This document shows positions 1 to 64,000 of a stretch of DNA of 64,000 bases, piece after piece; position 1 is the first letter of the stretch; each line of letters begins with the position of its first letter. Below the pieces are notes generated by a model. It saw only the letters and a list, made by a program, of their open reading frames with translations. It had not been told where the DNA came from and did not search any database. The DNA lies in IMG/VR virus record IMGVR_UViG_3300025718_000002, positions 1-64,000 of that record. One strand, written 5' to 3'. The position numbers were made by a program, and so were the translations under genes. This DNA comes from a virus.

Positions 1-1017
1 ATCACGAAAGATTTTGAATGGGACTCAGACCTTGCAACAAAGATCTTTAGTACAATGGGTAAAATTGGTCAACCTACAGTGAATAATTATGTTAACAGTG
101 ACTATGATCCAGATACCACAAAGAGCATGTGTTGTTCACTTAGGTTAGACATGACTCAGCTAATGAAAGCAGGAGGGCAATTTAGTAGTAATGATAACTC
201 TGGTAGTATTGGAGTTATTACACTGAACTTGCCTAGGTATGGATATGAGGCATGTAACAATAAAAAGATGTTACTACACCTAATTGTAAAAAATATGGAC
301 TTAGCAAAGGATGCACTACTAGCTAAACGTGCATACGTTGAGAAGCAAATGGAATTAGGTATGTACCCAACAATTAAGCGTTTCGTCCCTAACTTTGCAA
401 ACTTCTTTAATACTATAGGTGCTGTAGGTTTAAATGAAATGTGTCTTAACTTCTTAGGAAAGGGAATTGATACACCAGAAGGAATGGATCTTTCAAAAGA
501 AGTTTTAAAGTTTATGAATAACAGACTATCCCTATACCAGACAGAATGTAAAGATTGGTATAATGGCAGGGGCTTATGGTTTAATGCAGAGTTAGTCCCA
601 GCAGAGGGATGTTCCCATAGGTTAGCTAAGGTGGATAAGGCTAAATACCCAGATATTATTACAGCTAATGGCACAGATGGTGTTTATTATACCAGAGGGT
701 GTTGGTTGCCTAGTGATAAGGAATACTCCTTAAAATATGCTGTGGAACATCAAGAACAATTACAAAACTTCTTTAGTGGTGGTGCTAATTTCCAATATCA
801 TGTTGAGGGTACAATTAGTGGTGAAGCTGTTAAGTCACTGGTAAGTAAGATTATATTACAAACATCTTTACCTTTTGTATCAATCTCTCCTATTATTAGC
901 GTGTGTCCAATTTGTGGTCAATTACAAAGTAGTGTAGAATATTGTGAGCATGAACTCACAGAGTATCAAGTACAGGAATTAAAAGATAAGGGAGTTGAAC
1001 TTAAAAATGTTAGTTAA
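1..1017 (+). CDS. nrdD: Anaerobic ribonucleoside-triphosphate reductase (NrdD-like), C-terminal part; 5' end lies outside the window
   Basis: The frame is open from position 1 with no stop. An SMCCSLRLD segment resembles the NrdD active-site SMGCRS region. A CPICG...C.H zinc-ribbon-like cluster lies near the C-terminus. An NrdG activase gene lies 3 kb downstream. No clear C-terminal RxxGY glycyl-radical motif is seen, so the assignment is tentative. Confidence 0.5.
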   Translation: MTKDFEWDSDLATKIFSTMGKIGQPTVNNYVNSDYDPDTTKSMCCSLRLDMTQLMKAGGQFSSNDNSGSIGVITLNLPRYGYEACNNKKMLLHLIVKNMDLAKDALLAKRAYVEKQMELGMYPTIKRFVPNFANFFNTIGAVGLNEMCLNFLGKGIDTPEGMDLSKEVLKFMNNRLSLYQTECKDWYNGRGLWFNAELVPAEGCSHRLAKVDKAKYPDIITANGTDGVYYTRGCWLPSDKEYSLKYAVEHQEQLQNFFSGGANFQYHVEGTISGEAVKSLVSKIILQTSLPFVSISPIISVCPICGQLQSSVEYCEHELTEYQVQELKDKGVELKNVS

Positions 1018-1158
1018 AATCACAACAGTAGTAGTGGAAAAAATGCCAGATGATCTTGATTTTGAAGAATTTGTAAAAGATATGGCAGATATGAATACAG
1101 TGATTGAAAAATCAGATGATGAAATTATTAGTTCTACGTGTCTTGTAGAAAAAGTATG
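1006..1158 (+). CDS. Small acidic hypothetical protein (50 aa)
   Basis: ATG overlaps the nrdD stop and the frame is open for 50 codons. It is below the ORF-track size cut-off. Confidence 0.25.
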
Positions 1159-1291
1159 AACTTCTTAGTATTCTTCTTCTTAATTATCATATCTTTAATC
1201 ATTGTTGGTACTTTCCTCTCTATATCATTTGCTATAATTATAGAGAGGAAATGGATAAGACTTAAAAAGACATTTATGAAGGGTGAAAAAT
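1157..1291 (+). CDS. Small single-pass membrane peptide (44 aa)
   Basis: ATGA overlap with the preceding ORF. It has a hydrophobic core FLVFFFLIISLIIVGTFLSISFAIII followed by basic residues. Confidence 0.25.
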
Positions 1292-1580
1292 GAAAAGTCT
1301 AAAGAAATTAAAAGCTAGGGAAATGAAAGCGTCTAAGCGTATTAATCAATTCCTTACATTTATTAAATACCTGCAAGCTAAATTAGTTAACTACTCTAAA
1401 TCAAGGGTAGTATCTATGCAAAAAGAATTAGATGAGCAGGGTATTATTAGGAGAAAGCGTCTTGACTTTTTAGCACTAGAGGCAAAAAGAATTGATGATG
1501 AACTAAATGAAATTAGCCAAGCTTATGTAAGGCATACGTCAAACTTAAATAAATTAGGAGGAATTGAAAATGTTAATTAG
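1290..1580 (+). CDS. Hypothetical protein, coiled-coil
   Basis: ORF track. The RBS ggtgaaaaATG is present. Its stop overlaps the start of the next gene. Confidence 0.5.
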   Translation: MKSLKKLKAREMKASKRINQFLTFIKYLQAKLVNYSKSRVVSMQKELDEQGIIRRKRLDFLALEAKRIDDELNEISQAYVRHTSNLNKLGGIENVN

Positions 1581-2433
1581 AGGTGCAATTAAAATATTCG
1601 CTGTGTTGATAGTGGTGTTCATAGTATTCTTAAACCTCACAGTAAGTATTCCAGCAGGGTACGCAGGGGTACAATACAATACCAGTGGTGGCGTTGAAAA
1701 GGAAACATTAGCGCAAGGGTGGCATATTGTAAGCCCTATGGTGCATGTCACTAAATATCCAGTATCTACGGAAAATGTCTACTACACAAATACAGACCAT
1801 GAAGGTAGAAAGGGCGTAGATGATAGTTTCAATGTCACTACTAAGGATGGTAAGCCAGTAAAAGTTAACTATAACCTAGCTTATCATTTTGATAAAGAGT
1901 ATCTTCCAGTAATATTTACTAACTTTAAGGGTAATAATGCTGATTATATTGAATATAACTTCATGAGAAATGAGGTTGGAAATGTAATTAATGTGTTGGC
2001 AAGTAACTACTCTACTAGTGATATTTTTGGGCAGAAACGTAATGACTTCGCTGAACATATTGCAAGAGATATTACTAAAAGACTAGCAGATCAGGGGATG
2101 ATTGTAGAATCTCATAATCTTTCAAGGATTGATCCAGATGCACAAACTTTGCAAGCTATTCAAGCAGTGGTTGATGCACAGCAAAAAATGCAACAGGCAG
2201 ACTTAGAAAATCAAAGGGCAGTAATTGAAGCTAAGAAACAAATTACAGTTGCGCAGGGTATCGCAGATGCCCAGAGAATCACTGCTGACGCTCAGGCTTA
2301 CTCTAATCAAAAACTTCAGCAAACTATCACTGCGGATATTGTTTCACTGAAATGGATTGAAAAATGGGATGGTAAGCAATCTCAAACAGTTCTAGGTAGT
2401 CAACAGGGTATGATGATTAACCTAGGTAAATGA
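1564..2433 (+). CDS. SPFH/band-7 (prohibitin/HflKC-like) membrane protein
   Basis: It has an N-terminal TM helix. This is followed by GYAGVQYNTSGGVEKETLAQGWHIV..P, typical of SPFH domains. The C-terminus is Q/A-rich coiled-coil. An AGGAGG RBS precedes it. Confidence 0.8.
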   Translation: MKMLIRGAIKIFAVLIVVFIVFLNLTVSIPAGYAGVQYNTSGGVEKETLAQGWHIVSPMVHVTKYPVSTENVYYTNTDHEGRKGVDDSFNVTTKDGKPVKVNYNLAYHFDKEYLPVIFTNFKGNNADYIEYNFMRNEVGNVINVLASNYSTSDIFGQKRNDFAEHIARDITKRLADQGMIVESHNLSRIDPDAQTLQAIQAVVDAQQKMQQADLENQRAVIEAKKQITVAQGIADAQRITADAQAYSNQKLQQTITADIVSLKWIEKWDGKQSQTVLGSQQGMMINLGK

Positions 2434-2847
2434 TCTACACTTACAAATGTTCATGTGGGCATATCTTAAAAGTCTCACTATCTGGCTGGAAATTAGAATG
2501 CCCCCATTGTTTTAAGGTTATGAAAGAGGTTTTAAAATGAGTAAAAATATAGTCACATTAATACTAGTATTTACATGTGCCACTGTAGCTATGATTATTC
2601 CTCCATCGTTTTGTTACTTATTTGGATTTGCGTCAGGAGCAGGAATATTAACCTTCCATATTACCTAGTGAAGGGAGGTGGTTAATTGACCTATAAAGTA
2701 AAATGTGATAAATATTGTCGCGTAGTTGGTTATTTTGGTAAAGTTACTAATATGAACGAAGGAAAACAGAAAGAGTTTGCAGTAAAGAAATGTTTTAACT
2801 AAATTCTTTCTCTGTACTTACCCTCTCTTACTAAGAAAAGAGGGGGT

Positions 2848-3144
2848 ATGATACTTGGTATAAATATGGATTGTAAATTTAAAACTGGTGATAAGGTTAT
2901 TTTATTACAGGGTTATCCTAATGGTTGTGCTGAAAGGGATTTATGTAGATCAGGTTTAGAAATTGGTAAAATCTATACAATACGTGATTTATATCGCGAA
3001 AATGAAATAGGTTATGGCTTACCAGCAACTAATTATTATCGTGTAGTTGAGGATAGGGAAAATTTTGAATTTGATGAAAGTTGTTTTGAGTTTGAGATTC
3101 TAGTAAGTGATTTAAGCTACTTAGTAAATGTGAGGTGTTTTTAA
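2848..3144 (+). CDS. Small SH3/KOW-like barrel protein, paralog 1 of 4 (C-terminal SYLVNVR motif)
   Basis: GDKVILLQGYPNG ... C-terminal LSYLVNVR. It is similar to the next three ORFs. Confidence 0.6.
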   Translation: MILGINMDCKFKTGDKVILLQGYPNGCAERDLCRSGLEIGKIYTIRDLYRENEIGYGLPATNYYRVVEDRENFEFDESCFEFEILVSDLSYLVNVRCF

Positions 3145-3407
3145 TATTTAATGCTGGGGATAAAGTAATATTAATAAAGGGAATTCCCTGCGAGGGTGAT
3201 ACAAGGACTTTTCATACACGTTATGGAGAGTTAAAAATAGGTCAAGAATTTACTATTGCAAGTATAGAACATAAAAATGCTAGTGGTTATGGGGTGCATA
3301 ATACTAACTGGTACTATGTTAAGGGTAATTCAAGTGATTACTTTGACGAAAGTTGCTTACAATTGGCAGATATTTATGATAAAAGCTACTTAATTGATAT
3401 AAGATGA
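3135..3407 (+). CDS. Small SH3/KOW-like barrel protein, paralog 2 of 4
   Basis: GDKVILIKGIP...KSYLIDIR C-terminus. It overlaps its neighbours by a few nucleotides, consistent with translational coupling. Confidence 0.6.
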   Translation: MFLIFNAGDKVILIKGIPCEGDTRTFHTRYGELKIGQEFTIASIEHKNASGYGVHNTNWYYVKGNSSDYFDESCLQLADIYDKSYLIDIR

Positions 3408-3643
3408 GTAAGTATCAGTTAGGAGATAAGGTTTTAACCCTAGGGACTAGTTCTGGTGGTATGACTTCTGAAATGCGGAGTTATTATAAAAATAAAGTTG
3501 TTGGAACTATACACACAATTTATAATAATGATTACCATGTTTCCTTTAATACTGGTAATATTTACTCTTATTGTGATAAAGATTTAGAAATGTATTTTGA
3601 TAATAGTGATATGAGTTACCTAGTAAATGTGAGGAATTACTAA
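3404..3643 (+). CDS. Small SH3/KOW-like barrel protein, paralog 3 of 4
   Basis: LGDKVLTLGTSSGG...DMSYLVNVRNY. Confidence 0.6.
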   Translation: MSKYQLGDKVLTLGTSSGGMTSEMRSYYKNKVVGTIHTIYNNDYHVSFNTGNIYSYCDKDLEMYFDNSDMSYLVNVRNY

Positions 3644-3876
3644 TGGATTTTAAGGTTGGAGATTACGTAGAACTCACAAGTACAGATGGTGGATATAGAA
3701 GTGAGTTAAAAGCTGGGGATATTGGAGAAGTGATACATATAGAATATAGTAATAATTGGCAATATACTTTAAATGTAAAATTTAAAAATGGGCAAGAGTC
3801 AGAAAGGCTTTTAAAAAGGTTTAAACTTATAGATATTAACAGAGATATGAGTTACTTGGTAAATATAAGGACGTAG
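3643..3876 (+). CDS. Small SH3/KOW-like barrel protein, paralog 4 of 4
   Basis: VGDYVELTSTDGGY...DMSYLVNIRT. Confidence 0.6.
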   Translation: MDFKVGDYVELTSTDGGYRSELKAGDIGEVIHIEYSNNWQYTLNVKFKNGQESERLLKRFKLIDINRDMSYLVNIRT

Positions 3877-3880
3877 TAAA

Positions 3881-4354
3881 ATGAACATAGCAGGGACTAT
3901 AAAAGATGTTTTAGAACCATATAAGAAATTAACATATGAAATCTATATCAGTGGATGTACTCATGGGTGCGTAGGTTGCCATAACCCAGAGATGCAATCA
4001 TTTGATTTTGGTAAGAAATTAGATGATTGGGAATTATTTAAAATATACGTTGATATAAATGATAATATTGAATATATAGATTGTATAAGTATTCTTGGTG
4101 GGGATTTATTATGCAATAGCCCATTAGAAATAAATTTTATAATAAATACGCTAACTAATATTTTTGGTAAACATGGTAGAGAAAATAGTAATAAAAAAGA
4201 CTTCTGGTTATTTACTGGATCAGAGTTAAAAGATGTTCCTGAATTTATTAAAAGTAGGTTTGATGTAATTAAAACTGGTAAATTTGAAATAGATAAGTAT
4301 GTAGAAGGTAGATTTCCATCTAGCACTAACCAGAATGTGTGGTATAGAGAATGA
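3881..4354 (+). CDS. nrdG: Anaerobic ribonucleotide reductase activating protein (radical SAM, NrdG)
   Basis: YISGCTHGCVGCHNPE matches the NrdG CxxxCxxC cluster (compare E. coli FVSGCVHECPGCYNK). A later GGD.L motif is also present. Confidence 0.8.
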   Translation: MNIAGTIKDVLEPYKKLTYEIYISGCTHGCVGCHNPEMQSFDFGKKLDDWELFKIYVDINDNIEYIDCISILGGDLLCNSPLEINFIINTLTNIFGKHGRENSNKKDFWLFTGSELKDVPEFIKSRFDVIKTGKFEIDKYVEGRFPSSTNQNVWYRE

Positions 4355-4542
4355 AAATGAATGATGAAAAATTTCATTTAGTTAGAGATTATGTTTTTAC
4401 TGTTAAGGAAGTTTCTAAAATACTAAGAATGAGCGAAAGTAAAGTAAGGGAATTAATCAAATTTAAAAATATTTCTGCTTTCAAATTTCATGGCATGTGG
4501 TGGATAAGTAAAAAATCAGTATTTAAGGATAGAAAAGAATGA
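4351..4542 (+). CDS. Small helix-turn-helix DNA-binding protein (excisionase/MerR-like HTH_17)
   Basis: The segment VKEVSKILRMSESKVRELIKFKNISAFKFHGMWWISKKSV has the HTH_17 pattern. Confidence 0.5.
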   Translation: MKMNDEKFHLVRDYVFTVKEVSKILRMSESKVRELIKFKNISAFKFHGMWWISKKSVFKDRKE

Positions 4543-4799
4543 ATATTGATGAAATTAGAGAAGAACTTATAATTGATAGGATTGTATATTATTGCCTTAA
4601 TGAAAACCTTAAATGTGATTATGATTATGATAAGTTAGAGTCTACTCTAAAAAGAATGGTCGCAAATAACCCAGAGTTAGAAAGTCAAGGTAAATATCAT
4701 GAATGGTGTCCTGCTAGTATAGTGGGTAGCTGTAATGTTAAGGATTATCCAAAAGAGTTAGTAAAAATAGCAAAAAGGAAAGTGAAAAATTTACATTGA
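4539..4799 (+). CDS. Hypothetical protein
   Basis: ORF track. Its start overlaps the previous stop. Confidence 0.45.
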   Translation: MNIDEIREELIIDRIVYYCLNENLKCDYDYDKLESTLKRMVANNPELESQGKYHEWCPASIVGSCNVKDYPKELVKIAKRKVKNLH

Positions 4800-5863
4800 G
4801 AAAGTTAGCAAGTATACAAGTAATTGAGTCAATTAATCCCATAGCTAATGCAGATAGTTTGGAAGTATGTAAAGTCCTAGGCTGGGACGTGGTAGTTAAA
4901 AAGGGAGAATATTGGATTGGTGATATGATAGTTTTCATTGAGACTGATAGTATTCTCCCAGATCGTCCAGAGTTTAAGTTTATGCGTAGTAGGTACTTCA
5001 AAGTAAAAACAATTAAGCTTAGAGGGCAAATATCACAGGGTTTAATAATGCCCATACAAATACTTACTAAGGGAGCATGTTATATTGTTGGGCAGGATGT
5101 AACTGAGGAACTTGGAATCACTAAGTTTGAACCAGATGAATATAACAAGCCAACAAATAAAGAAAAAGTAAAATCATTTCAATTACCTAGCTGGTGTCCT
5201 AATTGGTTACATAAGATTATCAACAAAGTGTTTGGTAAGAAAAAGAAGAAAAGTATCTGGGATGTAATTCCTAAGACAGATGAAACAAGGGTACAGAACT
5301 TACAGGGGCTTTTAAATAAAACCAATGGGCAAGAATGTTATATCACTGAAAAATTAGATGGTAGTTCAATTACAGTCTATTTATACAATGGTAAGTTTGG
5401 GGTATGCAGTAGAAATATTGATCTTCCTAAGCAAGAGTCTGGTAATCAGTTCTGGAATGCTGTAATTGCTAGTGATATAGAGGAAAAAATGCGTCACTTT
5501 TATGTTGGTGGCAACAATATTGCTCTACAGGGTGAGTTAATTGGTACTGGAATACAAGAAAATAAGTACAAGTTAGCAGATAAACAGATTAAATTCTTTG
5601 GAGTATGGGATATTGACAAACAAGAATATCTTAGTTTTGATAGATTTATGAGAACTATGGTATACCTTGATTTAAGCACAGTACCAATCTTAGGATATAA
5701 TGAAGAAATTCACTCTAATATTCCATTATGGGTAGATACTGCCACTAGGAAATCAGTAATTAATCCAGACGTATTGGCAGAGGGTATTGTAGTTCGCACA
5801 TTAGACTCTAAAAACTCCTTTAAAGCAATTAACCCACAATTCCTTTTAAAGTATAATTTATGA
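4796..5863 (+). CDS. ATP-dependent RNA ligase (nucleotidyltransferase KxDG family, N-terminal OB-like domain)
   Basis: Motif I is present as YITEKLDGSS (KxDG). A motif V-like segment EGIVVRT...FKAINPQF is also present. The N-terminal LASIQVIESINPIANADSLEVCKV resembles Rnl-family N-termini. Confidence 0.65.
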   Translation: MRKLASIQVIESINPIANADSLEVCKVLGWDVVVKKGEYWIGDMIVFIETDSILPDRPEFKFMRSRYFKVKTIKLRGQISQGLIMPIQILTKGACYIVGQDVTEELGITKFEPDEYNKPTNKEKVKSFQLPSWCPNWLHKIINKVFGKKKKKSIWDVIPKTDETRVQNLQGLLNKTNGQECYITEKLDGSSITVYLYNGKFGVCSRNIDLPKQESGNQFWNAVIASDIEEKMRHFYVGGNNIALQGELIGTGIQENKYKLADKQIKFFGVWDIDKQEYLSFDRFMRTMVYLDLSTVPILGYNEEIHSNIPLWVDTATRKSVINPDVLAEGIVVRTLDSKNSFKAINPQFLLKYNL

Positions 5864-6009
5864 CAGTCTGTGAAACGTGCAGATATTCTAATGAATTATT
5901 TAAAGAGTCTATTGGGAAATGTGGGGAATGCCTAAGTATGTCAAGTGATTACGAATTATTTCCCCTATATATCAAAAGTTTATATTTTAAGGAGATTGTT
6001 GTAGAATAG
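5860..6009 (+). CDS. Small zinc-ribbon protein (50 aa; CETC...CGEC)
   Basis: ATGA overlap with the ligase stop. It has two CxxC pairs. It is below the ORF-track cut-off. Confidence 0.35.
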   Translation: MTVCETCRYSNELFKESIGKCGECLSMSSDYELFPLYIKSLYFKEIVVE

Positions 6010-6116
6010 TTAAGAAAAGAAAAAAGAAATATAAGTTACCATTTAATCCTAATTGGAAACATGACCATGCAGTATATATTAACTCTCTTAAATGGCGATC
6101 ACTTAGGGTACTGGTA

Positions 6117-6575
6117 TTGCAAAGAGACAAGAATAGATGTACTGTATGTAAATCAAAAGATCATTTACATGTTCATCATAAAACATACAATAGATTTAAA
6201 AATGAGTTACTAACTGATTTAATTACGTTATGTTCCTCATGTCACAGTAAAGTTCATAGTCTTAACGCTAAGTTAGCGAAGAAATTTATAACAAAGAAGG
6301 TTTACAATGTGGAAAAAAGCACTATTAAAAATAATGTACTAGCATTATGTATTCTTAATCCAGAATGTGTTGACAGTTATAATCTACTAGTCTATAAGTA
6401 TTGGCAACAAATTGATGGTCAAGGGCTGACTCTAGGTGTAGGTCACAGTGATGCTAAAAATGGAACTAACCTAGAGTCAATTGTAAAGGCATTTAGAATG
6501 CTAGTTGCAGATGGTTCTATTAAACAAACTGCTAAAATCAAGGAACGTAGAAAAAGATTTGGAATGGTGGCGTAA
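6117..6575 (+). CDS. HNH endonuclease. The annotated start is TTG at 6117, but conserved HNH N-terminal residues continue upstream to about 5991.
   Basis: HNH core: CTVCKSKDHLHVHHK...LCSSCHSKVH. The same frame is open from 5991 and encodes WKHDHAVYINSLKWRSLRVLVLQRDKNRC, a typical HNH N-terminal segment, with no canonical start. Confidence 0.7.
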   Translation: MQRDKNRCTVCKSKDHLHVHHKTYNRFKNELLTDLITLCSSCHSKVHSLNAKLAKKFITKKVYNVEKSTIKNNVLALCILNPECVDSYNLLVYKYWQQIDGQGLTLGVGHSDAKNGTNLESIVKAFRMLVADGSIKQTAKIKERRKRFGMVA

Positions 6576-6726
6576 TTATGCTAAATCCAGATAAAGAACT
6601 TGTGGATATGGTGCTTAGTGGATTGGCATCCAATGAGTTGAGATATGGACAAAGATACTGTCCCTGCCTTGTAAAGCATAGTGATGATAGTATTTGTCCC
6701 TGCTTGGATTATCGCACTATTAAATT

Positions 6727-7419
6727 ATGTCACTGTGGACTGTACGTGCAATGAAAATATTCAATACTAAAGTTTATGCCCTAGAGGAGTCACTTATACG
6801 TTCTGGTTATGCAATGCAAACAGAGATTCTTGATATGAATGAGGCAATTTATCAAGACACTTACTGTAGTAAGCCCTATGAATGTGGTGGTAGATATAGA
6901 AAATCAGAGGATCGCATGTCTTTTAAAAGAGGTTTTAAGTTAGGTAATATTGGTGCTGGTAGTGGAGACGATTGTTTTCTCAAAGGAATTATAGTACAGG
7001 CTGACTGTGAATTCCCTCAGTACCTTTGGCAACAAGCCAAAAGATATCACTGGTTTGATATAATTAGTAGCCAATCCACTATGCACTCCATACTTAAAAT
7101 GGATTTAGATGAAATGTATAATTCAAGGATAGATCACAGAATAAAAGATATTACTAAAGAATATATTGAAATTTACAGACAATACCCCACTCCAGAAAAC
7201 TTTGAGAATATCCTAGCTAACGTAGGGCAAGGTTTAGAACTTACAGCAGGAGTGAGTACAAATTATCTACAATTAAAGACAATGTATTACCAGCGAGAAT
7301 TTCACTTGTTACCCTGTTGGAAAGTCTTTAAAGATTGGTGCAATAGTTTACCTTATTTTAAAGAGTTATGCCTGAGAGGTAAAATGGGAATTAAAATTGA
7401 TGAAAAGGAAGTAATATAA
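6727..7419 (+). CDS. Hypothetical protein (about 230 aa; weak resemblance to ThyX in size and context only)
   Basis: ORF track. It sits between HNH and dUTPase in a nucleotide-metabolism neighbourhood. The ThyX RHR motif is absent, so no firm call is made. Confidence 0.45.
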   Translation: MSLWTVRAMKIFNTKVYALEESLIRSGYAMQTEILDMNEAIYQDTYCSKPYECGGRYRKSEDRMSFKRGFKLGNIGAGSGDDCFLKGIIVQADCEFPQYLWQQAKRYHWFDIISSQSTMHSILKMDLDEMYNSRIDHRIKDITKEYIEIYRQYPTPENFENILANVGQGLELTAGVSTNYLQLKTMYYQREFHLLPCWKVFKDWCNSLPYFKELCLRGKMGIKIDEKEVI

Positions 7420-7866
7420 ATGGCTAAAAGAACAAGAGGTTTTGAGACAATTAAGGGGTACGATAATGTAGTCCTTCCAGTGCGAAAAACTGAATACTCA
7501 GCAGGGTATGACATTGCGATACAACAGGATTACTTAATTGGTGCTTATGAAACAGTCGTATTTAGCACTGGATTAAAAGCTTACATGCTTGCAGATGAAG
7601 TTTTAGAGCTACATATTAGGTCTAGTATGGGTATTAAGAAAGGTCTTAGGTTAGCAAATGTCACTGGAATTATTGATAGTGACTACTATAATAATGTTGA
7701 TAATGAAGGTCATATCATGTTAGCAGTGCATAATGATAGTGCAGATATCTACCACTTAAATGCTGGTGACTTCATAGCGCAAGGTATATTCGTAAAATAT
7801 TTAGTAGCAGATAATGACGTAAGCACTACTAAGAGAGTAGGGGGAATTGGTAGTACAGGTAAGTAA
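7420..7866 (+). CDS. dut: dUTP diphosphatase (dUTPase)
   Basis: It has the AGYDI, RSS, GIIDSDYY and C-terminal RVGGIGSTGK motifs. Confidence 0.85.
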   Translation: MAKRTRGFETIKGYDNVVLPVRKTEYSAGYDIAIQQDYLIGAYETVVFSTGLKAYMLADEVLELHIRSSMGIKKGLRLANVTGIIDSDYYNNVDNEGHIMLAVHNDSADIYHLNAGDFIAQGIFVKYLVADNDVSTTKRVGGIGSTGK

Positions 7867-8257
7867 AAAGGAAAAGCTAGGAATAAGTACAGCAATTAAC
7901 TTATTCCTAGTAGACCTTTATCGTGATGGCAGATATTTCACACTAGGGATCGTAGGAAACAAAGAAGCAATTAAAATACAGTTACAGTTACAATGCCAAG
8001 ACGTTACCCATGTAAGAACTATTCCTAAGAGAAACAAAGACAAGTACACAGGAGATAGGGAGTGGCTAGGATTTAGAATAGTGTACTGCAAATATACTTG
8101 TGACATAACAAGAAAAACACAAATAAATAATATGAAAGAGGTTGATAAAGATGGTTACTACGTTAAAGCAGTACATGACAGTCCTAGCATTGATCCCAAC
8201 AATGTTACTGGTGTACATATGTTGTCTGATATTGGATCTACTGAGGTAGAAAATTAG
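7847..8257 (+). CDS. Hypothetical protein
   Basis: ORF track. It overlaps the dut 3' end by 20 nt. Confidence 0.4.
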   Translation: MVVQVSKKEKLGISTAINLFLVDLYRDGRYFTLGIVGNKEAIKIQLQLQCQDVTHVRTIPKRNKDKYTGDREWLGFRIVYCKYTCDITRKTQINNMKEVDKDGYYVKAVHDSPSIDPNNVTGVHMLSDIGSTEVEN

Positions 8258-8856
8258 TGGATAAGCTAAGTATGTTTTTAAAAGACATTTCTGAGCAATT
8301 AATTAATGAAGAATCAATAATTGACCAGTATTGTAGATATGAAGGAAGAGAGCCAATAGATGCAATTATAGAGAAAGAGGAAAGAACTGAGATTGTAAAA
8401 GTTATAGAATTCCTTAATAAAAATATGACTGAAAGTGAGAGAATGATCCTGTATTTGTACACTGTAGAAGGTAAGAATCAGCAAGAGATTGCAGATATAG
8501 TAGGTCTTTCACAGAAAACAATTAGTAAAAAACTAGACTCTTTCCCTGTGAAGTTCTCTAAGCTATTATTTACAGATGCCTCTTTTGATAACTTCAACAT
8601 AGAAAACTCTATTAGTGTTCACGAAAAAGAATTTGTAGCACATAAGCCAACTCCAATGGGTATGCCATTTGAATATTTTAGGTCAGTTAATAATGGTGGT
8701 AGATGGGGTAAGAAGTATGGTAAAAAGATATGGGTAAGTAAAGAGAAGTGTTTACTCCCAGAGTATTTTAAAAGTAGTTTTAAAGATAGTAAAACAGTGT
8801 GTACATTAGATACCTCAGATAGAATGTGTAGCAAATGTACACGAAAATCTTCTTAG
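8257..8856 (+). CDS. Sigma-factor-like transcription regulator (region-4 HTH) with Cys-rich C-terminus
   Basis: ERMILYLYTVEGKNQQEIADIVGLSQKTISKKL resembles a sigma-70 region 4 / ECF-type HTH. A C-terminal C..C cluster is present. Confidence 0.55.
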   Translation: MDKLSMFLKDISEQLINEESIIDQYCRYEGREPIDAIIEKEERTEIVKVIEFLNKNMTESERMILYLYTVEGKNQQEIADIVGLSQKTISKKLDSFPVKFSKLLFTDASFDNFNIENSISVHEKEFVAHKPTPMGMPFEYFRSVNNGGRWGKKYGKKIWVSKEKCLLPEYFKSSFKDSKTVCTLDTSDRMCSKCTRKSS

Positions 8857-8882
8857 AATAAGAAGGTGATAGAACGTAAAAA

Positions 8883-8923
8883 AGCCTCCTAGCACCATCC
8901 ACAAAGGATAGCACTAGGAGGCT
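8883..8923. terminator. Bidirectional stem-loop terminator between convergent gene blocks
   Basis: Arms agcctcctag / ctaggaggct form a 10-bp perfect stem flanked by A/T runs. It lies exactly where plus-strand and minus-strand genes converge. Confidence 0.6.
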
Positions 8924-8929
8924 AATTAA

Positions 8930-9304
8930 TTATTTATGATCAACTACTTCATGAGGGTCTATATTCTTTTTAAAGCACTTAGGGCAATCTTCTGGAATAG
9001 TTACATTGTCTACCACTGCCCACTTATAACTACAACTAGGACACTCATAGAAACTGTCAATTAGTTTTCCAGTAGGTGTTAACCCTAGTCCCATATCCAT
9101 AACTATTCTTATCATATCCTCTGCGCTAAACCAATCGTGCATTGCAATCCAAGTATCTTTTTCATCTACGTTATTAATATGGGTGATAATGTAAAGCTTG
9201 TACTTATTTGCCTTAACATCCTTCACAACAACAGTCTTTGAGTTATCACCTAGGGTAACATGAAATACTTCCTCATTAATCTTTAGCTTTAACAGTTTTC
9301 TCAT
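8930..9304 (-). CDS. Hypothetical protein with Cys cluster (CPSCSYKWAV...CPKC)
   Basis: ORF track. The Cys cluster is zinc-ribbon-like. Confidence 0.5.
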   Translation of the reverse strand: MRKLLKLKINEEVFHVTLGDNSKTVVVKDVKANKYKLYIITHINNVDEKDTWIAMHDWFSAEDMIRIVMDMGLGLTPTGKLIDSFYECPSCSYKWAVVDNVTIPEDCPKCFKKNIDPHEVVDHK

Positions 9305-9305
9305 A

Positions 9306-9560
9306 CTATTTACACATCCTTAAATATGTTTCTGACATTTCGCTTATTACATTTCCTAGTGCTGAAATAAATAATACTTGCCTATTATGTTTTGTTCTAT
9401 CTATAGCCCCAGACTTTAAAAGATGTTGCACTTGATACAGAAATTTATCAGCTATTTCTTTAGCCTCATCCTCTGCACATTCTAAAGTTACTTGTTCGTA
9501 CATTCTGGGCTGTCTAGGTTGCCCAGCTATCAAATTCCTTTTCATATAATTTACCTCCAT
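9306..9560 (-). CDS. Hypothetical protein
   Basis: ORF track. It is tightly packed with its neighbours. Confidence 0.45.
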   Translation of the reverse strand: MEVNYMKRNLIAGQPRQPRMYEQVTLECAEDEAKEIADKFLYQVQHLLKSGAIDRTKHNRQVLFISALGNVISEMSETYLRMCK

Positions 9561-9688
9561 TTTCCTGTAAATGGGATAACATCGCGCTCACACCTACGCG
9601 CCCATTGTTTATAACTCCACTTTTGGTATATCGCGATAATTACAACTAATAAAGCAACTAGAAACACTTTATCCATTTTAACTACTCC

Positions 9689-9901
9689 TTATTCCACAAT
9701 TTCAAATACAATATCTTTTCTCACTGGTGTATCGCTTTCATAGTAACCATCTTTACTAGGGTAACAAGTGTACCATTCCATTGATACTGTATCTTGATTG
9801 AAATATCTGCCTTTATCATTTCCCTCTACTTGCCTGTAGACGTTTTTGCAAAATCCACTTTCTGAATGGTGAAATTCAACTTTAATAACCTTATTTTCCA
9901 T
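9689..9901 (-). CDS. Hypothetical protein
   Basis: ORF track. Confidence 0.4.
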   Translation of the reverse strand: MENKVIKVEFHHSESGFCKNVYRQVEGNDKGRYFNQDTVSMEWYTCYPSKDGYYESDTPVRKDIVFEIVE

Positions 9902-9904
9902 AGT

Positions 9905-10735
9905 TTACTCCTTTTCAAAACCTTTTTCTATGCAATATTTCAACATGTTATCCATTACAATAACGCTAGTATCTGGTATTGTAGATTCAAAAATGGATTC
10001 CATAATATTAATAGTGCCATAACTGGCGAGTAGTTTGTGCATTTTGTGTATTGCCTCATCAGTCATTTTAACTGAAAAGCGTTCCTCAATTTTCTTACTT
10101 ATCTGGGTAAAGTGATTAGAACTAAATCCACCCCAACAATTATCCCTCATCCACCCCTTATACACACCTAACAGGTAAGCAATACCTTCGCCATTAAGAA
10201 AGTCATTCTTCTTTGAAGATGTAATTTCCATTCCTTTGTAAGCCCACGTCTGCCAGTCATTAGGGCGAGCATATTCAAGGTATCCAAAATATTCATTGAG
10301 TCTGCTATTTACTTTTTCAGTGATTTCACCAATTTTATCTCTATAAATGCCTTTTAACTGGTCTTTTGTATATTTTTCTACTGTAATAATATTCACGATA
10401 GGAGGAGCAGGGGAAATAGGGGGAGCAATAACTTTGGCTACTTTATTTTTATGAGTAAATTTCACACATGATTTGAATTTTACGTTAGTATCAAGCCCCT
10501 CTAAGGACTCTTTATTAAGTATTTTTCTAAGTAGGGGAATAGCTTTTTTTGCTGTCTCTACTCCTACCATTCTTTCATTAACGTCACTTTTCCACCCTGC
10601 GATAGTGGCAGAAGATACATGAAAAGTATCTTGTAGTTCTTTAGCATCCATAATACCATTTTTAACAATATCTCTAAGTAATATAGCTACTTCAAGTTTT
10701 AATTCATCATTGGTCATAACTTCGATATCTTGCAT
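9905..10735 (-). CDS. Hypothetical protein (possible N-terminal DNA-binding region)
   Basis: ORF track. No recognisable catalytic motif. Confidence 0.5.
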   Translation of the reverse strand: MQDIEVMTNDELKLEVAILLRDIVKNGIMDAKELQDTFHVSSATIAGWKSDVNERMVGVETAKKAIPLLRKILNKESLEGLDTNVKFKSCVKFTHKNKVAKVIAPPISPAPPIVNIITVEKYTKDQLKGIYRDKIGEITEKVNSRLNEYFGYLEYARPNDWQTWAYKGMEITSSKKNDFLNGEGIAYLLGVYKGWMRDNCWGGFSSNHFTQISKKIEERFSVKMTDEAIHKMHKLLASYGTINIMESIFESTIPDTSVIVMDNMLKYCIEKGFEKE

Positions 10736-10906
10736 GTTTAAAACTCCTTTTAAATATTAATAACATAAATAAAACAACAAATAGATATTAAAGCAAGTAT
10801 AAAAGATAATGCTAGAACATAATCACATGTAATAATATTGTAAAAATTATCAGACATTAAAGTCACCCCTTTACATATCAAAAAGAGGGGACAAGCCCCT
10901 CAATTA

Positions 10907-11983
10907 TTATTCTGCTTCTTGAAACAAGATCTCAGGAGTGGTATTTTCTTCTTCTTTCTTATCATCAGGTTTTGCAAGTTGAGAATGAATATGACGTGTA
11001 TCTTCCTGTGGTGCTGGGACTCTATCAGCTACTTCCTCTAAAGTCTCCACTACTTCATCATGGTTGAAATGACCATACATAATTCTATCGCGCTTAATCC
11101 ACTTAGTATAGTTATTCATACCACCACCACAATTATCTTTGTATCCAGCAGGATATTTCTTAAAGAATTCAGTGATACGTTTAGTGAATTCAGCAATCTC
11201 TAGGCGTTGACCATTAACAGCATGGAGGATCATGGGGAAGTGGGACTTCTTAAAGTATGACGCAAATTGTTTGTCAGTTAATGTCAGCTTGTAGAGGTAG
11301 TCCAATTTATCATGAAATTCTTGCACTAACACTGGATTAATGCCATCTTTTCTAAGGCTGGCAGTATATTTAGCAATTTCTACAGCAGATAGATTTTCAC
11401 AAACACCTTCTAAAACCATCATGCTATGAACTACTAATTCTTCGTCACCTTTATTGTTTCTAGCAGTGTCAGACAAGCCAATTTTAGCAAATAGGGGATG
11501 TTTGCAAATACTTTGAATTTCATCTAACACATCAGTGCCAGCGTCAACCCTTGTTAAGTCCCATTTCTTCAACGCAACACCATGATTAAGTTTTTTAAAC
11601 ATGATATTACGCTCATCGTCAGTCATATCTTTGTAATAGACTAGGCTGAATTTGAAAGTGTCAATGACTTTCTTAGCATCTGCGTCAAGTTCGCTATACA
11701 GCTTGCCTTCATATGTAGTAAATTCATCATTAGTAAAGGCAAGGACAGTGGACGTTCTTTGTTTTCCGTCCAGCACTTCATAAACATCATTTACAAATCT
11801 GGCAACTAGTTGTGGGACATGGTATCCATTAATAATGCTGTGAATAAGATCCTGTTTATTATCCTCAGTCCATACAAAACCTCTTTGAAAACCAACGTGG
11901 TAGCACAAAACACCATCATTAATCATTTTACAAATTTGTACAGTAGTTTTAGCATCAGTATGTTTTTTAGCAGTTAATAACAT
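10907..11983 (-). CDS. DUF262 / ParB-like nuclease domain protein
   Basis: HVGFQRGFVWTEDNKQ followed by VLDGKQRTST matches the DUF262 signatures (QRxxVW ... DGQQR). An acidic C-terminal tail is present. Confidence 0.7.
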   Translation of the reverse strand: MLLTAKKHTDAKTTVQICKMINDGVLCYHVGFQRGFVWTEDNKQDLIHSIINGYHVPQLVARFVNDVYEVLDGKQRTSTVLAFTNDEFTTYEGKLYSELDADAKKVIDTFKFSLVYYKDMTDDERNIMFKKLNHGVALKKWDLTRVDAGTDVLDEIQSICKHPLFAKIGLSDTARNNKGDEELVVHSMMVLEGVCENLSAVEIAKYTASLRKDGINPVLVQEFHDKLDYLYKLTLTDKQFASYFKKSHFPMILHAVNGQRLEIAEFTKRITEFFKKYPAGYKDNCGGGMNNYTKWIKRDRIMYGHFNHDEVVETLEEVADRVPAPQEDTRHIHSQLAKPDDKKEEENTTPEILFQEAE

Positions 11984-12082
11984 TTATAAACATCTCCTAT
12001 TCTTTTTTTGAGTATCTAATTCAATACCTTATTATATCATGCAAAAAGGTGAATAGCAAGGGGATTTCTCCCCTTTTACTAG

Positions 12083-13084
12083 TTATTTTGCAATTATTTT
12101 TCTAGTTTGCTCTTTAAGCAAGTTAAGATCATCCTCAATCTCAGTAAGATTGACTTGCAAAAGTTCTTTATAGTCTTTTACAAGTGCCATTTGATCGTTG
12201 AATTTAAGCACTGCACCATTAATTTTAGACTCAGTAAATTGATTGTCTTTAAGTAACAAGCTGAATTCTGTGATAAGTTCTTTAATAGTATTCTTTGAGG
12301 ATAGTATTTTTGCGTCTCCTCCAAAGAGTTTAATAACGTCTGCTACGTTAGTGGATATATCATCTACAAGATGTTTTTCTATCATATTAGATTGATGTTG
12401 ATTCTCTATTTCATCCCTAGGAATCAAAGGAATTGTTTCAATTTCACAATTAGAGTTAATTTCTTGTAACATACCAGCAAACTTTTTAAGTAGTTCACAG
12501 TTTTTAAAGGGGATAAACTCCACACCACCTGATTTTCTCATAGAGATACCAGACATGTCACGAATGAAGTTCTTTGTCATTCTGCGAATAGCGTCACCAG
12601 TGTAAAATTCGCTGTATCTGTTATATTTTGTGACAACATCTTTCATCATATCACTGTAATTATAGTCAATTACCTTAATGTCTACAAGGTCAGTGTTACG
12701 ATCATATCTAGCAGTAGCAATATGCCTCTTATCTGCGTTAATAGTGGCATTCATGTCATTTTTAAGGATCTCTTGATCTAATTCCCTGCTAGAAGGTCTT
12801 TCAAAGGTGCGAATGATCTCGTCTTTATCTGAAATAATCTCATCAACCTTAACCTGCGATACTTTCTTAGAAGGAATTACCTCTCTTGTAGCAGTACGAA
12901 AAGCATCAGCCTTACAGATCTTAGCAGGGAGGTAGCTAGAGGGAATACCATGCTTAATTGCTAGGGTATAAAGGTCAGTGTCTTTAATTTCTACTGACTC
13001 AGGAATAGTGTACCATGAAACATAACCCCAAACTTTGATATTAGGAACATTTCCAGCTACAGCAACAAAATCATTACTAGTCAT
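12083..13084 (-). CDS. Hypothetical protein (333 aa) in operon with vWA/MoxR genes
   Basis: ORF track. Same strand and close spacing. Confidence 0.5.
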   Translation of the reverse strand: MTSNDFVAVAGNVPNIKVWGYVSWYTIPESVEIKDTDLYTLAIKHGIPSSYLPAKICKADAFRTATREVIPSKKVSQVKVDEIISDKDEIIRTFERPSSRELDQEILKNDMNATINADKRHIATARYDRNTDLVDIKVIDYNYSDMMKDVVTKYNRYSEFYTGDAIRRMTKNFIRDMSGISMRKSGGVEFIPFKNCELLKKFAGMLQEINSNCEIETIPLIPRDEIENQHQSNMIEKHLVDDISTNVADVIKLFGGDAKILSSKNTIKELITEFSLLLKDNQFTESKINGAVLKFNDQMALVKDYKELLQVNLTEIEDDLNLLKEQTRKIIAK

Positions 13085-13342
13085 TCTTAAAACCTCTTTT
13101 ACATTTATTTAAGGGAGTATTTAGCCCTTACCTAATGCCTAGCCCTAGGTTAGATCTTAGGTAAAGGCGAAAAGCCTCTACAGTTTACAGTAGTTTAATT
13201 CTTCGTATTGCCTCTCTTAAAATATGTATTTTCTCAATCGCAATGTGTCTATCACTATCTGGAAGGTCAAGGTTTACAGCAACACTAGCTAATTCTTTTA
13301 ATATTGCTTCTAATTTCTCAATATCAGTCATGATTTCACCTC

Positions 13343-14896
13343 CTAGATATTACTATACATTACTTCTAGGTTTTTGTCACTAATTTCTAGTATCTGGTCA
13401 CACCACGAAAGATCACCATATCTTTTAGCTTGTTCAGCATTTAGCCCAATAACCATCATATACACTGAGCAATCTTTTTGACTCTTAATAACTAGTATTT
13501 CATCTAACTGTGTACCACTAATGCGACACTCACCATCAGTGATAATTACTACATCAGCTTTATTCCAAGCAGACTCACCAATCTTTTTAAAAGCCCACCT
13601 AAGAGGCTGTTCAAAGTTCGTCCCTCCACCATAGGAGAATTCAGCTAATTCTACAAGTTGCATAGGAGTCATTTTCTTTCCCTTTTCTGCTTCACCTGTA
13701 TGTTGTGCATCTCTACCAGAGAAGATGTTATAAGCAAAACCTCTTTGCTGTTTCTTTGCTGTATCAGCTAGGGATAGTGCTATAGCCTTAGCCCATACAC
13801 TTCTAGTATATGCACCTTCTCTATCATCCATACTACCAGAGGAGTCAATAAGGCAAATAATATCACCTTGTCCAGCAGAATCACGATTATTAAGATCATA
13901 CTGCAATAATTTCTTCTCAACAAAGTCCTTATAAAAGACCTTTTTGAGAATGGGATTTTTAAGCTTAACAAGTTCTTGCGTTAGTAGGTGATTAATGTCA
14001 TTACCCTGAGTAATATCATGTATTTCGCACTTATTCTCAGAGAGTTTAGCCTTTTTACTATTACGAGATATTGCCTTTAACCTGCCTACTAATTTAGCCA
14101 CTTCTTTCAAGTTACGACTATTCTTTACAGCTTTTAGAAGTGCTGACTTGTTTTCAAATGATTCTCTTTTTAATTCACCATTGCCAATGCCAAAACCATT
14201 AAATACAGCATCATTTTCCTCTGCTTGCTCTAATGCCTCAGTCACAGCATTGTTAACAGCCCTTCTCATTGCACCATTAGCCCTATCTAAACTATCTTGT
14301 AAGGCTTGTGCCTCTTCTGGGGTGATATCATATTCATATTCAATGTTTTCTTCTCCTGTTTCATCACTAGGAGAATCATCACCAGTACCATCGCTAGGGC
14401 TTACAGTAATTTCGTCAGGTATATCACCACCACCACCACCAGATTGCCCACCTGTTTTATCTGGATCAAAGGTCACTTTAACTTTGCGCTTTTCCATAGC
14501 TTCATTAGTCTTTTTAATAGCGTCTTGGATATCTGGGTTATTTTCCATAACTGATACTATTTCCTGTGTAACAGTTTGGCATCCTAATGCGCTCCCAAAC
14601 TCATCCAATTGAGTGTACTCTCTAAGCTGTTTATATGTCTGAGATTCCAACATCTTTTCAATTTGCTGTTTGTTGTATTTATGAGTCAAAGGAACTTCTG
14701 TAGCTAGTTCAGCTTTTTCTGGTTTATACAGTGAGTAGAAGATATCCCTTGAAAGATCTTCAAAGGTTGATAGGGTTTTGACTCCCTTATCAATGGTCTT
14801 TTTTAACGTAGGCGATTGTTCAATTAGATCATTAGCAATCATTGTATCAAACATATCATGCTTTATAACTTGCATATGAATAACCCTCCTTTGCAA
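13343..14896 (-). CDS. von Willebrand factor A (vWA) domain protein
   Basis: A MIDAS motif DIICLIDSSGSMDD lies in the C-terminal domain. A Gly/acidic linker GGQSGGGGGDIPDE is present. The gene sits next to the MoxR ATPase gene. Confidence 0.7.
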   Translation of the reverse strand: MQRRVIHMQVIKHDMFDTMIANDLIEQSPTLKKTIDKGVKTLSTFEDLSRDIFYSLYKPEKAELATEVPLTHKYNKQQIEKMLESQTYKQLREYTQLDEFGSALGCQTVTQEIVSVMENNPDIQDAIKKTNEAMEKRKVKVTFDPDKTGGQSGGGGGDIPDEITVSPSDGTGDDSPSDETGEENIEYEYDITPEEAQALQDSLDRANGAMRRAVNNAVTEALEQAEENDAVFNGFGIGNGELKRESFENKSALLKAVKNSRNLKEVAKLVGRLKAISRNSKKAKLSENKCEIHDITQGNDINHLLTQELVKLKNPILKKVFYKDFVEKKLLQYDLNNRDSAGQGDIICLIDSSGSMDDREGAYTRSVWAKAIALSLADTAKKQQRGFAYNIFSGRDAQHTGEAEKGKKMTPMQLVELAEFSYGGGTNFEQPLRWAFKKIGESAWNKADVVIITDGECRISGTQLDEILVIKSQKDCSVYMMVIGLNAEQAKRYGDLSWCDQILEISDKNLEVMYSNI

Positions 14897-14980
14897 GATT
14901 CATCAGCAAAAACTGATAAGTTGCTACACTTATCAGTCCTGCCTTTAGTTGTTTTTTAGCGTACAATATTGAATTTTCCA

Positions 14981-16162
14981 TTATAAACCTAATAATACAG
15001 AGACAATTTCTTCGTTCATTTTCTTAATTTCCAGTAAACGTGCCTCTGCTTTACTAGTACCTACGCCATTGGCTTGCATAATAGCATTTTTAAGTTGATT
15101 CTGCGCTAATTTAAGCTTGTGATTTGCCTCAGTAGCTTTAGCAGATCTAGTTGCTCCTTCTGGCTCTACCTTAACAATGTTTGCAAGTTCAGCGCAAGCA
15201 TCATATATTTCATTTGCCTTAACTGTGAGTGGATTTCCTAGAGATAAGACAATTTTACGAATAGGTTTAATTTGCTCAGGCTCATCCCACAAAAGGTGAC
15301 AGAAAATCTCAATATCATCTTCATTAACCTCTTGTCTACCTTCTAGCCAAGCATTAGCCTTTAGGTATCGCAAGCTATTACGGAATTTTCTATCTGAGAT
15401 AGAATACCCATCAACTTTTAATTTCTTCCAGAGCGTTACCAATGTCCCACGAATAAAGGAGGCAGGTACGGACACTAGCTGTGCCTCAATCTGTGCTTGT
15501 TTTAATTGACCTAGGGTAATAGATAGGGCAGGCTTAATACTAGCTAATTCCAACATACTAATAAAGTTCTTTTCTTCTGCTATGTAGTCTACCATGTAGC
15601 GTAATTCAAACCTGTCATACAATGGTGCTAGTTCGCCAGTTACGCCACCCTCTGGAAGTTCATTGGAACATCCTACAGCCCCCATTAATGGAATCTCAAT
15701 AGGTGAGCCACCATCATTAAAATAAACACGTTCATTTAGGATAGAAAGGTGAGAATTTAAAAGTGCCATGTTTGATTTAAAAATCTCGTCAAGAACTGCA
15801 AAGTGAGCAGTAGGTAATTTCCCTGCAACATTACGAATATAGTTATCATTCTCTAATTCTTTCAAAGAGAGAGAACCAAAAACATCTTCCATAGTTGACA
15901 TACGATTGTATAGTCTATGAAATAGTTGACTTCCTTCAATCTGTGAAGCTAATGCCTCTACAAGTGCTGTTTTAGCAGATCCCTTGCCACCTAAGAGAAG
16001 TACGTTACCTCTTGCAATGGCTGTTACTAACAAACCTCTTACCTCATCTTGACGTTCAAAGAAGGTAGCATTAAGAGTCTTTTCGATTGCTTGGAAAGAG
16101 GTGGAATTAACTGGTTCTCCTTTTATTTCCTGATAGGTAGGTTGAATAAATTTAGTTGTCAT
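14981..16162 (-). CDS. MoxR-type AAA+ ATPase
   Basis: Walker A is NVLLLGGKGSAKTALVEALA. Walker B is HFAVLDEIFK. The ERQDEVRGLLVTAIA pre-Walker helix is typical of MoxR/RavA. Confidence 0.8.
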   Translation of the reverse strand: MTTKFIQPTYQEIKGEPVNSTSFQAIEKTLNATFFERQDEVRGLLVTAIARGNVLLLGGKGSAKTALVEALASQIEGSQLFHRLYNRMSTMEDVFGSLSLKELENDNYIRNVAGKLPTAHFAVLDEIFKSNMALLNSHLSILNERVYFNDGGSPIEIPLMGAVGCSNELPEGGVTGELAPLYDRFELRYMVDYIAEEKNFISMLELASIKPALSITLGQLKQAQIEAQLVSVPASFIRGTLVTLWKKLKVDGYSISDRKFRNSLRYLKANAWLEGRQEVNEDDIEIFCHLLWDEPEQIKPIRKIVLSLGNPLTVKANEIYDACAELANIVKVEPEGATRSAKATEANHKLKLAQNQLKNAIMQANGVGTSKAEARLLEIKKMNEEIVSVLLGL

Positions 16163-16203
16163 GTATTTAAAACACCTTTCTATGGGTAAATTTTATGCCC
16201 ATA

Positions 16204-16248
16204 CAGTAGCATTTAATCACTATTTTATAATTTAAATGCTACTGTAGA
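16204..16248. promoter_or_regulatory. Perfect 14-bp inverted repeat (ACAGTAGCATTTAA ... TTAAATGCTACTGT)
   Basis: Seen directly. It lies between a small Zn-finger ORF and the moxR start. It is either an intergenic terminator or an operator. Confidence 0.5.
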
Positions 16249-16269
16249 AGCATAAAGCCTCTACTTACT

Positions 16270-16428
16270 ATGCTGGAATATGCTTGGAGCAGTGCCATTT
16301 GTCAGTATCAATTTCTTTACCTTTGTTTGTAAAGTCACCACACACTACACATACTTGGAAGTCTTTAAACTCACACTTGAAACATAGCGATCCAGTTTTA
16401 CATTTATCACACTTATTTTCTTTCATTT
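16270..16428 (-). CDS. Small Cys-rich (CxxC x3) protein, about 52 aa
   Basis: The reverse strand reads MKENKCDKCKTGSLCFKCEFKDFQVCVVCGDF...WHCSKH. It is below the ORF-track cut-off. Confidence 0.35.
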
Positions 16429-16611
16429 CTTTTTACCTAATTCAAAACTATCAGTAGTTAGTTTACATACAATTTCAGTGTGAGTAGAATATATATCTTC
16501 TGCTAATAATTTAATTCTGTAATTGATTGCTTCTTTCTCAGTATCAAATATTCTAATGGGTGATTTTGAACTATGATGTGGATTGACCATAAATTTAATA
16601 ATTCCTTTCAC
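16423..16611 (-). CDS. Hypothetical protein
   Basis: ORF track. Confidence 0.4.
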   Translation of the reverse strand: MKGIIKFMVNPHHSSKSPIRIFDTEKEAINYRIKLLAEDIYSTHTEIVCKLTTDSFELGKKK

Positions 16612-16796
16612 TATTTACCCTCCCAAAATACATTATAATCTTTACCAGTGATATAAAGGTATACCCTGCAATACGCAAGACATACCTTTTCAATTACATA
16701 TTCCTTATTATGATTAGCTTCAAAACCAGCGAAGAATAACCATTCTGCTACTTTAAAAAACATGACGTTCAGGGATAAGTGGAGCGTCACCTTCAA
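16611..16796 (-). CDS. Hypothetical protein (start probably internal to the listed ORF)
   Basis: ORF track. It overlaps the upstream gene by 44 nt. Confidence 0.35.
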   Translation of the reverse strand: MKVTLHLSLNVMFFKVAEWLFFAGFEANHNKEYVIEKVCLAYCRVYLYITGKDYNVFWEGK

Positions 16797-17367
16797 GTTG
16801 TATTCTATACTGTATATCTGTGACTAGCTTACCACTTGAAATTATGTACTTTTGAGCCTCTAGATTGGCATGGTGATCATCTTTACCTGTGACCCTTGTG
16901 TAAAATTCCTCTTTGCCATTCTTAGTAATGTATAGCTTGTAACTAGGGAATACATTCCATTTTTCTGCTGTCAGAAAGCAATTAAACATATCATGGTTGA
17001 AAAGTTCCTTGTATCCAGAATCAATAAGGTAATTAAGTAAATTACTAGGAGAATCATTTAACATATAGCCATGATCGTCACGTTCTTTTTCGCGCCATTT
17101 CCAAAAGTTAGACAGCATATTTGCAACAAACTTAAAACTATCAGCGTTAGAACTAGACATATCAGCCTTTAAACCATACCAATCAATATCAGTGGTAGTT
17201 TTTTGAAACGTTACATCAAATCTGTCACGACCAAAGGAAATATATCCTAGTTCATCATCATCATTAGAGTAGCCACTAAGTTGAAACACTCTAATTAGTA
17301 ATTGATCGTATCCATGAGAGTTAGCCACAGGGAACACATGAAAGTAACCTTTTGTTTTCTTTGCCAT
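16753..17367 (-). CDS. Hypothetical protein (204 aa)
   Basis: ORF track. Confidence 0.5.
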   Translation of the reverse strand: MAKKTKGYFHVFPVANSHGYDQLLIRVFQLSGYSNDDDELGYISFGRDRFDVTFQKTTTDIDWYGLKADMSSSNADSFKFVANMLSNFWKWREKERDDHGYMLNDSPSNLLNYLIDSGYKELFNHDMFNCFLTAEKWNVFPSYKLYITKNGKEEFYTRVTGKDDHHANLEAQKYIISSGKLVTDIQYRIQLEGDAPLIPERHVF

Positions 17368-17393
17368 TGTAAAACCTCTTTTTTATTTAATAC

Positions 17394-17434
17394 AGGGTAT
17401 AAATTAGTTGATTTTAACTACTACTTAGAGAGAG
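17394..17434. repeat. 41-bp element, copy A (second copy at 21383-21423, 39/41 identical, same orientation)
   Basis: agggtataaattagttgattttaactactacttagagagag compared with agggtataaaatagttgattttaactactacttagagaggg. Confidence 0.8.
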
Positions 17435-17476
17435 TCTTTTTTAAATCTTTAGCTTTACCAACAAACAAGAAAATAA

Positions 17477-17734
17477 TCATACCTCTGTATATCCTAGGCT
17501 AGTGAAATGCTTGCGATAATCATTAATGGCAATAGATGTTGATTTTGTACTAAAAGATCCATAATGAACTGAAAAGATACTTTCTTTGTCATTTACTACA
17601 CAAATTGTAGTGTCGTAATAGTAAAAATTACGGATCGTACCAAACAAAGTAACTACCTTGTGATTGCCTAGCTTAATTGGAGTTGTTGATTGTACTAGTT
17701 TTTTGACTGTTTCCAGCATGACTGTACACCTCAT
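17477..17734 (-). CDS. Hypothetical protein
   Basis: ORF track. Confidence 0.45.
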   Translation of the reverse strand: MRCTVMLETVKKLVQSTTPIKLGNHKVVTLFGTIRNFYYYDTTICVVNDKESIFSVHYGSFSTKSTSIAINDYRKHFTSLGYTEV

Positions 17735-17739
17735 TAATT

Positions 17740-19025
17740 AATCTTAGAACACAAATAGCGTCCTAGGTATATGCAATAAGCCACTTGACGCTTATTAACT
17801 ATACCCAAGACGCTAATCTTGGGAAAATATGTTAACTACCATTTAAGATAGCTGTTTTTCATATGGCTTTTACTAGGTACTTACCTAGCTGTTACCCTAC
17901 TCACCACTTCTACGACACATCTATTTTAATCATGCTTCACAGCATTCCCTATTATTGTAGGTTTATTTTTACACTTGCTTTTGGACTGAGCCTCTGCTCT
18001 TTTCAATTCTTCTGGAGTGCTTATTATGCACTAAGGAAGATTCCTATTTGCAAGCAACAACTACTAAGGGTTTTGTGCCTGTGTATGAGGGTATAACCTG
18101 CTGTATGTACTTTTCAAAGACCATTGGCTAGGGTACGCTTTGACTTGCTACTGATAGCTTGCACTGTGTAGAGAATCAGCCCATACATTCCAGTGTACTA
18201 TCAAGAGTAGTAGTATCAGAGGGTACGCTTCATTGCCATTTGCGAATATGTTATTCAGAATTCGCATAAGAGAAGGGAAAGTTTGTGTGTACTACTTAGT
18301 ACACTGTGATTGTATCACTTGGAGTAGTTCGCTGTCAAGTCCTAACTTTCAATGTAGCGTATACTAGCAAGAAACTAGTTGCTTACCAGACACTGAATGA
18401 TTGACCATGACTTATACTACCATGATACAGTTCAATTTGTCAACAACTATTTAAAAGGTCTTTTTACAGTGCAAGTTGTTAATTAAAATTGGAACTAACA
18501 CTATAATACCATAAGGGGTATATATAGTCAATACATTATTTGCATTTAAAAGGCATTTTAAGAATTAATTATTTAAACCGTTGAATAATTCATGCTTATA
18601 TAGAAGGAAGATATCATCAAAACATCCATGAGTGTGGGCTGTGGCTGGGCTAGAGGTGGGGCAAAGTGCAATTGTTAATACTTTGTGGATAAGTTGTTTT
18701 ACGACTAGCTAGTCAATTCAACTAGGTTGAGAGATCTCAGGATATGAGTATTACAGGGTATGTGCAGATATAAAAATCAACCTTGCCACCTTTACGGCTG
18801 TTTAAAAGGACTTTTAAAAACACTCAAATGGTAAACTATAGGCTATTATGGTAAACTAAAAGGCTTACATGGGAGGAGTTACCAGTAAGGCTCAAAATCG
18901 TGGAAAAACAATTATTAAACAGTATCAATTAAGCTATATAGTAGGTAACACTACTAACTAAGCTAGTATCAAGAACTAGATCATTTCATCCTAGGGTATA
19001 CCTAGGATAGAGTAAAGGAGAACTT
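17740..19025. other. 1.3-kb ORF-free, GC-richer, hairpin-dense region upstream of terS. Candidate large structured ncRNA and/or packaging-site or origin region.
   Basis: There is no ORF of 60 aa or more on either strand apart from one low-complexity artefact. It contains many local palindromes (for example GTGTACTACTTAGTACAC, TGCGAAT..ATTCGCA), G-rich islands and AAAAGGTCTTTT motif copies. Confidence 0.4.
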
Positions 19026-19466
19026 ATGACAGTAAATAAGAAGCTAACAATTAAGCAGGAGAAGTTTGTCAATGAATATGTTGATACAGGGAATGGTAGA
19101 CAGTCAGTAATAGAGGCTGGTTATAATGTTGCCAATGGGAATGTTGCAGGGGCAATTGCATGTGAAAACTTAACAAAACCAAATGTAGCACTTGCGATTG
19201 TGACCAAAAAGGCACAAATAGCAGAGTTATTGGAACAAGAAAGTATGTCACTACTCACTGAGTTGTTAAGTATTTCAAAAAATAGCCCATCAGACGCAGT
19301 GAGGCTAAAAGCATGTCAAGACCTATTAGACAGAGCAGGATATAACGCTAAGAAGGATTTGACAATATCTGGTGGAGATACAGCAATTACTATAGAGACT
19401 AGGCATACAAGTGAACTAGCTAAACGTGCTAGAGAGATGATGGTACAGACAGCAATCGACATATAA
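19026..19466 (+). CDS. terS: Terminase small subunit
   Basis: LTIKQEKFVNEYVDTGNGRQSVIEAGY matches the conserved N-terminal HTH of small terminase proteins. It lies directly upstream of terL. Confidence 0.8.
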   Translation: MTVNKKLTIKQEKFVNEYVDTGNGRQSVIEAGYNVANGNVAGAIACENLTKPNVALAIVTKKAQIAELLEQESMSLLTELLSISKNSPSDAVRLKACQDLLDRAGYNAKKDLTISGGDTAITIETRHTSELAKRAREMMVQTAIDI

Positions 19467-19481
19467 CGACATTATATTATG

Positions 19482-19538
19482 TTCCGATAATAGAAATGTA
19501 TCGGTCGTAATGTCCGATAACCATAACATTATCGGACA
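19482..19538. repeat. Cluster of GTCCGATAA 9-mers in alternating orientation (3 full and 1 partial copy) just after terS
   Basis: The copies are ttccgataa, atcggtcg, gtccgataa and ttatcggac. This is a candidate pac or terminase-binding site. Confidence 0.5.
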
Positions 19539-19589
19539 TACCCTGATTCAATGTAGCGATAACAGTAACATTATCACTAGTTAGAACTA

Positions 19590-19656
19590 TAAAGACCTTT
19601 TAAAGTGTATTGTGGCACGTGCTATGCGCTATATATGATTGTTTAAAAGGTCTTTA
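19590..19656. promoter_or_regulatory. 15-bp perfect inverted repeat TAAAGACCTTTTAAA / TTTAAAAGGTCTTTA separated by 37 nt
   Basis: Seen directly. It shares the AAAAGGTCTTTT core found in at least four other intergenic sites. Confidence 0.5.
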
Positions 19657-20003
19657 ATAGAAGGAAACATATTCATATAATGAAGCAATCAGCACAGCAG
19701 GGGGTGGCATGGGTGGGGCTTGCAATGCGTGATTGTGTGCATGTCGCGTACCCGTATATATAAAACTCTTAAATTTATAACACCTCCCTAAGACTCTACT
19801 TACAATTATTCCCAGTTATAACCTTTTCTATTCACAGAAAAATATTTTCTAAAATTTTAAGAACCTCTGGGCTACTGCCTAGGGGTTAAAAGGAGTGACC
19901 AACTATTTCAATAGCCAGTTTATCAACTAGCACACATATCAATGACCTAGCCTTTGCATATACAGAAGGTAAGAAATCAATAGTAAGTTTTCGTAAGCTA
20001 TTC

Positions 20004-21359
20004 ATGCCAGCACAGGGGGAACTAGCACCTCCTAAATTCCACTATGAATGGAATGATATCCTAATTAACTCTAAGTCTCACTTCTGTGTAGAAGCATTTC
20101 GTGAGTCTGGAAAATCCCAGCTAGTAATACGTGGACATACCATCTATAGACTAGTATACCCTAGTATAGATTATGACTATATCCTACTTATCTTAGCTAA
20201 CCAACGTACAGCTAGTAAGAAACTAAAAGAGATTGCAGATGAATACTGTTCAGATCCCATCCTGAGTGCTAACCTAGTGCGAGTAAAGGAACAATCTGAG
20301 AAAGCATTTTGTGCAGAGGTATTAGATGTACATGGTAACATTGTAGAGGTAAGAATTGAGGCTTATGGAAAGGGGTCTGCGATCAGGGGCTTGTCTTACA
20401 GAAATTCGCGTCCTAAGCTTGTGGTAATGGACGATTGTCAGGACAGTGAGTCAGCACAGTCTGAGACTACCTGTGACAAGGATTGGGAATGGTTCCAATC
20501 TGATGTAATGTTCCTAGGACAGAATACACGTATCTTTATGATCGCAAATAACCTAGGTGAGCGTTGTCTAATAGAACGCACCATAGCCAATGCTAAGTCC
20601 TTAAAGTTTGAGTGGGCTAGGATACCCATCCTTGGAGATGAAGGTAAATCTAATTGGGAAGAAAAGTACAGCCCTGCTTTTATTGAGGAAGAAAGAGAAG
20701 CATATGCAACAATGGGATCTATAGATGTATGGTTTAGAGAGCGCATGTGTATCGCAATATCCCCTGAAAATCAACGCTTTAAGAAAGAGATGCTTACTAA
20801 TAGATATGAGAAAGTTGCAAAAGACCTTTCTGTATATATAACTGTAGACCTTGCAATATCACAAAAACTAACAGCAGATTATACAGCTATATGTGTAGTG
20901 GGCGTAAATAGTGAGAACCATTGGTTTATCTTAGATATAATCTATGGACGCTTTGATGTTACCAGAACTATAGATGAAATCTTTAAAGCTGTAGTAAAGT
21001 ACAAGCCCATAAAAGTTGGGATAGAAAAGGTTGGGTATCAAGCTTCATTAGAAGAATACCTAAAGAAAGAAATGCCACGCAAGAATATATTCTTTAGCAT
21101 AGATGGGTTATCTCATGGAGGTAATAAGAAAGAGTATAGAATTGAAGCACTACAACCTAGATTCTCAGCAGGAACAGTGTGGCTACCAGAAAAGGCTGAA
21201 TGGCTAACTGAATTCACTAGTGAAATACTAGCATTCCCTAGAGGAAACCACGATGATTTAATTGATGCACTAGCGTATATGGAAAAGATTGCTTATGCTC
21301 CTTCTGGTGGGTGGGGTAAGGTAGCTACTAAAGATCTACCAATGGCAGGTGAAATGTAA
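20004..21359 (+). CDS. terL: Terminase large subunit (true start probably upstream at about 19905)
   Basis: VEAFRESGKSQ is a Walker A-like segment. The C-terminal nuclease region carries acidic residues. The frame is open from 19899. A strong RBS AAAGGAG at 19889-19895 has no ATG after it, which implies a non-canonical start. Confidence 0.75.
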   Translation: MPAQGELAPPKFHYEWNDILINSKSHFCVEAFRESGKSQLVIRGHTIYRLVYPSIDYDYILLILANQRTASKKLKEIADEYCSDPILSANLVRVKEQSEKAFCAEVLDVHGNIVEVRIEAYGKGSAIRGLSYRNSRPKLVVMDDCQDSESAQSETTCDKDWEWFQSDVMFLGQNTRIFMIANNLGERCLIERTIANAKSLKFEWARIPILGDEGKSNWEEKYSPAFIEEEREAYATMGSIDVWFRERMCIAISPENQRFKKEMLTNRYEKVAKDLSVYITVDLAISQKLTADYTAICVVGVNSENHWFILDIIYGRFDVTRTIDEIFKAVVKYKPIKVGIEKVGYQASLEEYLKKEMPRKNIFFSIDGLSHGGNKKEYRIEALQPRFSAGTVWLPEKAEWLTEFTSEILAFPRGNHDDLIDALAYMEKIAYAPSGGWGKVATKDLPMAGEM

Positions 21360-21382
21360 CTAAAAAATAAATATTTCAAAAT

Positions 21383-21423
21383 AGGGTATAAAATAGTTGA
21401 TTTTAACTACTACTTAGAGAGGG
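21383..21423. repeat. 41-bp element, copy B (see 17394-17434)
   Basis: Direct repeat immediately downstream of terL and upstream of the portal operon. Confidence 0.8.
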
Positions 21424-21558
21424 TGAAAATAGTGATTGATTTAAAGCTAACAGACAAAGAAGCACATGAACTTTTCCTATGGTTAAGAAGTGTTCCTCAT
21501 ACTCAGCCTCCAGAAGAAATTACAGAAATAGAATATAGGTTATGGGAGTATATAAGAA

Positions 21559-23679
21559 ATGCCAATGCAACTTGACGAACAGACCAAGGAAGAAATTAAC
21601 AGTAAGTTACAAACAGATATAGATGAAACTAAAATATATTATGAAGATAATATTGAAAAGAAAGTAATTAACAGATATGATATGTTCTGGGCAGAACCAG
21701 AGTATTATAAAAAGAAGTTTAAAAACCTATCTCGTAATAGTTCATTAACATCTTGTGATATTCAAAACACAATAGAATGTTTAATGCCTACGATCATGAA
21801 AACCTTTTTTGGAACTGAGAATGTAATTAACATCCAGCCAGTAGGTGATGAGGATGAAGAGAAAGCTAAAACTTTAGAACTACTTTTAAAGTATCAGTTA
21901 GAAAGAAAGAACAAAGCATTTGTAATATTCTATAACTGGTTTAAGGACAGTCTCATTACTGGCGCAGGGGTTATAAAGTGCTATTGGGATAGACAAGAAG
22001 ATCATAAGGAAGATACTCAGGTAATGTCTACTGATGCTATTTCACAACTTAGACAGAGTGGAGTAGAGATTGGAGATATGAAACAACTTTCTGCTGATAT
22101 GTGGCAAGTAAGCTACACTATCAAGAATATCCTAGTGAACCAACCTAAGATTGAAAACATACTTCTATCTGAATTACTATACTCTCCCAGAGCAAGGACA
22201 CTAGAAGAAGCACCATTTGTCGCACATCGTAAGAAAGTGACAATTGATTACTTGCGTAGAAAAGAAATAGAAGGTATGTATGAAAAAGGTACTGTAGATA
22301 AAGTAGTGGCTGAAATGCAAGATCCACAAGATACTCAACTAGAGATCCTTTTAATGAATGCTGGGAACAGTACCACACCACCTAACTATAACAAGGTAGA
22401 TGATGCACGTAAAGAGGTAGAACTATTTGAGTGCTATACTAAACTAGATGTAAACCATGATGGTCTATTGGAAAACTTAATAATTACTAAAGTTGGGAAT
22501 GTGATACTTAGGGTGGAAGAAAACATCTATGGTAGGCATCCTTTTTTTATATTAAGCCCTTATAAAGATCCTCACACAATCATGCCTAGGAAAAGCTATA
22601 CTGAAACAATTGGACAGTTACAGGATTTAAAGACAGCACTAACTAAAATGATAATGACAAACACTGCTATGACAAATGATCCTAGAATTGTCATGAGCGA
22701 AGAAGCTATTAACATTGAGGATTATACTTCTGGACGTTCTGTTATTCGTAAAAAAGCAGGGTTCAGTATGGCAGATGCTTGTCAGTTAATGCCTACTACC
22801 CCTATTGCTCCTTGGACATTCCAATACCTACAGTATATAGATGATCAACAAGCAGATCGTACAGGGGTCACTAAATACACGCAGGGCAGTGATAGTTCCA
22901 GCCTAAACAAAACTGCGAGTGGGATCTCAGCAATTATGCAAGCAGGAAACGCCAGAATTGATATGATTTGCAGAATGTTTACAGAAACAGCAGTACAAGA
23001 CCTTTACAGATTCCTAATTGAATTAAATCAAAAGTTCCTAGACCAAAACACAGTCATTAGACTAGCAGGTAAACCACTTACTATCACACCAGAAGATCTT
23101 GAAGGTGAATTTGATGTAATTGTAAGCACTGGATTAGCAATGGGTACTAAAGAAATGACTTTGATGAACATTCAAACAATTATAACAACAGCTATGCAGA
23201 TCAGTTCTACTCCTGTAGGACAATCAGTAATTAGCCCCAAGAATATATATAACTTACTAAAAAAATATCTTGAAGAACTTGGAATCAAGAATGCACAAGA
23301 GTTTTTATCAGACCCAGATGTAGTTCAGCAACAGCAAGAAATGATGCAAACACAAGCATTGCAACAACTACAGCAATTGTTTAATCAAATGCCACCAGAG
23401 ATTCAGCAAGCAATTATTGCTAATGGTGGGAATGTACCTATGGAAATGGTAGTTAAATTACCATTACAGATTCAGAACTTACTAAAAATTACAGGGGGCA
23501 ATATACTTGGACATGGAAACACAGACCCTAATGGAGATCCAGCAGGGCAACAAAGCACAGGTGGTAAAGGAATTTCTAGCCCAATGGCTGGTGGAGTACA
23601 AGGAGTGGGTAACAGCCCAACTTCTCCAGTGCAAAATGGAGGATATAATCCAGTTCAGAACTATGCACCTCGTAGCTAA
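21559..23679 (+). CDS. Portal protein
   Basis: Its size (706 aa) and position directly after terL fit a portal. It has a Q-rich segment and a Gly/Pro-rich disordered C-terminal tail. Codon usage in this frame matches the genome. Confidence 0.7.
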   Translation: MPMQLDEQTKEEINSKLQTDIDETKIYYEDNIEKKVINRYDMFWAEPEYYKKKFKNLSRNSSLTSCDIQNTIECLMPTIMKTFFGTENVINIQPVGDEDEEKAKTLELLLKYQLERKNKAFVIFYNWFKDSLITGAGVIKCYWDRQEDHKEDTQVMSTDAISQLRQSGVEIGDMKQLSADMWQVSYTIKNILVNQPKIENILLSELLYSPRARTLEEAPFVAHRKKVTIDYLRRKEIEGMYEKGTVDKVVAEMQDPQDTQLEILLMNAGNSTTPPNYNKVDDARKEVELFECYTKLDVNHDGLLENLIITKVGNVILRVEENIYGRHPFFILSPYKDPHTIMPRKSYTETIGQLQDLKTALTKMIMTNTAMTNDPRIVMSEEAINIEDYTSGRSVIRKKAGFSMADACQLMPTTPIAPWTFQYLQYIDDQQADRTGVTKYTQGSDSSSLNKTASGISAIMQAGNARIDMICRMFTETAVQDLYRFLIELNQKFLDQNTVIRLAGKPLTITPEDLEGEFDVIVSTGLAMGTKEMTLMNIQTIITTAMQISSTPVGQSVISPKNIYNLLKKYLEELGIKNAQEFLSDPDVVQQQQEMMQTQALQQLQQLFNQMPPEIQQAIIANGGNVPMEMVVKLPLQIQNLLKITGGNILGHGNTDPNGDPAGQQSTGGKGISSPMAGGVQGVGNSPTSPVQNGGYNPVQNYAPRS

Positions 23680-23986
23680 TCAGTTTGAGGCTAGGGTTAA
23701 TACCTACATTAGTAATGGAAAACTATCACAAGAGTATTTAGATGATGAGGAAGAAGGTGAAGAAGATAGCGAGTAAGAAAGCACCAGTTAAAACACCAGT
23801 AAAATCTCCAGCGTTCCCTATGCCAATGCCAACAAAAAAAGGTAAATGCTAACAGGAGGTGGTCAGCATGAGAAATCATGCTCAATAGATAGGAAGTATA
23901 GCTAGGTACTCAAAAGGTATCTAGCTTTTTAATTGAAAAAATAAAAACAGACCAAGTGGAAACACAGTCTAAAAGGAAGTATAAAA

Positions 23987-24997
23987 ATGAAACAACTTTT
24001 AATTCAATCTACAGAGGATTATAAATTCAACCTACAGTTATTTGCTGATGGTGAAAGTGATGCAGATGTAGATGAAAGTGGAACAACTACTGAGGAAGTA
24101 GACTCCACTAGTGAGGAAAGTATTGAGGAACAAAATCCAGAGTATAGCCTTGATGAAAATGGTGAGTTAGTAGTACACGAAGAGGATGAAGTGGATTCTG
24201 ATAAAGAACAACCTACTGAAACCAAAGAGGAAGAACTAAAACCACTAACATATAAAGTCAAGGTAAATGGTGAAGTTCAAGAGAAAACTATTGATGAATT
24301 AGTCAATGGTTATCAAAGACAGGAAGATTATTCTCGTAAAACACAGGAACTTGCTAGGCAACGAGCAGAGTTAGAACAACTGAGTAAAACTCAGATTCCA
24401 GCAGAGCAGTTAGTAGAGCAACAGAAAGATGTTTACAAAGAGAAGATTACAAAACTGTCACAGGATGCAATGAAGTTAGCCCATACTCGTTTACAGCTTG
24501 ATAAAGAAGATGTAATTAATGAGTATGATCCACTACATATTGCGTCATATCAAAACGCCTTATTTGAATTACAACAAGGTGAATTTCAGCAACAATTCCA
24601 AGTGAAACAAACACAGAAACAATACCTTGATTTGTTAAATGATTATAAAGGCAAAGAACCAGAAAATTACAATGCTATAGATGCTTATGCACACTATAGA
24701 TTAACACAAGAATTACCTAGAGCAGAAAGTGACAAAGTTCTTTTAGCAATTGAGCATGGGAAAATGGAAGTTGTCAGAGATTTTATTGATGACACTCGTA
24801 CCAAATGGTATCAACAAAACATGCCAGAAACAGTTAAAACTGTAGCTAAGAAAGCAAGTCCAACCCCACCTAAAGTTGAAGGCGCAGGCTCAGGTCTTAC
24901 GACCACAGCACCACCACGTAATAGAGACATGAGTTCTATTAGAGGTAAAAGCACAGATGAGCAAGTAGCGCAGATAATGAAATGGGGTTTAGCTTAA
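23987..24997 (+). CDS. Scaffolding protein (acidic, coiled-coil)
   Basis: The N-terminal region is strongly acidic and the rest is a long helical region. It lies between portal and capsid genes. Confidence 0.55.
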   Translation: MKQLLIQSTEDYKFNLQLFADGESDADVDESGTTTEEVDSTSEESIEEQNPEYSLDENGELVVHEEDEVDSDKEQPTETKEEELKPLTYKVKVNGEVQEKTIDELVNGYQRQEDYSRKTQELARQRAELEQLSKTQIPAEQLVEQQKDVYKEKITKLSQDAMKLAHTRLQLDKEDVINEYDPLHIASYQNALFELQQGEFQQQFQVKQTQKQYLDLLNDYKGKEPENYNAIDAYAHYRLTQELPRAESDKVLLAIEHGKMEVVRDFIDDTRTKWYQQNMPETVKTVAKKASPTPPKVEGAGSGLTTTAPPRNRDMSSIRGKSTDEQVAQIMKWGLA

Positions 24998-25026
24998 AAG
25001 GTGTTCTAATATTAGGAGGATAATAT

Positions 25027-25917
25027 ATGAGTTCATATACTGGAACAGCCGTAGGAAATCGCGAGGATTTAAGTGATATTATTACAAATATCGCGCCAGA
25101 TGATGCCCCACTGATGGGTAAGTTTGGTAGAGCAGACGTAAAGGCAATGGCACATAGTTGGTTAACTGATTCAATTGGTACACCTTCTGTGAATAAACAC
25201 CTTGAAGATGCAAGTTATTCTGTAGCTAACGCAACTCCAAGACTACGCTTAACTAATTTTGTACAAATTTTCATGAAGGGTTATTTTGTAACAGAATCAC
25301 AGGAAGTAGTTGCCAAAGCTGGTATTAAAAGTGAAATCGCCTATCAAATGGCAAAAGCAATGAAGGAAATTGCGCGTGATGTTGAATATGGTATTATTAA
25401 CAATGCTACATCTACTCAGGGTGATGCAGTAACTAGTGGTCAGTTTGGTGGTATCCCTGCCTTTAATACAGTTAACTCTGTAGACATGGGTGGAGTAGCA
25501 TTAAGCACTACTGGAGCAGTAGGTGGAGAAGCTAAGTTCAATGATGCAATGCAACTTGCATGGAACGCAGGGGGTAGCCCAGAAATTGCATTGTGTAGTG
25601 GTAAAAACAAACGTGCTATTTCTAACTGGTCAGCAAATACCCAAAAGACCAGAGGTCAAGGTGAGAAAACTTTAATAAATGTCATTGATGTTTATCAAAG
25701 CGATTTTGGGGTAATTAAATTAATGGCTCATAGACTTCAACCAGATTCACGTATTGACATGCTGGAACTACAGTATTTCAAACTTGCTTATCTGATTCCC
25801 TTTAAGACTATGGACTTGCCAAAAGATTCCTTGAAAACAGCCAAAGTTATTACTGGTCAATTAACTATGGAGTGCAGAACTAAGAATGCACACGCAGTAT
25901 TGACAAATATAGTCTAA
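25027..25917 (+). CDS. Major capsid protein (HK97-fold-like)
   Basis: Its size (296 aa), its position after the scaffold and a strong AGGAGG RBS fit a major capsid protein. The sequence character fits phage_capsid family members. Confidence 0.65.
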   Translation: MSSYTGTAVGNREDLSDIITNIAPDDAPLMGKFGRADVKAMAHSWLTDSIGTPSVNKHLEDASYSVANATPRLRLTNFVQIFMKGYFVTESQEVVAKAGIKSEIAYQMAKAMKEIARDVEYGIINNATSTQGDAVTSGQFGGIPAFNTVNSVDMGGVALSTTGAVGGEAKFNDAMQLAWNAGGSPEIALCSGKNKRAISNWSANTQKTRGQGEKTLINVIDVYQSDFGVIKLMAHRLQPDSRIDMLELQYFKLAYLIPFKTMDLPKDSLKTAKVITGQLTMECRTKNAHAVLTNIV

Positions 25918-26032
25918 GTTTAGTATGAGGGGTTTATCCCCTCTTTTATTTATGGAGGTTGATTTATTAAACTAAATTTACTTAACCACACAAAAGACAA
26001 AAGAATACAGTAACGTAATAAGGAGAGATTGA

Positions 26033-26269
26033 ATGTTTAATATTAAAGGTGATGTAGATAAAATTGTAGGACAATTACCATTTGTTGCAGTTAAAAAAGA
26101 TCTAGGTGCAACATTTGCTAATGTAGCTACAGAGTTAGCTAAATATGTACTTGACGCTAGTACACCAATGGGTTTTGCAATTATGGAAAACACTAACGCG
26201 ACAGGCGCAGGAGTACGTTTTTATGTATATGCTCCAGGAACAGGCTGGAAATACGTAGCAGTAGCTTAA
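26033..26269 (+). CDS. Small capsid-associated protein (hypothetical)
   Basis: ORF track with an RBS. Confidence 0.4.
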   Translation: MFNIKGDVDKIVGQLPFVAVKKDLGATFANVATELAKYVLDASTPMGFAIMENTNATGAGVRFYVYAPGTGWKYVAVA

Positions 26270-26346
26270 TAATCTAAATTGGAGTTGTAGGGAAAGACGT
26301 TTCCTTATGACTCCTTATTTTTTTATCTAAATAAGGAGGTTAATAT

Positions 26347-26643
26347 TTGAGAGAGCAATTCCTAGATATACAAGAGCATGGTAGAAAGATCATTTTAATT
26401 AATAAGATTAATATTGATGAAATAGTAAGAAATAATTACCAAGAAAGACTATTAAATCCAACAGGGGATACGATAGGTAAGACTATGAAAAAGATAGCTT
26501 CAATTCCTGTAGATGTTTTGCAAACAGACCAAGATGGGATTTACTTTATGGACGCTCAAAGTGCTTCGCCAGAATGTTTAGTAGCATTAACAAAGTTTTT
26601 AAGTAAAAATCCAGAATATAAAGCGAGTAATGTAAGATTATGA
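26347..26643 (+). CDS. Hypothetical structural protein
   Basis: ORF track. Confidence 0.4.
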   Translation: MREQFLDIQEHGRKIILINKINIDEIVRNNYQERLLNPTGDTIGKTMKKIASIPVDVLQTDQDGIYFMDAQSASPECLVALTKFLSKNPEYKASNVRL

Positions 26644-27170
26644 TAGTAAAAAGTTTATTAATTAACCTTAAACATCTTTTAAATGACCTTAATGGTATGA
26701 AGTATAGTATGTTTGAAATTCTACAAGTTATGAATATTGTAATAGCTGTTATAAATAGGGCATTAGCCTATAAAGATAGTTATTTAGTTAAGAAAAAAGT
26801 ACCAATAGTATTTACAGAGGGCATTGCAGATGTACCTAGTGATTTTAATGGTTTAATTTCCCTAATGAATGGATCAGATGAAATTAAAACACAGCTTTAT
26901 ACTTTCTTTGGAAATCAAATAGAGTTAAGCGCAAACGTATCAGCTAACACTATTGTCTATAAAAGAACTTTTGATGTATTAGTAGATGGTAACAGTGATA
27001 TACCATTACCAGATAGCTATTCACCAATCATTAATAAGTATGTTAAAGCAATATTAATGAGGGAATTATCAGATGATAAGGTATTTCAAGCCATACTATC
27101 AGATATCAGTAATATGTCTAGTGGTAAAGATTATTCAAGTATGGAAAGAGATATGCCATTTTATTTATAA
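26640..27170 (+). CDS. Head-tail connector/adaptor candidate
   Basis: Its position and size fit. It is translationally coupled to its neighbour. Confidence 0.4.
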   Translation: MIVKSLLINLKHLLNDLNGMKYSMFEILQVMNIVIAVINRALAYKDSYLVKKKVPIVFTEGIADVPSDFNGLISLMNGSDEIKTQLYTFFGNQIELSANVSANTIVYKRTFDVLVDGNSDIPLPDSYSPIINKYVKAILMRELSDDKVFQAILSDISNMSSGKDYSSMERDMPFYL

Positions 27171-27203
27171 GCAAGTTAACAGAAACAGGAAAGGAGAAAC
27201 TAC

Positions 27204-27644
27204 ATGACATTAAATGAGATATTTATTCCAGTAAGACAAAAGTTAAATGATATGCAAAAACTACACTTTAGCGATCAAGAATTAATACAGTATTTTAATA
27301 GATCATTATCTGATTTATGTATAATTTTGTCTAATGCTAAAGATCCAGAAGTAATGAGTAAGTTCACTATTACTGACGCGATTAGTGTAAATAGACCTAT
27401 AGATTTTATTAACTTTGTTGGTGCGTATCCAGTAGAGATATATACTGAGGCTGGCGTGGTTAAGTGTAAAGCATTAGATGATACCTTTATTGGGACAATG
27501 GATATTAAGTATTTTGCTAGTAAAAGTAAAGTAACAAGCTTATCTGATACTGTCCCATTTATTAGACAACAGGATATTTCAGCACTAATTGACAGTGTTT
27601 TTGGCTATGCAAGTACAAGAGATGGTAAGGCAGTAGCACAGTGA
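27204..27644 (+). CDS. Head-tail joining protein candidate (paralog of next ORF)
   Basis: It is similar in length and pattern to 27656..28111 (N-terminal acidic helix, then ...ITD/ITT..P..F). Confidence 0.4.
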   Translation: MTLNEIFIPVRQKLNDMQKLHFSDQELIQYFNRSLSDLCIILSNAKDPEVMSKFTITDAISVNRPIDFINFVGAYPVEIYTEAGVVKCKALDDTFIGTMDIKYFASKSKVTSLSDTVPFIRQQDISALIDSVFGYASTRDGKAVAQ

Positions 27645-27655
27645 GGAGGTATTAA

Positions 27656-28111
27656 ATGTTAGCTTCACCAATTATAACAAATATTAGAAGTAAAATTGAC
27701 GATCAAGATAGTCAAGAGTACGAAGATGAGCAAATTGCAAGTTATATAAATGACGCTATAGATCTTGTTTGGTTACAGTTAGTAATGGTAAGAAATAATG
27801 AGGTTATTGCAAAACTAACTATTACGACACCATCTCAGACACTTCCTATAGACTTTCAAGCAATCGCATGTAGAGAGCCAGTAAGTATTATTGGAAATAC
27901 CATAGAAGCATATGGGACTTTACCAATGAGTGTTTTGTATTTTAAAAGTCCACAACATATTGTAGATGGAAATAGTAATATGCCATTCATGAATGCAACG
28001 TTTAATAATGTAGTAGCGCAAGTGGCAAGTTATATTTTATTAAATAAGAGTGAATTTGATATTACTCAGGATAAAATGTTAACTGACGAGTTAAGGAAAA
28101 TGTTGATTTAA
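27656..28111 (+). CDS. Head-tail joining protein candidate
   Basis: ORF track. It is a paralog of the previous ORF. Confidence 0.4.
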   Translation: MLASPIITNIRSKIDDQDSQEYEDEQIASYINDAIDLVWLQLVMVRNNEVIAKLTITTPSQTLPIDFQAIACREPVSIIGNTIEAYGTLPMSVLYFKSPQHIVDGNSNMPFMNATFNNVVAQVASYILLNKSEFDITQDKMLTDELRKMLI

Positions 28112-28116
28112 GGTAG

Positions 28117-30633
28117 GTGATTCTTATAGCTAATTTACCACAGATTACAGGTGATGGTAAGAATTTTGCTAATGCTGTACAAAAGGCACTTAACGCAGTA
28201 AGTGGAATTGATTCTAGTTCTGTACAGCAAGTCACCAAGCTAGGAACACAGGAAAAGTGGAGATATGGTGAATCAGATAATAGTATTATAGATTTAATTG
28301 TATCTTGGCATCATTCCTCAGATATATATGATAACGCAGAGGTATACATAAAGAAAAATAACTCTACAGTAGAAGAATCTGTAGTATCTAGTGACTTAAA
28401 CGCATTAGTTGATGATATCCAAACAGACTGGACATTAGTGGGTAGTGGAGAAGAAAACTACTATATACGTAATGTAGCTGTAGGATCTACTTATGTAGTT
28501 AAAGTTGTAGCTGTAAATAAACCTAACACACAGGCAGATTTTCTTACAGCCCCAACGTATTCTTATTATGTTACAGGGGTTACATACTTCCCTGCTACCC
28601 CTAGTAATATGCAAGTAGTGTTTGATAAAGATGGTATATCTGCATCTTGGGACGCTATAGATGATAGCTTAAATTTTGAACTATATGAACTTCGCGGAGA
28701 TACAAATGTAGGTGAAGAAAATAAGTTATATGATACTGTAAAAGTATCACGTAGTATATTCACAATAACTAAACCTACTGCACGTTCTGGGAATATTTAT
28801 TTATATTCAAAAGATATTAATGGAAATTATAGTGAACCATTCATTTATACCTACACAAAGGCATACCCACCTAAACCAGTAAATATTACTACAGATACCT
28901 TATTTCAAGGGTTTAAGATAACATTTGATCCTATCCCAGATAATTGCATGGGTGCAACAATAGATGTAAATGGAGTGCTTTTTTATGTCACTACTAATTC
29001 ATTTACGTATCATGTAGCTTTTGGTAGCTTTATTATTAAAATTGCTTACAAAGATGTTTTTGGTAATGGAATATGGTCTGATGATGTTCTAAAGGAAATT
29101 ATAGGAGAAATACCAAAAGAGTTATTGAATGCTGGTAGTGATGGTCTAACTAAAATTAGTGACATTATTGACAAGGTAATTAATAGTGTTGACATACCTA
29201 CATTCAATAGTAATATGGATTCTATTTTTGGAGGATTAAATGTAGACACTATTAGTGATTGTCCATTTACTGTAATTAAGAGAATACAAGAAACGCAAAC
29301 TGGATTTTCTCAGCAAGTAGCACAGTTAGCTATTGTGGATGGAGTAGATGAAGCTAGGTTTAATCAACTTACTGCGAACTTAAATACTAATCTTAATGAC
29401 TTAGCAGACCCAGCGAGTTTTCCATATTTAGCTATATCACAACTAAAACAAACAACCAATGCTATTAGTGCTACACTCCTGCAAAATAATGCAGATTTAA
29501 CTAGTGATATTGCTGTATTGAATATTAAAGCAGATCAAATTTCATCTAACGTAGTTACTCTTAATGATAAGGTAGTTACTAATGCCTCTACGATTACCCA
29601 GAGAGCAGACTTAATTGAAGCAAAGTTAGGATCTAGCCCTAGCGCAGAAGGGCAATTTCAAGCAATAGCAAGCTTGAAAATGACAGCAGATACAATTGAT
29701 CAGAGGGTTACTACTGTCAATACTAACCTAGGTATTAAAATAGATGGTGCTAATAGTTCTATTGTTCAATTCGTAAAAGACCTTAATCTCCCAGCTAGTG
29801 AAAGTCCATTCTCATCCATTTCACAAGGTCTTTCAGATATCAATTTGAAAGTCAGTAAGGGTGATGTAATAAACCAGATTAATGTTGACACTAGTGGTAT
29901 TTTGATTAATGGTAAATACCTTAAAATTACTGGTGATACATTATTCCAAGGCACAGGGATATTTCAAAAGTTAATGGCTAATGGTGATAAGGTTATTGGT
30001 ACACAAATTGCTGGAGATACAATAACCACCTATAATATCCTAGCTAATACAATAACTGGCTCAGATATCGCAGGAAATACAATAACTGGCACAAATATTG
30101 CTGGGGGAACAATAACAGGTGACAATATCACTGCTAATGTATCTTTAGATGCTCCACGAATATCTGGTGGTACTATTATTGGTGGTACTGTAATTGGTGG
30201 TAGGGTACAGAACTGGGCTAACACAGCTTATATGGACTCTGATGCTAACATACATGGTAGTTCAATTAGTGGTGCGTACATCTCAGGTGGTAACATTTAT
30301 GGAACTACTATAAATGGCGTGACAATTAATGGATCTAATATTAATGGTGATTGCATTAGTGCTGGTACTGTTACTGTAGATAGATTAAATATCAACGTAA
30401 AACCTGTAGTAGTCACAGGATCAGCAACTACATTTTCTAGAGGGACTACTGGTGATTTTTACATACCTATTCCAGATGGTTTTTCGTATTATCAATGTGG
30501 ATTTTACTGTGCAATTATAGCTAATAGTATGGGTGATAATCCAACCATTTCATTAAATGGAAATTGTATTACTAAATCAAATAGCAATACGAATACAACT
30601 GTACAATATTTAGTTATAGCAACAAGATTTTAG
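28117..30633 (+). CDS. Tail fibre/spike protein with fibronectin-III-like domains and C-terminal beta-helix pentapeptide repeats
   Basis: FN3-like segments are present. The C-terminal region has tandem NTITG/TINGV repeats. The DNA shows 15-bp direct repeats at 30046 and 30076. Confidence 0.6.
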   Translation: MILIANLPQITGDGKNFANAVQKALNAVSGIDSSSVQQVTKLGTQEKWRYGESDNSIIDLIVSWHHSSDIYDNAEVYIKKNNSTVEESVVSSDLNALVDDIQTDWTLVGSGEENYYIRNVAVGSTYVVKVVAVNKPNTQADFLTAPTYSYYVTGVTYFPATPSNMQVVFDKDGISASWDAIDDSLNFELYELRGDTNVGEENKLYDTVKVSRSIFTITKPTARSGNIYLYSKDINGNYSEPFIYTYTKAYPPKPVNITTDTLFQGFKITFDPIPDNCMGATIDVNGVLFYVTTNSFTYHVAFGSFIIKIAYKDVFGNGIWSDDVLKEIIGEIPKELLNAGSDGLTKISDIIDKVINSVDIPTFNSNMDSIFGGLNVDTISDCPFTVIKRIQETQTGFSQQVAQLAIVDGVDEARFNQLTANLNTNLNDLADPASFPYLAISQLKQTTNAISATLLQNNADLTSDIAVLNIKADQISSNVVTLNDKVVTNASTITQRADLIEAKLGSSPSAEGQFQAIASLKMTADTIDQRVTTVNTNLGIKIDGANSSIVQFVKDLNLPASESPFSSISQGLSDINLKVSKGDVINQINVDTSGILINGKYLKITGDTLFQGTGIFQKLMANGDKVIGTQIAGDTITTYNILANTITGSDIAGNTITGTNIAGGTITGDNITANVSLDAPRISGGTIIGGTVIGGRVQNWANTAYMDSDANIHGSSISGAYISGGNIYGTTINGVTINGSNINGDCISAGTVTVDRLNINVKPVVVTGSATTFSRGTTGDFYIPIPDGFSYYQCGFYCAIIANSMGDNPTISLNGNCITKSNSNTNTTVQYLVIATRF

Positions 30634-30641
30634 GGGGCAAT

Positions 30642-31010
30642 ATGTGGTATTTATTTAATTCTGATAGGATTGGAATTGGGACATGTTCTTATGCTCCCTG
30701 TTTTGATGATTTAAAAACTAGAGATTATCATGCAATTAATAGTGATGTAGTTTATGATCCAACATTAATATCTTATGATGATAATAACAATATCATAAGT
30801 AGAATAATTGGAAATGATGAACTATTAAATAATATAAGAATACAAAGAGATTATTTGTTATCTAAAAGTGATATTTTATTACTGGATGATTATCCCACAG
30901 GGGGACTAAGTAGAGAGGATTGGATCAGTAAAGTAAAACTATATCGTGAAAAACTTAGGGACTTCCCTAGTGTGTGTAATGTAAATAATCCTATATATCC
31001 AATCTTATAA
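30642..31010 (+). CDS. Hypothetical protein
   Basis: ORF track. Confidence 0.4.
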   Translation: MWYLFNSDRIGIGTCSYAPCFDDLKTRDYHAINSDVVYDPTLISYDDNNNIISRIIGNDELLNNIRIQRDYLLSKSDILLLDDYPTGGLSREDWISKVKLYREKLRDFPSVCNVNNPIYPIL

Positions 31011-31025
31011 CCAAGGAGGTACTAA

Positions 31026-32362
31026 ATGGCATTTCAATACGGAGAGACAAGAGACTCTAATGATCTTATCATTCATAATGGATCATGGGGGATTAAGTCT
31101 ACAGTTTTAAAAGATATTCTACAGTATCTTATAGAGAATACTAGATCATTAAAAGATGATAGTATTGCAAGACCTACAGTGCATAGTCATACGCAAGCTG
31201 TTACAGTAGCTACCACAGGCGCAAACATACCAATGGTGGGGTTACTTAATATTGATAGTGTACAACTTGTAAAGGGTGATACTGTCCTAGTAAAAGATCA
31301 GTTAGATGCTAGAAAGAATGGATTATATATAGCAGATACCCTTGCGTGGCAAAGGGCAGTAGGTATGCCACTTATGGCAGTAATTAAAAGAGGCTCTGAA
31401 AATAGTGGTAAGATATTCTTTTTAAACTCCTCAGATCCTATCATGGTAGAGGATTCAAATATAACATATACAACTAGCGTTGGTCAGCAAATATTAGTGG
31501 CTAGTAATGATATCAATATTGATGATGGTGTATTAACACTTACTGACACAGGAATTGGAATTGGTACTTATAAATCAGTAACAGTAGACAAAAAAGGTAG
31601 GGTAGTTGCTGGTTATAACCCTAACTCTCTATCTGGATATGGTATTAGTGATGCCTACAATAAAACAGAGGTAGACCAAAAAGATACTACTATCTTAAAC
31701 TCTGCTAAAGATTATACTGACTCTGAAAAAGGTAGTAAAACATGGGCAGGACTTACTGGAAAACCAACATTAGTTATTAATAGTGGTCTTACTGATATCT
31801 ATACTAAGACAGAGGTAGATGGAAGTGTATCAAGCGCAAAAAATGAAGCTAAAAGTTATGCAGATGGATTAATTTCTGCCTTATTGAATGGTTCAATTCC
31901 TGCATTGGATACCTTACTTGAACTAGCAAATGCAATGGGTAATGATCCAGAGTTTGCTACTACAGTATTTAACTTGATAGGGACTAAGGAAACTCCTGCT
32001 GGCGCACAAGCAAAGGCTAACGCAGTACAAACAAATCTAACAAATCATATTAATAGTGGGACACATACTTTTTCGCATATCATTGCTACTCCTAACACTT
32101 TAAATGGATATGGAATAATTGATGCTGTTAAGATTGGTGATAATGTTGTAAGTGCTGATAAGGCAAGTAAGCTTACAACTCCAAGAATTATCAACCTTAC
32201 TGGTGATGCTTTTGGTTCTGTTTCATTTGATGGTACTAATGATGTTAATTTACAAGTTGTTGTAACTACTACTGGTGGTAGTAGAAAAGATCAGAATATA
32301 GATGGTGGTAATGCTTTTAGTATTTACCTAGAATCTCAGATTATAAGTGGAGGGGGTGCATA

Positions 32363-32363
<1 letters not shown>
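31026..32363 (+). CDS. Tail fibre protein (phage tail-fibre repeat-like)
   Basis: Repeated YNKTEVDQKD / YTKTEVDGSV segments and a GYGIxDAY segment occur twice. These are characteristic of tail-fibre repeats. Confidence 0.55.
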
Positions 32364-33478
<1,115 letters not shown>

Positions 33479-33481
33479 TGT

Positions 33482-34045
33482 ATGTTTACAACCTTAGATC
33501 CGCTCAAACGTGGCAATCCTGTAACTTTAAGTCCTGATTTATTAACAGCAAATATCCCTAATAAGCCTTATAGCGTTTTAAGCACACTGTCAAAAACAAC
33601 TGGTAAATTTTATGTAGAAATTACTGTAATTGGTGTGGGTTCAGCAAGTGGTGGAGCATCTTGTGTAGGAATAGGCAATATTAATACACCTACAGATTCA
33701 CAATCTTATGACTCCACTAATGTTAGGGCTTATGGTGGTTTTGTTAATCATGATGTAATTGGGTTATTAATTGATTTGACATATGGGGTTCTTACTTTTT
33801 ACAAAAATGGTTCTCTATATGGCGTTCCTTTTACTGATATTAATTTGCTTGGCCCTGTATTTATTTTGTTGACAAATACTGGAGGCGATAGTAGAACTTC
33901 TTCAACTATGACTGTTAATTTTGGACGAAGTGTTTTTAATTTTGCTATTCCACCAGGATTTACTGCATGGGATACTACTGCTAAATTATTTCCCCTCCCC
34001 ACGACCTCCCTATTTCTCCCCACCTCAATAGAGAATAGCCTATGA
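33482..34045 (+). CDS. SPRY/B30.2-domain protein (receptor-binding accessory)
   Basis: GKFYVEITV...VGIGN...YGGFVNHDVIGLLIDLTYGVLTFYKNGSLYGVPF matches the SPRY core pattern. The C-terminal tail is LPTTSLFLPTSIENSL. Confidence 0.55.
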   Translation: MFTTLDPLKRGNPVTLSPDLLTANIPNKPYSVLSTLSKTTGKFYVEITVIGVGSASGGASCVGIGNINTPTDSQSYDSTNVRAYGGFVNHDVIGLLIDLTYGVLTFYKNGSLYGVPFTDINLLGPVFILLTNTGGDSRTSSTMTVNFGRSVFNFAIPPGFTAWDTTAKLFPLPTTSLFLPTSIENSL

Positions 34046-34088
34046 TAGATTTATTGCAAATAAATTGTAATAGAAAGGATGTGAATAA

Positions 34089-34814
34089 ATGGCAAAACCC
34101 AGATTATCTTTTACTGGTACTGGTCGCATAAATTTTCCTGATGATGTTGGTTTACATGTTGCCAGTAGTGGTTATTCATTATGTTTTGATACCATTCCCA
34201 TTTTATCTACTTCTCCAATATGTTTATTTTCAAATACAACAAACCCATCTCAGCAAGTTGGTTATATGGCTTCGTTTATTTGGCAAGATGGGACTTTTGG
34301 AGCTTGTGACCAATCATCTCCTTGGGTTAACACTACTGAAACTCCTATTGCTTCAAATGTCTTAAATAGAACTGTAATAACAAGATCAGCTTCTTCGCTG
34401 GCAGAATCTGAACGCAATATCGTTAATTTTTATAACAACTCTAATAAATATGTAAGCAAAAAAATTGTTCCAACAACTGGTGCGATAGATAGCACGTGGA
34501 TGATATGTGGGTATAATGGGGGTTCATATCTAAATGGTCAATTACTAGGGTTTAGATTTTATGCTAGGGTGTTAACAGATGCAGAAATCTTAAAGGGGAA
34601 TACTCAGGGGATATGGCCCACAGACAATTTGCTTATACACTATCCCTTGCAGACAGGCAGTGGTACTATTGCAACAGATATAAGCGGTAATAATAGACAT
34701 GGCACAATAGTTAATGGCACTTGGGTAACTACTGGCATTGATTTACCTATAAATATTCAAAAAACACTCCCTACAACCACGCTATTTCTACCATCTACTA
34801 TGGAGAGATTATAA
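34089..34814 (+). CDS. ConA/LamG-like lectin-fold protein with the same C-terminal LPTTTLFLPSTMERL tail
   Basis: GYNGGSYLNGQLLGFRFYARVLTDAEI is LamG-like. Its C-terminus is shared with the SPRY protein. Confidence 0.45.
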   Translation: MAKPRLSFTGTGRINFPDDVGLHVASSGYSLCFDTIPILSTSPICLFSNTTNPSQQVGYMASFIWQDGTFGACDQSSPWVNTTETPIASNVLNRTVITRSASSLAESERNIVNFYNNSNKYVSKKIVPTTGAIDSTWMICGYNGGSYLNGQLLGFRFYARVLTDAEILKGNTQGIWPTDNLLIHYPLQTGSGTIATDISGNNRHGTIVNGTWVTTGIDLPINIQKTLPTTTLFLPSTMERL

Positions 34815-34829
34815 TGAAAGGAGAAAATA

Positions 34830-36014
34830 ATGGCATATACAACTGATTTAGGTACAGGGGCATTAGGAGATGTAACAATTTCTACTCCTGTGCAATTAAA
34901 CTCTTATGCCAATGTAACTGCGCAAGGTGGATCTAAGAACATTACCATTGGAACTCCTAGCGTTGGGGCGTATGGAAGTTTTACTGTAGGTCAAGATATA
35001 GCATTTCATTCCACTGGATGCCTCACCTCTGAAATTAGTGGGATGGGGTTGTATGGATTTGCTAGGATAACAGGGGTTGCAGGGAGTGTCTTAACACTTA
35101 ATAAAGATATTCCTGTAGTAGATTTATCTAAATATTTATGTCAAGTTGTACAGATACCTAACTTTAATAACTTAACTATCAACTGCTCGTTATCACCTTT
35201 AGCTTTTGATTCTACTAATAAGTATGGTGGTATAGTTATTGTTAAAGCTAAATCTAAAATTGACTTAACAAATGGAATGACGATAGCAGAATCTATTGGT
35301 TTACCTTATGGAACTACGTTAAAGCCAAATGGAATAGTATCATCTTTAGATGATTTAAAAAATAAACTAGTGTTTTCTGTTGGTAATGGAATTGTTATTT
35401 GCATTACTGCCTCTTTAATTTTTTCGTCTATTAGTAGGGTTGGTGCATCTTGGACTGGCACTTATAATTCGCCTGGAATTGGTGGTAATGCTGGTAGTAA
35501 TGGAGCAATAGCAGGTAGTAATGCTATTGGATCTACTGGTGGCAATGGTGGTGCTTCTGGCAATGCTTTTGGTGGTGGTGGCACTGGAGGATTAGGAGGA
35601 GCGAGAGGATATTATGGTGGTTATGGTGCTACCTCTGATGGTGCAGTAACAACAGTTGGTGCAATGGCAGGGGCAGTAGTTTTGTTAGTTGCAAAAACTA
35701 TTATAGGTTGGGATTTGAATGTGTTACAAACTGGTGGCTTTGGTGGAAATCGCACCTATGATGGTAGCGCAGGTAGTAATGGTGGAGCAGGTTTTGGTGG
35801 GGGTGGTTCTGGAGGTGCTAGATCTGGTGCGTATGATGGTGGAGGTGCTGGTGGTGGTGGTGCTGGTAGTTGTTTAATTGCCACAGATACTAATTTACCT
35901 TTAAATCCTGTTGCTTATATTCTTGCTCCTTTCACCTTAGTAAAGCCCAATCCTCTCAATCCACAACTATATTATCAAACTCAAATGGAATCCTCATACC
36001 CAATAGGACAGTAA
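34830..36014 (+). CDS. Glycine-rich structural protein
   Basis: It has long GGxGG tracts interrupted by a hydrophobic segment. Confidence 0.5.
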   Translation: MAYTTDLGTGALGDVTISTPVQLNSYANVTAQGGSKNITIGTPSVGAYGSFTVGQDIAFHSTGCLTSEISGMGLYGFARITGVAGSVLTLNKDIPVVDLSKYLCQVVQIPNFNNLTINCSLSPLAFDSTNKYGGIVIVKAKSKIDLTNGMTIAESIGLPYGTTLKPNGIVSSLDDLKNKLVFSVGNGIVICITASLIFSSISRVGASWTGTYNSPGIGGNAGSNGAIAGSNAIGSTGGNGGASGNAFGGGGTGGLGGARGYYGGYGATSDGAVTTVGAMAGAVVLLVAKTIIGWDLNVLQTGGFGGNRTYDGSAGSNGGAGFGGGGSGGARSGAYDGGGAGGGGAGSCLIATDTNLPLNPVAYILAPFTLVKPNPLNPQLYYQTQMESSYPIGQ

Positions 36015-36026
36015 ACTCTGCAAAGA

Positions 36027-36419
36027 ATGGCAGGGTTATTTTTATGCTCAAAAACAAAAATAAGGAGTGATTTAACAATGGTTGAATCTTATATTACAAA
36101 CATATTTAAAGACTTTGGCATCTCTGAGGAAACAGAATTCGCACCAGAGGTGTTCTTCCCACTGTATACAAAGTATAACAAATTACAGGAACTAGGGACA
36201 GAACAGGCTAATCTAACTAACCTAGAAAATCAACTTGTCTATCCAAAGTCTAGAGTGGAAAAACTAAATACTGATATTTTAGTTGCTGTAGATGAAGCAA
36301 AAACATCTTTAGAAACTGAATTGGCTGGAGTGGTAGTTCAGATAACTTCTCTTGAAACACAAATTACAGACGCAAAGGCTATTATTGAAGCATTAAAAAC
36401 AGAAATGGGGATGATCTAA
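36027..36419 (+). CDS. Hypothetical coiled-coil protein
   Basis: ORF track. Confidence 0.4.
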   Translation: MAGLFLCSKTKIRSDLTMVESYITNIFKDFGISEETEFAPEVFFPLYTKYNKLQELGTEQANLTNLENQLVYPKSRVEKLNTDILVAVDEAKTSLETELAGVVVQITSLETQITDAKAIIEALKTEMGMI

Positions 36420-36420
36420 T

Positions 36421-36831
36421 ATGGCAAATAGATTTAATAATATTACAACTGTTATTTCTGCAACTGATTCCGTAATGGTCAATAGCACATATACATTATT
36501 TGCTCAAATAATTGCCACAGATCAGGCAATTTGTGGAGAGTTATATTTGCAATCCAAACTAACAACTGGTAGTGCTAGTCAAAAATACGATGTTTATGCA
36601 GTATGCAGTGAAGATGGAGTTATTTTTGAGGATGCAAACGTAGCAAATAACAAACTAATTGGTACAGTTAATTTCATTAATGATACAGGAACTTATCATA
36701 TCTATAGAATTCCTTTAGATGGTCTAAGTGTTGTAAGTAAGTATATGAAAATTGCTTTACTTCCTGCTAGTGCCAGCGCAGGAACTATCTTAGCAGGTAG
36801 CATGAAAACAGTAATTAGAAGTCCTAAGTAA
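36421..36831 (+). CDS. Hypothetical structural protein
   Basis: ORF track. It is translationally coupled to its neighbour. Confidence 0.4.
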   Translation: MANRFNNITTVISATDSVMVNSTYTLFAQIIATDQAICGELYLQSKLTTGSASQKYDVYAVCSEDGVIFEDANVANNKLIGTVNFINDTGTYHIYRIPLDGLSVVSKYMKIALLPASASAGTILAGSMKTVIRSPK

Positions 36832-38204
36832 TGTCAAAACCATCTAATAAACATGCAACAAGACAGATAAAGTACCTAGATTTTACTGGTGGAATTAACA
36901 CTGGAAAACCACCAGAGGTTATTAATGAAAATGAGCAACAAATAAATGAGAATTTTGAACTGAACTTGTCAGGTAAAATTAAAGGCAGAGGTGGATTATC
37001 TAGTCCATTTCTGTCTTTCGTTGTACCCATCTTAGGTACGTTCTATGATTATGAAATGAATGTAGAATTTGTATTTCTAACTAATGGAGATATATATAAA
37101 ACAGATTTTACTACAAGCCTATATCTTGGATCATTAACAGGATCTAACAAGCCAATGTGTGCTAAGTTTGGTGGTCGTGTAGTTATTGCTAGTGGTGGTA
37201 AGTTACAGTCCTATGACTATACATATGGTCTTAAAACAATAGCGAAGGGAACAATATGGTTTGATGATTCTGTACTTACTCAGGATTCCCCAGACTGTGA
37301 TATATGTTTTGTGCGTTTTGGTAGAATTGCAACATCTAAGGTTGGTGAGGATAACATACGCTACTCTGGTACTGGTGATGAAGCTAATTGGCTAGATGAT
37401 GATAATGATGATTCTTCAAGTAAATATGTAGAGATTGGCTATAAAGATGGTGGAGATATTGTTTGTGTAAAACAGCTTTCTACAGATTTGATTATTTTTA
37501 AATCTAATGGAAAAGTATATCAACTATCAAATGAATATCCAGATTGGTCTGTATATGAAATTGGGACTAACTCAGGATGTAAATATATGTACTCAGCAGA
37601 TACAATAGGAACTGACATAGTGTTCCTATCAACGAGAGGGTTAATGAGCCTAGGAACTGTATCTGAGTATGGAAACTTTAAAATGTCTAATGCCTTTGAT
37701 AAGTTTAATAAAGAATTAACAACCTCAATCTATCATCCCACAATATGGCACTTATCTAAGAAAAACCAACTAATATTAAAACCAACAAATAACAATACTG
37801 TTTATGCTTTTCACTATGCTTTTGGTGCTTTAACTAAGTTTATATTTCCAGAAGAAATTGTAGATATAGAGGAAACAGACAGTGGAACTTTAATTGCTAC
37901 AGGAAATCACTTGCACTGGTGGGATGATTCTTATGTAACTGATAATGGAACTCCTATAAATTTCAAGCTTAAACTTAATAAAATCACTACTATTAACAAA
38001 GTTCTTTTAAAGAAGATTAATTATTCCTTTGAGCAAACTTCTGGTAGTGTTAGGATAAGTTCTGGGATGTTTAATTTTACAGTAGATCTATCAAAGCAGA
38101 GACTTAAAAGATCTATTAAGAGATTAAAAGAAATTGACTTAGAATTATCAACAACTGTACCACTCACTATCAATCATATCCTAATGGAAATTGCAGAACT
38201 ATGA
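36831..38204 (+). CDS. Virion structural protein (tail tubular/baseplate candidate)
   Basis: Its size and position fit. The sequence has beta-rich character. Confidence 0.45.
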   Translation: MSKPSNKHATRQIKYLDFTGGINTGKPPEVINENEQQINENFELNLSGKIKGRGGLSSPFLSFVVPILGTFYDYEMNVEFVFLTNGDIYKTDFTTSLYLGSLTGSNKPMCAKFGGRVVIASGGKLQSYDYTYGLKTIAKGTIWFDDSVLTQDSPDCDICFVRFGRIATSKVGEDNIRYSGTGDEANWLDDDNDDSSSKYVEIGYKDGGDIVCVKQLSTDLIIFKSNGKVYQLSNEYPDWSVYEIGTNSGCKYMYSADTIGTDIVFLSTRGLMSLGTVSEYGNFKMSNAFDKFNKELTTSIYHPTIWHLSKKNQLILKPTNNNTVYAFHYAFGALTKFIFPEEIVDIEETDSGTLIATGNHLHWWDDSYVTDNGTPINFKLKLNKITTINKVLLKKINYSFEQTSGSVRISSGMFNFTVDLSKQRLKRSIKRLKEIDLELSTTVPLTINHILMEIAEL

Positions 38205-38548
38205 CAAGAGAAGAATGGAAAGCGTTTTACGAACTTAAAACTGGTGGAAAATTCTATCACAATCCAGAGCATAACATAGAATACGCCCCAGATAATTCAT
38301 TTATGATATGGTACATCAAAGGTGATTATGTTTGGATAGACCAAACAGTAGGTGATGGAGAGTATTGGAGAAAGTTCATCTTTCAGAAAGCAAGAGAACA
38401 TAAAGGTCTTTTAAAGACAATGACACGAAGAAACCCAAGAGTTTTCCAGAGATTATGGAAAGTAGCAATTATAGTAGATGAACTTTCTGTAGCAGAAGAT
38501 GGGAGAATTGTTTGGGTATTAGAATTAGAAGTGGGAAAAGAGGAGTGA
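38201..38548 (+). CDS. Hypothetical protein
   Basis: ORF track. Confidence 0.4.
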   Translation: MTREEWKAFYELKTGGKFYHNPEHNIEYAPDNSFMIWYIKGDYVWIDQTVGDGEYWRKFIFQKAREHKGLLKTMTRRNPRVFQRLWKVAIIVDELSVAEDGRIVWVLELEVGKEE

Positions 38549-38552
38549 TCTT

Positions 38553-39239
38553 ATGGGTGGAACTGAAACAACTACTACACCACTAAGCGATGATCAAAAT
38601 GCAATAATTAGGGCTGGATTACCTAGCGCACAGGCAGGAGGTACATTAAGTGCTAATCTATTAGGTCAGTTAAACAATACATTCACTAATGGAACTACTG
38701 GAGCAGTGACACCTAATTATTCTAGTATGCAAGCTAACGCAGATAATTCATATACAACTATGAATCAATCAGCTAGTAACTTAGCTAATGGTGTGGTAAA
38801 TCAGACATTGCTAGATAACATGAATAATGCTACTAAAAATAACTATAATGCGACAATGGGTACTACAATAGCAAATGGTGGTAAACGTGGAGTTATGAAT
38901 AGTTCTGGTACTAATAAAGCTATAGCTAACGCTCAAACTGCATTTGATAATGCTTCTGCTCAGAATTATCAAGGAGCATTAAATACGCAGAGTAATATGT
39001 TAAATAACCAATCTAGCCTGCTGGGAAATCAAGTAAGTCAGGCAAATAACCTTGCAACTGGATCTTACTTAAATACAGATAAAATGTATGGCTATGGCAC
39101 AGGTAATGCCTATACAACCTCTGCTAACAATGCAACTAGTACAGCAAATAGCCAACAAACAACTACTACACAAGACCAAGGATTTTTAGGTGGGCTTATG
39201 AGTGGTGTAGGATCATTCTATGGATCAAAATCAAAATAA
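38553..39239 (+). CDS. N/T/S/A-rich low-complexity virion protein
   Basis: ORF track. The AT-type codon usage is consistent with the genome. Confidence 0.45.
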   Translation: MGGTETTTTPLSDDQNAIIRAGLPSAQAGGTLSANLLGQLNNTFTNGTTGAVTPNYSSMQANADNSYTTMNQSASNLANGVVNQTLLDNMNNATKNNYNATMGTTIANGGKRGVMNSSGTNKAIANAQTAFDNASAQNYQGALNTQSNMLNNQSSLLGNQVSQANNLATGSYLNTDKMYGYGTGNAYTTSANNATSTANSQQTTTTQDQGFLGGLMSGVGSFYGSKSK

Positions 39240-39254
39240 GAGAGGAGATTTACA

Positions 39255-40802
39255 ATGGCAGATTATTATGGTAGTAAACATCAAGTAGTTCAAAATAATG
39301 GACTAGGATATCAACTTGGAAATCTCCTAGGTTCAATGGGTGCAAATAGAGTACAGCAATTGCAAGATGCTGATTACTATAAACAGCAAGCATTACAAGC
39401 ACAAGCAGAGATTGACGCAGAGAAGCAAAAACAGAGTAGCATGGCTAACTTCTCCGCAAATGGTGGAATTGATTCTGGTATAGGTGGTGGTAGAAATACT
39501 ACAGCTATTGATGGTATTTACAATACTGCACAAGCTAACCTAAATCAAAAAACAGCAGATCAATTTGGAATGGCAATAGACCCTACTAATGCACAAAAAC
39601 AAGCTAAAGCAAATAGCCCTATGGCTAATATTGTTAATTTTGATAGTAATGGTCAGGATATCCAGCCTAACTATGATTTTAAAACACCTTCCTTAATTGC
39701 TCAACCATCATCTAAGGCAGTACAAGAATCTCAATCTCTAGGCAGTAATGCTAATGCACAGCAATTAGCCTCTGTAATGCCTAGTAAGGCAAGTATCCAG
39801 TCAGAAAATGATGTACAGAGAAATAACGCAATGGCTAAAGCAACATTGTCTGGTGGATTGCTAGGTAGGGGAATGAGTGACATTCAAAGGAAAGACCTAG
39901 GAAGTCATTACGATAAACTACTAGATAATACTTGGAGTGAGCATAAGTCTAACTATATACAGAAAATTGCAGATCAATTAAAGGGTGATCGTGATGCTGG
40001 GTTAACGCCAGAGGAACAAATGACACACGCCACTACTTTAGGATTAAAGGCACAGCAATTAGGTATTATGAGTCTAGCAGATGCAAGAGCATTAGCAGAG
40101 TCGCCAGATGTTCATGAAGAGAAATCAGTAGATGATAATGGTCAGGGATGGACACAAAAGGTTACAGCTAAAGGAACACCAATAGCTGGAAGTAAAGTTA
40201 AAGTTAATCTTAGTGAACAAGAAAAAGCTAACTTAGAACATACTAGAGCAAGTACAGATAATGTTATTTCTAGCACAGCTAATAATTGGGCAATGGCTAA
40301 TGGTACAGGTGGACACGCTCCAAGAGGTACAGGAACAGGAGTAGCGCAAACGCCAAGTTCTATAGACCTATATGTAGCTGGAAAGAACAAAAATCCTAAG
40401 AAGCAAGCAGAATCTTCTGCTGTGTATAGTGAACTACTCAAACAAGCCTCAACTATGAACTATGGTAGAGATCAACAAGAGGTATTAAGACAAGCATACG
40501 AACATGCGAAAGATGCTGGTATCCCTCATGATACTATGGATAATGATCTATCGTATATTGTTAATCAAAGTGCATCAAACGCAAGGGCTAACGTAGGACA
40601 ACAAAGTCAACCAGCAAGTCCAATGGCTAGTATAATTGGAAATTCCCAGCCAAGTTATCAGTCAGCACAATATGGTACGGAGTCTAATGATACTATGTTA
40701 CAGCCACAAAATAGAACTGTAGGTAGCTTCTTTGAAAACCTATTTAGTCCATTCAGAAATAACGCATCTCAATATGATGAATATGGTAGACCTAAACAAT
40801 AA
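39255..40802 (+). CDS. Q/N/A-rich internal virion protein candidate
   Basis: ORF track. It lies before the giant protein, in the manner of podovirus core proteins. Confidence 0.45.
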   Translation: MADYYGSKHQVVQNNGLGYQLGNLLGSMGANRVQQLQDADYYKQQALQAQAEIDAEKQKQSSMANFSANGGIDSGIGGGRNTTAIDGIYNTAQANLNQKTADQFGMAIDPTNAQKQAKANSPMANIVNFDSNGQDIQPNYDFKTPSLIAQPSSKAVQESQSLGSNANAQQLASVMPSKASIQSENDVQRNNAMAKATLSGGLLGRGMSDIQRKDLGSHYDKLLDNTWSEHKSNYIQKIADQLKGDRDAGLTPEEQMTHATTLGLKAQQLGIMSLADARALAESPDVHEEKSVDDNGQGWTQKVTAKGTPIAGSKVKVNLSEQEKANLEHTRASTDNVISSTANNWAMANGTGGHAPRGTGTGVAQTPSSIDLYVAGKNKNPKKQAESSAVYSELLKQASTMNYGRDQQEVLRQAYEHAKDAGIPHDTMDNDLSYIVNQSASNARANVGQQSQPASPMASIIGNSQPSYQSAQYGTESNDTMLQPQNRTVGSFFENLFSPFRNNASQYDEYGRPKQ

Positions 40803-40839
40803 TTAAAATAAACACTTCTCTAAAAGAGAAGTTAATGGA

Positions 40840-43800
40840 GTGATATATTTGGCATCAACTAAACAACCTAAAGACTATACAGACCATACAAATGACTATA
40901 TTAGTGGTCTATATAAAAGCGCAAATGAGAGTACAGATCTCCCAGAACCAATCCAATACCAACAACCACAGCAAGAACATGGTATTTGGGATAACTTAAA
41001 AGCTGGTGGAGGTAGCTTATTATCTACAGCAGGTGGTCTTGCTGAATGGGCTGGTGCTACAGATATAGGAAACTCTATGCAGGATATTGGTAATAAGTAT
41101 TTCGAGGATAATGCAAGCCAAAGAACAACTCCATTTTCTGCCTCTGAAATTGTTGATCCTAACTCACAGTTTTACAAAGGTCTTGCTCAGTCAGTAGTCC
41201 CAATGATTCCAGTAGTTGCATCTTCTATATTAACTGAGGGTGCAACTTTACCATACCTTTTAGGTGGTAGAGCATTATCATCTTTAAGCGCACTAGAAAA
41301 AGCTAAAGTATTAGCGCAAGCTGGTTTAGCAAGTGGTGCAGTAGGTGGTACTGTAATGTCTGGGGAGTCTGCTGGTAGTATGTTTAATAAAGTAAAAGCA
41401 GAAGAACTAGCTAATCCTAATGCCCCTAAAGACTCTTATGGAAATACTATGTATTATGATAAAGCTAGTGATAGTGCAAGTAAAGATTTTCAATATCAAT
41501 TGCCAGTTAATATGGCATTATCAGCTTTTCAAACAGCTTTACCTTTCACAAGAGCAGAAAGTATGATTGGAAATATGGCTAAACAATACCCAATATCCAC
41601 AGGTCTAGCCAAGACTGCCCTAGCTGGTGGTGCTGGTGGACTTCAAGGTGCTGGTATGGTTTATGCTGATGATATGGCACAAGGTAAGAAATTTGATCTT
41701 GGATCAGATGAAACTAAAGAGGCAATTGCTGGTGGTGCAGTTCTTGGTGGAGCATTACATGGTATACTCAGCGCAGTAAATCATTACGCTACTACTGGAG
41801 ATCCTAGTAAAATAGCTAGTGAGTATGACAATATGGACTCAGCTAGTGTTGCTAAGACTTTTAAAACTAATTCACAATACTTTGATGCTGATAAACTTGA
41901 AGGATACCAAGCACAACTAAAATTAGCTAGGAATTATGAGGATAGTACACATATTATGCGTACTGCATTATCTGAAAATCCAGAAGCTACGGCAAAGGCA
42001 GTACAAGGTAAAATTGATGCAGACCAAGCACACACAGAAAAGGTACGAATAGACGCAGAGAATCAAGTTAGATATAATGAATTCCAAAATCAAGAAGATG
42101 GAAACATTAAACCAGTTAATCATATGATGATTGAAGATCCCACTACTGTTCCTTACGACCAGAGTAACCCTGCACTACTTGGAGAAGGTCAAGGTACTTT
42201 AGGGGATAGACAAAGATTAAATGAACAAGCAGGTCATTTTGCAGACCAACGTGCTAAGTTTAATGATCCTGTAGAGCCAATAAATGCAGGAAGTGGACAA
42301 GATATCCTTCCAGAAAATAATCTTCCTGTAGTGCGTCCAGAGTCACAGCCAGCAATAATTCCACCAGTAGGTTCTGATTTTGTACATATTGGAGATCCCA
42401 AGACTGTAACTGAAACTACTAGACCAGTAAAGACAAATTCACTGTCAACTGATTTAGTTACTAATCACGAAATGATTGGTACTCCTCACACAGAGGGGCA
42501 GGGGGTATTGGTTGGAAGTCCTATAGATTCAAAAGGTCATTTAAGATTTGATGGTGACGCGATTCAGTTAGGTCAAAAATATAACCTAGGAATACCAAAG
42601 TCAGAAAAGGCATTTACTGGATTTATGAAAGTTCTACAGCAGAAACTTATCAATGATGGTGTACATTCTGTACATTTTAATGATGGTAAGTCATGGATTG
42701 TAGATCCTGCCAAGGCTGATGCTGGGCAATTCAAGGGTAAAGTTGAAAAACCACCTACACAGGAGTTTAGACCAGAGCAAAAACCTCCTGTAGTTAAAGC
42801 AGATCCAATTGTAAAACCAGAGCAAAGAACAGTATTTGAAAAGGAAAATCCTTTTAGAAATGGTGATAAGGTTAATGATCCTAAAGGGACTAAATTAACT
42901 ATTACTGATGATTCTCGTCCAGATCAAGTTAAAGTTAAAAGAGAAGATGGTAGAGGGTATTGGATTAAGAGAGATGTTTTAAAGAGAGAAGAATCTGCTA
43001 AAACAGCCATTGTTCCTAAAATTGAGTCAGTTAAGCCAATTGAAAAAGAGGTTATTCCAGAAGTTAAAGCAGAAACACCTAAAAGATCATTTACAGTAGA
43101 TAAGGATGGTCATGTTTATAATGAAGAAGCTGGGCAAAAGAAAATCTCACAAGTTGATCTTTCACCAGAACATAAAACTGTAGTTAAATTAGGTAAAGCC
43201 CTAGGGACTGATGTAACATTCTATCATAATGACAATAAGCAAGATCATGGATACTATTTCAAAGGTAAAGCTTACATTAATAGGAATAGCGAAATGAATA
43301 CCCATTGGGTACTAGGTCATGAGTGGGCGCATCATATGATAGAGAATGATCCTGCTATGTTTAAGAAACTAAGTAAAACACTAGGTATTGACATGAAACA
43401 AGCCCTCCATTATCAAGAAGAATCTGGAAGGAGAGAATTAGGATTCCATGATTCAGAACAAGAAATTGTTGCTAATGAAGTGGGAAATAGTTTCATGAAA
43501 CCAGACTTTTGGGATAAGCTTCATAGAAGAAACCCTGGCTTGTTTACAGAATTAATTAATCATGTTAGAAACTTCTTTAAAGATGTTATGAGTAAACTTA
43601 AAGGCGAAAGACCAGAAAACCAAAGGTTTACTAAAACTCTTACTGAGGTACAAGCTGAGACAGTTATGCGTAGGTTTAATAAAATAGCTAGTGATGTTTT
43701 AAGTGGAGAAACTAAATTAACTGGTAATTATACTAATCCAGAAGTTAAGTACGTCAAGAAGTCTATCACTAGTAGTGCTAAGAAATTTCTAAAGGATGAT

Positions 43801-46308
43801 GTTTCTCCTTCTGCGTTGGCTTTTAAAGAAGCAATTCTTGAGGCTGGTAGAGACACGCAAAGGTTAGTTGCTCCTGCAACTGTTAATAAAAAGACTAGTG
43901 ATACTAGAGGTGTAATCTCCCATAAATTATCTACTAATGAACATAGAATGGATGTTGCCAGAGAGTTAAATAAAACTGGTAAGGAGTATTTTGCAACATT
44001 ATCAAATACTGAAAACCTAGCTATAATTGACAGTATTGAAAATGGCACTAAACACTCAGACCCAATGATTGAGAAATATATAGCTAATATGAGAACTTCC
44101 CTAGATGAAGCTAGGGACAGAGTACAAGCATTAGGAAAGAATAAACTTGCTAACTTTATTGAAAACTACTTTCCTCATATCTGGGAAAGACCAGATACAG
44201 ACGCTAAAGAGTTTATGAGTAAATGGTTATCAAAAAACCCAATGGAAGGGCAAGCAGGATTCTTAAAGAAACGTAGTATTCCAACTACAGCAGAGGGTAT
44301 TGCACAAGGTTTAAAGCCAGTGTCTTACAATCCTGTAGAGTTATCATTGTTAAAGTTACATGAAATGAATAAGTATATTACTGCACATGAGACAATGAAT
44401 GAATTGAAACAGCGAGGGCTTGTTAAGGATATTAAGGTAGGGGAAAATCAGCCTGATGGGTGGATCAAAATAGATGATAAGATTGCAACTAAATATGCAC
44501 CTCTGTTTAAACCTAGTACAGTAGTTGATGGAGTAAGGATTAAAGGGGATGTTAAAGGATACCAGAAACTTACAGTATCTTACGCCCCTAGAGAGGTAGC
44601 AGATCTGATTAACAATCATTTAAGTGCAGGACTAAGGGGTAAATCAAAAGCATTTAGAGGATATTTAGGACTTGCCAATACTCTTAATCAATTCCAATTA
44701 GGTATGTCTGCTTTCCATGCTGGGTTTACTAGCGTAGATAGTATTGTATCAAGGGTAAGCTTAGGTCTGTATAAAATGTCAAAGGGTGATATTGGTGCTG
44801 GCTTTAAAGATGTTTTATCATCTCCATTAGCGTTTATAACCAATCCACTAAAGGGTAATGATGTAATTAAAGAATGGAACAAAGCTGGTGCAGGGCATGA
44901 TCCAATCCTAGGTCAAATAGTAGAGGCATTGCAAGCTGGTGGGGCTAGGGTTAAAATGGATGATTTCTATAAAACTGACGCATGGCAAGGAATGAAGAAA
45001 GCATTTAAAGATGGGAATACTGTAGGTGGCGTAGCTAGAATACCATTTGCTGTAATGGATCAACTAGGAAAACCCATAATGGAGCATTTAGTTCCTAGGC
45101 AAAAGCTGGGAATATTTTATGATCTTGCAAAATATGAGTTAGAGAAAAATCCTATATTATCACAAGATCCTGTTAAACTCAGGGAAACTATGGGTAAGAT
45201 ATGGAACTCAGTAGATAATAGAATGGGGCAAATGGTTTATGATAATTTGTTCTGGAATAAGACTCTAAAAGATGTTTTAATGGCAGGTACACGTTCAGTA
45301 GGTTGGAATTTAGGTACTTGGAGAGAATTAGGAGGTGGGGCTGTAGATTTAACTCAGGCAGTAGCTAAAGGATTAAAGAATAAATCTAAGCCAGAACTAT
45401 CTTATCGCGCTAGTTATACATTAGCACTACCCATGACATTAGCACTCATGGGAGCAACGTACCAATATATGGCAACTGGGAAATCCCCAGAAAGTGCAAA
45501 GGATCTATTTTTCCCTAGGAATGGTCAGTTAGATCCAAAGGGCGTAGAGCAGAGAGTGTCATTACCATCTTATATTAAAGATATTTATGCAATGAAAAAT
45601 GATCCTGTGAAAACAGTATCTAATAAACTACATCCAGCATTAGGATTAATTGCAGAAATGTTGCACAATAAAGATTATTATGGTAAGGCAATTGCTAATG
45701 AAGATGATCCTTTCGTGAAAAGATTTACTGATAGGGTAGCATTTGTAGCTGGTGGATTTATTCCTTTTAGTGTAAAGAACAGTCAACAATCAGACTCAGA
45801 TGCACCATTAATTCAGAAAGTCTTAGGGTTTACTGGCGTAGTTAATGCACCTTCTGATATTAACAAATCTGTAGCTGAGAAGAAAATGAGCGAAATTATG
45901 CAAGCTAAAACTTCTAGTGAGCCAAAAACAGCAGAATCAATGGCGAAATCAGATGCTAAAACATCAATTGCTAGGGCTTTTGCTAAGAAAGATCCAAAGG
46001 CACAAGAGATGCTAGACAAGGGATTATCTGATGGAGTTATTAGCCATTCTGATGCTAAGAAATTGAAAAACACTAAAGATATACCTATTATATCTAGGTC
46101 AGTTAAAGAGCATTTATCATTGCCAGAGGCATTGAAGGTGTACAAACTAGGTACGCCAGAGGAACAAGCTGAGTTGAATCCAATAATGAGAACTAAGATT
46201 GAAAACTTTATGCGTACAGCCTCAAAGAATGATAAAGATGCAGTAAAGGATGATATCGCAAAGTTTGTACAAATTAGTAAAACAGGGAGGTTAAAAGGTG
46301 TTTCGTAA
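40840..46308 (+). CDS. Giant (1822 aa) virion/ejection protein with Zn-metallopeptidase HExxH motif
   Basis: WVLGHEWAHHMIEND lies near residue 825. The protein has extended low-complexity and charged regions. Its position at the end of the structural module fits this role. Confidence 0.6.
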   Translation: MIYLASTKQPKDYTDHTNDYISGLYKSANESTDLPEPIQYQQPQQEHGIWDNLKAGGGSLLSTAGGLAEWAGATDIGNSMQDIGNKYFEDNASQRTTPFSASEIVDPNSQFYKGLAQSVVPMIPVVASSILTEGATLPYLLGGRALSSLSALEKAKVLAQAGLASGAVGGTVMSGESAGSMFNKVKAEELANPNAPKDSYGNTMYYDKASDSASKDFQYQLPVNMALSAFQTALPFTRAESMIGNMAKQYPISTGLAKTALAGGAGGLQGAGMVYADDMAQGKKFDLGSDETKEAIAGGAVLGGALHGILSAVNHYATTGDPSKIASEYDNMDSASVAKTFKTNSQYFDADKLEGYQAQLKLARNYEDSTHIMRTALSENPEATAKAVQGKIDADQAHTEKVRIDAENQVRYNEFQNQEDGNIKPVNHMMIEDPTTVPYDQSNPALLGEGQGTLGDRQRLNEQAGHFADQRAKFNDPVEPINAGSGQDILPENNLPVVRPESQPAIIPPVGSDFVHIGDPKTVTETTRPVKTNSLSTDLVTNHEMIGTPHTEGQGVLVGSPIDSKGHLRFDGDAIQLGQKYNLGIPKSEKAFTGFMKVLQQKLINDGVHSVHFNDGKSWIVDPAKADAGQFKGKVEKPPTQEFRPEQKPPVVKADPIVKPEQRTVFEKENPFRNGDKVNDPKGTKLTITDDSRPDQVKVKREDGRGYWIKRDVLKREESAKTAIVPKIESVKPIEKEVIPEVKAETPKRSFTVDKDGHVYNEEAGQKKISQVDLSPEHKTVVKLGKALGTDVTFYHNDNKQDHGYYFKGKAYINRNSEMNTHWVLGHEWAHHMIENDPAMFKKLSKTLGIDMKQALHYQEESGRRELGFHDSEQEIVANEVGNSFMKPDFWDKLHRRNPGLFTELINHVRNFFKDVMSKLKGERPENQRFTKTLTEVQAETVMRRFNKIASDVLSGETKLTGNYTNPEVKYVKKSITSSAKKFLKDDVSPSALAFKEAILEAGRDTQRLVAPATVNKKTSDTRGVISHKLSTNEHRMDVARELNKTGKEYFATLSNTENLAIIDSIENGTKHSDPMIEKYIANMRTSLDEARDRVQALGKNKLANFIENYFPHIWERPDTDAKEFMSKWLSKNPMEGQAGFLKKRSIPTTAEGIAQGLKPVSYNPVELSLLKLHEMNKYITAHETMNELKQRGLVKDIKVGENQPDGWIKIDDKIATKYAPLFKPSTVVDGVRIKGDVKGYQKLTVSYAPREVADLINNHLSAGLRGKSKAFRGYLGLANTLNQFQLGMSAFHAGFTSVDSIVSRVSLGLYKMSKGDIGAGFKDVLSSPLAFITNPLKGNDVIKEWNKAGAGHDPILGQIVEALQAGGARVKMDDFYKTDAWQGMKKAFKDGNTVGGVARIPFAVMDQLGKPIMEHLVPRQKLGIFYDLAKYELEKNPILSQDPVKLRETMGKIWNSVDNRMGQMVYDNLFWNKTLKDVLMAGTRSVGWNLGTWRELGGGAVDLTQAVAKGLKNKSKPELSYRASYTLALPMTLALMGATYQYMATGKSPESAKDLFFPRNGQLDPKGVEQRVSLPSYIKDIYAMKNDPVKTVSNKLHPALGLIAEMLHNKDYYGKAIANEDDPFVKRFTDRVAFVAGGFIPFSVKNSQQSDSDAPLIQKVLGFTGVVNAPSDINKSVAEKKMSEIMQAKTSSEPKTAESMAKSDAKTSIARAFAKKDPKAQEMLDKGLSDGVISHSDAKKLKNTKDIPIISRSVKEHLSLPEALKVYKLGTPEEQAELNPIMRTKIENFMRTASKNDKDAVKDDIAKFVQISKTGRLKGVS

Positions 46309-46555
46309 GAATTTAATAGGTATTCTGAGTAATTTACCTTTAATTCTAACTGATACACAGGACGTAAAGGATGTTTCCCTCAATAGAGTGATTGCATTAG
46401 TGCTATTTATAGTAATTTTGCTTTCATTCTTTTTTATGTCCTATATTCCTGTAGAGCATATAGATAAGTTTATTATAATGTGGAATAGCCTAGTCGTATT
46501 TCTTGGGACACTAACTGGCATTAATTTGATAAAGAAGTTTGTTCCAAAATCATAA
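46298..46555 (+). CDS. Holin-like membrane protein (2 TM)
   Basis: Two hydrophobic helices are present. It lies immediately before the endolysin. Confidence 0.4.
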   Translation: MFRKNLIGILSNLPLILTDTQDVKDVSLNRVIALVLFIVILLSFFFMSYIPVEHIDKFIIMWNSLVVFLGTLTGINLIKKFVPKS

Positions 46556-46769
46556 CAGGGAGGTATTTATGGAAACTGGAGAGATTAGAGAGGAATTAGT
46601 TAAACTAGCCCCTGCAAGTGTAGTATCAGTAATTTCCCTATTTGGAGTGGCTTTATCAGATTGGGTATGTATTGTAACAATTGTATACATCATCATACAG
46701 TGTATATGTTTAATATATAAAACGTATGGAATATATTGTGAAAGGAAAGAAAATTGTGATAAACAGTAA
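46539..46769 (+). CDS. Holin/antiholin-like membrane protein
   Basis: It has TM helices and a Cys-rich basic C-terminus. Confidence 0.35.
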   Translation: MFQNHNREVFMETGEIREELVKLAPASVVSVISLFGVALSDWVCIVTIVYIIIQCICLIYKTYGIYCERKENCDKQ

Positions 46770-47124
46770 ATATTTTACAGAAGATGAAATGAGATGTAAA
46801 TGTTGTGGTGGACTTCCAGAGAATGGAATGGATCAAACCCTAGTTGATTTACTGGATGCAATTAGGGAACAAGTGGGTAAACCTATTACCCTCTCTTGTG
46901 CCTATAGATGCCCCTCACACAACGCAGATGTTGGGGGTGTGCCAGATAGCCAGCATGTCTTAGGATGTGCTAGTGATTTACTTATCCCAGAGGGTTATAC
47001 TGTAGAAACATTAGCAGAAGTAGCAGAGGAATGTAATGCTGATGGAGTAGGGAGGTATTTTGGAGATGAATTTGTCCACGTTGACACAAGAAGTGGAAGG
47101 ATTGGTGAAACCTTTAGATGGTAA
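46726..47124 (+). CDS. Endolysin, peptidase M15A family (zinc D-Ala-D-Ala carboxypeptidase-like), no cell-wall-binding domain
   Basis: SCAYRCPSHNADVGGVPDSQHVLGCASD matches the SxHxxGxAxD M15 signature. Confidence 0.8.
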   Translation: MEYIVKGKKIVINSKYFTEDEMRCKCCGGLPENGMDQTLVDLLDAIREQVGKPITLSCAYRCPSHNADVGGVPDSQHVLGCASDLLIPEGYTVETLAEVAEECNADGVGRYFGDEFVHVDTRSGRIGETFRW

Positions 47125-47504
47125 AAAGAAGTTTTATATTATTATTACTTGTATTGTCATTGGGATTGTTTGCTGGAACGTGTTCAGCCCATCAAATAAC
47201 AGATCAGGAATTGACGAGGTTAGAACAGATCTTCAATCAATTGGAGCAGAACAATCTACAGCAGGACAAGCAATTGGAGAGAGCAAGTTTATTGTTAACG
47301 AAATCAGAGACACAAATAAATCAGTTAAATACGAAATTGACAGTAGCAGAGCAATCAATAATTCAAGCGCAGACCTCATTACAGAAGGCAAATCAATCCT
47401 TAGACAAGTACGAACAAGAGACTAACAAAGAAATTCGTAAATTGAAACTAGAGAGAGATTTGGTAATTATTGGGGTTATTGCTATGGTTGTGTTGAAAAA
47501 GTAA
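47118..47504 (+). CDS. Spanin-like lysis protein (N-terminal signal/lipobox-like, coiled-coil, C-terminal TM)
   Basis: MVKRSFILLLLVLSLGLFAGTCSA is followed by a long heptad coiled coil. A C-terminal TM LVIIGVIAMVVL is present. The overlapping alternative-frame ORF 47060..47425 is less likely. Confidence 0.4.
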   Translation: MVKRSFILLLLVLSLGLFAGTCSAHQITDQELTRLEQIFNQLEQNNLQQDKQLERASLLLTKSETQINQLNTKLTVAEQSIIQAQTSLQKANQSLDKYEQETNKEIRKLKLERDLVIIGVIAMVVLKK

Positions 47505-47533
47505 AATATTTATTCATTTTATGAATATTTTAC

Positions 47534-47562
47534 TTGACCTTTGTTTGTATTTATGCTATAAT
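47534..47562 (+). promoter_or_regulatory. Strong sigma-A-type promoter (TTGACC-17-TGcTATAAT)
   Basis: Seen directly. A near-identical promoter module occurs at 61926-61954. Confidence 0.65.
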
Positions 47563-47576
47563 GAATCATAGTGTTA

Positions 47577-47656
47577 TTTTAGCACTTATCAAAGAGTAAA
47601 ACGTAAGGTTTACCCCAGAGCGGGGTTCCCTTTACACTCTTTGATAAGTGCTAAAA
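47577..47656 (+). ncRNA. Structured leader or small RNA: 21-bp perfect inverted repeat enclosing a CCCC..GGGG hairpin
   Basis: ttttagcacttatcaaagagt ... actctttgataagtgctaaaa begins about 15 nt after the -10 element. Confidence 0.4.
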
Positions 47657-47902
47657 TATATTTAGAGAAAAATAAGAAGTAGATTTATTTTAGTCTGGGC
47701 TAGGTGATCTTTGACCTAGGAGGTGACTGATATCATTACACTAATAGAATTGTTGTGAAATAACAACCTGAAAGGTGTAACGCATATATGAACCTAGGAA
47801 ATACATATATGTGCCTTTAAATCTTAAATATGACTGCTTTTATTTCTTACTCTGAATTGCCCATTTGTTCCTTGTGCGTAGGTGGTCAAACGCTCTTTAC
47901 AT

Positions 47903-47990
47903 GGAAGGTTGACAGATTGGTAATGTACTGTCCTGCTAAGACAAGGTTTGCGTAACAGCATAGCTGGTTCAATCCCAGCCCCTTCCTCCA
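47903..47990 (+). tRNA. tRNA-like gene, 88 nt (type II/long-variable-arm candidate; anticodon not resolved)
   Basis: T-arm GCTGG-TTCAATC-CCAGC, then acceptor 3' CCCTTCC, T, CCA. The 5' partner is GGAAGGT. The D-arm is ACAG/CTGT with a GG loop. The anticodon arm folds poorly. Confidence 0.5.
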
Positions 47991-47991
47991 T

Positions 47992-48067
47992 CGCCCTATA
48001 GTACAATGGTTTAGTACGGAGTCCTTATAAGGCTTTAATTATGGTTCGATTCCATGTAGGGCAACCA
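47992..48067 (+). tRNA. tRNA, 76 nt, anticodon UAU (Ile-type)
   Basis: D-stem GTAC/GTAC. Anticodon stem GAGTC/GGCTT with G-U pairs and loop CTTATAA. T-arm TATGG-TTCGATT-CCATG. Acceptor GCCCTA/TAGGGC, discriminator A, CCA. It begins 1 nt after the previous tRNA. Confidence 0.65.
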
Positions 48068-48124
48068 AACCAACATAGGCTGTAAAAGGTCTTTTGGATA
48101 TCCCCCTCAAAACAATATAGGCTA

Positions 48125-48571
48125 GTGGATTATACTTATCGCAATGATGGGTATAATCCACATATTGTTATTTATAAGGAGAGATTTATAATGGCAAGTT
48201 ATTATGTTATGAATAAAGATAAGAGTGTTATCCCAGCAATTGGTGTTATGTCTTGGAGTATGAACATGGAAAAACTTAGAGAAAGTGGGGATCTTCAAGT
48301 TGGTAGAAATATAGTTAATGGTTATTTAATCTCAACTGTATTTTTGGGGCTAAATCATAGATGGGGTAAAGGTGATCCACAAATATTTGAGACTATGATA
48401 TTTAATGAAGAAAATGGAAGAATGGACTGTTACTGTGAAAGATATTCTACATATCAAGAAGCACTTTCTGGGCATAACTCCATAGTGGATCAGGTAACTA
48501 GAGGTGTGAACATGGACGACCTAGATAGCACTAAACCCCTACAAATGCCCTGTATTGAGACATCTAACTAA
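48125..48571 (+). CDS. Hypothetical protein
   Basis: ORF track. Confidence 0.45.
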   Translation: MDYTYRNDGYNPHIVIYKERFIMASYYVMNKDKSVIPAIGVMSWSMNMEKLRESGDLQVGRNIVNGYLISTVFLGLNHRWGKGDPQIFETMIFNEENGRMDCYCERYSTYQEALSGHNSIVDQVTRGVNMDDLDSTKPLQMPCIETSN

Positions 48572-48584
48572 ACTAATAGTATAG

Positions 48585-48623
48585 GCTAGGATGCCCATTA
48601 TAATCAGTGGTGGGCATCCTAGC
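48585..48623 (+). terminator. Rho-independent terminator (13-bp stem GCTAGGATGCCCA/TGGGCATCCTAGC)
   Basis: Seen directly, followed by T-rich sequence. Confidence 0.65.
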
Positions 48624-49372
48624 TTCGTGTCGGTATTTATTCAGATTTTGAATATTATTAAAAATAAATATAGACAAAAAGTTATCCACATGCTATACTA
48701 TAAGAAGTGAAAGAAAATGACCCATAACCGTTGGTCGCGGTTACAGGTCTGTACTAATGTGTTATTAGACAACACACTAGCGGAATAACTAAATTCATTA
48801 TATCACACTATGCGTTAATAAGCAAGTAATATAATGTGTTTACGTTATGATTCTGTGTTGGAAGAATATGTTAGGACAGACTTAGGTTTGTCCTATTTTT
48901 GTTACCCTAAAACTGAATACTGAGTGGGTGAGACTAAAAAGATCATCCAGCACTGTACATAATGGTGCTTAAACAAATACCAAATGGTTCGTCGCCATTA
49001 CAGAAAATGTACCAACGACAAAGCGTCCTTTGTCAGCATCTTATTTTTCATTTTTAAGATGTGTTACTCGTTAATTGGTGAAGTCTGTCCAAGACTAAAA
49101 CCAACTGGAATATCCCGTACTCCGCAGGTGCGAAAGCAGGGGAGGTCAGCGAATGTCAGTGATGGCACAGATATATTGGTCTGCAATGAGGTCTGTTGAG
49201 CTGGTAAAAATCTATACAGAATAAACTTTAAACTGTTGTATAGACACTCCTATTTTGTGAAAATGGGGTAGGGGGAAGTCTGCCAGTCACCATTACCTGT
49301 TGTATTTGTAGATCGTTTAATCAGTTCTATTCTTGTTTTAGTTTTCCTAGCTGTTGAGCGAAGCGAAACTTC
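48624..49372. other. About 750-nt ORF-poor region with a promoter-like site and multiple hairpins (candidate ncRNA locus next to the tRNAs)
   Basis: Only one 71-aa ORF with poor context is present. Hairpins include AACCG..CGGTT, a GACAAAG-cgtc-CTTTGTC terminator-like stem plus T-run at about 49016-49045, and TTCTTGC-caca-GCAAGAA. Confidence 0.35.
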
Positions 49373-49420
49373 TTGCCACAGCAAGAACACTCCCAGAAGA
49401 ACAGAAGAAAGGAGGGGACA

Positions 49421-49729
49421 ATGAGACAGTGTGAAACGTGTAGCATCTTTAGTAAGAAACTAAACAGATGCAGGATTCCTCCCCAGCGCAGGACTAAGGA
49501 TAAAAAGGGGAAGTGTAATCAATACAAAAGGTACAGTGATGAATTGCTAGTGAAATACAAGGGACAGAACATGCTTAGTAAGAAAATTGAGAAAGCATCT
49601 AAGTGTATCCTGTGTCCATTTAGGAGAGATGATGGGTTTTGCCAATTACATCAAAGATTTGCCTATGTAGTTAACATTAGTTGTTTAGGTACAAAAGACC
49701 TTTTAACATTGCAAAACATAACACTATGA
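49421..49729 (+). CDS. Cys-rich (zinc-finger-like) small protein. The start is reassigned to ATG after RBS AAAGGAGG.
   Basis: MRQCETCS...CILCPF..C..H. The ORF-track start at 49373 lacks an RBS. Confidence 0.5.
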   Translation: MRQCETCSIFSKKLNRCRIPPQRRTKDKKGKCNQYKRYSDELLVKYKGQNMLSKKIEKASKCILCPFRRDDGFCQLHQRFAYVVNISCLGTKDLLTLQNITL

Positions 49730-49782
49730 TTTTGCCCTATTTTATGGTATAATAAACATAAAAAGTAAGGTAGGGATAACAA

Positions 49783-49980
49783 ATGAAGAAAATCTTAATA
49801 CTTATCTCTGTAGCTGTGACCATACTCTCCATGACTAGCGTATTCGCTAATGACGTTTGGGTGAATGGATATCAGAAGGACAATGGTACATACGTAGAAG
49901 GGCATCATAGGTCAAGCCCAGATAATCGGACTGATAATAATTATAACAATGATAATAATAACCCTTACAGGAATAGATAA
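49783..49980 (+). CDS. Small secreted protein (signal peptide + N/D-rich tail)
   Basis: MKKILILISVAVTILSMTSVFA is a signal peptide. An upstream extended -10 TGgTATAAT and an RBS AAGGTAGGG are present. Confidence 0.5.
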   Translation: MKKILILISVAVTILSMTSVFANDVWVNGYQKDNGTYVEGHHRSSPDNRTDNNYNNDNNNPYRNR

Positions 49981-49985
49981 AAAGT

Positions 49986-50018
49986 AACCACTTACCAATT
50001 ACTGGTAGGTGGTTTTTC
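49986..50018. terminator. Bidirectional terminator (12-bp stem, loop ATTAC, T-run)
   Basis: accacttacca / tggtaggtggt then tttt. It sits at the convergence of the plus-strand gene and the minus-strand xre gene. Confidence 0.6.
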
Positions 50019-50325
50019 CGTTTATCCATATATCTATTAATTTACCTAAAATTATTGGTGTTACTCCATTTAGTTTTGCTTTTGCAATTATACAACTATA
50101 TGGATCATTAGGCTCTATTGGGGTATCAAGCAGGTCATTAACTGATACCCCAAATATTTCAGCCAGTTTAGTAATATGGTCTACGTTTAATCTTTTACCA
50201 TCTCGACCAGTTTCTAAATTATAATAATATTGGGGAGAAATACCTAACAGTAAAGCTATATTTCTCCCAGATCGCAATCTTTTATCAGCATGTTTTGTTC
50301 GTATATTCCTAATGTTATTTGTCAT
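49999..50325 (-). CDS. XRE-family HTH transcriptional regulator
   Basis: LRSGRNIALLLGISPQYYYNLETG...ITKLAEIFGVSVNDLL. Confidence 0.65.
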   Translation of the reverse strand: MTNNIRNIRTKHADKRLRSGRNIALLLGISPQYYYNLETGRDGKRLNVDHITKLAEIFGVSVNDLLDTPIEPNDPYSCIIAKAKLNGVTPIILGKLIDIWINGKTTYQ

Positions 50326-50334
50326 TTAATACCC

Positions 50335-50715
50335 CTATATAGTTCTGGATCTTTTAACACTAGAAACCTCTATATGTTTATGCGCATTATCCTCTATAGG
50401 TTTATGTGTTAAAGTAGACGCTAACTCATGCTTATAATTGTCTTTAGATTCTTGCACAGGTTTATAGTCAGGAAGAGGATCAAGACTAACTGTTAATATA
50501 TGCGTGGGTTTAGACGCATTAACCTGTTCATCTTTCTGTGCATGAGCGTTTGGGTACATACGCTTTAAAACCTCATCTAAGGTTGTTATGGGTTTATCCT
50601 TATAAATCTCTTCCATAACTTTACAACGAATCCACTCAGAGAAGTTTTCAAGACTATTAATATAGTTAATAATTTCAACATCTTTTTTATCGCTCAGATA
50701 CACGTTTTTATTCAT
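50335..50715 (-). CDS. ParR-like partition adaptor candidate
   Basis: It lies immediately downstream of the actin-like ATPase in the same operon. The assignment rests on position only. Confidence 0.35.
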   Translation of the reverse strand: MNKNVYLSDKKDVEIINYINSLENFSEWIRCKVMEEIYKDKPITTLDEVLKRMYPNAHAQKDEQVNASKPTHILTVSLDPLPDYKPVQESKDNYKHELASTLTHKPIEDNAHKHIEVSSVKRSRTI

Positions 50716-51584
50716 TTTGAATCAGCTACTTGAATTTTATACATGCCATAAGCATTTGACATTTTGGCATTTTCTGCTATGATAGCGTTCTTATAGAAAC
50801 TAAGCAAGTGTTTTTCTAGTAGGAGTGAACCACCACCAGTAAGCAACATAATGTCATTGTCATAATCTGCCCACTGTTCAGATATATCCGAAAATATACC
50901 CTTTGTAAAAGAACTTTTACGAGCATCATATTCAGCTATAATACTAGGTGCTTTTTTAGTAATACGCTTTATACCATAATCCAAACTACCAGACTCAGTA
51001 TTTATAAAAGTACCATTATCAATTGTGCTGTAATTGATGGTACGAGATCCAATATCAATTACTCTCACTTTCTTATCAAGGAACTTTCTAGGATCAATTT
51101 CATTACCATCAATGTCACATACTTCATTCCAGTAACTTGCGACAGACTCTTGTGCCATAACTAGGTTTGAATCATCAATTTTAAATTTAGAGGTAACGCC
51201 ATTAACAGATACGATATGCTCTCCCATAAGATAGTCAGTCAAGTCTCTTTTACATTTAACTGAGTATTGATCTACTGGCATACCAGTGATAATTTTAAAT
51301 TGTTGCTTAGGATCAGCTAGTAACTGTAAAGCAGTGAGTAGGAGGATTTTAGTATCAATATGTATTTTTGATTTAGTAGCAATTTGGCTCTTGTCAATTG
51401 ACTCTACTTTAGCAAGATCAGCAACGAAATACTTAGTACCATTAATTTCAACATCGTAATTTGTAAAAGAACTTTTAACATCTAAGATATGATGAGATCC
51501 AACAATACTACTGAAAACTACCTCATTTACACCATTAAATCCCTTTACTTCGTTTCTGCCTACATCAATTGATATTGTTTGCAT
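50712..51584 (-). CDS. Actin-like segregation ATPase (ParM/StbA/Alp family)
   Basis: The N-terminal MQTISIDVGRNEVKG is a phosphate-1-like motif. A late LLTGGGSLLL motif and a length of 290 aa fit the family. Confidence 0.7.
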   Translation of the reverse strand: MQTISIDVGRNEVKGFNGVNEVVFSSIVGSHHILDVKSSFTNYDVEINGTKYFVADLAKVESIDKSQIATKSKIHIDTKILLLTALQLLADPKQQFKIITGMPVDQYSVKCKRDLTDYLMGEHIVSVNGVTSKFKIDDSNLVMAQESVASYWNEVCDIDGNEIDPRKFLDKKVRVIDIGSRTINYSTIDNGTFINTESGSLDYGIKRITKKAPSIIAEYDARKSSFTKGIFSDISEQWADYDNDIMLLTGGGSLLLEKHLLSFYKNAIIAENAKMSNAYGMYKIQVADSK

Positions 51585-51731
51585 AGTGAAACCTCCATAT
51601 ATTTATGTATTGAGTTATGCGTACATATCAGTTACACGCTTAACTCTATATGTAATTATACACCTATATATGCGTATAGTCAAGCGTTTATTTCGGTAGC
51701 ATCTTTTTATTTATTATAACATATTCATTAC

Positions 51732-51760
51732 TTGCATAATTTATCCGAATAGTGTATAAT
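51732..51760 (+). promoter_or_regulatory. Strong promoter TTGCAT-17-TATAAT preceded by TG
   Basis: Seen directly. It drives the two small TM peptide ORFs. Confidence 0.55.
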
Positions 51761-51778
51761 AATAGATAAAGAGGTGGT

Positions 51779-51889
51779 ATGATGGATATGTTCTGGGCGT
51801 TTATGATGTTATTATTTTGCACTCCCTTTGGCTGGGTGGGGTTATTTATTGTTAGTGCGACAGTGATAGGATACAAGAGAAAATCATGA
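51779..51889 (+). CDS. Tiny hydrophobic peptide (about 36 aa, single TM)
   Basis: An RBS AGAGGTGG precedes it. Sequence: MMDMFWAFMMLLFCTPFGWVGLFIVSATVIGYKRKS. Confidence 0.3.
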   Translation: MMDMFWAFMMLLFCTPFGWVGLFIVSATVIGYKRKS

Positions 51890-52035
51890 AAGAACTTTTT
51901 AATTTCACAATTAAACTATGCACAATAGCAGGAAATATAGTTATAGCTATCATAGGAATAACCTGTATTATAATGACTATATGTGGTGGGGATGTTACAT
52001 TTACAATTTATGGATTAGATAGATTATTTAAGTAG
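51886..52035 (+). CDS. Tiny hydrophobic peptide (49 aa, single TM)
   Basis: ATGA overlap with the previous ORF. Sequence: MKELFNFTIKLCTIAGNIVIAIIGITCIIMTICGG... Confidence 0.3.
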   Translation: MKELFNFTIKLCTIAGNIVIAIIGITCIIMTICGGDVTFTIYGLDRLFK

Positions 52036-52071
52036 TCACTTTCTAGTAGGAAGGTTAAGTAGGGGTGAGTT

Positions 52072-52257
52072 ATGTATAAAAAGCTAAAAGATGGAATTGA
52101 TAATATGACACAAGAACAAATGGCAATTTTATGGAGATTTGGTGATATTGGAAATAGTATTTTTATTGGTGAAACAGGGGAGTATTTTACAAAGGTCTTT
52201 AAAGATAAAGGTGGAATGACACCTGAAATTAGTAAAAAGATAGGGTGGAAATTATGA
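52072..52257 (+). CDS. Hypothetical protein
   Basis: ORF track. Confidence 0.4.
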   Translation: MYKKLKDGIDNMTQEQMAILWRFGDIGNSIFIGETGEYFTKVFKDKGGMTPEISKKIGWKL

Positions 52258-52568
52258 ATATAATTGATCGCATTAAAAAAGGCGAATGGATCATTAAGGC
52301 TGAACTTGGAGAGGGTTATGTTGAGACTCAGGATCTAATGGCACAGGTAAATCGTAGAAAATTAATAGTAAAACAATTAATGCTTTTAGCTGAACTTGGT
52401 CAATCAAAGTTTGATTATAGTAAGAGAACGAAAGAATTAGAAGATGTTTTAGGAGAAATAAGGAATAACTCTAAACTTTGGAAAGCTGGTGGTGCTGGTG
52501 GACAGGATCAATATACAGGACTACCACCAATGATAAGATTAATTGATGAGGCATTAAAAGTTAAATAG
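52245..52568 (+). CDS. Hypothetical protein
   Basis: ORF track. Confidence 0.4.
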   Translation: MEIMNIIDRIKKGEWIIKAELGEGYVETQDLMAQVNRRKLIVKQLMLLAELGQSKFDYSKRTKELEDVLGEIRNNSKLWKAGGAGGQDQYTGLPPMIRLIDEALKVK

Positions 52569-52578
52569 GAGGGAAATT

Positions 52579-52857
52579 ATGAATATTGAATTTATTAGTT
52601 ACACTGGAAGATACCCTAATTTATGTTCTGGTGAGTTGATAATTAAAGCTAATGATAGATTATATACTCTAAATAGTATACTCAGTTCTGGTGGTAGTGC
52701 ATATTGTACAAACGATTATAATGACATTGTTATCACAAGTGGAGAATGGAGTATTGATAAAGATAATTTACCAGATGAACTATGGGTATATGTAGATGAT
52801 ATTACAAGAGTAGTAAATGAAAATATTCCTCATGGTTGTTGTGGTGGGTGTATTTAA
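52579..52857 (+). CDS. Hypothetical protein
   Basis: ORF track with an RBS AGGAGGGAAATT. Confidence 0.4.
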   Translation: MNIEFISYTGRYPNLCSGELIIKANDRLYTLNSILSSGGSAYCTNDYNDIVITSGEWSIDKDNLPDELWVYVDDITRVVNENIPHGCCGGCI

Positions 52858-53120
52858 TGAACTTTATCCTTGAAATAGCTAAATATGATGGATTTTGGTA
52901 TAAGAATTACCCTCTAGCTAAAGGTATAAAGCTAGGGTGGATTGGTCTATTTTGGACAAAAGAATGTCCAATTGAAATGGCAGTAAAATGGAAACACAAG
53001 TATGAGGAAGAACTTTTAAATAAAGAAACTGAGTGGGTAATTACAACAGATTTTGGTGATGTTTATGTTACCTCACAGGATATTTTCGATGAACTAATTA
53101 GACTTATAAATAAGGAGTGA
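52836..53120 (+). CDS. Hypothetical protein
   Basis: ORF track. Confidence 0.35.
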   Translation: MLWWVYLMNFILEIAKYDGFWYKNYPLAKGIKLGWIGLFWTKECPIEMAVKWKHKYEEELLNKETEWVITTDFGDVYVTSQDIFDELIRLINKE

Positions 53121-53286
53121 AATATAACTATGGTTAAAGGACTATTATATACAATTGAAATTGATTGGGAAAACAAAGTAGTTATATTAAATTTACCAGA
53201 AATAAAAGAAAAGATAGTGATAATTGAAAAAGACGCAAGATCAATAAGTAATTGTTTTAAACTATTGAAAATTAAGGAGTGATGTA

Positions 53287-53625
53287 ATGAAACAATTAGC
53301 AATAATTACCATATTACTGTGTATGTTACTACAGAATGTGGCACTTGCTAACAGTTGGCAATCAATGAACGTATCAGCGTATTGCAAAGAAGATGATAGT
53401 GATATCACAGCTACAGGGAACGTGCCAGTAGAGGGTTATACAATAGCCATAGATCATCTAAAGTTTGGTACTGAGGTAATAGTGGATGGTCACAGATATA
53501 TCGTAGATGATAGATTTGGTGGTGGCTATAGAGATAGGGCTGACATATTTATGTCCAGCAGGGGTGACTGTGAGCGTTTTGGTAGGCAACAGCTAATGGT
53601 AGAGATAGTGGGGGATGATGAATAA
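53287..53625 (+). CDS. Secreted 3D-domain protein (MltA/YocH-type peptidoglycan-binding/lytic domain)
   Basis: It has a signal peptide. The 3D pattern is ...TATG...GTIAID...FGT.V.V.G..Y.V.DRGGGI..DIF. Confidence 0.55.
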   Translation: MKQLAIITILLCMLLQNVALANSWQSMNVSAYCKEDDSDITATGNVPVEGYTIAIDHLKFGTEVIVDGHRYIVDDRFGGGYRDRADIFMSSRGDCERFGRQQLMVEIVGDDE

Positions 53626-53820
53626 TTGCTTTGGACTAAGAAAAAAGATATCTATAAAAGTAACAATTTTGAAATACATAAATTAAACTCTGGTAGGTTT
53701 ATGGTTAGTGTCACATTAACAGATAAAAGCTGGAAAATACTTTCTGAATTATGTGGTTGTCAAGATTTAAAAGAAGCTAAAAAACTAGCTAGTGATTGGG
53801 AGGCAGTAAATGTTATATAA
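53626..53820 (+). CDS. Hypothetical protein
   Basis: ORF track. Confidence 0.35.
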   Translation: MLWTKKKDIYKSNNFEIHKLNSGRFMVSVTLTDKSWKILSELCGCQDLKEAKKLASDWEAVNVI

Positions 53821-54007
53821 GTATGAAATAAAAATGATTGATGGATCAAAGGCAATTATTACAGACAATGAAACATATGAAAAATTTTTAGATGATATTG
53901 GTAATAAGCACACAGGGTTTTTAATTCTTAATACAAGTAAACCATTGGTAGCGTTAAAAATAAGTAATATATTATATATAAAGGATATGGGTATAAATGA
54001 TATTTAA
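53810..54007 (+). CDS. Hypothetical protein
   Basis: ORF track. Confidence 0.35.
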   Translation: MLYKYEIKMIDGSKAIITDNETYEKFLDDIGNKHTGFLILNTSKPLVALKISNILYIKDMGINDI

Positions 54008-54443
54008 TGAAAAAGCACTTTATAAAGGTGATCTTAAAGTTGGTGACTCTGTAAAAGTAGTTTCTAAGTATAGAACAGAGAACAACATGCAAGGTAAAAT
54101 TGTGGTTGTTAATCCACCAGACCTAAGTGTAAATGGTGAAATGCGTACATATTTTCCAATTGTAGTAAGGATAGCAGACTATTCACTACCTAATAAGCAA
54201 AAACCTAAAGACGATGGGTACTTAGGAGATCCATGCTTTAAACCAGAGCATTTGGAACTTATCCCTTATGATATTGATAGTATTGTTGGAATTGGGAGAA
54301 CTAAGAAGGTAAAATGTATCTCCTCAAAAACTAGCAAGCATGTTACAGAATGTTTGGCGTGTGAACACTTAGATATGATTATTAGTCCCACAACTCTATC
54401 CTGCAAGTTTAGATGGGATGAATACTTACAGAAAGTAGCGTGA
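53997..54443 (+). CDS. Hypothetical protein
   Basis: ORF track. Confidence 0.4.
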   Translation: MIFNEKALYKGDLKVGDSVKVVSKYRTENNMQGKIVVVNPPDLSVNGEMRTYFPIVVRIADYSLPNKQKPKDDGYLGDPCFKPEHLELIPYDIDSIVGIGRTKKVKCISSKTSKHVTECLACEHLDMIISPTTLSCKFRWDEYLQKVA

Positions 54444-54447
54444 CAGT

Positions 54448-57400
54448 ATGCCAAACTTTGTAAACCTACATACTCATACTGAGTATTCCCAGCCTATAGA
54501 TGGAATGAGCAAAATTGAAAAAATTATACAAAGAGTTAAGGAATTAGGTCAAGGTGCTGTGGCTATATGCGATCATGGCACTTTATCTGGTTCTTTAGAG
54601 ATGTATAAAACAGCTAAGAAAAATGGTATTAAGCCAATTATGGGATGTGAAATGTATTTCACTCCAGATGTTACAATCAAGGATAGATCTAAAAGCGTTC
54701 ATATGTGCCTATATGCTAAAGATGAAGAAGGGTGGTATAATCTTAAAAAGCTTGTCACTTTGGCAAATATTGAAGGTTATTACTATGATCCCAGAATTGA
54801 TTTTGATATGCTTAAAAAGTATCATAAAGGATTAATTTGCACCACTGCATGTATGGGTGGTGTATTAAAATTAGATAACTATTTAGGATGGGCTATAATG
54901 TTAAAAGATCTTTTTGGAGATGACTTTTATGTTGCAGTTCATACTAATACAATGATAGAGCAGAAGGAATTTAATGTTAAATCTGTGGCACTTGCTAAGG
55001 AAATTGGGTCTAAACTTGTAGCAGAGGTTGATTCCCATTATGTCCTTAAAGAAGATGCAGAAGTACATAATAAGTGGGTGGGAGTTAAAGCACCTTATTG
55101 GACAGCTAAGAATTATTACCTAATGAGTGAAGTACAAACTATTAACGCTTTAACAGATAATAATGTTGTTATGATGGATACTTGGGAGGCAGTTGCTTCT
55201 ACTCAGGAAATTGCAGATAAGTGTAACGTAGAAATTAAATTTGGTGGTCATAATTATCCTGTATTTAAACAGCCAGATAAATTTAAAACTCAACTAGATT
55301 ATGTTAAACATCTTCTTAATATTGGCTGGAAGTCAAAATTAGATAAAACTAAACAAGCTGATAAAAGGTACAGAGACAGAGTATTACATGAATTAATGAT
55401 CTTAGAAAAGGCAGACTATATAAATTATATGGTCATTTCTTGGGATTTGTGCGATTGGGCAAGGAGGAGTGGAATTCGTGTTGGGGTGGGCAGGGGATCA
55501 GTTGGTGGAAGTCTTGTTGCTTTCTTGCTTGGAATTACTGGTCTTGATCCAGTAAAGTATAATCTTACATTTGAAAGATTTGTACATTTAGAGCGAGTTG
55601 CTCCAGCAGATATTGACCTAGATTTTAGTGATAAAGATAGGCAAAGAGTTATTGAATATGTTAAAGATAAATATGGAACTGTATATCAAGTACGAACTCC
55701 ATCTTACCTAGGAGACATGGGGGCAATACGGAAGGCTGGAGAGTTATTAAGTATACCAATTAGTATGGTAAATGAATGGGCAGATAAATATAATAGTATT
55801 AATGATATGGAATGTGGGGTTTATGCCATTAATTCTCTGGAAGATAAATGTTGTAAATTAGCAAGGAATATCCTTGGTTTATCATCTCATTTTACTGTAC
55901 ATGCCTCTGCTGTAGTTGTATTTCCAGATGATCCATGCAACTACACAGCAATTGAGATGCAAGGTGGTAAGGATGGTACTCAGGTGGTGTCCACTAACAT
56001 GAAGTATATTGAAGAAATGGGATGTTTAAAACAAGATATTTTAGGACTTAAAACACTTGGAGTTATTGATGAATGTTTAAAGCTTGCTAATCTTCCTATT
56101 GATTTTGTTGATAATTTACCAGATACAGACGCTAAGACATTTGAAATGCTACAGGCAGGTCATACTAGTGGATGTTTTCAGATTGAATCTTCTGGAATGA
56201 CTCAGCTAGTAATAGATTTAATTCCTAAAGAATTTACTGACTTAATACCTCTTGTGGCACTTTATAGACCTGCGTGTATTAAGAATGGTATGGTAAAGCA
56301 ATTTATAGAGGCTAGAGCAGGGAGATTACCAGTAGAGTATCCATACCACACCTTAGAAGATATTTTAAAACATACTTACGGAGTAATACTTTATCAAGAA
56401 CAGATAATGAAGATATGCCAAGTTCTAGCAGGATATACATTAGGACAGGCAGATATGCTCAGAAGGGCAATAGGAAAGAAAAACCTAGTTGCAATGGCTA
56501 ACGAGGAAAAAGGATTTAAAGCTGGGTGTTTAGCTAATAGAATACCACAAGAGAGAATAGATTATATCTGGCTGTTGATCCAGAAGTTTGCTGAGTATGG
56601 GTTTAACGAGTCTCACAGTGCGTCCTATGCAATGATAGCGTACCAGACAGCATATCTAAAGGCTCACTACCCATTAGAGTATATGTGTGCATTGCTTAAC
56701 AGTGAGATAGGAGATATGGAAAAACAGGGGGAATACGTAGGTGAAGCTAGGAGAATGGGCATTATCGTGTTGCCTGTGGACATACATAATTCTAAGCACA
56801 ATTGGACTATTAATGGCAATGGTTTGCGTATTGGTTTTAATTGCATAAAGGGCGTTGGCAAGATAAGTGTTAATCCTAATTATCCTAGTTTATATGATTT
56901 TCTTTTAGGAAATACACATTTAAATATGAGGGAATTATCAGCATTAAATAAAGTTGGTGCTTTTGACTATTTATGTAAGTCATATAAATTTAATTGGCAA
57001 GTTCTTGAGTGGTGGAATGGTGTTAATTCTAAAATAGCAAATTGTGATAAGATGATAATTGAATGGGGAGATAGGGGTAATGATAAGAAAGTAACTGAGT
57101 GGACAGTTAAGAGACTTAATTATTTAACGCTTACTTTTATAGGAGAGATCCCACCAGAACAACCAGATATTTATGACTTATTAGGGTTTCGTATGGAAGA
57201 TGTTTCTAAAACATATGATTTACGTATGCACAATGGGAATAACATACTCATTGGGGAAGTCATGTCCACTACATTTATAGTTGATAAAAATGGTGACAAT
57301 ATGGCATTTATAAAGATTAGGACTATTCAGAATAAGGTAGTAGAGTTAGTAATGTTTGCCTATGTATATAAAAAGATAATGCCAATAACCATTACCAAGG

Positions 57401-57471
57401 GACAGTATTATACTTTCAAGGTAAAAGATGGTACAAAATTACAAGATATGGTATCAACTAAAAAACTGTAA
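54448..57471 (+). CDS. dnaE: DNA polymerase III alpha subunit (DnaE-type, PHP domain + polymerase core)
   Basis: The N-terminal PHP domain reads FVNLHTHTEYSQPIDG...AICDHGTLSG. Its length of 1007 aa and a GFNESHSASYA motif fit DnaE. Confidence 0.85.
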   Translation: MPNFVNLHTHTEYSQPIDGMSKIEKIIQRVKELGQGAVAICDHGTLSGSLEMYKTAKKNGIKPIMGCEMYFTPDVTIKDRSKSVHMCLYAKDEEGWYNLKKLVTLANIEGYYYDPRIDFDMLKKYHKGLICTTACMGGVLKLDNYLGWAIMLKDLFGDDFYVAVHTNTMIEQKEFNVKSVALAKEIGSKLVAEVDSHYVLKEDAEVHNKWVGVKAPYWTAKNYYLMSEVQTINALTDNNVVMMDTWEAVASTQEIADKCNVEIKFGGHNYPVFKQPDKFKTQLDYVKHLLNIGWKSKLDKTKQADKRYRDRVLHELMILEKADYINYMVISWDLCDWARRSGIRVGVGRGSVGGSLVAFLLGITGLDPVKYNLTFERFVHLERVAPADIDLDFSDKDRQRVIEYVKDKYGTVYQVRTPSYLGDMGAIRKAGELLSIPISMVNEWADKYNSINDMECGVYAINSLEDKCCKLARNILGLSSHFTVHASAVVVFPDDPCNYTAIEMQGGKDGTQVVSTNMKYIEEMGCLKQDILGLKTLGVIDECLKLANLPIDFVDNLPDTDAKTFEMLQAGHTSGCFQIESSGMTQLVIDLIPKEFTDLIPLVALYRPACIKNGMVKQFIEARAGRLPVEYPYHTLEDILKHTYGVILYQEQIMKICQVLAGYTLGQADMLRRAIGKKNLVAMANEEKGFKAGCLANRIPQERIDYIWLLIQKFAEYGFNESHSASYAMIAYQTAYLKAHYPLEYMCALLNSEIGDMEKQGEYVGEARRMGIIVLPVDIHNSKHNWTINGNGLRIGFNCIKGVGKISVNPNYPSLYDFLLGNTHLNMRELSALNKVGAFDYLCKSYKFNWQVLEWWNGVNSKIANCDKMIIEWGDRGNDKKVTEWTVKRLNYLTLTFIGEIPPEQPDIYDLLGFRMEDVSKTYDLRMHNGNNILIGEVMSTTFIVDKNGDNMAFIKIRTIQNKVVELVMFAYVYKKIMPITITKGQYYTFKVKDGTKLQDMVSTKKL

Positions 57472-57530
57472 AGAGATACCCCATCCTAAGTATTCAAGAT
57501 ACTTTTTAGGATGGGGTATAATGACGATTA

Positions 57531-57878
57531 TTAGGACTTGTGACTGTATATTTGTTCATAACGCCACTTAATATAAGCTTCTTCAACGTACTTAGCTGAC
57601 GAAGGACTTTCTACAAATTGTTTAATATTGTCTGGTAAATGGCTCAGAATACCTTCTGGTTCTATTAGGTATTCTGTAGTGACTTGAAACAACATACATA
57701 GTCTATCTAGTACGGCTTTTTGTGGAAGATGTATTTGTAAATCACTTTCCAGACGTGCATACGTTGGCTGTGAAATTCCTAATATGTCAGCAACTTCTTT
57801 TTGAGTTAACTTCTTTTTAAAGCGCATATACTTAATTTTTTCCCCTAAAGTCATATTAAAAACTCCTTTTACAATCAT
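57531..57878 (-). CDS. XRE-family HTH repressor
   Basis: LGEKIKYMRFKKKLTQKEVADILGISQPTYARLESD. It is divergent from the downstream early genes. Confidence 0.7.
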   Translation of the reverse strand: MIVKGVFNMTLGEKIKYMRFKKKLTQKEVADILGISQPTYARLESDLQIHLPQKAVLDRLCMLFQVTTEYLIEPEGILSHLPDNIKQFVESPSSAKYVEEAYIKWRYEQIYSHKS

Positions 57879-57884
57879 ATATTC

Positions 57885-58040
57885 AGATTAAGAATATTAT
57901 AGCCAATTTCTAGTTTTATTATACACCATTACCGCACTGAAAGTCAACTATTAATTACTAGATATTAGGATATAGTATAAATTAAATTTGTCTTATTTTG
58001 TCGAAATACATATTTATTATTCAGAATAAGAATATGATAT
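57885..58040. promoter_or_regulatory. Two copies of a 16-bp putative operator TTCAGA(T/A)TAAGAATAT flanking the divergent promoter region
   Basis: Seen at about 57887-57902 and about 58023-58038. Confidence 0.4.
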
Positions 58041-58047
58041 TATTATC

Positions 58048-58076
58048 TTGACTTTGCAATAGGACTATGGTACAAT
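58048..58076 (+). promoter_or_regulatory. Promoter TTGACT-17-TGgTACAAT
   Basis: Seen directly. Confidence 0.55.
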
Positions 58077-58120
58077 TAAATAGTAATAATAAATAACTTA
58101 CATGAAGGTGGGATTAGTTA

Positions 58121-58279
58121 ATGGTAGTAGTTTTAATCGAAGCAGAAAACGGCAAAAGAGACTATGAGATTCTAGGAAATTCCCATGAGGCATTATCATT
58201 TTTAAACGAGTATAAGGATACATTTGAAGTGACTGATAAAACATCTTTTAAAACGATAGAATTTTGCAATGTCGCGTAG
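58121..58279 (+). CDS. Small early protein (52 aa)
   Basis: RBS GGTGGGATTAGTTA then ATG. The frame is open for 52 codons. Confidence 0.3.
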   Translation: MVVVLIEAENGKRDYEILGNSHEALSFLNEYKDTFEVTDKTSFKTIEFCNVA

Positions 58280-58316
58280 TGTGGGTTAATTTTAAAAAGG
58301 AGAATTAATTAATAAT

Positions 58317-58889
58317 TTGGCAAATTTAAAGAAAAAGTATACTAAAATGACTACTGCAATTGGGGTGGTTGAGCCATATCCTAAGTTATCTACACCAGAT
58401 TCCTTTGAGGGACAAATTAAAGGATTTAAGGTTGAGATGCAGTTTAGTCCAGAGGAGGCAAAAAGACTCATAGGATTATGTGAGCAGGAGATTGTAAGAG
58501 CCAAAAAAGAGGAATATGCTGATAAGAGTAAGTGGAAAACTGAGCCATTTATGCCTTATAAACAGTTAGACAATGGTAATTACGTATTTAAGTTTACTAC
58601 AGGGTATGAACAAACAGATAAGGTTGGGGTTACAACAGTTCGCAAAGTAACACAGCTAGATAGAGATGGTAACAATATTAATGATGTTGTTATTGATAGT
58701 GGAACAAGGGCAGTAATCCACTTTGCCTATGCTACATACTATACAAATAGTATGATTAATGGTGTTAAATTTTACATTAACGCTATTCAGGTAACAAAAT
58801 TAATAGAAAGAAGTTCTGGAACATATGGTGCTATCAGCGATCCAGAAGATGATAGTTATACACCATTTGAAGAAGCAGACGTAGCTTAA
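58317..58889 (+). CDS. Phage single-strand DNA-binding protein candidate (DUF2815-like)
   Basis: The N-terminal region (GVVEPYPKLSTPDSFEG...FKVEMQF) resembles DUF2815 phage SSBs. The acidic C-terminus SDPEDDSYTPFEEADVA resembles an SSB tail. Confidence 0.45.
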   Translation: MANLKKKYTKMTTAIGVVEPYPKLSTPDSFEGQIKGFKVEMQFSPEEAKRLIGLCEQEIVRAKKEEYADKSKWKTEPFMPYKQLDNGNYVFKFTTGYEQTDKVGVTTVRKVTQLDRDGNNINDVVIDSGTRAVIHFAYATYYTNSMINGVKFYINAIQVTKLIERSSGTYGAISDPEDDSYTPFEEADVA

Positions 58890-59026
58890 AAAATAACAGG
58901 GGATGAAAATCCCCTTATATTTTAATATAATCGTATTCATATTTTGAATAAATTATAGATAAAGGAGTAAATAAATGTTAAATAAATTTATGTGTAAAAT
59001 CATTGGACATGTAATTAGTATTCCAT

Positions 59027-59458
59027 ATGGATACACTAAATGTAGCAGATGTGGAAAGTGGCTTAATCTTAATTAAGGATGGTGTAAATATGTTTGAAGT
59101 TGAGGCGTTTATGTCTAAGAAAGATTCTTTACAGGCAGATGTATTGGCAAAGATGTTTTTAAAGCAATGCACACAAGATGAAATTTACATTAAGAATAAG
59201 TCTGGAAAGTCTACTGTGTCACCTAGCTATTTGAAATTACGATGTTTCTTTAGTAAGCAAACTCCTAGTGATAGGATTTCAGTATATGAATACCTTTTAA
59301 GTTTTGAGGGTGAACTAAGGATAGTTACGCTTTCAAGTATATTTACTAAGGCTAACAATTATAGGGACAAGCAAATCATAAAAGCTGATAAAGAAAAACA
59401 AGATGTTCCAGTGAAGGAGTATAAAAGATTGACAATTGAGGAAATTATGGAATGGTAG
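59027..59458 (+). CDS. Hypothetical protein
   Basis: ORF track. Confidence 0.4.
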   Translation: MDTLNVADVESGLILIKDGVNMFEVEAFMSKKDSLQADVLAKMFLKQCTQDEIYIKNKSGKSTVSPSYLKLRCFFSKQTPSDRISVYEYLLSFEGELRIVTLSSIFTKANNYRDKQIIKADKEKQDVPVKEYKRLTIEEIMEW

Positions 59459-59775
59459 CAACTAGTATGTTAATGGGTAATGGCTACAGTAACAGATCAT
59501 TAATTGCAAATGATTTTATTAATGGTGCAATGCAAGTAGATTGGAGAGCAGGTACTATCACGAAATCTCAGATAGATGCTAAACCTACAATAAGTAGCAG
59601 TGAATATCTTCCTAGGCATCAACAATTAGTAGTGGACAATGAAGAACTAATATTTAAACTACAAGTTGCGGAAGAGTCAGGTAGAATGTATAGAGAAATG
59701 ATAGAGACTCAGCGAAAAGAATTAGTAAGACTTAGGAAAGAGTTGCAGGAAACTAGGGAAATGTGGGAGGTTTAA
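59452..59775 (+). CDS. Hypothetical protein
   Basis: ORF track. Confidence 0.4.
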   Translation: MVATSMLMGNGYSNRSLIANDFINGAMQVDWRAGTITKSQIDAKPTISSSEYLPRHQQLVVDNEELIFKLQVAEESGRMYREMIETQRKELVRLRKELQETREMWEV

Positions 59776-59780
59776 ATTAA

Positions 59781-61844
59781 ATGGGATTAATTGAAACAAT
59801 TAAGGACAAGATAAATCTCCAAGAATACTTAGATCAGAATTATAAGCTTAGATTTAAAAAAGCTGGTAAAGGATATACTTGCAAATGTCCACTGCATGTA
59901 GATACAGGAGATAAAACTCAGACTTTCCACGTTGATCCATACAAGGGAATGTTTCACTGTTTTAGCTGTTCTAAAGGTGGGACAATATTTGACTTTATAA
60001 TGTTCAAAGAAAATGTTCCTTTTGAATCTGTGTTAATGAGACTTGCTGGGGAACTTAATCTTAACCTTGCGAATAGCCCAGAGTGGAAGAATCAACAATC
60101 ACTATCTAAATCAAATCAACTTATTATGGAACGTGGTAAGGCTAAAATAGGGGCTGTTAGGGATTATCTAGTCCTTAAAAGAGGTTTTACAGATAAAACA
60201 ATTGATGAATTTGATCTAGGATATGGTAATGCTGGGTTAACCATAGGTGGCGTACTAATTCCAGAAGGTGTCTTGTTCCCAATTAAAGATGTGAATAGGA
60301 GAGTTATAGCTTTTGCAGTAAGGCAAGACACTCAACCTAAGTATGTAAATAATGTCAATAATGCCCTTTACATTAAGTTAGAAACTTTATATAACATGGA
60401 TAAAGCCAAGGACATAATGTATAAGACTAATTCGCTGTATGTTGTAGAGGGTTATACTGACGCTATTTCAGCACATCAGCAAGGTCAAGAGTCTGGTCTT
60501 GGTATGGCGTGTGTAGCTTATTGTGGTCAAGAGATATCAATAGATCAAATTAGGTTAATACAGAAAGTTGCCCCCAATCCTCATATGAATATATTCCTAG
60601 CCCCAGATAATGACGAGACAGGTAAGAGGCACATAATTAAAATTAGAGAGAGGTTTATAAACTTTGCTCCAAAATGTAATGTCAGGGTGGTATTGTTTCC
60701 ACAAGAAGATTGCACATTTGCTAATGGTGATGTCAGAAAAATTAAAGACTTCAATGATTGTCTGGTTCTTGGTATTCTTATTGCAGATCTTCCTACTGAA
60801 CATATTGACCTACACTGCCTTAAAAGCGATCTAAGCACTTGTGTATATATAGAGGATGAGTTTATGTGTGTCAGGGAATTTGTTTCTCAGATAGACAATA
60901 AAATGATCCTTATTGATTTAGCTAAGTATCTAGCTGGTAGATGGAAAAGAAAAGAAGAAGATGTTTTAGATTTCTTTAACATTAAATCTTCTACTAATGT
61001 AGCTGATAGGTTTAAAAGCTTTGGGCAAGGTATAGACGCACACAGAAAAATGTTGGCTCACTCTACAGGGTTAGAATTAGGATTTCCAGAGATTGACGCT
61101 ACTTTAAAAGGTGGAGTTAGGCTTACAGATGTAATTTTAATTGGTAGTCCTCCTAGTGTTGGTAAAACGTGGTTTGCTATTGAGACAGCATTGCATTTTA
61201 TTAGACAAAAGAAAAGGGTGCTTTTTATATCGCTAGAGATGGATATGGCAGGGTTATTTGAGAGAATACTTGCTAATTTACGTGGGGTTAGTGTAGATGA
61301 ACATAATGAACATGTAAGACAAGGGCTTGTAGATGATGATACAATAATAAGGCAATTTGATAAGTATCTAAAAGTTATTGATGATAGTAAAATGTCTTTA
61401 AAAGATATTGAAGATTCACTAAAGTATGCTAATACAGTTGTTTTTGAAGGTGAAAAGGTTGATCTGGTAATTATTGACTATTTACAAATGATGCAAGGTG
61501 TAAAGAAATTCGAAGATCTTGAGGAAGTTGTGGTAGGTCTTAAAACAGTAATAGCTAAACCTTTTAACTGTGTAGTATTAGCACTATCTCAAATGAACAG
61601 AGAGTATAAACCTTGGGTGGAAAATGATATGTCAGCCTTAAAGGGTACAGGTGCATTAGAAGCTACAGGGGATATCATAATGACCATGTGGAAACCTGAG
61701 AGTAACCCAGATATTACCCTAGCCGAAAAGCAAAAATGTGCAGATCAAATAGAAATGAAAATCGGAAAAGCTAGAAGAGGTAAGAAAAGGGAAAGATTCA
61801 CATTAAAAATTGATTACAAAAAGACTAGGCTGGAGGTAATATAA
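59781..61844 (+). CDS. Primase-helicase (DnaG-type CHC2 zinc finger + TOPRIM + DnaB-like helicase)
   Basis: Zinc finger CKCPLHVDTGDKTQTFHV...FHCFSCSKGG. TOPRIM region YVVEGYTDAIS. Helicase Walker A ILIGSPPSVGKTWFAIE. Confidence 0.85.
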   Translation: MGLIETIKDKINLQEYLDQNYKLRFKKAGKGYTCKCPLHVDTGDKTQTFHVDPYKGMFHCFSCSKGGTIFDFIMFKENVPFESVLMRLAGELNLNLANSPEWKNQQSLSKSNQLIMERGKAKIGAVRDYLVLKRGFTDKTIDEFDLGYGNAGLTIGGVLIPEGVLFPIKDVNRRVIAFAVRQDTQPKYVNNVNNALYIKLETLYNMDKAKDIMYKTNSLYVVEGYTDAISAHQQGQESGLGMACVAYCGQEISIDQIRLIQKVAPNPHMNIFLAPDNDETGKRHIIKIRERFINFAPKCNVRVVLFPQEDCTFANGDVRKIKDFNDCLVLGILIADLPTEHIDLHCLKSDLSTCVYIEDEFMCVREFVSQIDNKMILIDLAKYLAGRWKRKEEDVLDFFNIKSSTNVADRFKSFGQGIDAHRKMLAHSTGLELGFPEIDATLKGGVRLTDVILIGSPPSVGKTWFAIETALHFIRQKKRVLFISLEMDMAGLFERILANLRGVSVDEHNEHVRQGLVDDDTIIRQFDKYLKVIDDSKMSLKDIEDSLKYANTVVFEGEKVDLVIIDYLQMMQGVKKFEDLEEVVVGLKTVIAKPFNCVVLALSQMNREYKPWVENDMSALKGTGALEATGDIIMTMWKPESNPDITLAEKQKCADQIEMKIGKARRGKKRERFTLKIDYKKTRLEVI

Positions 61845-61925
61845 GTGTCAGTTGTACAAACTATATCATTTATAATGTTTATGGGGTTAATGCTAAAGAT
61901 TTTATTCACTTTATGAATAAATTAC

Positions 61926-61954
61926 TTGACTACATGAATAATACATGCTATAAT
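61926..61954 (+). promoter_or_regulatory. Strong promoter TTGACT-17-TGcTATAAT (near-duplicate of the 47534 promoter module)
   Basis: Seen directly. It shares an upstream TTTATGAATA..ATTACTTGAC block. Confidence 0.6.
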
Positions 61955-61985
61955 TAATTATAAGTTGTTAAGGAGGAGAAAATAA

Positions 61986-62264
61986 ATGAAAATTGAAGGA
62001 ATGAATAACATTGACACATTAGATGCCCTAGTTAATTCATGTGAGCCAAGTAAACGTCCAATAGTTATGGCTGTATCACAAGCCACTGTAGAGGCGTTAA
62101 CAATTGTTATGAAAAAAGAAAATCTTGAACCAGAAGATATTGTTACAATTACTAACTGTATTTCATTGGCAGTAGAAGATATTTTTATCAATATGCCAGC
62201 ACAACATAAAAAAAGTCCATTGTTTATTGCTAAATTAATGAAATTGGCTGGTCAAATAGCTTAA
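61986..62264 (+). CDS. Hypothetical protein
   Basis: ORF track. A strong RBS AAGGAGGAG is present. Confidence 0.5.
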   Translation: MKIEGMNNIDTLDALVNSCEPSKRPIVMAVSQATVEALTIVMKKENLEPEDIVTITNCISLAVEDIFINMPAQHKKSPLFIAKLMKLAGQIA

Positions 62265-63136
62265 TGCCTTTAACCCATTGGATATGTCCAGATAGGAAAG
62301 AAAGCAGTATTGAGGATTGTCTCAATGAATGTCGTATGGCAGAAGGTCTTGAAACTAAAAGGTGTTTATCTAAGAGAACTTTAAGAGCAATGAGTGAGCA
62401 AAGGGTTTGGAATGGTACGCCCTCTGTGACTCAATTACTTAATGGAACTAGGGAAGAATACCTTAAAATTAAAAAGGACTTTTCAATCAATCCTCAAAAT
62501 AGAGTATTTGCGTTATTTGGTACGCAAGTACATAATACCTTAGAAACTACCATAGGAGATACAGGAGTTAGTGAAGAAAGAATTACGCTAAAGAATGTGT
62601 CTGGTGCTTTTGATAATTATGAAGATAATATTTTGTATGATGTTAAAACATATGGTAGTTATGCAGTAGCAAAAACATTAGGAATAAAGCCAGTATACGT
62701 ATATGATGGTGTGTATAAAACTGGTGATAAGGCTGGTCAATCAAAGTTTAAGAAGAACTTTCTCAGTACAAATGTTAAAAGCAGATTTAATCTAGCAGTA
62801 CAATTAAATTCTTACAGAATGATGTTAGAGTCTATAGGGAAACCAGTAGATCAAATGTTATGTGAGGTAATAGTACGTGATGCTGGTACTCAGACTGCTA
62901 TTGAACGTGGTGTTATGCATAAAGCAATGCTAATACCTATTAACAAAATATCAGATCATTGGGTTGAAAGGTTTATCAGTGCAAAGAGAGATAGACTGAT
63001 AGAAGCAATAAAGACTGATATTATGCCCCCTGCATGCTCTCACAGAGAGTCTTGGGGTGGAAGAAAATGCAAATCATACTGTGATGTTTATAAGCAATGT
63101 GACGTATCACATAAAAAGAAAAAGGGAAGTGTTTAA
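62264..63136 (+). CDS. PD-(D/E)xK nuclease with Fe-S Cys cluster (Cas4/RecB-like exonuclease)
   Basis: One N-terminal Cys is present (CPDRKESSIEDC). The core is LYDVKTYG (D-x-K). Three C-terminal Cys residues are present (CSHRESWGGRKCKSYC). Confidence 0.65.
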   Translation: MPLTHWICPDRKESSIEDCLNECRMAEGLETKRCLSKRTLRAMSEQRVWNGTPSVTQLLNGTREEYLKIKKDFSINPQNRVFALFGTQVHNTLETTIGDTGVSEERITLKNVSGAFDNYEDNILYDVKTYGSYAVAKTLGIKPVYVYDGVYKTGDKAGQSKFKKNFLSTNVKSRFNLAVQLNSYRMMLESIGKPVDQMLCEVIVRDAGTQTAIERGVMHKAMLIPINKISDHWVERFISAKRDRLIEAIKTDIMPPACSHRESWGGRKCKSYCDVYKQCDVSHKKKKGSV

Positions 63137-63140
63137 TTAA

Positions 63141-63524
63141 ATGGAATTAAAAGAATTGGGTATTTTAGTTAGTAAGGCATCAGAAAATCTAATTGTATCA
63201 TGTATTGACAAGCCAGCTATACTTATGGGGCATGGTAAAAATATTGAAATGATTGTCAAATCATTTGGCGAAGCAATGTTTGCTAAAAATATGTCTGCAG
63301 AAGAAATTGAATCAGTTTTTGATGTTATCAAGTATACATTGCTGATTAATTTGGAGTCAGCTAAGAAAGGTCTTTCCCCAAAACAAACAGAAGAAGCACT
63401 GTGTTTAGGCGATATATTTGATCACGCTAAGGATAAGGCAATTACAGAGGCAAATAAAAAAGTGGATGAACTTGATAAAATGATTGCTGTTTTACAGGGT
63501 AAGCGTAAAAAGCTTGTCAGCTAA
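63141..63524 (+). CDS. Hypothetical protein
   Basis: ORF track. Confidence 0.4.
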   Translation: MELKELGILVSKASENLIVSCIDKPAILMGHGKNIEMIVKSFGEAMFAKNMSAEEIESVFDVIKYTLLINLESAKKGLSPKQTEEALCLGDIFDHAKDKAITEANKKVDELDKMIAVLQGKRKKLVS

Positions 63525-63780
63525 TGGTTCAGCGGAAGATCAGAGTCACTATCAAGTAAGTGGTTTTCAACCTATCCAAGTCATGCAAGCTATTATGACA
63601 CCAGAACAGTTCATTGGGTTTAATCTTGGGAATGTACTAAAGTACGCAATGAGATTAAACCACAAGAATCAATCTAGGTTAGACGCAGGGAAATGTCAGC
63701 AGTACGCGACATGGATGTGCGAGGCTATGGATGGTAAGATAATTGTCCCACCAGTTGCGAAAGGAGAAATTAATAGCTAG
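63484..63780 (+). CDS. DUF3310-family phage protein
   Basis: FNLGNVLKYAMRLNHKN...DAGKCQQYATWM matches the DUF3310 signature (N..KY..R...K....D..KA..Y). Confidence 0.55.
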   Translation: MLFYRVSVKSLSANGSAEDQSHYQVSGFQPIQVMQAIMTPEQFIGFNLGNVLKYAMRLNHKNQSRLDAGKCQQYATWMCEAMDGKIIVPPVAKGEINS

Positions 63781-64000
63781 ATACGGACTAAAACATGGAT
63801 TAAGTAAAAGTCCAACATATAACAGTTGGCACTCAATGATCCAGAGATGTAATAATATAAATTCTCCAGATTATAAAAGATATGGTAAAAAAGGTATTAC
63901 TGTTTGCAACACTTGGTTAATATTTGATATATTTCTAAAAGATATGGGGATAAGACCAGATGGTAAAACACTCAATAGAATCAATAATAACCTAGGATAC
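63755..64000 (+). CDS. HNH-type homing endonuclease, N-terminal part (3' end outside window); putative TTG start
   Basis: The frame-2 translation is RYGLKHGLSKSPTYNSWHSMIQRCNN...YKRYGKKGITVCNTW...DMG..P.G.TLNRINNNLGY, a classic HNH-3 N-terminal pattern. The conserved region precedes the first ATG. An in-frame TTG lies at 63755. Confidence 0.45.
   Translation, partial: MRKEKLIARYGLKHGLSKSPTYNSWHSMIQRCNNINSPDYKRYGKKGITVCNTWLIFDIFLKDMGIRPDGKTLNRINNNLGY

Follow-up and report, generated by a model that had tools for sequence, protein, structure and literature searches.

Four tandem SH3-like barrel genes with a common C-terminal peptide in a phage anaerobic ribonucleotide-reductase operon

A phage anaerobic ribonucleotide-reductase operon, contained in the 64-kb stretch of viral DNA analysed here (the window), carries four paralogous, translationally coupled genes inserted between a C-terminal piece of nrdD and nrdG. 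Each gene encodes a small SH3-like barrel that is followed, outside the fold, by a nearly constant peptide of about nine residues, and the amino-acid sequence of this peptide is under constraint. The reading that we prefer, and hold tentatively, is that a single small phage gene was tandemly duplicated and that the resulting four coupled cistrons came to lie as an insertion in the operon, where each would yield a soluble, acidic protein composed of a five-stranded barrel and the C-terminal tail. The diverged barrels (27-40% identity) would then serve as variable protein-binding modules, and the near-constant tail would be a short linear docking motif that directs the four proteins to a common site, most likely one host or phage partner shared by all of them.

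The four genes are all encoded on the plus strand. ORF1 (2848-3144; 98 aa, ATG start) specifies an acidic barrel protein (pI 4.6) whose tail, DLSYLVNVR, is followed by the residues CF. ORF2 (3135-3407; 90 aa, GTG start), the paralogue closest to ORF1, terminates in DKSYLIDIR, ORF3 (3404-3643; 79 aa, ATG start) in DMSYLVNVR followed by NY, and ORF4 (3643-3876; 77 aa, ATG start), the copy used for the structure model, in DMSYLVNIR followed by T. The start of ORF1 could alternatively be placed at ATG 2866 (MDCKFK...); the shorter protein gives a better alignment with ORF2 to ORF4, but this start lacks a Shine-Dalgarno sequence. The start of ORF2 is ambiguous among GTG 3135, ATA 3144, which is the homologous counterpart of the ORF4 ATG, and a -1 slip at GUUUUUAA. 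Neighbouring reading frames overlap by 10 nt at the ORF1/ORF2 junction, in ATGA at ORF2/ORF3 and in TAATG at ORF3/ORF4, which is compatible with the translational coupling recognized in the first-pass annotation.

Pairwise BLASTP comparison bears out the earlier view that the four ORFs are paralogues, a view that depended on their sharing significant similarity. Matches were strongest for ORF1-ORF2 (40% identity, E 3.6e-16) and ORF3-ORF4 (32% identity, E 9e-9), and extended to ORF1-ORF3 (E 5e-6), ORF2-ORF3 (E 6e-5) and ORF2-ORF4 (E 2e-3); the exception is the pair ORF1-ORF4, in which similarity is confined to the tail (E 0.007). These values give the tree ((1,2),(3,4)). All four proteins share the core (F/Y)xxGD(K/Y)V ... 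G ... N ahead of the tail, and a profile built from them matched no other ORF in the window. The array is not an assembly artefact, since Logan SRR3989256 and ENA ERZ27294299, two independent assemblies, contain the same DNA at 100% identity. A foreign origin was rejected on the basis of composition, as the GC content of the array (30%) resembles that of nrdG (28%). Around the array there was no enrichment of sigma-70 promoters (17 promoter-like sites versus 19.8 expected) or of intrinsic terminators, of which none was found.

Upstream of the array, on the same strand, an SPFH/band-7 gene (1564-2433; Band_7, E 4e-25) lies within a 1.67-kb cassette that separates two pieces of nrdD. The second of these is an ORF of 38 aa (2686-2802, plus strand) that bears the glycyl-radical motif RVVGY and matches positions 550-576 of the 581 in TIGR02487 (E 5e-5). 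It is followed on the plus strand by an 11-bp hairpin, ACCCUCUCUU...AAGAGGGGGU (2819-2847), which includes the Shine-Dalgarno sequence of ORF1 and ends 1 nt before its ATG; the centroid structure has a predicted energy of -16.5 kcal/mol, no U-tract follows, and no terminator was called in the region. Downstream, a gene for an nrdG-type radical-SAM activase (3881-4354, plus strand) begins after a gap of 4 nt from the ORF4 stop codon. In the closest NrdG relatives (38-45% identity), nrdD or its C-terminal piece directly abuts nrdG, and the array is therefore an insertion. A group I or other intron was rejected as the element that splits nrdD, there being no Rfam match at E<=1 in the interval 800-4000.

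The ORF4 structure model, which needed a 34-sequence alignment that included remote repeats, comprises five antiparallel, strongly bent strands that make up a barrel of about 60 residues, as in SH3-like small beta-barrels, and a tail of low confidence (pLDDT 55-77); modelling of ORF1 from a 4-sequence alignment gave a pLDDT of 50, too low for use. The tail lies after the last barrel strand. As judged against 30 remote homologous repeat segments, which mostly end at the ...LELV strand, the four ORFs run about 12 aa past that strand. The confidence values predicted for the tail would fit a segment that becomes ordered on binding. Apart from the tail, the only invariant residues are the fold-determining G14, D15, V17, G40 and N52, as expected if a partner recognizes the tail rather than the barrel surface. 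All four proteins are acidic (pI 4.6-6.0), with GRAVY values of -0.16 to -0.61 and no hydrophobic or membrane segment, properties that favour protein binding over binding to nucleic acid or membrane.

Each ORF ends with the tail consensus D-x-S-Y-L-(V/I)-(N/D)-(V/I)-R and zero to two further residues. A six-frame scan of the window with the pattern SY[LIVM][LIVM][NDE][LIVM][RK] found exactly four occurrences, all at the C-termini of the array proteins, so that the shared motif described in the first-pass annotation is indeed present in all copies and nowhere else in the window. Amino-acid identity between copies is 72% in the tail versus 28% in the barrel. In the 21-nt stretch that encodes SYLVNVR there are 12 nucleotide differences, none of them at codon position 2; the corresponding codon changes are synonymous in five cases, conservative in four and radical in none. 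Random placement of 12 differences would reach such a pattern with P~1e-4, a value derived from four sequences of one phage in which the changes are few and partly non-independent. Because all of the differences are synonymous or conservative, we conclude that selection has acted on the peptide. The synonymous exchanges AGC/AGT and TTA/CTA/TTG listed earlier were confirmed, and AGG/AGA was found in addition.

No tail-bearing homologue was found at the sequence level in any collection searched. Neither megablast of positions 1500-5900 nor tblastn of ORF1, ORF3 and ORF4 found a significant match among 50,697 phage records; a profile search of 5.8 billion proteins returned the four array proteins themselves only; scans with the tail pattern of IMG/VR, JGI metagenome contigs and GTDB genomes yielded no confirmed relative, and an NrdG scan of IMG/VR none either. 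The search for other phage proteins ending in SYLVNVR, suggested in the first-pass annotation, was thus negative in these collections. A sequence-profile search of the PDB reached a best E of 0.34, which is noise, and PADLOC defence models matched neither the barrels nor the SPFH protein. As far as sequence comparison reaches, the array is without counterpart in the public data searched.

Likeness to known families is confined largely to ORF4, which matches phrog_5785 over residues 2-65 (E 3.4e-6) and scores 12.5 bits (E 0.14) against DUF4314 (PF14192), under the gathering threshold of 27. Structurally, it does resemble DUF4314 phage proteins, which Foldseek returned from viral models (E 7.5e-4 to 4e-3). 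The proteins of these two families are likewise of phage origin, 55-100 aa in length and five-stranded barrels, but ORF1-3 match neither family, nor significantly any other PHROG or Pfam family, and the DxSYLVNVR tail is absent from the proteins found by sequence. No mention of DUF4314 was found in the papers searched. The only sequence-level relatives of the array are multi-repeat 'KFKVGDKV...LELV' barrel proteins (profile E 1e-17 to 1e-3), which share with it the core (F/Y)KxGDxV ... G.xG.I ... Y.V ... LEL; taken one by one, the repeats match weakly, with scores of mostly 10-25 bits for those included in the alignment. In these relatives the barrels are fused in one chain through short linkers, whereas the array has one cistron per barrel and a conserved tail. 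The earlier description of the proteins as KOW/SH3-like holds for the SH3-like fold class and fails for the KOW family (PF00467), to which none of the four proteins has a Pfam match at E<=1. The same applies to Tudor, Mib-Herc2, PetP and SPbeta YorP barrels, at 12-20% identity and again without a Pfam match at E<=1: the likeness extends to the fold class and does not amount to family membership, and the array proteins are acidic, unlike nucleic-acid-binding KOW domains.

The multi-repeat relatives raise the main alternative to the docking-peptide reading, namely that the array is a split repeat protein, in which four coupled cistrons made in equal amounts self-assemble into a hetero-oligomer through tail-to-barrel or tail-to-tail contacts, as the non-covalent equivalent of fused proteins of three to six barrels. 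We consider this rather unlikely, though the most plausible of the alternatives. An exhaustive profile search gave 28 non-self matches, 25 with two to six matched repeats, two with one and one with none; among the 25 are P0005, a glucosaminidase with five repeats by profile search and six by eye, and P0007, a protein of 328 aa with four repeats that by eye are most like ORF1 and ORF2. The tail sits where the fused proteins have their inter-repeat linker, the overlaps between cistrons suggest that synthesis is stoichiometric, and small barrels commonly oligomerize via their edge strands, as in the Sm/LSm rings of paralogues and the R67 dihydrofolate reductase tetramer. Judged by these remote homologues, mutual assembly of the four proteins would fit at least as well as a shared external partner. 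However, the conserved tail would require every barrel to present a conserved receptor for it, and the barrel surface carries no conservation beyond the residues of the fold; moreover, the fused homologues have short, Pro-rich linkers that do not resemble the tail. A heterotetramer resembling R67-type (DfrB) dihydrofolate reductase was considered and rejected, as homology including the active-site segment S-V-Q-I-Y is lacking: hhalign with an R67 sequence gave a probability of 1% over only 15 aligned columns. The tail could instead be a C-terminal degron or protease-adaptor tag, conferring the same short half-life on all four proteins or delivering barrel-bound targets to a host AAA+ protease. 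Its hydrophobic-rich sequence, zero to two residues from the C-terminus, would suit such a role, but it resembles no known degron that could be compared, and the residues beyond the motif differ among the copies, which is unusual for tags read from the free C-terminus; we regard this explanation as improbable. Still less probable is the partnership proposed in the first-pass annotation, in which the barrels would be NfeD-like partners that dock by the shared tail on the SPFH protein. NfeD proteins contain a small beta-barrel and are encoded in partnership with SPFH genes, the SPFH gene here is on the same strand, and P0014, one of the remote repeat proteins, matches NfeD below threshold (E 9.5e-4, 19.8 bits versus a cut-off of 29.1). 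Yet the array is not directly downstream of the SPFH gene, as had been stated: 414 nt intervene, containing a 43-aa membrane ORF, the nrdD C-terminal piece and the hairpin, so that the array and the nrdD-splitting cassette that holds the SPFH gene look like separate insertions. The NfeD C-terminal domain (PF01957), also a small beta-barrel, is an OB fold with a membrane anchor, and the three marks of NfeD membership, sequence match, membrane anchor and SPFH operon partnership, are all missing: none of the four proteins matches PF01957 at E<=1, and none has an anchor. In addition, the usual position of nfeD is upstream of SPFH. At the single Bacillus phage SPFH locus examined, that of vB_BanH_RonSwanson, the SPFH gene is followed by DNA polymerase I and has no barrel genes as neighbours.

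The tail-coding stretches might also be conserved mainly as a nucleotide signal, be it a translation-initiation region, a coupling element or a recombination site, with the peptide incidental. At three of the four junctions the last tail codons (GTG AGG or ATA AGG) hold the GAGG or AAGGA Shine-Dalgarno sequence of the next gene. On the plus strand, the ORF1 stretch (3109-3135) contains GAGG at 3132-3135, 8 nt upstream of ATA 3144; the ORF3 stretch (3608-3634) contains GAGG at 3631-3634, 8 nt upstream of the ORF4 ATG; and the ORF4 stretch (3844-3870) leads into AAGGA at 3867-3871, 9 nt upstream of the nrdG ATG. Rare codons are kept in the tail (TAC in 4/4 copies versus 26% usage, AGG in 3/4 versus 22%), identical residues are encoded by identical codons somewhat more often in the tail (68% versus 49%, Fisher p=0.059), and the stretches form a family of 30-nt direct repeats of 70-80% identity. 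On another phage contig, L005, a run of 13 small neighbouring genes includes 9, some encoding barrels and others not, that have a C-terminal Lys/Leu tail in common just before the next start, which can be read in the same way. From the Shine-Dalgarno sequences and rare codons it follows that part of the tail conservation serves the nucleotide level too, and the earlier claim that the tail is under protein-level selection holds with a qualification: the repeat is not one that lacks amino-acid constraint, but a nucleotide-level contribution is real. As the principal explanation, a nucleotide signal is nonetheless hard to credit. The pattern of the 12 differences points to the peptide, and even the first-position change TTA/CTA is synonymous. 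The ORF2 stretch (3378-3404), whose last codon AGA overlaps the ORF3 ATG, has no Shine-Dalgarno sequence and keeps the peptide. The Arg codon overlaps the next start at ORF1/ORF2 and ORF2/ORF3 and lies 8 nt from it at ORF3/ORF4 and 10 nt at ORF4/nrdG, a variability that argues against an RNA signal of fixed position; inspection of the sequence by eye showed no conserved RNA structure larger than a 3-bp stem. The least credible reading makes the array the relic of a single four-repeat gene disrupted by frameshifts, or a set of ORFs rejoined through programmed -1 frameshifting. Each ORF does lie in the -1 frame of the preceding one (starts modulo 3 = 1, 0, 2, 1), the ORF1/ORF2 junction reads G-UUU-UUA-A, where tRNA-Phe in the P site could slip by -1 at the stop, ORF2 has neither a normal ATG nor a well-spaced Shine-Dalgarno sequence, and P0007 represents a fused four-repeat relative. 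However, the frame steps are a simple result of the ATGA and TAATG overlaps; random decay would not place the breaks precisely at the ends of domains and supply them with start codons and Shine-Dalgarno sequences; and the same sequence occurs in three assemblies. A programmed fusion of all four ORFs was rejected from the junction sequences, since the U-run is present at ORF1/ORF2 only, the other two junctions have no slippery sequence, and at ORF2/ORF3 the -1 frame opens only 6 nt before the ATG.

Few unexplained phage genes are as common as small SH3-like ORFs, and a conserved tail on four diverged barrels provides an unusually direct experimental handle on them. A broader idea, which we offer as speculation and think doubtful, is that co-located small phage genes may use shared C-terminal 'address' peptides, either to bring modules to one hub or to build a non-covalent multi-barrel assembly. 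If so, the array would be the clearest case, with four barrels of 27-40% identity and one invariant tail. L005 is an unrelated contig of 22% GC, and its tail-sharing genes include two barrels of the same superfamily; it may represent a second, independent case. Should the tail prove to be a common signal for docking or assembly, this would suggest one manner in which small modules are organized; otherwise, the array would be a lineage-specific accessory gene family at a known hot spot, the nrdD-nrdG junction.

The array is carried by a large tailed phage, which in the window encodes a terminase (20004-21359), an SU10-type portal protein (21559-23679), a DnaE-type polymerase (54448-57471) and a primase-helicase (59781-61844) at a GC content of 34.8%. 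The public contig carrying these genes is 119.5 kb long, and the array DNA is 100% identical in two further assemblies from different samples. The four plus-strand genes, ORF1 (2848-3144, 98 aa), ORF2 (3135-3407, 90 aa), ORF3 (3404-3643, 79 aa) and ORF4 (3643-3876, 77 aa), overlap successively by 10, 4 and 1 nt, each lying in the -1 frame relative to its predecessor because of ATGA and TAATG overlaps, and ORF4 ends 4 nt before nrdG, the radical-SAM activase gene (3881-4354, plus strand). This layout is typical of translationally coupled cistrons, in keeping with the coupling proposed in the first-pass annotation. ORF2 has no ATG; its sole canonical start, GTG at 3135, adjoins a GAGG without a spacer, and the ATA at 3144 is the counterpart of the ORF4 ATG (GAGG-N8-ATA). 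At the ORF1/ORF2 junction, the sequence G-UUU-UUA-A would also permit P-site slippage by -1 at the stop codon of ORF1, with an ORF1-ORF2 fusion as the product. Upstream of ORF1, an 11-bp, GC-rich hairpin at 2819-2847 (ACCCUCUCUU/AAGAGGGGGU) separates the array from a C-terminal piece of nrdD. The Shine-Dalgarno sequence of ORF1 forms the 3' arm of this hairpin, which is not followed by a U-tract and could act in translational regulation, in RNA stability or as a processing site.

Pairwise BLASTP established the proposed paralogy of the four ORFs beyond chance. ORF1 and ORF2 are 40% identical (E 3.6e-16) and ORF3 and ORF4 32% identical (E 9e-9), with weaker matches between ORF1 and ORF3 (E 5e-6), ORF2 and ORF3 (E 6e-5) and ORF2 and ORF4 (E 2e-3); the similarity of ORF1 to ORF4 is confined to the C-terminal tail. 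These scores therefore give the tree ((1,2),(3,4)). Residues G14, D15, V17, G40 and N52 of the core and D88, S90, Y91, L92 and R96 of the tail (ORF1 numbering) are invariant in all four proteins. Translating the 64 kb in six frames gives exactly four occurrences of the tail pattern, each 0-2 residues before a stop codon, and a profile of the four proteins found no fifth copy in the window.

Relatives of the array are remote. A profile search of 5.8 billion proteins returned nothing beyond the four themselves, in clusters of one or two sequences each; scans of IMG/VR, JGI metagenomes and GTDB genomes with the tail pattern confirmed no relative, and none was found among GenBank phages. Exhaustive HMMER searching of 1.84 billion representatives yielded 28 non-self matches (E 1e-17 to 1e-3), most of them multi-repeat proteins in which one chain carries 2-6 barrels, and the tail was found in none of these relatives. 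One (P0005) has an N-terminal glucosaminidase followed by barrel repeats; another (P0007, 328 aa, four repeats) is by eye closest to ORF1 and ORF2. A model of ORF1 built from the four-sequence alignment was poor (pLDDT 50). With 30 repeat segments extracted from the remote matches and aligned with the four ORFs, ORF4 was modeled at pLDDT 83.9 and pTM 0.69 as five strands followed by the tail at lower confidence (pLDDT 55-77). The predicted structure thus agrees with the barrel fold originally suggested, and the KOW label holds as a fold class and no further. The neighbors of the model in a viral model library are dozens of uncharacterized 55-100-aa phage proteins, several annotated DUF4314, and only ORF4 touches known families at the sequence level (phrog_5785, E 3.4e-6; DUF4314, below threshold); the domain itself thus belongs with the uncharacterized small barrels that are ordinary and very common in phages.

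In the alignment with the remote repeats, the domain ends mostly at an ...LELV strand, represented in the four ORFs by FEFEI, LQLADI, LEMYF and FKLIDI. About 12 further residues follow in each ORF, and the tail is therefore an appendage outside the barrel; its position is that of the inter-repeat linker in the fused homologues. Across the nine tail codons, amino-acid identity between copies is 72%, against 28% in the remainder of the protein. The 21-nt stretch encoding SYLVNVR carries 12 differences from the consensus, none at codon position 2, comprising five synonymous codon changes (AGC/AGT, TTA/CTA/TTG, AGG/AGA), four conservative ones (three V/I, one N/D) and no radical change. Random placement of an equal number of changes gives this outcome with P~1e-4, the events being partly shared by descent and not fully independent, and the claim of protein-level selection on the tail stands. 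A nucleotide-level layer is added to this peptide constraint. GAGG (3132-3135, 3631-3634) or AAGGA (3867-3871) lies inside the last tail codons, 8-9 nt upstream of the next start or start-homologous codon; rare codons are kept (TAC in 4/4, AGG in 3/4), and identical residues share identical codons in 68% of cases in the tail versus 49% in the core (p=0.059). Adjacent tRNA-Ser(GCU) and tRNA-Ile(UAU) genes at 47903-48067 read AGC/AGT and ATA, codons present in the conserved tail, a match that is probably coincidental.

The array lies within a ribonucleotide reductase (RNR) operon in which nrdD is split. The ORF at 55-1017 matches NrdD only to position 543/581 of TIGR02487 or 647/684 of PRK08270, and stops after CPICG...CEH and a conserved extension some 20 aa long. 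A 38-aa ORF at 2686-2802, preceded by a strong Shine-Dalgarno sequence (GAAGGGAGGTGG), bears the glycyl-radical motif RVVGY and aligns with the very C-terminal end of both models (positions 550-576 of 581, E 5e-5; 650-681 of 684). The 1.67 kb between the pieces holds five ORFs, the SPFH (band-7) gene (1564-2433, plus strand) among them, and no intron was detected there by Rfam. Split nrdD genes have been reported in phages in general (PMC3653736). NrdD is also in two pieces on comparison contig L008 (5174-6880 and 6867-7004), where the N-piece, a 45-aa glycyl-radical ORF and nrdG follow one another, all overlapping; a stand-alone glycyl-radical peptide is conserved in two phage lineages. Among the closest relatives, chosen by NrdG (38-45% identity), nrdG directly follows nrdD in L006 (5090-7456) and L007, whereas four unrelated small genes, including a Pyr_excise/endonuclease V gene, intervene in L009 (5254-6909) and L010 (2711-4366). 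Insertions recur at the nrdD-nrdG junction: the two genes adjoin in L006, L007 and L008, and in the window the four barrels occupy the site. Between nrdG and the dUTPase gene, where L006 has ThyX (Thy1), lies a 230-aa ORF (6727-7419) with no NCBIfam or precomputed Pfam match, which may either encode a divergent ThyX or have taken its place.

The first-pass annotation had placed the array directly downstream of the SPFH gene and proposed NfeD-type partners of its product. The nrdD C-piece and the hairpin in fact intervene, the array lying on the opposite side of the C-piece from SPFH; given this arrangement and that of the relatives, the SPFH cassette and the array look like two separate insertions into the RNR operon, an insertion hot spot. 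That the barrels are NfeD-like partners of the SPFH protein is highly improbable: none of the four matches NfeD or has a membrane segment, they fold as SH3-like barrels and not as OB domains, and in the single Bacillus phage SPFH locus examined the next gene is DNA polymerase I. Better candidates for membrane partners are two very hydrophobic mini-ORFs that flank the SPFH gene within its cassette, at 1138-1293 (51 aa) and 2537-2668 (43 aa, with a good Shine-Dalgarno sequence). Of the earlier interpretation, then, paralogy, fold, coupling and peptide-level selection survive, and the SPFH/NfeD link does not.

A possible parallel is found on L005 (GCA_034680565.1, JAXOUH010052710.1), a phage-like contig of 22% GC, unrelated to the array phage, that encodes the best single-domain remote match (P0020) and, two genes upstream, a second barrel paralogue (E 4.6e-7 with the profile of ORFs and remote repeats). 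At 2553-6530, the products of 9 of 13 consecutive small genes, barrel or not, share a Lys/Leu tail at the C-terminus, K[LIM]x(x)[LIMF][LIMYT] (LKQKLDLLLEK, LKLKLDILLK, KMKLQLLLNGK); two of the tailed genes are barrels of the same superfamily. This pattern, set post hoc, is matched by only 1.8% of internal 14-residue windows, and extreme AT content may contribute. The contig hints that common C-terminal tails may recur in adjacent small phage genes.

The array products are four soluble, acidic (pI 4.6-6.0) single-barrel proteins from coupled cistrons of an early or nucleotide-metabolism operon, in which the barrels have diverged while the tail, outside the barrel, stays constant at the protein level. 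The barrels may serve as protein-binding modules, and the tail could be a short linear motif docking to a common site. We tentatively favor docking to a shared, putative external partner, because only fold-determining residues are conserved besides the tail and no conserved receptor for the tail is seen on the barrels. The same lack of a receptor counts against the main rival, which we consider rather unlikely, that the four proteins assemble with one another as a non-covalent equivalent of the fused relatives; such an assembly would fit the multi-barrel architecture of those relatives, the placing of the tail where they have a linker, and coupled translation. Less likely than either are three further readings. 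That the tail is a degron is improbable, and that the conserved stretch is mainly a nucleotide-level signal somewhat more so: the ORF2 tail has lost its Shine-Dalgarno sequence (AGA overlapping ATG) and retained the peptide, and the spacing between tail and following start varies among junctions, a variation that speaks against an element acting at the RNA level alone. Least probable of all is that the array derives from a repeat gene that was frameshifted or has decayed. The barrel domain is of a common phage type; what is new here is the orphan four-gene array with its invariant tail.

Follow-up and report, generated by a model that had tools for sequence, protein, structure and literature searches.

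A conserved MoxR–vWA–DUF6744 gene trio of phages and prophages and the DUF262 gene that adjoins it in an SU10-like phage

The window (the whole stretch of 64,000 nucleotides that was analyzed, positions 1 to 64,000 of IMG/VR record IMGVR_UViG_3300025718_000002) contains four co-oriented minus-strand genes with intergenic gaps of 99–258 nt. Their open reading frames (ORFs) were found exactly where a sequence-only reading had placed them, at 10907-11983, 12083-13084, 13343-14896, and 14981-16162 (358, 333, 517, and 393 aa, respectively), and its MoxR, vWA, and DUF262 domain calls were upheld by Pfam profile search (bpMoxR, VWA_2, and GmrSD_N). The MoxR, vWA, and DUF6744 genes are referred to as the trio. 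The main features of the locus are as follows, in the direction of minus-strand transcription:

18309..18531, minus strand: cluster of the region's three best sigma-70-like promoter matches, upstream of the trio's minus-strand block
16192..16256, minus strand: 25-nt inverted repeat (predicted long RNA hairpin) ahead of the MoxR gene, about 30 nt from its start codon
14981..16162, minus strand: MoxR-type (RavA-like) AAA+ ATPase, 393 aa, first gene of the trio (Pfam, NCBIfam, and PHROG profiles)
13343..14875, minus strand: ViaA-like vWA/MIDAS adaptor, 510 aa from ATG (VWA_2, ViaA, phrog_24053)
13185..13331, minus strand: 48-aa ORF between vWA and DUF6744 (gene finders; L003, L004)
13120..13172, minus strand: imperfect 25-nt inverted repeat ahead of DUF6744, predicted to form an RNA hairpin (fold −25.8 kcal/mol, z −2.45)
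12083..13084, minus strand: DUF6744 protein, 333 aa, conserved third component of the trio (Pfam PF20529)
12031..12081, minus strand: hairpin (12054-12081) and then a promoter-like site, between DUF6744 and DUF262 (fold, consensus)
10907..11983, minus strand: stand-alone DUF262 (ParB/Srx-like NTPase fold) protein, 358 aa (GmrSD_N, phrog_2598)
10885..10901, minus strand: intrinsic-terminator-like hairpin with T-run directly 3' of the DUF262 gene (fold −10.4 kcal/mol)
8883..8923, minus strand: strong terminator (18-bp stem and T-run), true end of the minus-strand block

The vWA ORF has an alternative start, a TTG at 14896, which gives 517 aa (span 13343-14896); gene callers picked the ATG at 14875, which has an AAGGAGG ribosome-binding site and gives 510 aa. 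The 48-aa ORF has no similarity to a 48-aa ORF at the equivalent site in an SU10-like relative (L010) and is not conserved. The repeat at 16192-16256 folds at −30.9 kcal/mol (z −7.0), and equal stability was reached in 0 of 200 shuffles. The hairpin at 12054-12081 folds at −13.4 kcal/mol (z −2.6), the putative promoter beside it (12059..12031, TTGCTA-17-TATAAT with an extended-10 TG) is a consensus match only, and the hairpin at 10885-10901 scored terminator-like on both strands. Since promoter-like sites in the region are not above shuffled expectation, the cluster upstream of the block, with TTGACA-18-TACAAT (11/12), TTGACT-17-TATTAT (10/12), and TTGACA-18-TAGTAT (10/12), each with a TG, is suggestive only.

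It had been proposed that the four genes form a unit between plus-strand blocks, set off by a terminator and an inverted repeat. Both signals are present (10885-10901 and 16192-16256), but they are internal rather than block boundaries: the four genes are embedded in a minus-strand block which runs from 17734 to 8930, roughly 9 kb, with at least 13 ORFs. The real terminator, at 8883-8923, is convergent with a plus-strand block ending at 8856, and the GC skew switches strand at about 9000.

The first gene of the trio encodes a member of the MoxR AAA+ family, RavA-like subfamily, as judged by its core motifs and lid. Pfam search gave bpMoxR (1.1e-36, 126.3 bits vs. a cut-off of 27), AAA_5 (1.6e-17, 64.3 bits; cut-off 22), and AAA_lid_8 (3.1e-16, 59.4 bits; cut-off 22.8), and PHROG search gave phrog_19600 (3.6e-72). 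Walker A (G58/G61/K64), Walker B (D125/E126), sensor-1 (S166/N167/E168), D183/R184, and the Arg finger are all invariant in eight trio MoxR homologs.

The second gene encodes a vWA protein (VWA_2, 3.5e-7, 31.3 bits vs. a cut-off of 27; phrog_24053, 1.9e-58) whose homologs can be aligned along almost its entire length. Its MIDAS motif DxSxS...T...D is intact (D351-x-S353-x-S355, T426, and D454 in the 517-aa numbering), and conservation among 48 partners is almost complete (D351, S355, and D454 in 48, S353 in 47, and T426 in 46). On the 517-aa protein, Pfam search detected vWA-type families only, with the vWA domain at the C-terminus, and no effector domains.

The best named relatives of these two proteins are E. 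coli RavA and ViaA, with NCBIfam matches of 2.6e-40 to RavA (NF010054) and 1.5e-18 to ViaA (NF008230, residues 227-454 only). The window pair shares with RavA–ViaA the Walker A pattern GxxGxAK[ST], the SNELP sensor-1 motif, the AAA_lid_8 lid, a C-terminal vWA domain in the partner, and the adjacent co-directional genes. However, the scores are far under the equivalog cut-offs (138.9 vs. 681 bits and 67.2 vs. 500 bits), and both equivalog assignments were rejected. The RavA match is also partial, covering profile positions 14-300 of 498, which indicates that the C-terminal part of RavA (LARA region) is missing from the window MoxR (393 aa vs. 498 aa). Moreover, the window pair is phage-borne and has an obligatory-looking third partner, DUF6744, which is absent from RavA–ViaA.

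This third protein had been described as having no recognizable domain, which was not borne out: residues 5-278 match positions 6-277 of the 314-position Pfam profile PF20529, DUF6744, above its gathering threshold (5.8e-30, 104.7 bits vs. 27). The family comprises 315 clusters at 50% identity among 1.84 billion representatives, and no mention of it was found in the literature searched. The structure prediction that the sequence-only reading had suggested gave an AlphaFold model (pLDDT 90.3) with an N-terminal alpha/beta region (residues 20-222) and a C-terminal helical bundle, and neither fold nor sequence gave a significant match in the PDB. As modeled, this arrangement of roughly 320 aa is previously undescribed. 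Across the family, G20 and F190 are invariant and R167, G186, and P192 near-invariant, and no set of acidic or catalytic residues is invariant. Long variants of the protein have no additional Pfam domains.

The conserved unit of the locus is these three genes. They co-occur on one strand in about 130 loci of widely differing phages and prophages, among them SU10-like relatives, Ku/WhiB actinophage-like contigs, Bacillus phage 0305phi8-36, Moorella phage MTATph1, and Bacillota prophages. A MoxR-anchored scan of IMG/VR (40 loci) showed vWA adjoining MoxR in 39 and DUF6744 in the flanks of 30. Motif scans anchored on DUF6744 returned true DUF6744 genes in 31/31 genome matches and 59/60 metagenome/viral matches, with MoxR and/or vWA alongside in 23 of the 31 genome loci and in 26 of the 30 metagenome/viral loci with a length of 6 kb or more. 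Three gene orders were observed, always on the same strand: DUF6744-MoxR-vWA (24 loci), MoxR-vWA-DUF6744 (14), and MoxR-DUF6744-vWA (2). All-against-all clustering of 50 loci found no other family in more than 14; no fourth family recurs, and only MoxR, vWA, and DUF6744 among 13 proteins of the minus-strand block have homologs in related loci. Among 50,697 phage records, DUF6744 is present in 0305phi8-36 and MTATph1 only, both of which have the MoxR–vWA pair. On the other hand, about 15–25% of MoxR–vWA loci have no DUF6744 within 10 kb; DUF6744 is 8.5 kb from vWA in 0305phi8-36, and one locus (L005) has a short vWA and DUF6744 and, in the 6.3 kb of upstream sequence at hand, no MoxR.

The trio proteins have also diverged together. 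In 47 full trios (41 clusters when grouped at ≥60% MoxR identity), their pairwise distances are correlated (Spearman 0.41–0.62, Mantel p≤0.001), with median pairwise identities of 32% for MoxR, 23% for vWA, and 17% for DUF6744. The trio is usually located among replication and early genes. In the SU10-like relatives L010-L012 it occupies the same slot, next to NrdD/NrdG/dUTPase/sigma genes; elsewhere it lies beside helicase, PD-(D/E)XK, AAA_24, primase-helicase, and RecU genes, and in still other loci beside Ku and RuvB-like genes.

MoxR–vWA ternary conflict systems (Kaur et al. 2020; PMC7159879) resemble the trio in having MoxR, vWA, and a conserved third protein in operonic linkage, a MoxR that passes bpMoxR, and a third component that outpaces the ATPase in divergence. 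Their third components are, however, VMAP, iSTAND, FtsH, or beta-propeller proteins, whereas Pfam search of the window DUF6744 protein found no VMAP, STAND, FtsH, or propeller families at E≤0.1 and its AlphaFold model has no beta-propeller. In addition, the trio vWA has no detectable C-terminal effector domains, and the trio resides in phages and prophages, not in chromosomes of multicellular bacteria. Membership in these systems was rejected, since the linkage was found but neither the type of third component nor the vWA effector fusion. PADLOC models gave no match to MoxR, vWA, or DUF6744, in agreement with the proposal that the phage carries an accessory MoxR–vWA module which does not correspond to any named defence system.

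All three proteins have true homologs in 0305phi8-36 (gp66/gp63 and gp46) and MTATph1 (CDS0115/0114/0119), jumbo Bacillota phages unrelated to the window's SU10-like phage, with identities to the window proteins of 33–38% for MoxR, 27–32% for vWA, and 21–25% for DUF6744. In annotations dating back to 2007, the 0305phi8-36 pair appears as MoxR-type "metalloprotein chaperonin" subunits (PMC2147016, PMC3357382). In the literature on these phages the two-gene pair alone was recognized, and gp46 (DUF6744) was never tied to it.

We consider it rather probable that the trio is a conserved three-component accessory phage module for ATP-driven protein remodeling, with DUF6744 as its third subunit and the DUF262 gene as an unrelated neighbor. 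The RavA-like MoxR ATPase is presumably a hexameric motor. By analogy with every studied MoxR–vWA pair (PMC7159879), the C-terminal vWA MIDAS of the ViaA-like adaptor would grip a client protein by an acidic peptide, and the MoxR ring would hydrolyze ATP and thereby remodel or release the client. We infer that the three proteins form a physical complex, in which DUF6744 may be the system-specific third subunit, either the client itself or a target-recognizing subunit. The latter is thought more likely because DUF6744 is the fastest-diverging member; the absence of an invariant acidic or catalytic set in the family favors neither role.

Transcription of the trio is apparently shared with early genes, to judge from consensus promoter matches, which are overall no more numerous than in shuffled sequence. 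Deletion of a region including orf063 and orf066 in 0305phi8-36 made plaques smaller (0.85 vs. 1.43 cm) and left the infectious titre per plaque unchanged (PMC3357382), and thus the trio appears dispensable for infectious virions. The deletion also took tRNA-like elements and six other genes, so the plaque phenotype is not specific to MoxR/vWA. Early-type transcription, neighbors in replication and nucleotide metabolism, and dispensability together suggest an accessory role outside virion assembly, in which the trio may be a host-takeover or counter-defence device or may remodel a replication-stage complex.

An alternative, which we regard as unlikely, is a virion-assembly chaperone, in which MoxR–vWA would fold or assemble a structural protein and DUF6744 would be the client or an assembly scaffold. 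[quoted passage not shown] The ATV host is an archaeon, ATV has no DUF6744 homolog, and p618 resembles the window MoxR only in the AAA core (27% identity over 46% of the query). Iyer et al. suggested an assembly role for the MoxR–vWA of group 2.2 jumbo phages (PMC7824862), but the peptidase fusion of the group 2.2 vWA is absent from the trio. The phages that carry the trio are all of medium to large size (contigs of 42–219 kb), as this alternative would have it, and the minus-strand block of the window adjoins the terminase/portal module; however, the block lies on the strand opposite the structural genes with host-type promoter matches ahead of it, and most trio loci are amid replication/recombination genes rather than structural ones. 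The 0305phi8-36 genes were classed as non-structural (PMC2147016), and the undiminished titre of the deletion phage also argues against assembly. On this indirect evidence, the MoxR–vWA pair is probably not a chaperone for packaging or assembly.

The remaining gene had been called a nuclease-domain protein and joined with the others in one operon. Its product matches GmrSD_N (PF03235) at residues 32-141 only (6.2e-17, 62.8 bits vs. a cut-off of 33.2) and phrog_2598 (8.6e-33), and its PADLOC matches, NsnA (7e-16) and PD-T4-2_A (4e-8), both cover the DUF262 domain only. With GmrSD and Menshen NsnA it shares this N-terminal DUF262/ParB-like NTPase domain and the DGxQR motif, read as DGKQR here. 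However, Pfam search (E≤0.1) found no DUF1524 either here or in the neighboring 276-aa protein, and thus the nuclease label is unfounded; the protein has no sequence relative in the PDB. GmrSD was rejected because the DUF1524 His-Me finger nuclease was not found, and Menshen (NsnABC) because the NsnA-like match is limited to the DUF262 domain and PADLOC detected no NsnB/NsnC in neighboring genes. Judged from its sequence, the protein belongs to a phage-specific DUF262-only family (phrog_2598), and the gene is best described as a putative, separately transcribed moron for a ParB-fold NTPase without a nuclease domain, a variable accessory unrelated to the trio.

It is distinctly improbable that all four genes form one system, for defence against competing elements or counter-defence, in which the DUF262 NTPase would be a DNA-directed sensor or effector under MoxR–vWA chaperone control. 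Apart from the common orientation and gaps of 260 nt or less, such a system would explain why the same DUF262-only subfamily turns up beside the trio in Paenibacillus dendritiformis, the one other lineage with this adjacency. There, a full-length homolog (23% identity over 265 aa, E 5e-20) follows vWA at a distance of 58 bp in the same orientation, and the trio genes are arranged in a different order. As the subfamily is carried by 24 of 50,697 phage records and GmrSD_N occurs in 2 of 129 immediate neighbors, a second adjacency by chance is unlikely (a few percent by rough estimate), although accessory genes gather in the same genome slots, which makes coincidence more likely. The other roughly 130 trio loci, closest SU10-like relatives included, have no DUF262 homolog, and no MoxR was found in phages that do have one (Sundance, MMB025, Enterocloster phages, and FADO). 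The missing nuclease domain also speaks against such a system. With its own promoter-like site, upstream hairpin, and terminator, the DUF262 gene is a doubtful member of any operon, whereas the linkage of MoxR, vWA, and DUF6744 is conserved. What recurs is accordingly three genes of the proposed four-gene cassette: DUF262 is scattered in relatives and the trio clearly is not, and the defining partner of MoxR–vWA is DUF6744 rather than DUF262.

A metallo-cofactor insertion chaperone (CoxD/E-, NorQ/D-, or chelatase-like), for example one maturing anaerobic ribonucleotide reductase (RNR), is very doubtful: it would fit the 0305phi8-36 label, the NrdD/NrdG genes 5–10 kb away in the window and in L010-L012, and the RNR large-subunit gene two genes upstream of DUF6744 in MTATph1, but that label was given by family analogy alone, an RNR domain occurs in 1 of 129 immediate neighbors, the NrdD genes of SU10-like phages belong to a different block on the other strand, and DUF6744 has no conserved Cys/His/Asp/Glu metal-ligand set.

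For the preferred reading, an accessory remodeling module, a counter-defence role would have a precedent in phage Bas54, whose MoxR-class ATPase (bas54_0063, found by HIDEN-SEQ) is non-essential in the laboratory host and required against the predicted system DS-28 (bioRxiv 10.1101/2025.11.20.689424). The Bas54 MoxR has no detectable relation to the window MoxR, with no match in Vequintavirinae even at tblastn E≤1, and no vWA/DUF6744 partner has been reported for it; the precedent is thus valid at the level of the protein class only. In the trio, the MoxR–vWA machinery would be joined by DUF6744 as a new, phage-specific third subunit.

The locus belongs to a large, virulent-type phage of approximately 35% GC, and identical copies of it are present on contigs up to 119.5 kb. 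A nucleotide search with the locus against 50,697 phage records gave no match, and the phage has no close sequenced relative among them. The sequence-only reading had described a four-gene MoxR-vWA-DUF262 operon. All four ORFs were found exactly where it had placed them, but they share a longer minus-strand block (17734 to 8930) with other genes, which brings the block to at least 13 ORFs. The features of this area are as follows.

Layout of the window around the minus-strand block
up to 8856, plus strand: NrdD, RNA ligase, dUTPase and a sigma-like protein
8883-8923: strong terminator ending the minus-strand block
10907-11983, minus strand: DUF262 gene
12083-13084, minus strand: DUF6744 gene
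13343-14875, minus strand: vWA gene
14981-16162, minus strand: MoxR gene
17735-19025: 1.3-kb gene-poor intergenic region that separates the small terminase gene from the minus-strand block
18309-18531, minus strand: the area's three strongest matches to a sigma-70-like promoter, inside the gene-poor region preceding the block
18364-18389 and 18556-18598: several palindromes in the gene-poor region
from about 19 kb onward: small and large terminase, SU10-type portal and capsid, tail genes
beyond the tail genes: DNA polymerase, primase-helicase and exonuclease

The gene-poor region could serve as an origin of replication or as a divergent control region for early genes. On the minus strand, the starts of three genes (the block's first gene, MoxR and DUF6744) are each closely preceded by a long, imperfect RNA hairpin (17756-17815, 16192-16256 and 13120-13172, respectively). 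Two of the three exceed the stability of shuffled controls by a wide margin (-34.8 and -30.9 kcal/mol; z = -7.6 and -7.0). None is followed by a T-run, and therefore they resemble RNA processing, stability or regulatory elements more than terminators. The three sequences are mutually dissimilar.

With its own sigma-like protein (Sigma70_r4/phrog_1740; 8257-8856, plus strand) and SU10-type portal and capsid (21559-23679 and 25027-25917, both plus strand), the phage recalls phiEco32/SU10-like podoviruses, although its contig of about 119.5 kb is far larger than those. For an 1822-aa ORF in the tail region (40840-46308, plus strand) and its neighbors of 394, 457 and 515 aa, no match to PHROG was obtained at 1e-5. 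In a short region where the coding strand switches, a ParB-like partition protein gene (phrog_691, 9e-44; 50712-51584) is the sole minus-strand gene; adjacent tRNA-Ser(GCT) and tRNA-Ile(TAT) genes (47903-48067, plus strand) lie upstream of it. Its product is thus a second ParB-fold protein of this phage beside the DUF262 protein.

Profile searches agreed with the MoxR and vWA calls of the sequence-only reading. The 393-aa protein is a RavA-type MoxR AAA+ ATPase (bpMoxR 1e-36, AAA_5, AAA_lid_8), and its partner is a ViaA-like protein with a C-terminal vWA domain, 510 aa long from an ATG at 14875 that has a good ribosome-binding site. Orthology to RavA/ViaA was rejected because equivalog membership tests failed; the MoxR match to the NCBIfam RavA model (2.6e-40) was far under the equivalog cut-off. 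ATPase motifs are invariant among the trio MoxRs compared, the MIDAS residues are kept in 46–48 of 48 vWA partners, and vWA homologs align across almost their whole length, beyond the vWA domain itself. Residues ~140-175 of the window's vWA protein (510-aa numbering; ~14350-14470, minus strand) form a strongly acidic, low-complexity linker rich in Gly, Asp, Ser and Glu (…TGGQSGGGGGDIPDEITVSPSDGTGDDSPSDETGEEN…), which sits between the N-terminal region and the remainder of the protein.

The 333-aa protein, previously thought to lack any recognizable domain, matches Pfam DUF6744 (5.8e-30). Foldseek against PDB returned nothing below an E-value of 0.05 for this protein, a profile search of PDB yielded nothing beyond coiled-coil noise, and no informative fusion domain was found in long DUF6744 variants of up to ~835 aa. 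In the 358-aa protein the DUF262/GmrSD_N assignment holds but is confined to residues 32-141, and the nuclease part of the earlier call was lost, as a Pfam search did not find a DUF1524 nuclease domain; for the same reason membership in GmrSD was rejected, and Menshen was discarded on a membership test. PADLOC, the check proposed for the locus, matched the DUF262 domain only (NsnA, PD-T4-2_A), and none of its models matched MoxR, vWA or DUF6744.

To which genes the pair is linked was evident from the comparison with related loci. When all 13 minus-block proteins were compared by BLASTP, homologs were detected for exactly three of them: MoxR, vWA and DUF6744. The DUF6744 family comprises 315 clusters at 50% identity, and approximately 130 loci were examined across Bacillota, actinobacterial and other phages. 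Three SU10-like relatives that have a common backbone with the window phage carry adjacent DUF6744-MoxR-vWA genes in the same genome slot, flanked by NrdD, NrdG, dUTPase and a sigma-like gene on one side and by terminase and SU10-type portal on the other; their gene order is unlike that of the window, and the DUF262 gene is absent. In an actinophage-like group with Ku and WhiB genes, MoxR is followed by a small ORF, vWA and, a few genes on, DUF6744. All three genes were also found in the jumbo Bacillota phages 0305phi8-36 (gp66/gp63/gp46) and MTATph1; of the 50,697 phage records, no others contained a detectable DUF6744.

The linkage was observed from either end. A scan of IMG/VR with a MoxR alignment as query yielded 40 loci, of which 39 had a vWA partner and 30 had DUF6744 within the flanks. 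Starting from DUF6744, a homolog search with a single protein returned only the query itself, and pattern scans built on a single protein or on two alignments were unproductive because the family is too divergent; the DUF6744-anchored scan used a hand-made back-translated motif, RPSGGVYFVP. In bacterial and archaeal genomes it identified 31 loci, mostly of Bacillota, all of them true DUF6744, and MoxR and/or vWA lay inside an 8-kb window in 23. In metagenomes and viral contigs 59 of 60 loci were true DUF6744; among the 30 loci of at least 6 kb, 26 had a partner and 23 the full trio. ORFs near the chromosomal copies match many phage protein families, and thus these copies look like prophages.

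Across 50 non-redundant loci the trio genes are co-directional without exception, most often in the order DUF6744-MoxR-vWA (24 loci) or MoxR-vWA-DUF6744 (14), and twice as MoxR-DUF6744-vWA. Pairwise distances of the three proteins are correlated in 47 full-length trios (41 clusters at ≥60% MoxR identity; Spearman 0.41–0.62, Mantel P ≤ 0.001), and DUF6744 is the most divergent member, with a median pairwise identity of 17% versus 32% for MoxR and 23% for vWA. No constant fourth partner emerged: in family clustering every other family was limited to at most 14 of the 50 loci, none was revealed when 129 flanking genes were scanned in bulk against Pfam, and a 48-aa ORF between vWA and DUF6744 was rejected since it is not conserved.

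Several local associations were also noted. Members of the actinophage-like clade have a RuvB-like AAA+ gene (WHD_RuvB) 0–4.5 kb downstream of DUF6744, together with a Ku-like gene and a 357–364-aa unknown gene directly upstream of MoxR; these may be clade-specific extra partners or mere local synteny. The loci of the clade observation are listed below.

Actinophage-like clade
L006: 11816-12685
L007: 11998-12837
L009: 1662-2540
L005: 12670-13536

In L005, a vWA protein reduced to its vWA domain (274 aa) is encoded directly upstream of DUF6744 (6334-8194), and MoxR was not found in the 6.3 kb available upstream, which hints that vWA and DUF6744 form a tighter pair. The most frequent annotated immediate neighbors of the trio are RVT_1 (reverse-transcriptase) ORFs (4 of 129, including 1612-3003 of locus L064), one of which carries a group-II-intron maturase domain; they probably reflect mobile introns inserted nearby.

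The sequence-only reading held in part, both as an observation and in its interpretation. The object of interest is a MoxR-vWA-DUF6744 trio conserved among phages and not a MoxR-vWA-DUF262 cassette. Clearly, the DUF262 gene does not belong to what defines the system. A hairpin and a promoter-like site (extended-10 TG) lie between it and DUF6744, and directly after it comes a predicted terminator of its own. Homologs are carried by phages of Brevibacillus, Alicyclobacillus, Enterocloster and Bacillus, in which MoxR was not found, and none adjoins the trio in the 60 metagenome and viral loci. Instead of a recurrent four-gene cassette, an iterated subfamily profile revealed only one other adjacency, in Paenibacillus dendritiformis, where the homolog (E-value 5e-20 over 265 aa) follows vWA at a distance of 58 bp and is co-directional with it; consistently, GmrSD_N was assigned to 2 of the 129 immediate neighbors, those of the window and of this species. 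As the subfamily is present in only 24 of 50,697 phage records, this second adjacency is somewhat above chance expectation, and a four-gene system is thus retained as a low-probability rival. In P. dendritiformis G25-126, identical segments with DUF6744 and MoxR-vWA-DUF262 are found on three contigs of one assembly (L059, L066 and L080), which may reflect either several copies of a prophage or an artefact of the assembly.

Phage and viral MoxR-vWA pairs are already known from 0305phi8-36 since 2007 (PMC2147016), from Acidianus two-tailed virus (ATV; PMC4124505) and from haloviruses, and the logic of MoxR, vWA and a third protein is known from bacterial conflict systems (PMC7159879). The window locus differs from the four described ternary classes (VMAP, iSTAND, FtsH and beta-propeller) in the identity of the third component and in effector fusions. 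The papers on 0305phi8-36 deal with the two-gene pair only (PMC3357382, PMC2147016), no mention of DUF6744 was found in the literature searched, and we found no prior description of its conserved linkage to MoxR-vWA.

With regard to its role, an assembly function has been put forward for the ATV pair (PMC4124505) and for jumbo-phage MoxR-vWA pairs (PMC7824862). In 0305phi8-36 the two genes were classed as non-structural (PMC2147016), and an 8.1-kb deletion including both gave smaller plaques with an unchanged concentration of infectious particles (PMC3357382), which counts against an essential virion-assembly role of that kind. The usual neighbors of the trio are genes for replication, recombination and nucleotide metabolism. 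Coliphage Bas54 requires a MoxR ATPase specifically for overcoming a predicted defence system (bioRxiv 10.1101/2025.11.20.689424); no relatedness between that ATPase and the window MoxR was detected. We favor an accessory role in host takeover, counter-defence or remodelling of a replication-stage complex, with modest confidence in the specific purpose.

If the trio works like the MoxR-vWA systems studied so far (PMC7159879), the vWA protein would use its MIDAS to bind a client peptide, the client would then be remodelled by the MoxR ring, and DUF6744 may be the system-specific client or targeting subunit. A more specific proposal, which we regard as unlikely, is that the trio represents a fifth, virus-specific ternary class, an ATP-driven counter-defence or host-takeover machine. 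The fast-evolving DUF6744 would then recognize a host immune or housekeeping complex, or serve as a decoy; the MIDAS would capture the complex, the MoxR ring would dismantle it, and optional cargo such as the DUF262 NTPase would occasionally be recruited to the module.

Few AAA+ machines are as poorly understood as MoxR-vWA pairs, and a client is known for very few of these pairs; a third protein that travels with the pair is a concrete candidate client or adaptor. As DUF6744 had neither literature nor a fold relative that we could find, a family of unknown function thereby gains a firm functional context. The presence of the trio in two culturable phages, 0305phi8-36 and MTATph1, one of which has a viable deletion mutant, makes the idea directly testable. 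If counter-defence proves true, the trio would represent a new mechanism among anti-immune devices, as it would remodel its target with an input of energy and not inhibit it stoichiometrically.

Follow-up and report, generated by a model that had tools for sequence, protein, structure and literature searches.

Related phage systems

At the left end of phage T7, the host-polymerase promoters A1, A2 and A3 are reportedly followed by the RNase III site R0.3 and then by gene 0.3, an arrangement that Dunn and Studier are said to have described in 1983. In phage SPP1 the pac region is laid out as pacL–pacC–pacR around the terS gene, and pac sites of the SPP1 type lie just upstream of, and inside, terS. 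The early mRNAs of phage SP82 are cut at intercistronic hairpins by the Bacillus RNase III. In phage SPO1 the host-takeover module is made up of small early genes that have strong sigma-A promoters and ribosome-binding sites (PMC6873191). The product gp42 belongs to this early and strongly expressed module, and its expression slows the growth of B. subtilis (PMC6873191).

The region analysed here is a gene-free gap at 17735–19025 of the window, the whole stretch of 64 000 nt that was analysed (positions 1–64 000 of IMG/VR record IMGVR_UViG_3300025718_000002). It lies between a leftward gene (17477–17734) and terS (19026–19466), and the leftward operon 8930–17734, presumably early and of host-takeover type, diverges from the rightward packaging/structural operon that begins with terS. 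With moderate confidence, the gap is interpreted as a divergent transcription-control region that combines early promoters, a long folded leader and repeated predicted protein-binding sites.

Like the left end of T7, the locus has near 1 kb of gene-free DNA (which in T7 also contains end-processing signals) and three predicted host-type promoters, P1–P3, arranged in tandem in one orientation about 100 nt apart. The next gene downstream of them encodes a homologue of SPO1 gp42, a protein of the anti-host type that is presumably made early, and a long double-stranded hairpin, here predicted, stands between the promoters and this first early gene. The two systems differ in the leader from the innermost promoter, which is 570 nt here and roughly 175 nt in T7, in the promoters, which are of the Gram-positive type with a TGn-extended −10 box here, and in the position of the terminase genes, which are at the far end of the T7 genome, whereas terS here diverges from the promoters; sequence homology is absent. 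The gp42 homologue likewise recalls SPO1 and SP82, but it is the only homologous gene in common, and the 13 kb terminal redundancy within which the SPO1 module lies has no visible counterpart here.

Resemblance to the SPP1 pac region lies in the adjacent gene for a Terminase_2-family TerS, in the repeat- and promoter-bearing non-coding DNA immediately upstream of it and in G-rich repeats that flank terS on both sides. These repeats, however, are about 1 kb apart, compared with a span of about 0.27 kb in SPP1, and there is no sequence similarity. The locus is also comparable to the GOLLD and ROOL RNAs in its size (0.5–0.8 kb), in belonging to a phage of a Bacillota-type host, in its lack of coding capacity and in its dense predicted structure, but neither covariance model matched at E = 10, tRNA genes are not adjacent and the structured part is the 5′ leader of an operon rather than a free-standing gene.

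Gene content and composition

The description of the gap as ORF-free in the first-pass annotation was borne out: 17735–19025 contains no credible gene as judged from reading frames, Shine–Dalgarno sequences, codon usage, PHROGs searches and public gene calls. TAA, TAG and TGA all occur in each of the six frames, so that reassignment of a single stop codon opens no frame; this explanation was ruled out, TAG read-through yielding at most 140 codons. No gap ORF of at least 15 aa has a good Shine–Dalgarno sequence, a PHROGs search with eight gap ORFs gave no match and public gene callers placed no gene in the gap on identical contigs. Codon-usage log-odds are below zero in seven of the eight gap ORFs of at least 30 aa (−0.24 per codon for the 77-aa ORF at 17863–18096), compared with +0.13 to +0.36 in 18 of 19 real small genes and +0.05 in the remaining one. 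On the grounds of ribosome-binding sites, PHROGs and codon usage, small proteins were likewise ruled out; the 30-aa ORF at 18869–18961 is the only gap ORF of at least 30 aa without negative codon usage. Public gene calls on an identical contig place the start of the leftward gene at 17719 instead of 17734.

The gap had also been described as GC-richer than its surroundings, which holds for its left part alone (38.2% GC); over its full length the excess is marginal (36.1% compared with 34.8% in the window as a whole), which places the gap at the 69th percentile among frames of its size. The phage is only partly as gene-dense as described: coding coverage is about 88.5%, and other gaps of 0.4–1.2 kb exist.

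The first leftward gene matches phrog_18662 (E = 1 × 10−9), and tblastn relates it to SPO1 gp42 (35% identity, E = 4 × 10−6) and to the SP82 and CampHawk homologues. Other genes of the leftward block encode a MoxR-type ATPase and VWA, DUF6744 and GmrSD_N proteins; an 85-aa neighbour protein, used as a query, found itself only. Phage DNA-binding proteins are encoded at 49999–50325, 57531–57878 and 8257–8856, the last of these a Sigma70_r4 protein. The terS product matches Pfam Terminase_2 (PF03592) as well as phrog_51, and terS has non-coding DNA on either side. In a terS-profile scan the nearest genomic relatives, at about 40% identity, were found in Bacillota MAGs, and the presence of NrdD and its activase points to an anaerobic host.

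Predicted leftward promoters and leader

Three predicted promoters of the sigma-A/sigma-70 type with a TGn-extended −10 box lie in tandem in the gap, about 90–105 nt apart and all leftward. P1 (18309–18338, minus strand) reads TTGACA, an 18 nt spacer and TGaTACAAT, with 11/12 consensus matches plus the extended −10 and a predicted start near 18302. P2 (18414–18443, minus strand; TTGACA, 18 nt spacer, TGgTAGTAT) and P3 (18503–18531, minus strand; TTGACT, 17 nt spacer, TGgTATTAT) each have 10/12 matches plus the extended −10, with predicted starts near 18407 and 18496, respectively. When sites were required to have at least 10/12 matches plus the TG, 0.037 would be expected in place of these three, and none of 1000 shuffles exceeded one site. 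The whole window contains ten such sites on both strands, compared with 2.6 ± 1.6 expected. Five of the seven outside the gap [12059(−), 47534, 48671, 58048 and 61926] are intergenic and face the next gene or tRNAs, so that the consensus is predictive in this genome. No stronger promoter-like site was found between P1–P3 and the first leftward gene, where the scan gives only a 9/12 site at 17825–17798, and no other strong predicted promoter serves genes 12083–17734.

The left 570–780 nt are very probably transcribed from the three strong predicted promoters as non-coding, structured RNA. This leader from P1–P3 towards the first leftward gene has no coding capacity and folds beyond chance, and a structured RNA probably exists in the form of the 5′ leader of the leftward operon; the promoters, their starts and what becomes of the hairpin at its end are predictions from the DNA sequence. 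Perfect hairpins are about four times as dense in the gap as in the window. The eight of them (seven distinct) with stems of at least 7 bp compare with 1.8 expected from the window-wide rate, and no 1291-nt frame elsewhere, scanned in 200-nt steps, matches this count, in agreement with the hairpin density noted in the first inspection of the sequence. The left 568 nt (17735–18302) fold with z = −3.57 on the minus strand, where none of 100 shuffles was as stable, and with z = −3.5 on the plus strand; in the right 494 nt of the gap z is only −1.7. Between P1 and the terminal hairpin the untranslated, hairpin-rich leader (17816–18302, minus strand) shows no coding signal.

The terminal hairpin (17755–17815, minus strand) is a 24-bp two-tier structure of 16 + 8 bp with a 2 × 2 internal loop, followed by UUUGUGUU, and lies within the predicted leftward transcript. 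It stops about 20 nt ahead of the ribosome-binding site (GAGGTG) that serves the first leftward gene. Its folding energy is −35.3 kcal/mol (z = −6.27), and none of 200 shuffles was equally stable. Comparison of the strands gives 24 pairs including three G–U pairs on the minus strand (−34.3 kcal/mol) and 20 pairs on the plus strand (−23.2 kcal/mol). This is the sole strong terminator-like structure on both strands of 17400–20100; our terminator scan scores it at −33.5 kcal/mol with the tail TTTGTGTT, while a stock scan with stricter rules calls no terminator. The 9/12 promoter-like site mentioned above lies inside the hairpin. The hairpin is a candidate processing or stabilizing site or a candidate leaky terminator or attenuator. 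A 7-bp hairpin, CCCAAGA/TCTTGGG (17804–17823, minus strand), shares its 3′ arm with the 5′ arm of the large hairpin, an overlap read directly from the sequence. It is far weaker than the large hairpin, and a function as an alternative, antiterminator-like pairing is possible.

A further long, irregular hairpin of about 100 nt (18130–18230, no strand assigned) has as its ends an exact 11-nt direct repeat, AGGGTACGCTT, with copies at 18130–18140 and 18220–18230. It folds at −37.4 kcal/mol (z = −3.0) on the plus strand compared with −27.8 kcal/mol (z = −1.1) on the minus strand; the better fold on the plus strand is outside the prediction of a leftward leader.

Operator-like palindromes

The repeated motif reported in the first-pass annotation is a genuine feature of the gap: TTTAAAAGNNMTTTT occurs three times, every copy within the gap, compared with 0.05 expected. 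A looser form, TTAAAAGGNNTTT, has nine copies per 64 kb (0.17 expected), five of which flank terS. The motif (AAAAGG..CTTTT) is an 18-bp palindrome, TTTAAAAG-N2-CTTTTAAA, with three occurrences in the gap and two in the terS–terL gap and with a promoter-like box beside each; it is almost wholly restricted to these two gaps. None of the sites described here is assigned to a strand.

O1 (TTTAAAAGGTCTTTTTAC, 18450–18467) abuts the −35 box of P2, and O2 (TTTAAAAGGCATTTTAAG, 18545–18562) lies upstream of P3, 13 nt from its −35 box. O3 (TTTAAAAGGACTTTTAAA, 18801–18818) is a perfect 8 + 2 + 8 palindrome just upstream of two rightward TGgTAAACT boxes. Outside the gap, between terS and terL, O4 and O5 form an inverted pair (19588–19660) that folds at −25.9 kcal/mol (z = −5.1), and O5 overlaps the −35 box belonging to a promoter-like site (19654–19681) that faces rightward. 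The O sites abut or overlap −35 regions, as judged partly by reading of the sequence. The idea that a single unit had been duplicated to either side of terS was considered and rejected, local alignment being no better than that of shuffles, with just short motifs in common.

Right third and possible packaging or origin signals

An AT-rich stretch (18450–18630, either strand; 22–27% GC in 60-nt frames) spans P3, O1 and O2. It is followed by a G-rich island (18629–18662, plus strand), another feature pointed out at the outset and confirmed here as about three 11-nt repeats; TRF gives about 2.9 repeats with the consensus TGAGGTGGGC, terminating in GGTGGGGC. The latter has four copies in 64 kb (0.43 expected), one of which is in the terS–terL gap. 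A perfect 12-bp palindrome, GACTAGCTAGTC, lies at 18703–18714 (no strand assigned).

Further right, a 20-nt direct repeat is present in 2.2 copies (18828–18872, plus strand), of which copies 1 and 2 each include ATGGTAAACTA. This reads as an extended −10-like box, TGgTAAACT, without a −35 box, and these two boxes are the only rightward host-type promoter candidates in the gap. The lack of a −35 box is in keeping with late genes dependent on a phage factor, and the repeat is a candidate for factor-dependent rightward promoters or binding sites before terS. A palindrome, ATCCTAGG-GTATA-CCTAGGAT (18988–19008, no strand assigned), ends about 5 nt ahead of the terS ribosome-binding site, and the left hairpin contains its half-site TCCTAGGTATA again, at 17761–17771. 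On this evidence the right third, with its AT-rich stretch, 11-nt G-rich repeats, 20-nt repeats and palindrome before terS, may contain signals for late promoters or for packaging.

A cos, pac or origin role, raised in the first-pass annotation, is possible for this part of the gap. The AT-rich stretch and the repeats would suit an iteron-type origin, but no initiator or replication gene is adjacent and the repeats are palindromic rather than direct iterons. The polymerase, SSB and primase–helicase genes are at 54–62 kb; the replication genes are 35–45 kb from the gap. GC skew was rejected as an origin marker, the minimum at the gap merely tracking the switch of coding strand. The suggestion of an attP-like site found no support; none of the genes up to 10 kb away in either direction encodes an integrase.

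Searches for known RNAs and homologues

A search of the whole window against Rfam 15 at gathering thresholds produced only two tRNAs, 29 kb away. A permissive search of 17400–19300 (E up to 10) gave only noise, namely mir-183, eiav_FSE and a Hatchet fragment, each scoring far under its cut-off. The covariance models for GOLLD, ROOL, OLE, HEARO and raiA gave no match at or near the gathering score, there was no match to group I or group II introns or ribozymes in 17400–19300 at E up to 10, and the region contains no tRNA or tmRNA. The first-pass proposal of a large ncRNA of the GOLLD/ROOL class is therefore unsupported, the Rfam scan that it called for having given no match even at E = 10. The Hatchet fragment (RF02678) covers the G-rich island with 17.0 bits compared with a cut-off of 51 (E = 4.5, model positions 31–129 only) and was rejected as a chance match, since it is repeated neither at the second G-rich island nor in the relative L020. 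A divergent early-promoter/operator hub was absent from the readings that the first-pass annotation had offered.

DNA homologous to the gap was not found in phage records (near and distant modes), IMG/VR, JGI contigs, GTDB genomes or the fetched loci. The four assemblies that contain the region are all 100% identical and are continuous across the gap. Protein-guided scans of IMG/VR and JGI contigs with terL and terS yielded nothing useful for homologues of the gap, and a scan of IMG/VR for spaced double O motifs gave four contigs, two of them giant-virus bins and none resembling the region. Among the relatives identified through terL, the contig of one at 79% identity ends 173 nt before terL. 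In a relative at 67% terS is present, with only 263 nt of contig upstream of it and nothing alignable there. In a relative at 64%, terL stands next to a divergent ParM-like gene with a 150-bp gap and no terS; the relatives at 64% and 62% have another gene order, without such a gap.

Functional interpretation

In a divergent control region of this kind, host RNA polymerase would fire from P1–P3 right after infection, and the folded leader and terminal hairpin would govern early-mRNA stability or read-through, with the hairpin serving as an RNase III-type processing or 5′-stabilizer site or as a leaky terminator or attenuator. A dimeric phage DNA-binding protein on the O sites might switch both sets of promoters, the leftward ones and the weak rightward ones at the TGgTAAACT boxes, between early and late expression, and the AT-rich, repeat-bearing right third would serve late-promoter and possibly terminase-recognition functions. 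Several observations count against this reading, among them the better plus-strand fold of the hairpin at 18130–18230 and the rightward-pointing element at 17394–17432, which as a promoter would imply transcription of the plus strand too. The 570 nt from P1 to the first gene far exceed what a promoter needs, and most of the left half is left unexplained; in addition, no relative has an alignable copy, so that there is no evidence of selection on the elements.

The same promoters and hairpin would also fit a different, unlikely reading, in which P1–P3 and the hairpin at 17755–17815 with its U-rich tail delimit a stand-alone structured ncRNA of an undescribed family, about 555, 660 or 750 nt in length and highly expressed, with the downstream genes reached by read-through. 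The promoter-to-terminator layout without any coding capacity, the fold across 568 nt (z = −3.6), the strand-specific G–U pairs of the terminal hairpin (z = −6.3) and a length far above the needs of a simple 5′ UTR argue for such an RNA, and the phage appears to have another promoter-plus-terminator small RNA unit at 48706–48903 (z = −4.8). However, Rfam offers no family even at E = 10, the collections searched hold no homologue from which covariation or conservation could be assessed, and the equally good fold of the plus strand (z = −3.5) suggests that much of the signal comes from inverted repeats at the DNA level. The U-tract is interrupted (UUUGUGUU) and is not called by the stock terminator scan, and since genes 12083–17734 have no other strong promoter, the hairpin cannot be an efficient terminator. 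The 0.55–0.75 kb transcript is unlikely to represent, instead of a mere leader, a new family of abundant structured phage ncRNA that acts in trans while the host is taken over, perhaps titrating a host or defence factor as a decoy or sponge. The leader may, however, be a new leader-type ncRNA.

Attention to the right part of the gap leads to another reading, judged improbable, in which the gap is a packaging or replication site at the DNA level: a pac site or terminus read by TerS, or an origin, with the O sites or G-rich repeats as protein arrays and the AT-rich stretch as an unwinding region. Consistent with this, terS begins at the right edge of the gap, the three 11-nt G-rich repeats are spaced one per helical turn beside 180 nt of 22–27% GC, GGTGGGGC recurs in the terS–terL gap, where the relative at 67% terL identity has similar GGTGGGGGC(TT) tracts, and the satellites carry terS homologues of their own, as is usual where the TerS of the helper recognizes a specific site. 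Yet the assemblies are continuous through the gap, the upstream regions of the satellite terS genes have no motif in common with it, the replication genes are as distant as noted above, with no initiator gene adjacent, and the skew minimum follows the coding-strand switch; the three leftward promoters and the strand-specific RNA hairpin would be left unexplained. Little credence is given to the view that much of the gap is neutral, a mosaic junction or decayed gene left by the gain of the leftward accessory block or of a terS cassette, with only the promoters functional. In favour of this view, the arrangement is not conserved, as the relative at 64% terL identity with its ParM-like neighbour illustrates, the nearest terS homologues are in satellites and not in phages, non-coding DNA lies on both sides of terS and the genome tolerates further gaps of similar size (0.4–1.2 kb). 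A protein remnant was nevertheless not detected, tblastn with 47 pieces from the six frames giving no match better than E = 0.06 to any of the fetched loci and PHROGs giving none, which led to rejection of a decayed gene. In hairpin density, in fold z-scores and in motif enrichment the gap is well above chance, a signal that DNA in decay would be expected to lose.

If the control-region reading is right, the gap would provide a clean predicted example of early-to-late switch organization in an uncultivated phage of anaerobic Bacillota. Such a switch would comprise three host-type promoters, a long leader that is processed or attenuated, and an operator that is specific to the phage and recurs around the terminase gene. 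The practical value would be modest: a lineage without a cultured member would gain an operator and strong promoters as candidates. There would also be one candidate fewer among possible new giant ncRNAs, unless a stable stand-alone transcript appears.

Satellite elements

Satellite elements from the same samples carry their own terS homologues, and the nearest homologues of the phage terS are in these satellites; all other contigs fetched (six of the nine homologues) have a satellite-type gene order. The gap would mark the place to seek a packaging site that the satellites would bypass with their own TerS. A 39–44-nt element, AGGGTATAAAWTAGTTGATTTTAACTACTACTTAGAGAG, lies outside the gap and points into it (17394–17432, plus strand); the shared 23-nt element had no match in GTDB genomes and IMG/VR. 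A second copy of AGGGTATAAAWTAGTTGATTTTAACTACTACTTAGAGAG is located at 21383–21421, and two more are present in a satellite element that bears a terS homologue. The element is a candidate phage-specific promoter or activator site; if the copy at 17394–17432 is a promoter, the plus strand of the gap would be transcribed as well.

Coding capacity of the gap

The gap (17735–19025, 1291 nt) separates two divergent genes, a leftward gene (17477–17734, minus strand) at its left edge and terS (19026–19466, plus strand) at its right edge. Public gene calls for an identical contig place the start of the leftward gene at 17719, with an AGGTG box 7 nt upstream. The region had been described as ORF-free in the first-pass annotation, and examination of its frames, Shine–Dalgarno sequences, codon usage, PHROGs matches and tblastn matches likewise indicates that it contains no credible gene. 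TAA, TAG and TGA are all present in each of the six frames, so that reassignment of a single stop codon rescues none of them, and no ORF of at least 15 residues in the gap has a good Shine–Dalgarno sequence. Codon usage was scored as log-odds after training on 23 long genes from the window: of 19 small genes held out, 18 score between +0.13 and +0.36 per codon and the remaining one +0.05; seven of the eight gap ORFs of at least 30 residues, including one of 77 residues (17863–18096), score negatively. A PHROGs search of these eight gave no match, and six-frame pieces of the gap compared by tblastn with every related locus fetched gave a best E value of 0.06. One 30-residue ORF in the gap (MGGVTSKAQNRGKTIIKQYQLSYIVGNTTN, 18869–18961, plus strand) resembles genes in its codon usage (+0.33 per codon). 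It is preceded, at 5 nt, by no more than a weak AAGG box, matches no PHROG and lies directly downstream of two TGgTAAACT boxes.

The reported density of hairpins is borne out, with eight perfect hairpins (stem of at least 7 bp) where 1.8 would be expected; no other frame of that length reaches this count. The description of the gap as GC-richer holds only marginally (36.1% versus 34.8%, 69th percentile), and a coding coverage of ∼88.5%, with further gaps of 0.4–1.2 kb, does not make the phage especially gene-dense.

Predicted leftward promoters and structured leader

Three predicted promoters, all directed leftward, are found in the middle of the gap: P1 (18338–18309; TTGACA, 18-nt spacer, TGaTACAAT; 11 of 12 matches), P2 (18443–18414; TTGACA, 18-nt spacer, TGgTAGTAT; 10 of 12) and P3 (18531–18503; TTGACT, 17-nt spacer, TGgTATTAT; 10 of 12), with predicted starts at ∼18302, 18407 and 18496. 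When a TG-extended −10 box and 10 or more of 12 matches are required, the two strands of the 64-kb window together have ten sites, versus 2.6 ± 1.6 in shuffled sequence. Three of the ten fall within 223 nt in the gap, where 0.037 are expected, and none of 1000 shuffles placed more than one there. Five of the other seven are intergenic and face the next gene or tRNAs, so the consensus is predictive in this genome. The gap has no good-quality host-type promoter directed rightward, consistent with a need of the packaging and structural genes for a phage factor.

The predicted starts are separated from the first start codon by 570–780 nt of noncoding sequence. Over 17735–18302 the leftward strand is more stable than all of 100 shuffles (z = −3.57); the nearly equal value for the other strand (z = −3.48) indicates that much of this signal reflects inverted repeats in the DNA. 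At the downstream end of the leader is a two-tier 24-bp hairpin (17755–17815, minus strand; ΔG −35.3, z = −6.27), in which three G–U pairs on the minus strand become A–C mismatches on the plus strand (ΔG −34.3 versus −23.2), suggesting a structure formed at the RNA level in the leftward transcript. Directly after the hairpin comes UUUGUGUU, with the ribosome-binding site ∼20 nt further on. This hairpin is the sole strong terminator-like structure on either strand of 17400–20100, and was not called by a stricter stock terminator scan. A 7-bp hairpin (17804–17823) has an arm in common with it. An irregular 100-nt hairpin (18130–18230), bounded by an exact 11-nt direct repeat, is more stable on the plus strand and fits poorly with a leftward leader.

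Operator-like sites and the region around terS

The AAAAGG..CTTTT motif singled out in the first pass is real. In its strict 18-bp form, TTTAAAAG-N2-CTTTTAAA (three copies versus 0.05 expected), it occurs at 18450, 18545 and 18801 (O1–O3) and nowhere else in the window; O3 is a perfect palindrome. A looser form gives nine matches versus 0.17 expected, five of which flank terS, namely O1–O3 and an inverted pair (O4 and O5, 19588–19660) in the 537-nt terS–terL gap. By inspection, each good copy adjoins a −10-like box: O1 directly adjoins the P2 −35 box; 13 nt separate O2 from the P3 −35 box downstream of it; a pair of rightward TGgTAAACT boxes follows closely on O3; O5 overlaps the −35 box of a promoter-like site directed rightward (19654–19681); and a copy at 49694 overlaps another promoter-like site. 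Judged from this placement, the motif behaves as a putative operator for a dimeric regulator, for which two HTH_3 proteins and one Sigma70_r4 protein are candidates.

The right third of the gap includes 180 nt of 22–27% GC, a 12-bp palindrome and a 20-nt repeat (2.2 copies) bearing the TGgTAAACT boxes. The G-rich island noticed earlier is confirmed at 18629–18662 and comprises about three 11-nt repeats (TRF). A 21-bp palindrome lies 5 nt before the terS ribosome-binding site, and its half-site recurs in the left hairpin.

The terS–terL gap (19467–20003, 537 nt) likewise has no gene and is structured. The O motif forms a 15-bp inverted pair in it (z = −5.1), a pair of GATAAC..TTATC hairpins lies at 19505–19580, and a G-rich island has GGTGGGGCTT at its end. 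Elsewhere, a second operator-like palindrome, TTATTCAYTTTATGAATAW (47502–47533 and 61894–61925), abuts the −35 boxes of strong promoters at 47534, which precedes tRNAs, and 61926. A related sequence near 58016–58047 precedes a promoter at 58048 that adjoins a divergent HTH_3 gene (57531–57878).

Possible function of the gap

The best-supported reading, which we favour with some reservation, is that the gap is a divergent control region. It is built on the observed clustering and orientation of the promoters, the noncoding status, the excess of structure, the strand-specific terminal hairpin and the promoter-associated palindromic motif. Host polymerase would fire P1–P3 immediately on infection, and the leader and its hairpin would set the stability or read-through of the mRNA. 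The hairpin could act as an RNase III-type cut site or 5′-stabilizer, or as a leaky terminator; hairpins of the former kinds are known from T7 R0.3 and SP82 early mRNAs. A phage regulator at the O sites would lower early transcription and aid weak rightward promoters, and the right third may also bear late-promoter or terminase-recognition signals.

The closest functional model is the T7 early region, in which three tandem host promoters are followed by a dsRNA hairpin and then an anti-host gene, with gene-free DNA extending over nearly 1 kb. The leader of the present phage is three times as long as that of T7. The Gram-positive counterpart is the host-takeover module of SPO1/SP82. Both likenesses are of architecture, not homology. 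The first leftward gene is itself a homologue of SPO1 gp42 (phrog_18662, E = 1e-9), matching SPO1, SP82 and CampHawk at 35% identity by tblastn, and the leftward block (8930–17734) contains GmrSD_N, DUF6744, VWA and MoxR-type ATPase genes.

Alternatively, the product could be the RNA itself, a new noncoding RNA of 0.55–0.75 kb, which we consider unlikely. The lead idea of the first-pass annotation, a large structured RNA of the GOLLD/ROOL class, gained no support from covariance-model searches, in which the gap matched neither these two nor any other Rfam family beyond chance; the observations of that annotation largely stand. At gathering thresholds Rfam 15 returned two tRNAs near 47.9 kb and nothing else. 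When 17400–19300 was searched permissively (E up to 10), three chance-level matches appeared, and none of the GOLLD, ROOL, OLE, HEARO, intron or riboswitch models was listed. A main function as a packaging or origin site is slightly less probable still and is compatible with a divergent control region. Least probable is that the parts outside the promoters are largely neutral junction DNA. In our preferred reading, the gap is a hub of early promoters and operators of the phage to which a long, structured leader is attached, and thus one more case of a known type of feature; ∼480 nt of structured sequence falls outside this explanation, leaving a modest chance of something newer.

A Hatchet fragment over the G-rich island scored 17 bits, far under the 51-bit cut-off, and was taken as chance; a similar match occurs neither at the second G-rich island nor in one relative with a comparable gap. 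A candidate small RNA gene of ∼195 nt (48671–48903, plus strand) lies in a low-coding stretch (48572–49421). It starts from a TG-extended promoter (48671–48699), its body is strongly folded (z = −4.84), and a clean intrinsic terminator is present (AGGACAGAC..GTTTGTCCT followed by TTTTT); Rfam gave no match. The 500 nt beyond it are also poorly coding, with more G-rich islands, such as GGGGTAGGGGG near 49266.

Genome setting, relatives and satellites

The window belongs to the >70-kb genome of an uncultivated phage whose portal and major capsid protein are of the SU10 type and whose terminase shares only ∼25% identity with any counterpart from GenBank phages. Genes are present for DNA polymerase III alpha, a primase-helicase, an SSB, an anaerobic ribonucleotide reductase with the corresponding activase, a ParM-like protein and two tRNAs. 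TerL (20004–21359) has 451 residues, compared with 452 in a relative at 79% identity and ∼470–490 in most other listed homologues (48–67%). Some short palindromes are markedly scarce in the 64 kb (CCGG 0, GCTAGC 0, GGCC 2, TCGA 10, CGCG 20), which looks like restriction-site avoidance; CCTAGG occurs 30 times, ∼5 times the rough base-composition expectation, an unexplained excess.

In four assemblies (two sample pairs) the sequence recurs with 100% identity over either the gap or the replication end of the window, which leaves no natural variation to exploit. No homologous copy of the gap was found among the relatives compared, and none carries a gene in its place, the arrangement named in advance as refuting. 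The contig of the relative with 79% TerL identity stops 173 nt before terL. That with 67% identity (L020) has terS and a 350-nt terS–terL gap with tracts of the GGTGGGGGC(TT) or GGTGGGGGCTT type, and stops 263 nt before terS; no part of its noncoding DNA aligns. Those with 64% and 62% identity differ in gene order and lack such a gap.

The nearest genomic relatives of terS are in Bacillota MAGs. All other fetched contigs with terS homologues (53–66% identity) have a phage-satellite gene order: a replication-initiator-like HTH_36 gene, iterons, terS, HTH_3, ERCC4, resolvase and sometimes integrase. Several derive from samples that also yielded the phage. The closest homologues of the phage TerS lie in small PICI/satellite-type elements (L008–L014 and L022–L024), in which the HTH_36 gene is also DnaD_N-like and iterons such as ATGTAGCTACCACGT occur; L011 and L013 have poly-C tracts (CCCCCCCCATTCCGCTCACCCCCCC) directly before terS. 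An element of 39–44 nt (AAATAGGGTATAAAATAGTTGATTTTAACTACTACTTAGAGAGG) is 100% identical between the phage and the satellite-like L008, where two tandem copies (∼465–508 and 553–590) precede the replication-initiator-like gene. One phage copy (21380–21423) is located between the terL and portal genes; a second (17394–17432) is antisense within the leftward block and directed into the gap. The element shows no structure and lacks a −35 box. It resembles a promoter or activator site recognized by a phage factor, and the satellite may use it to sense its helper.
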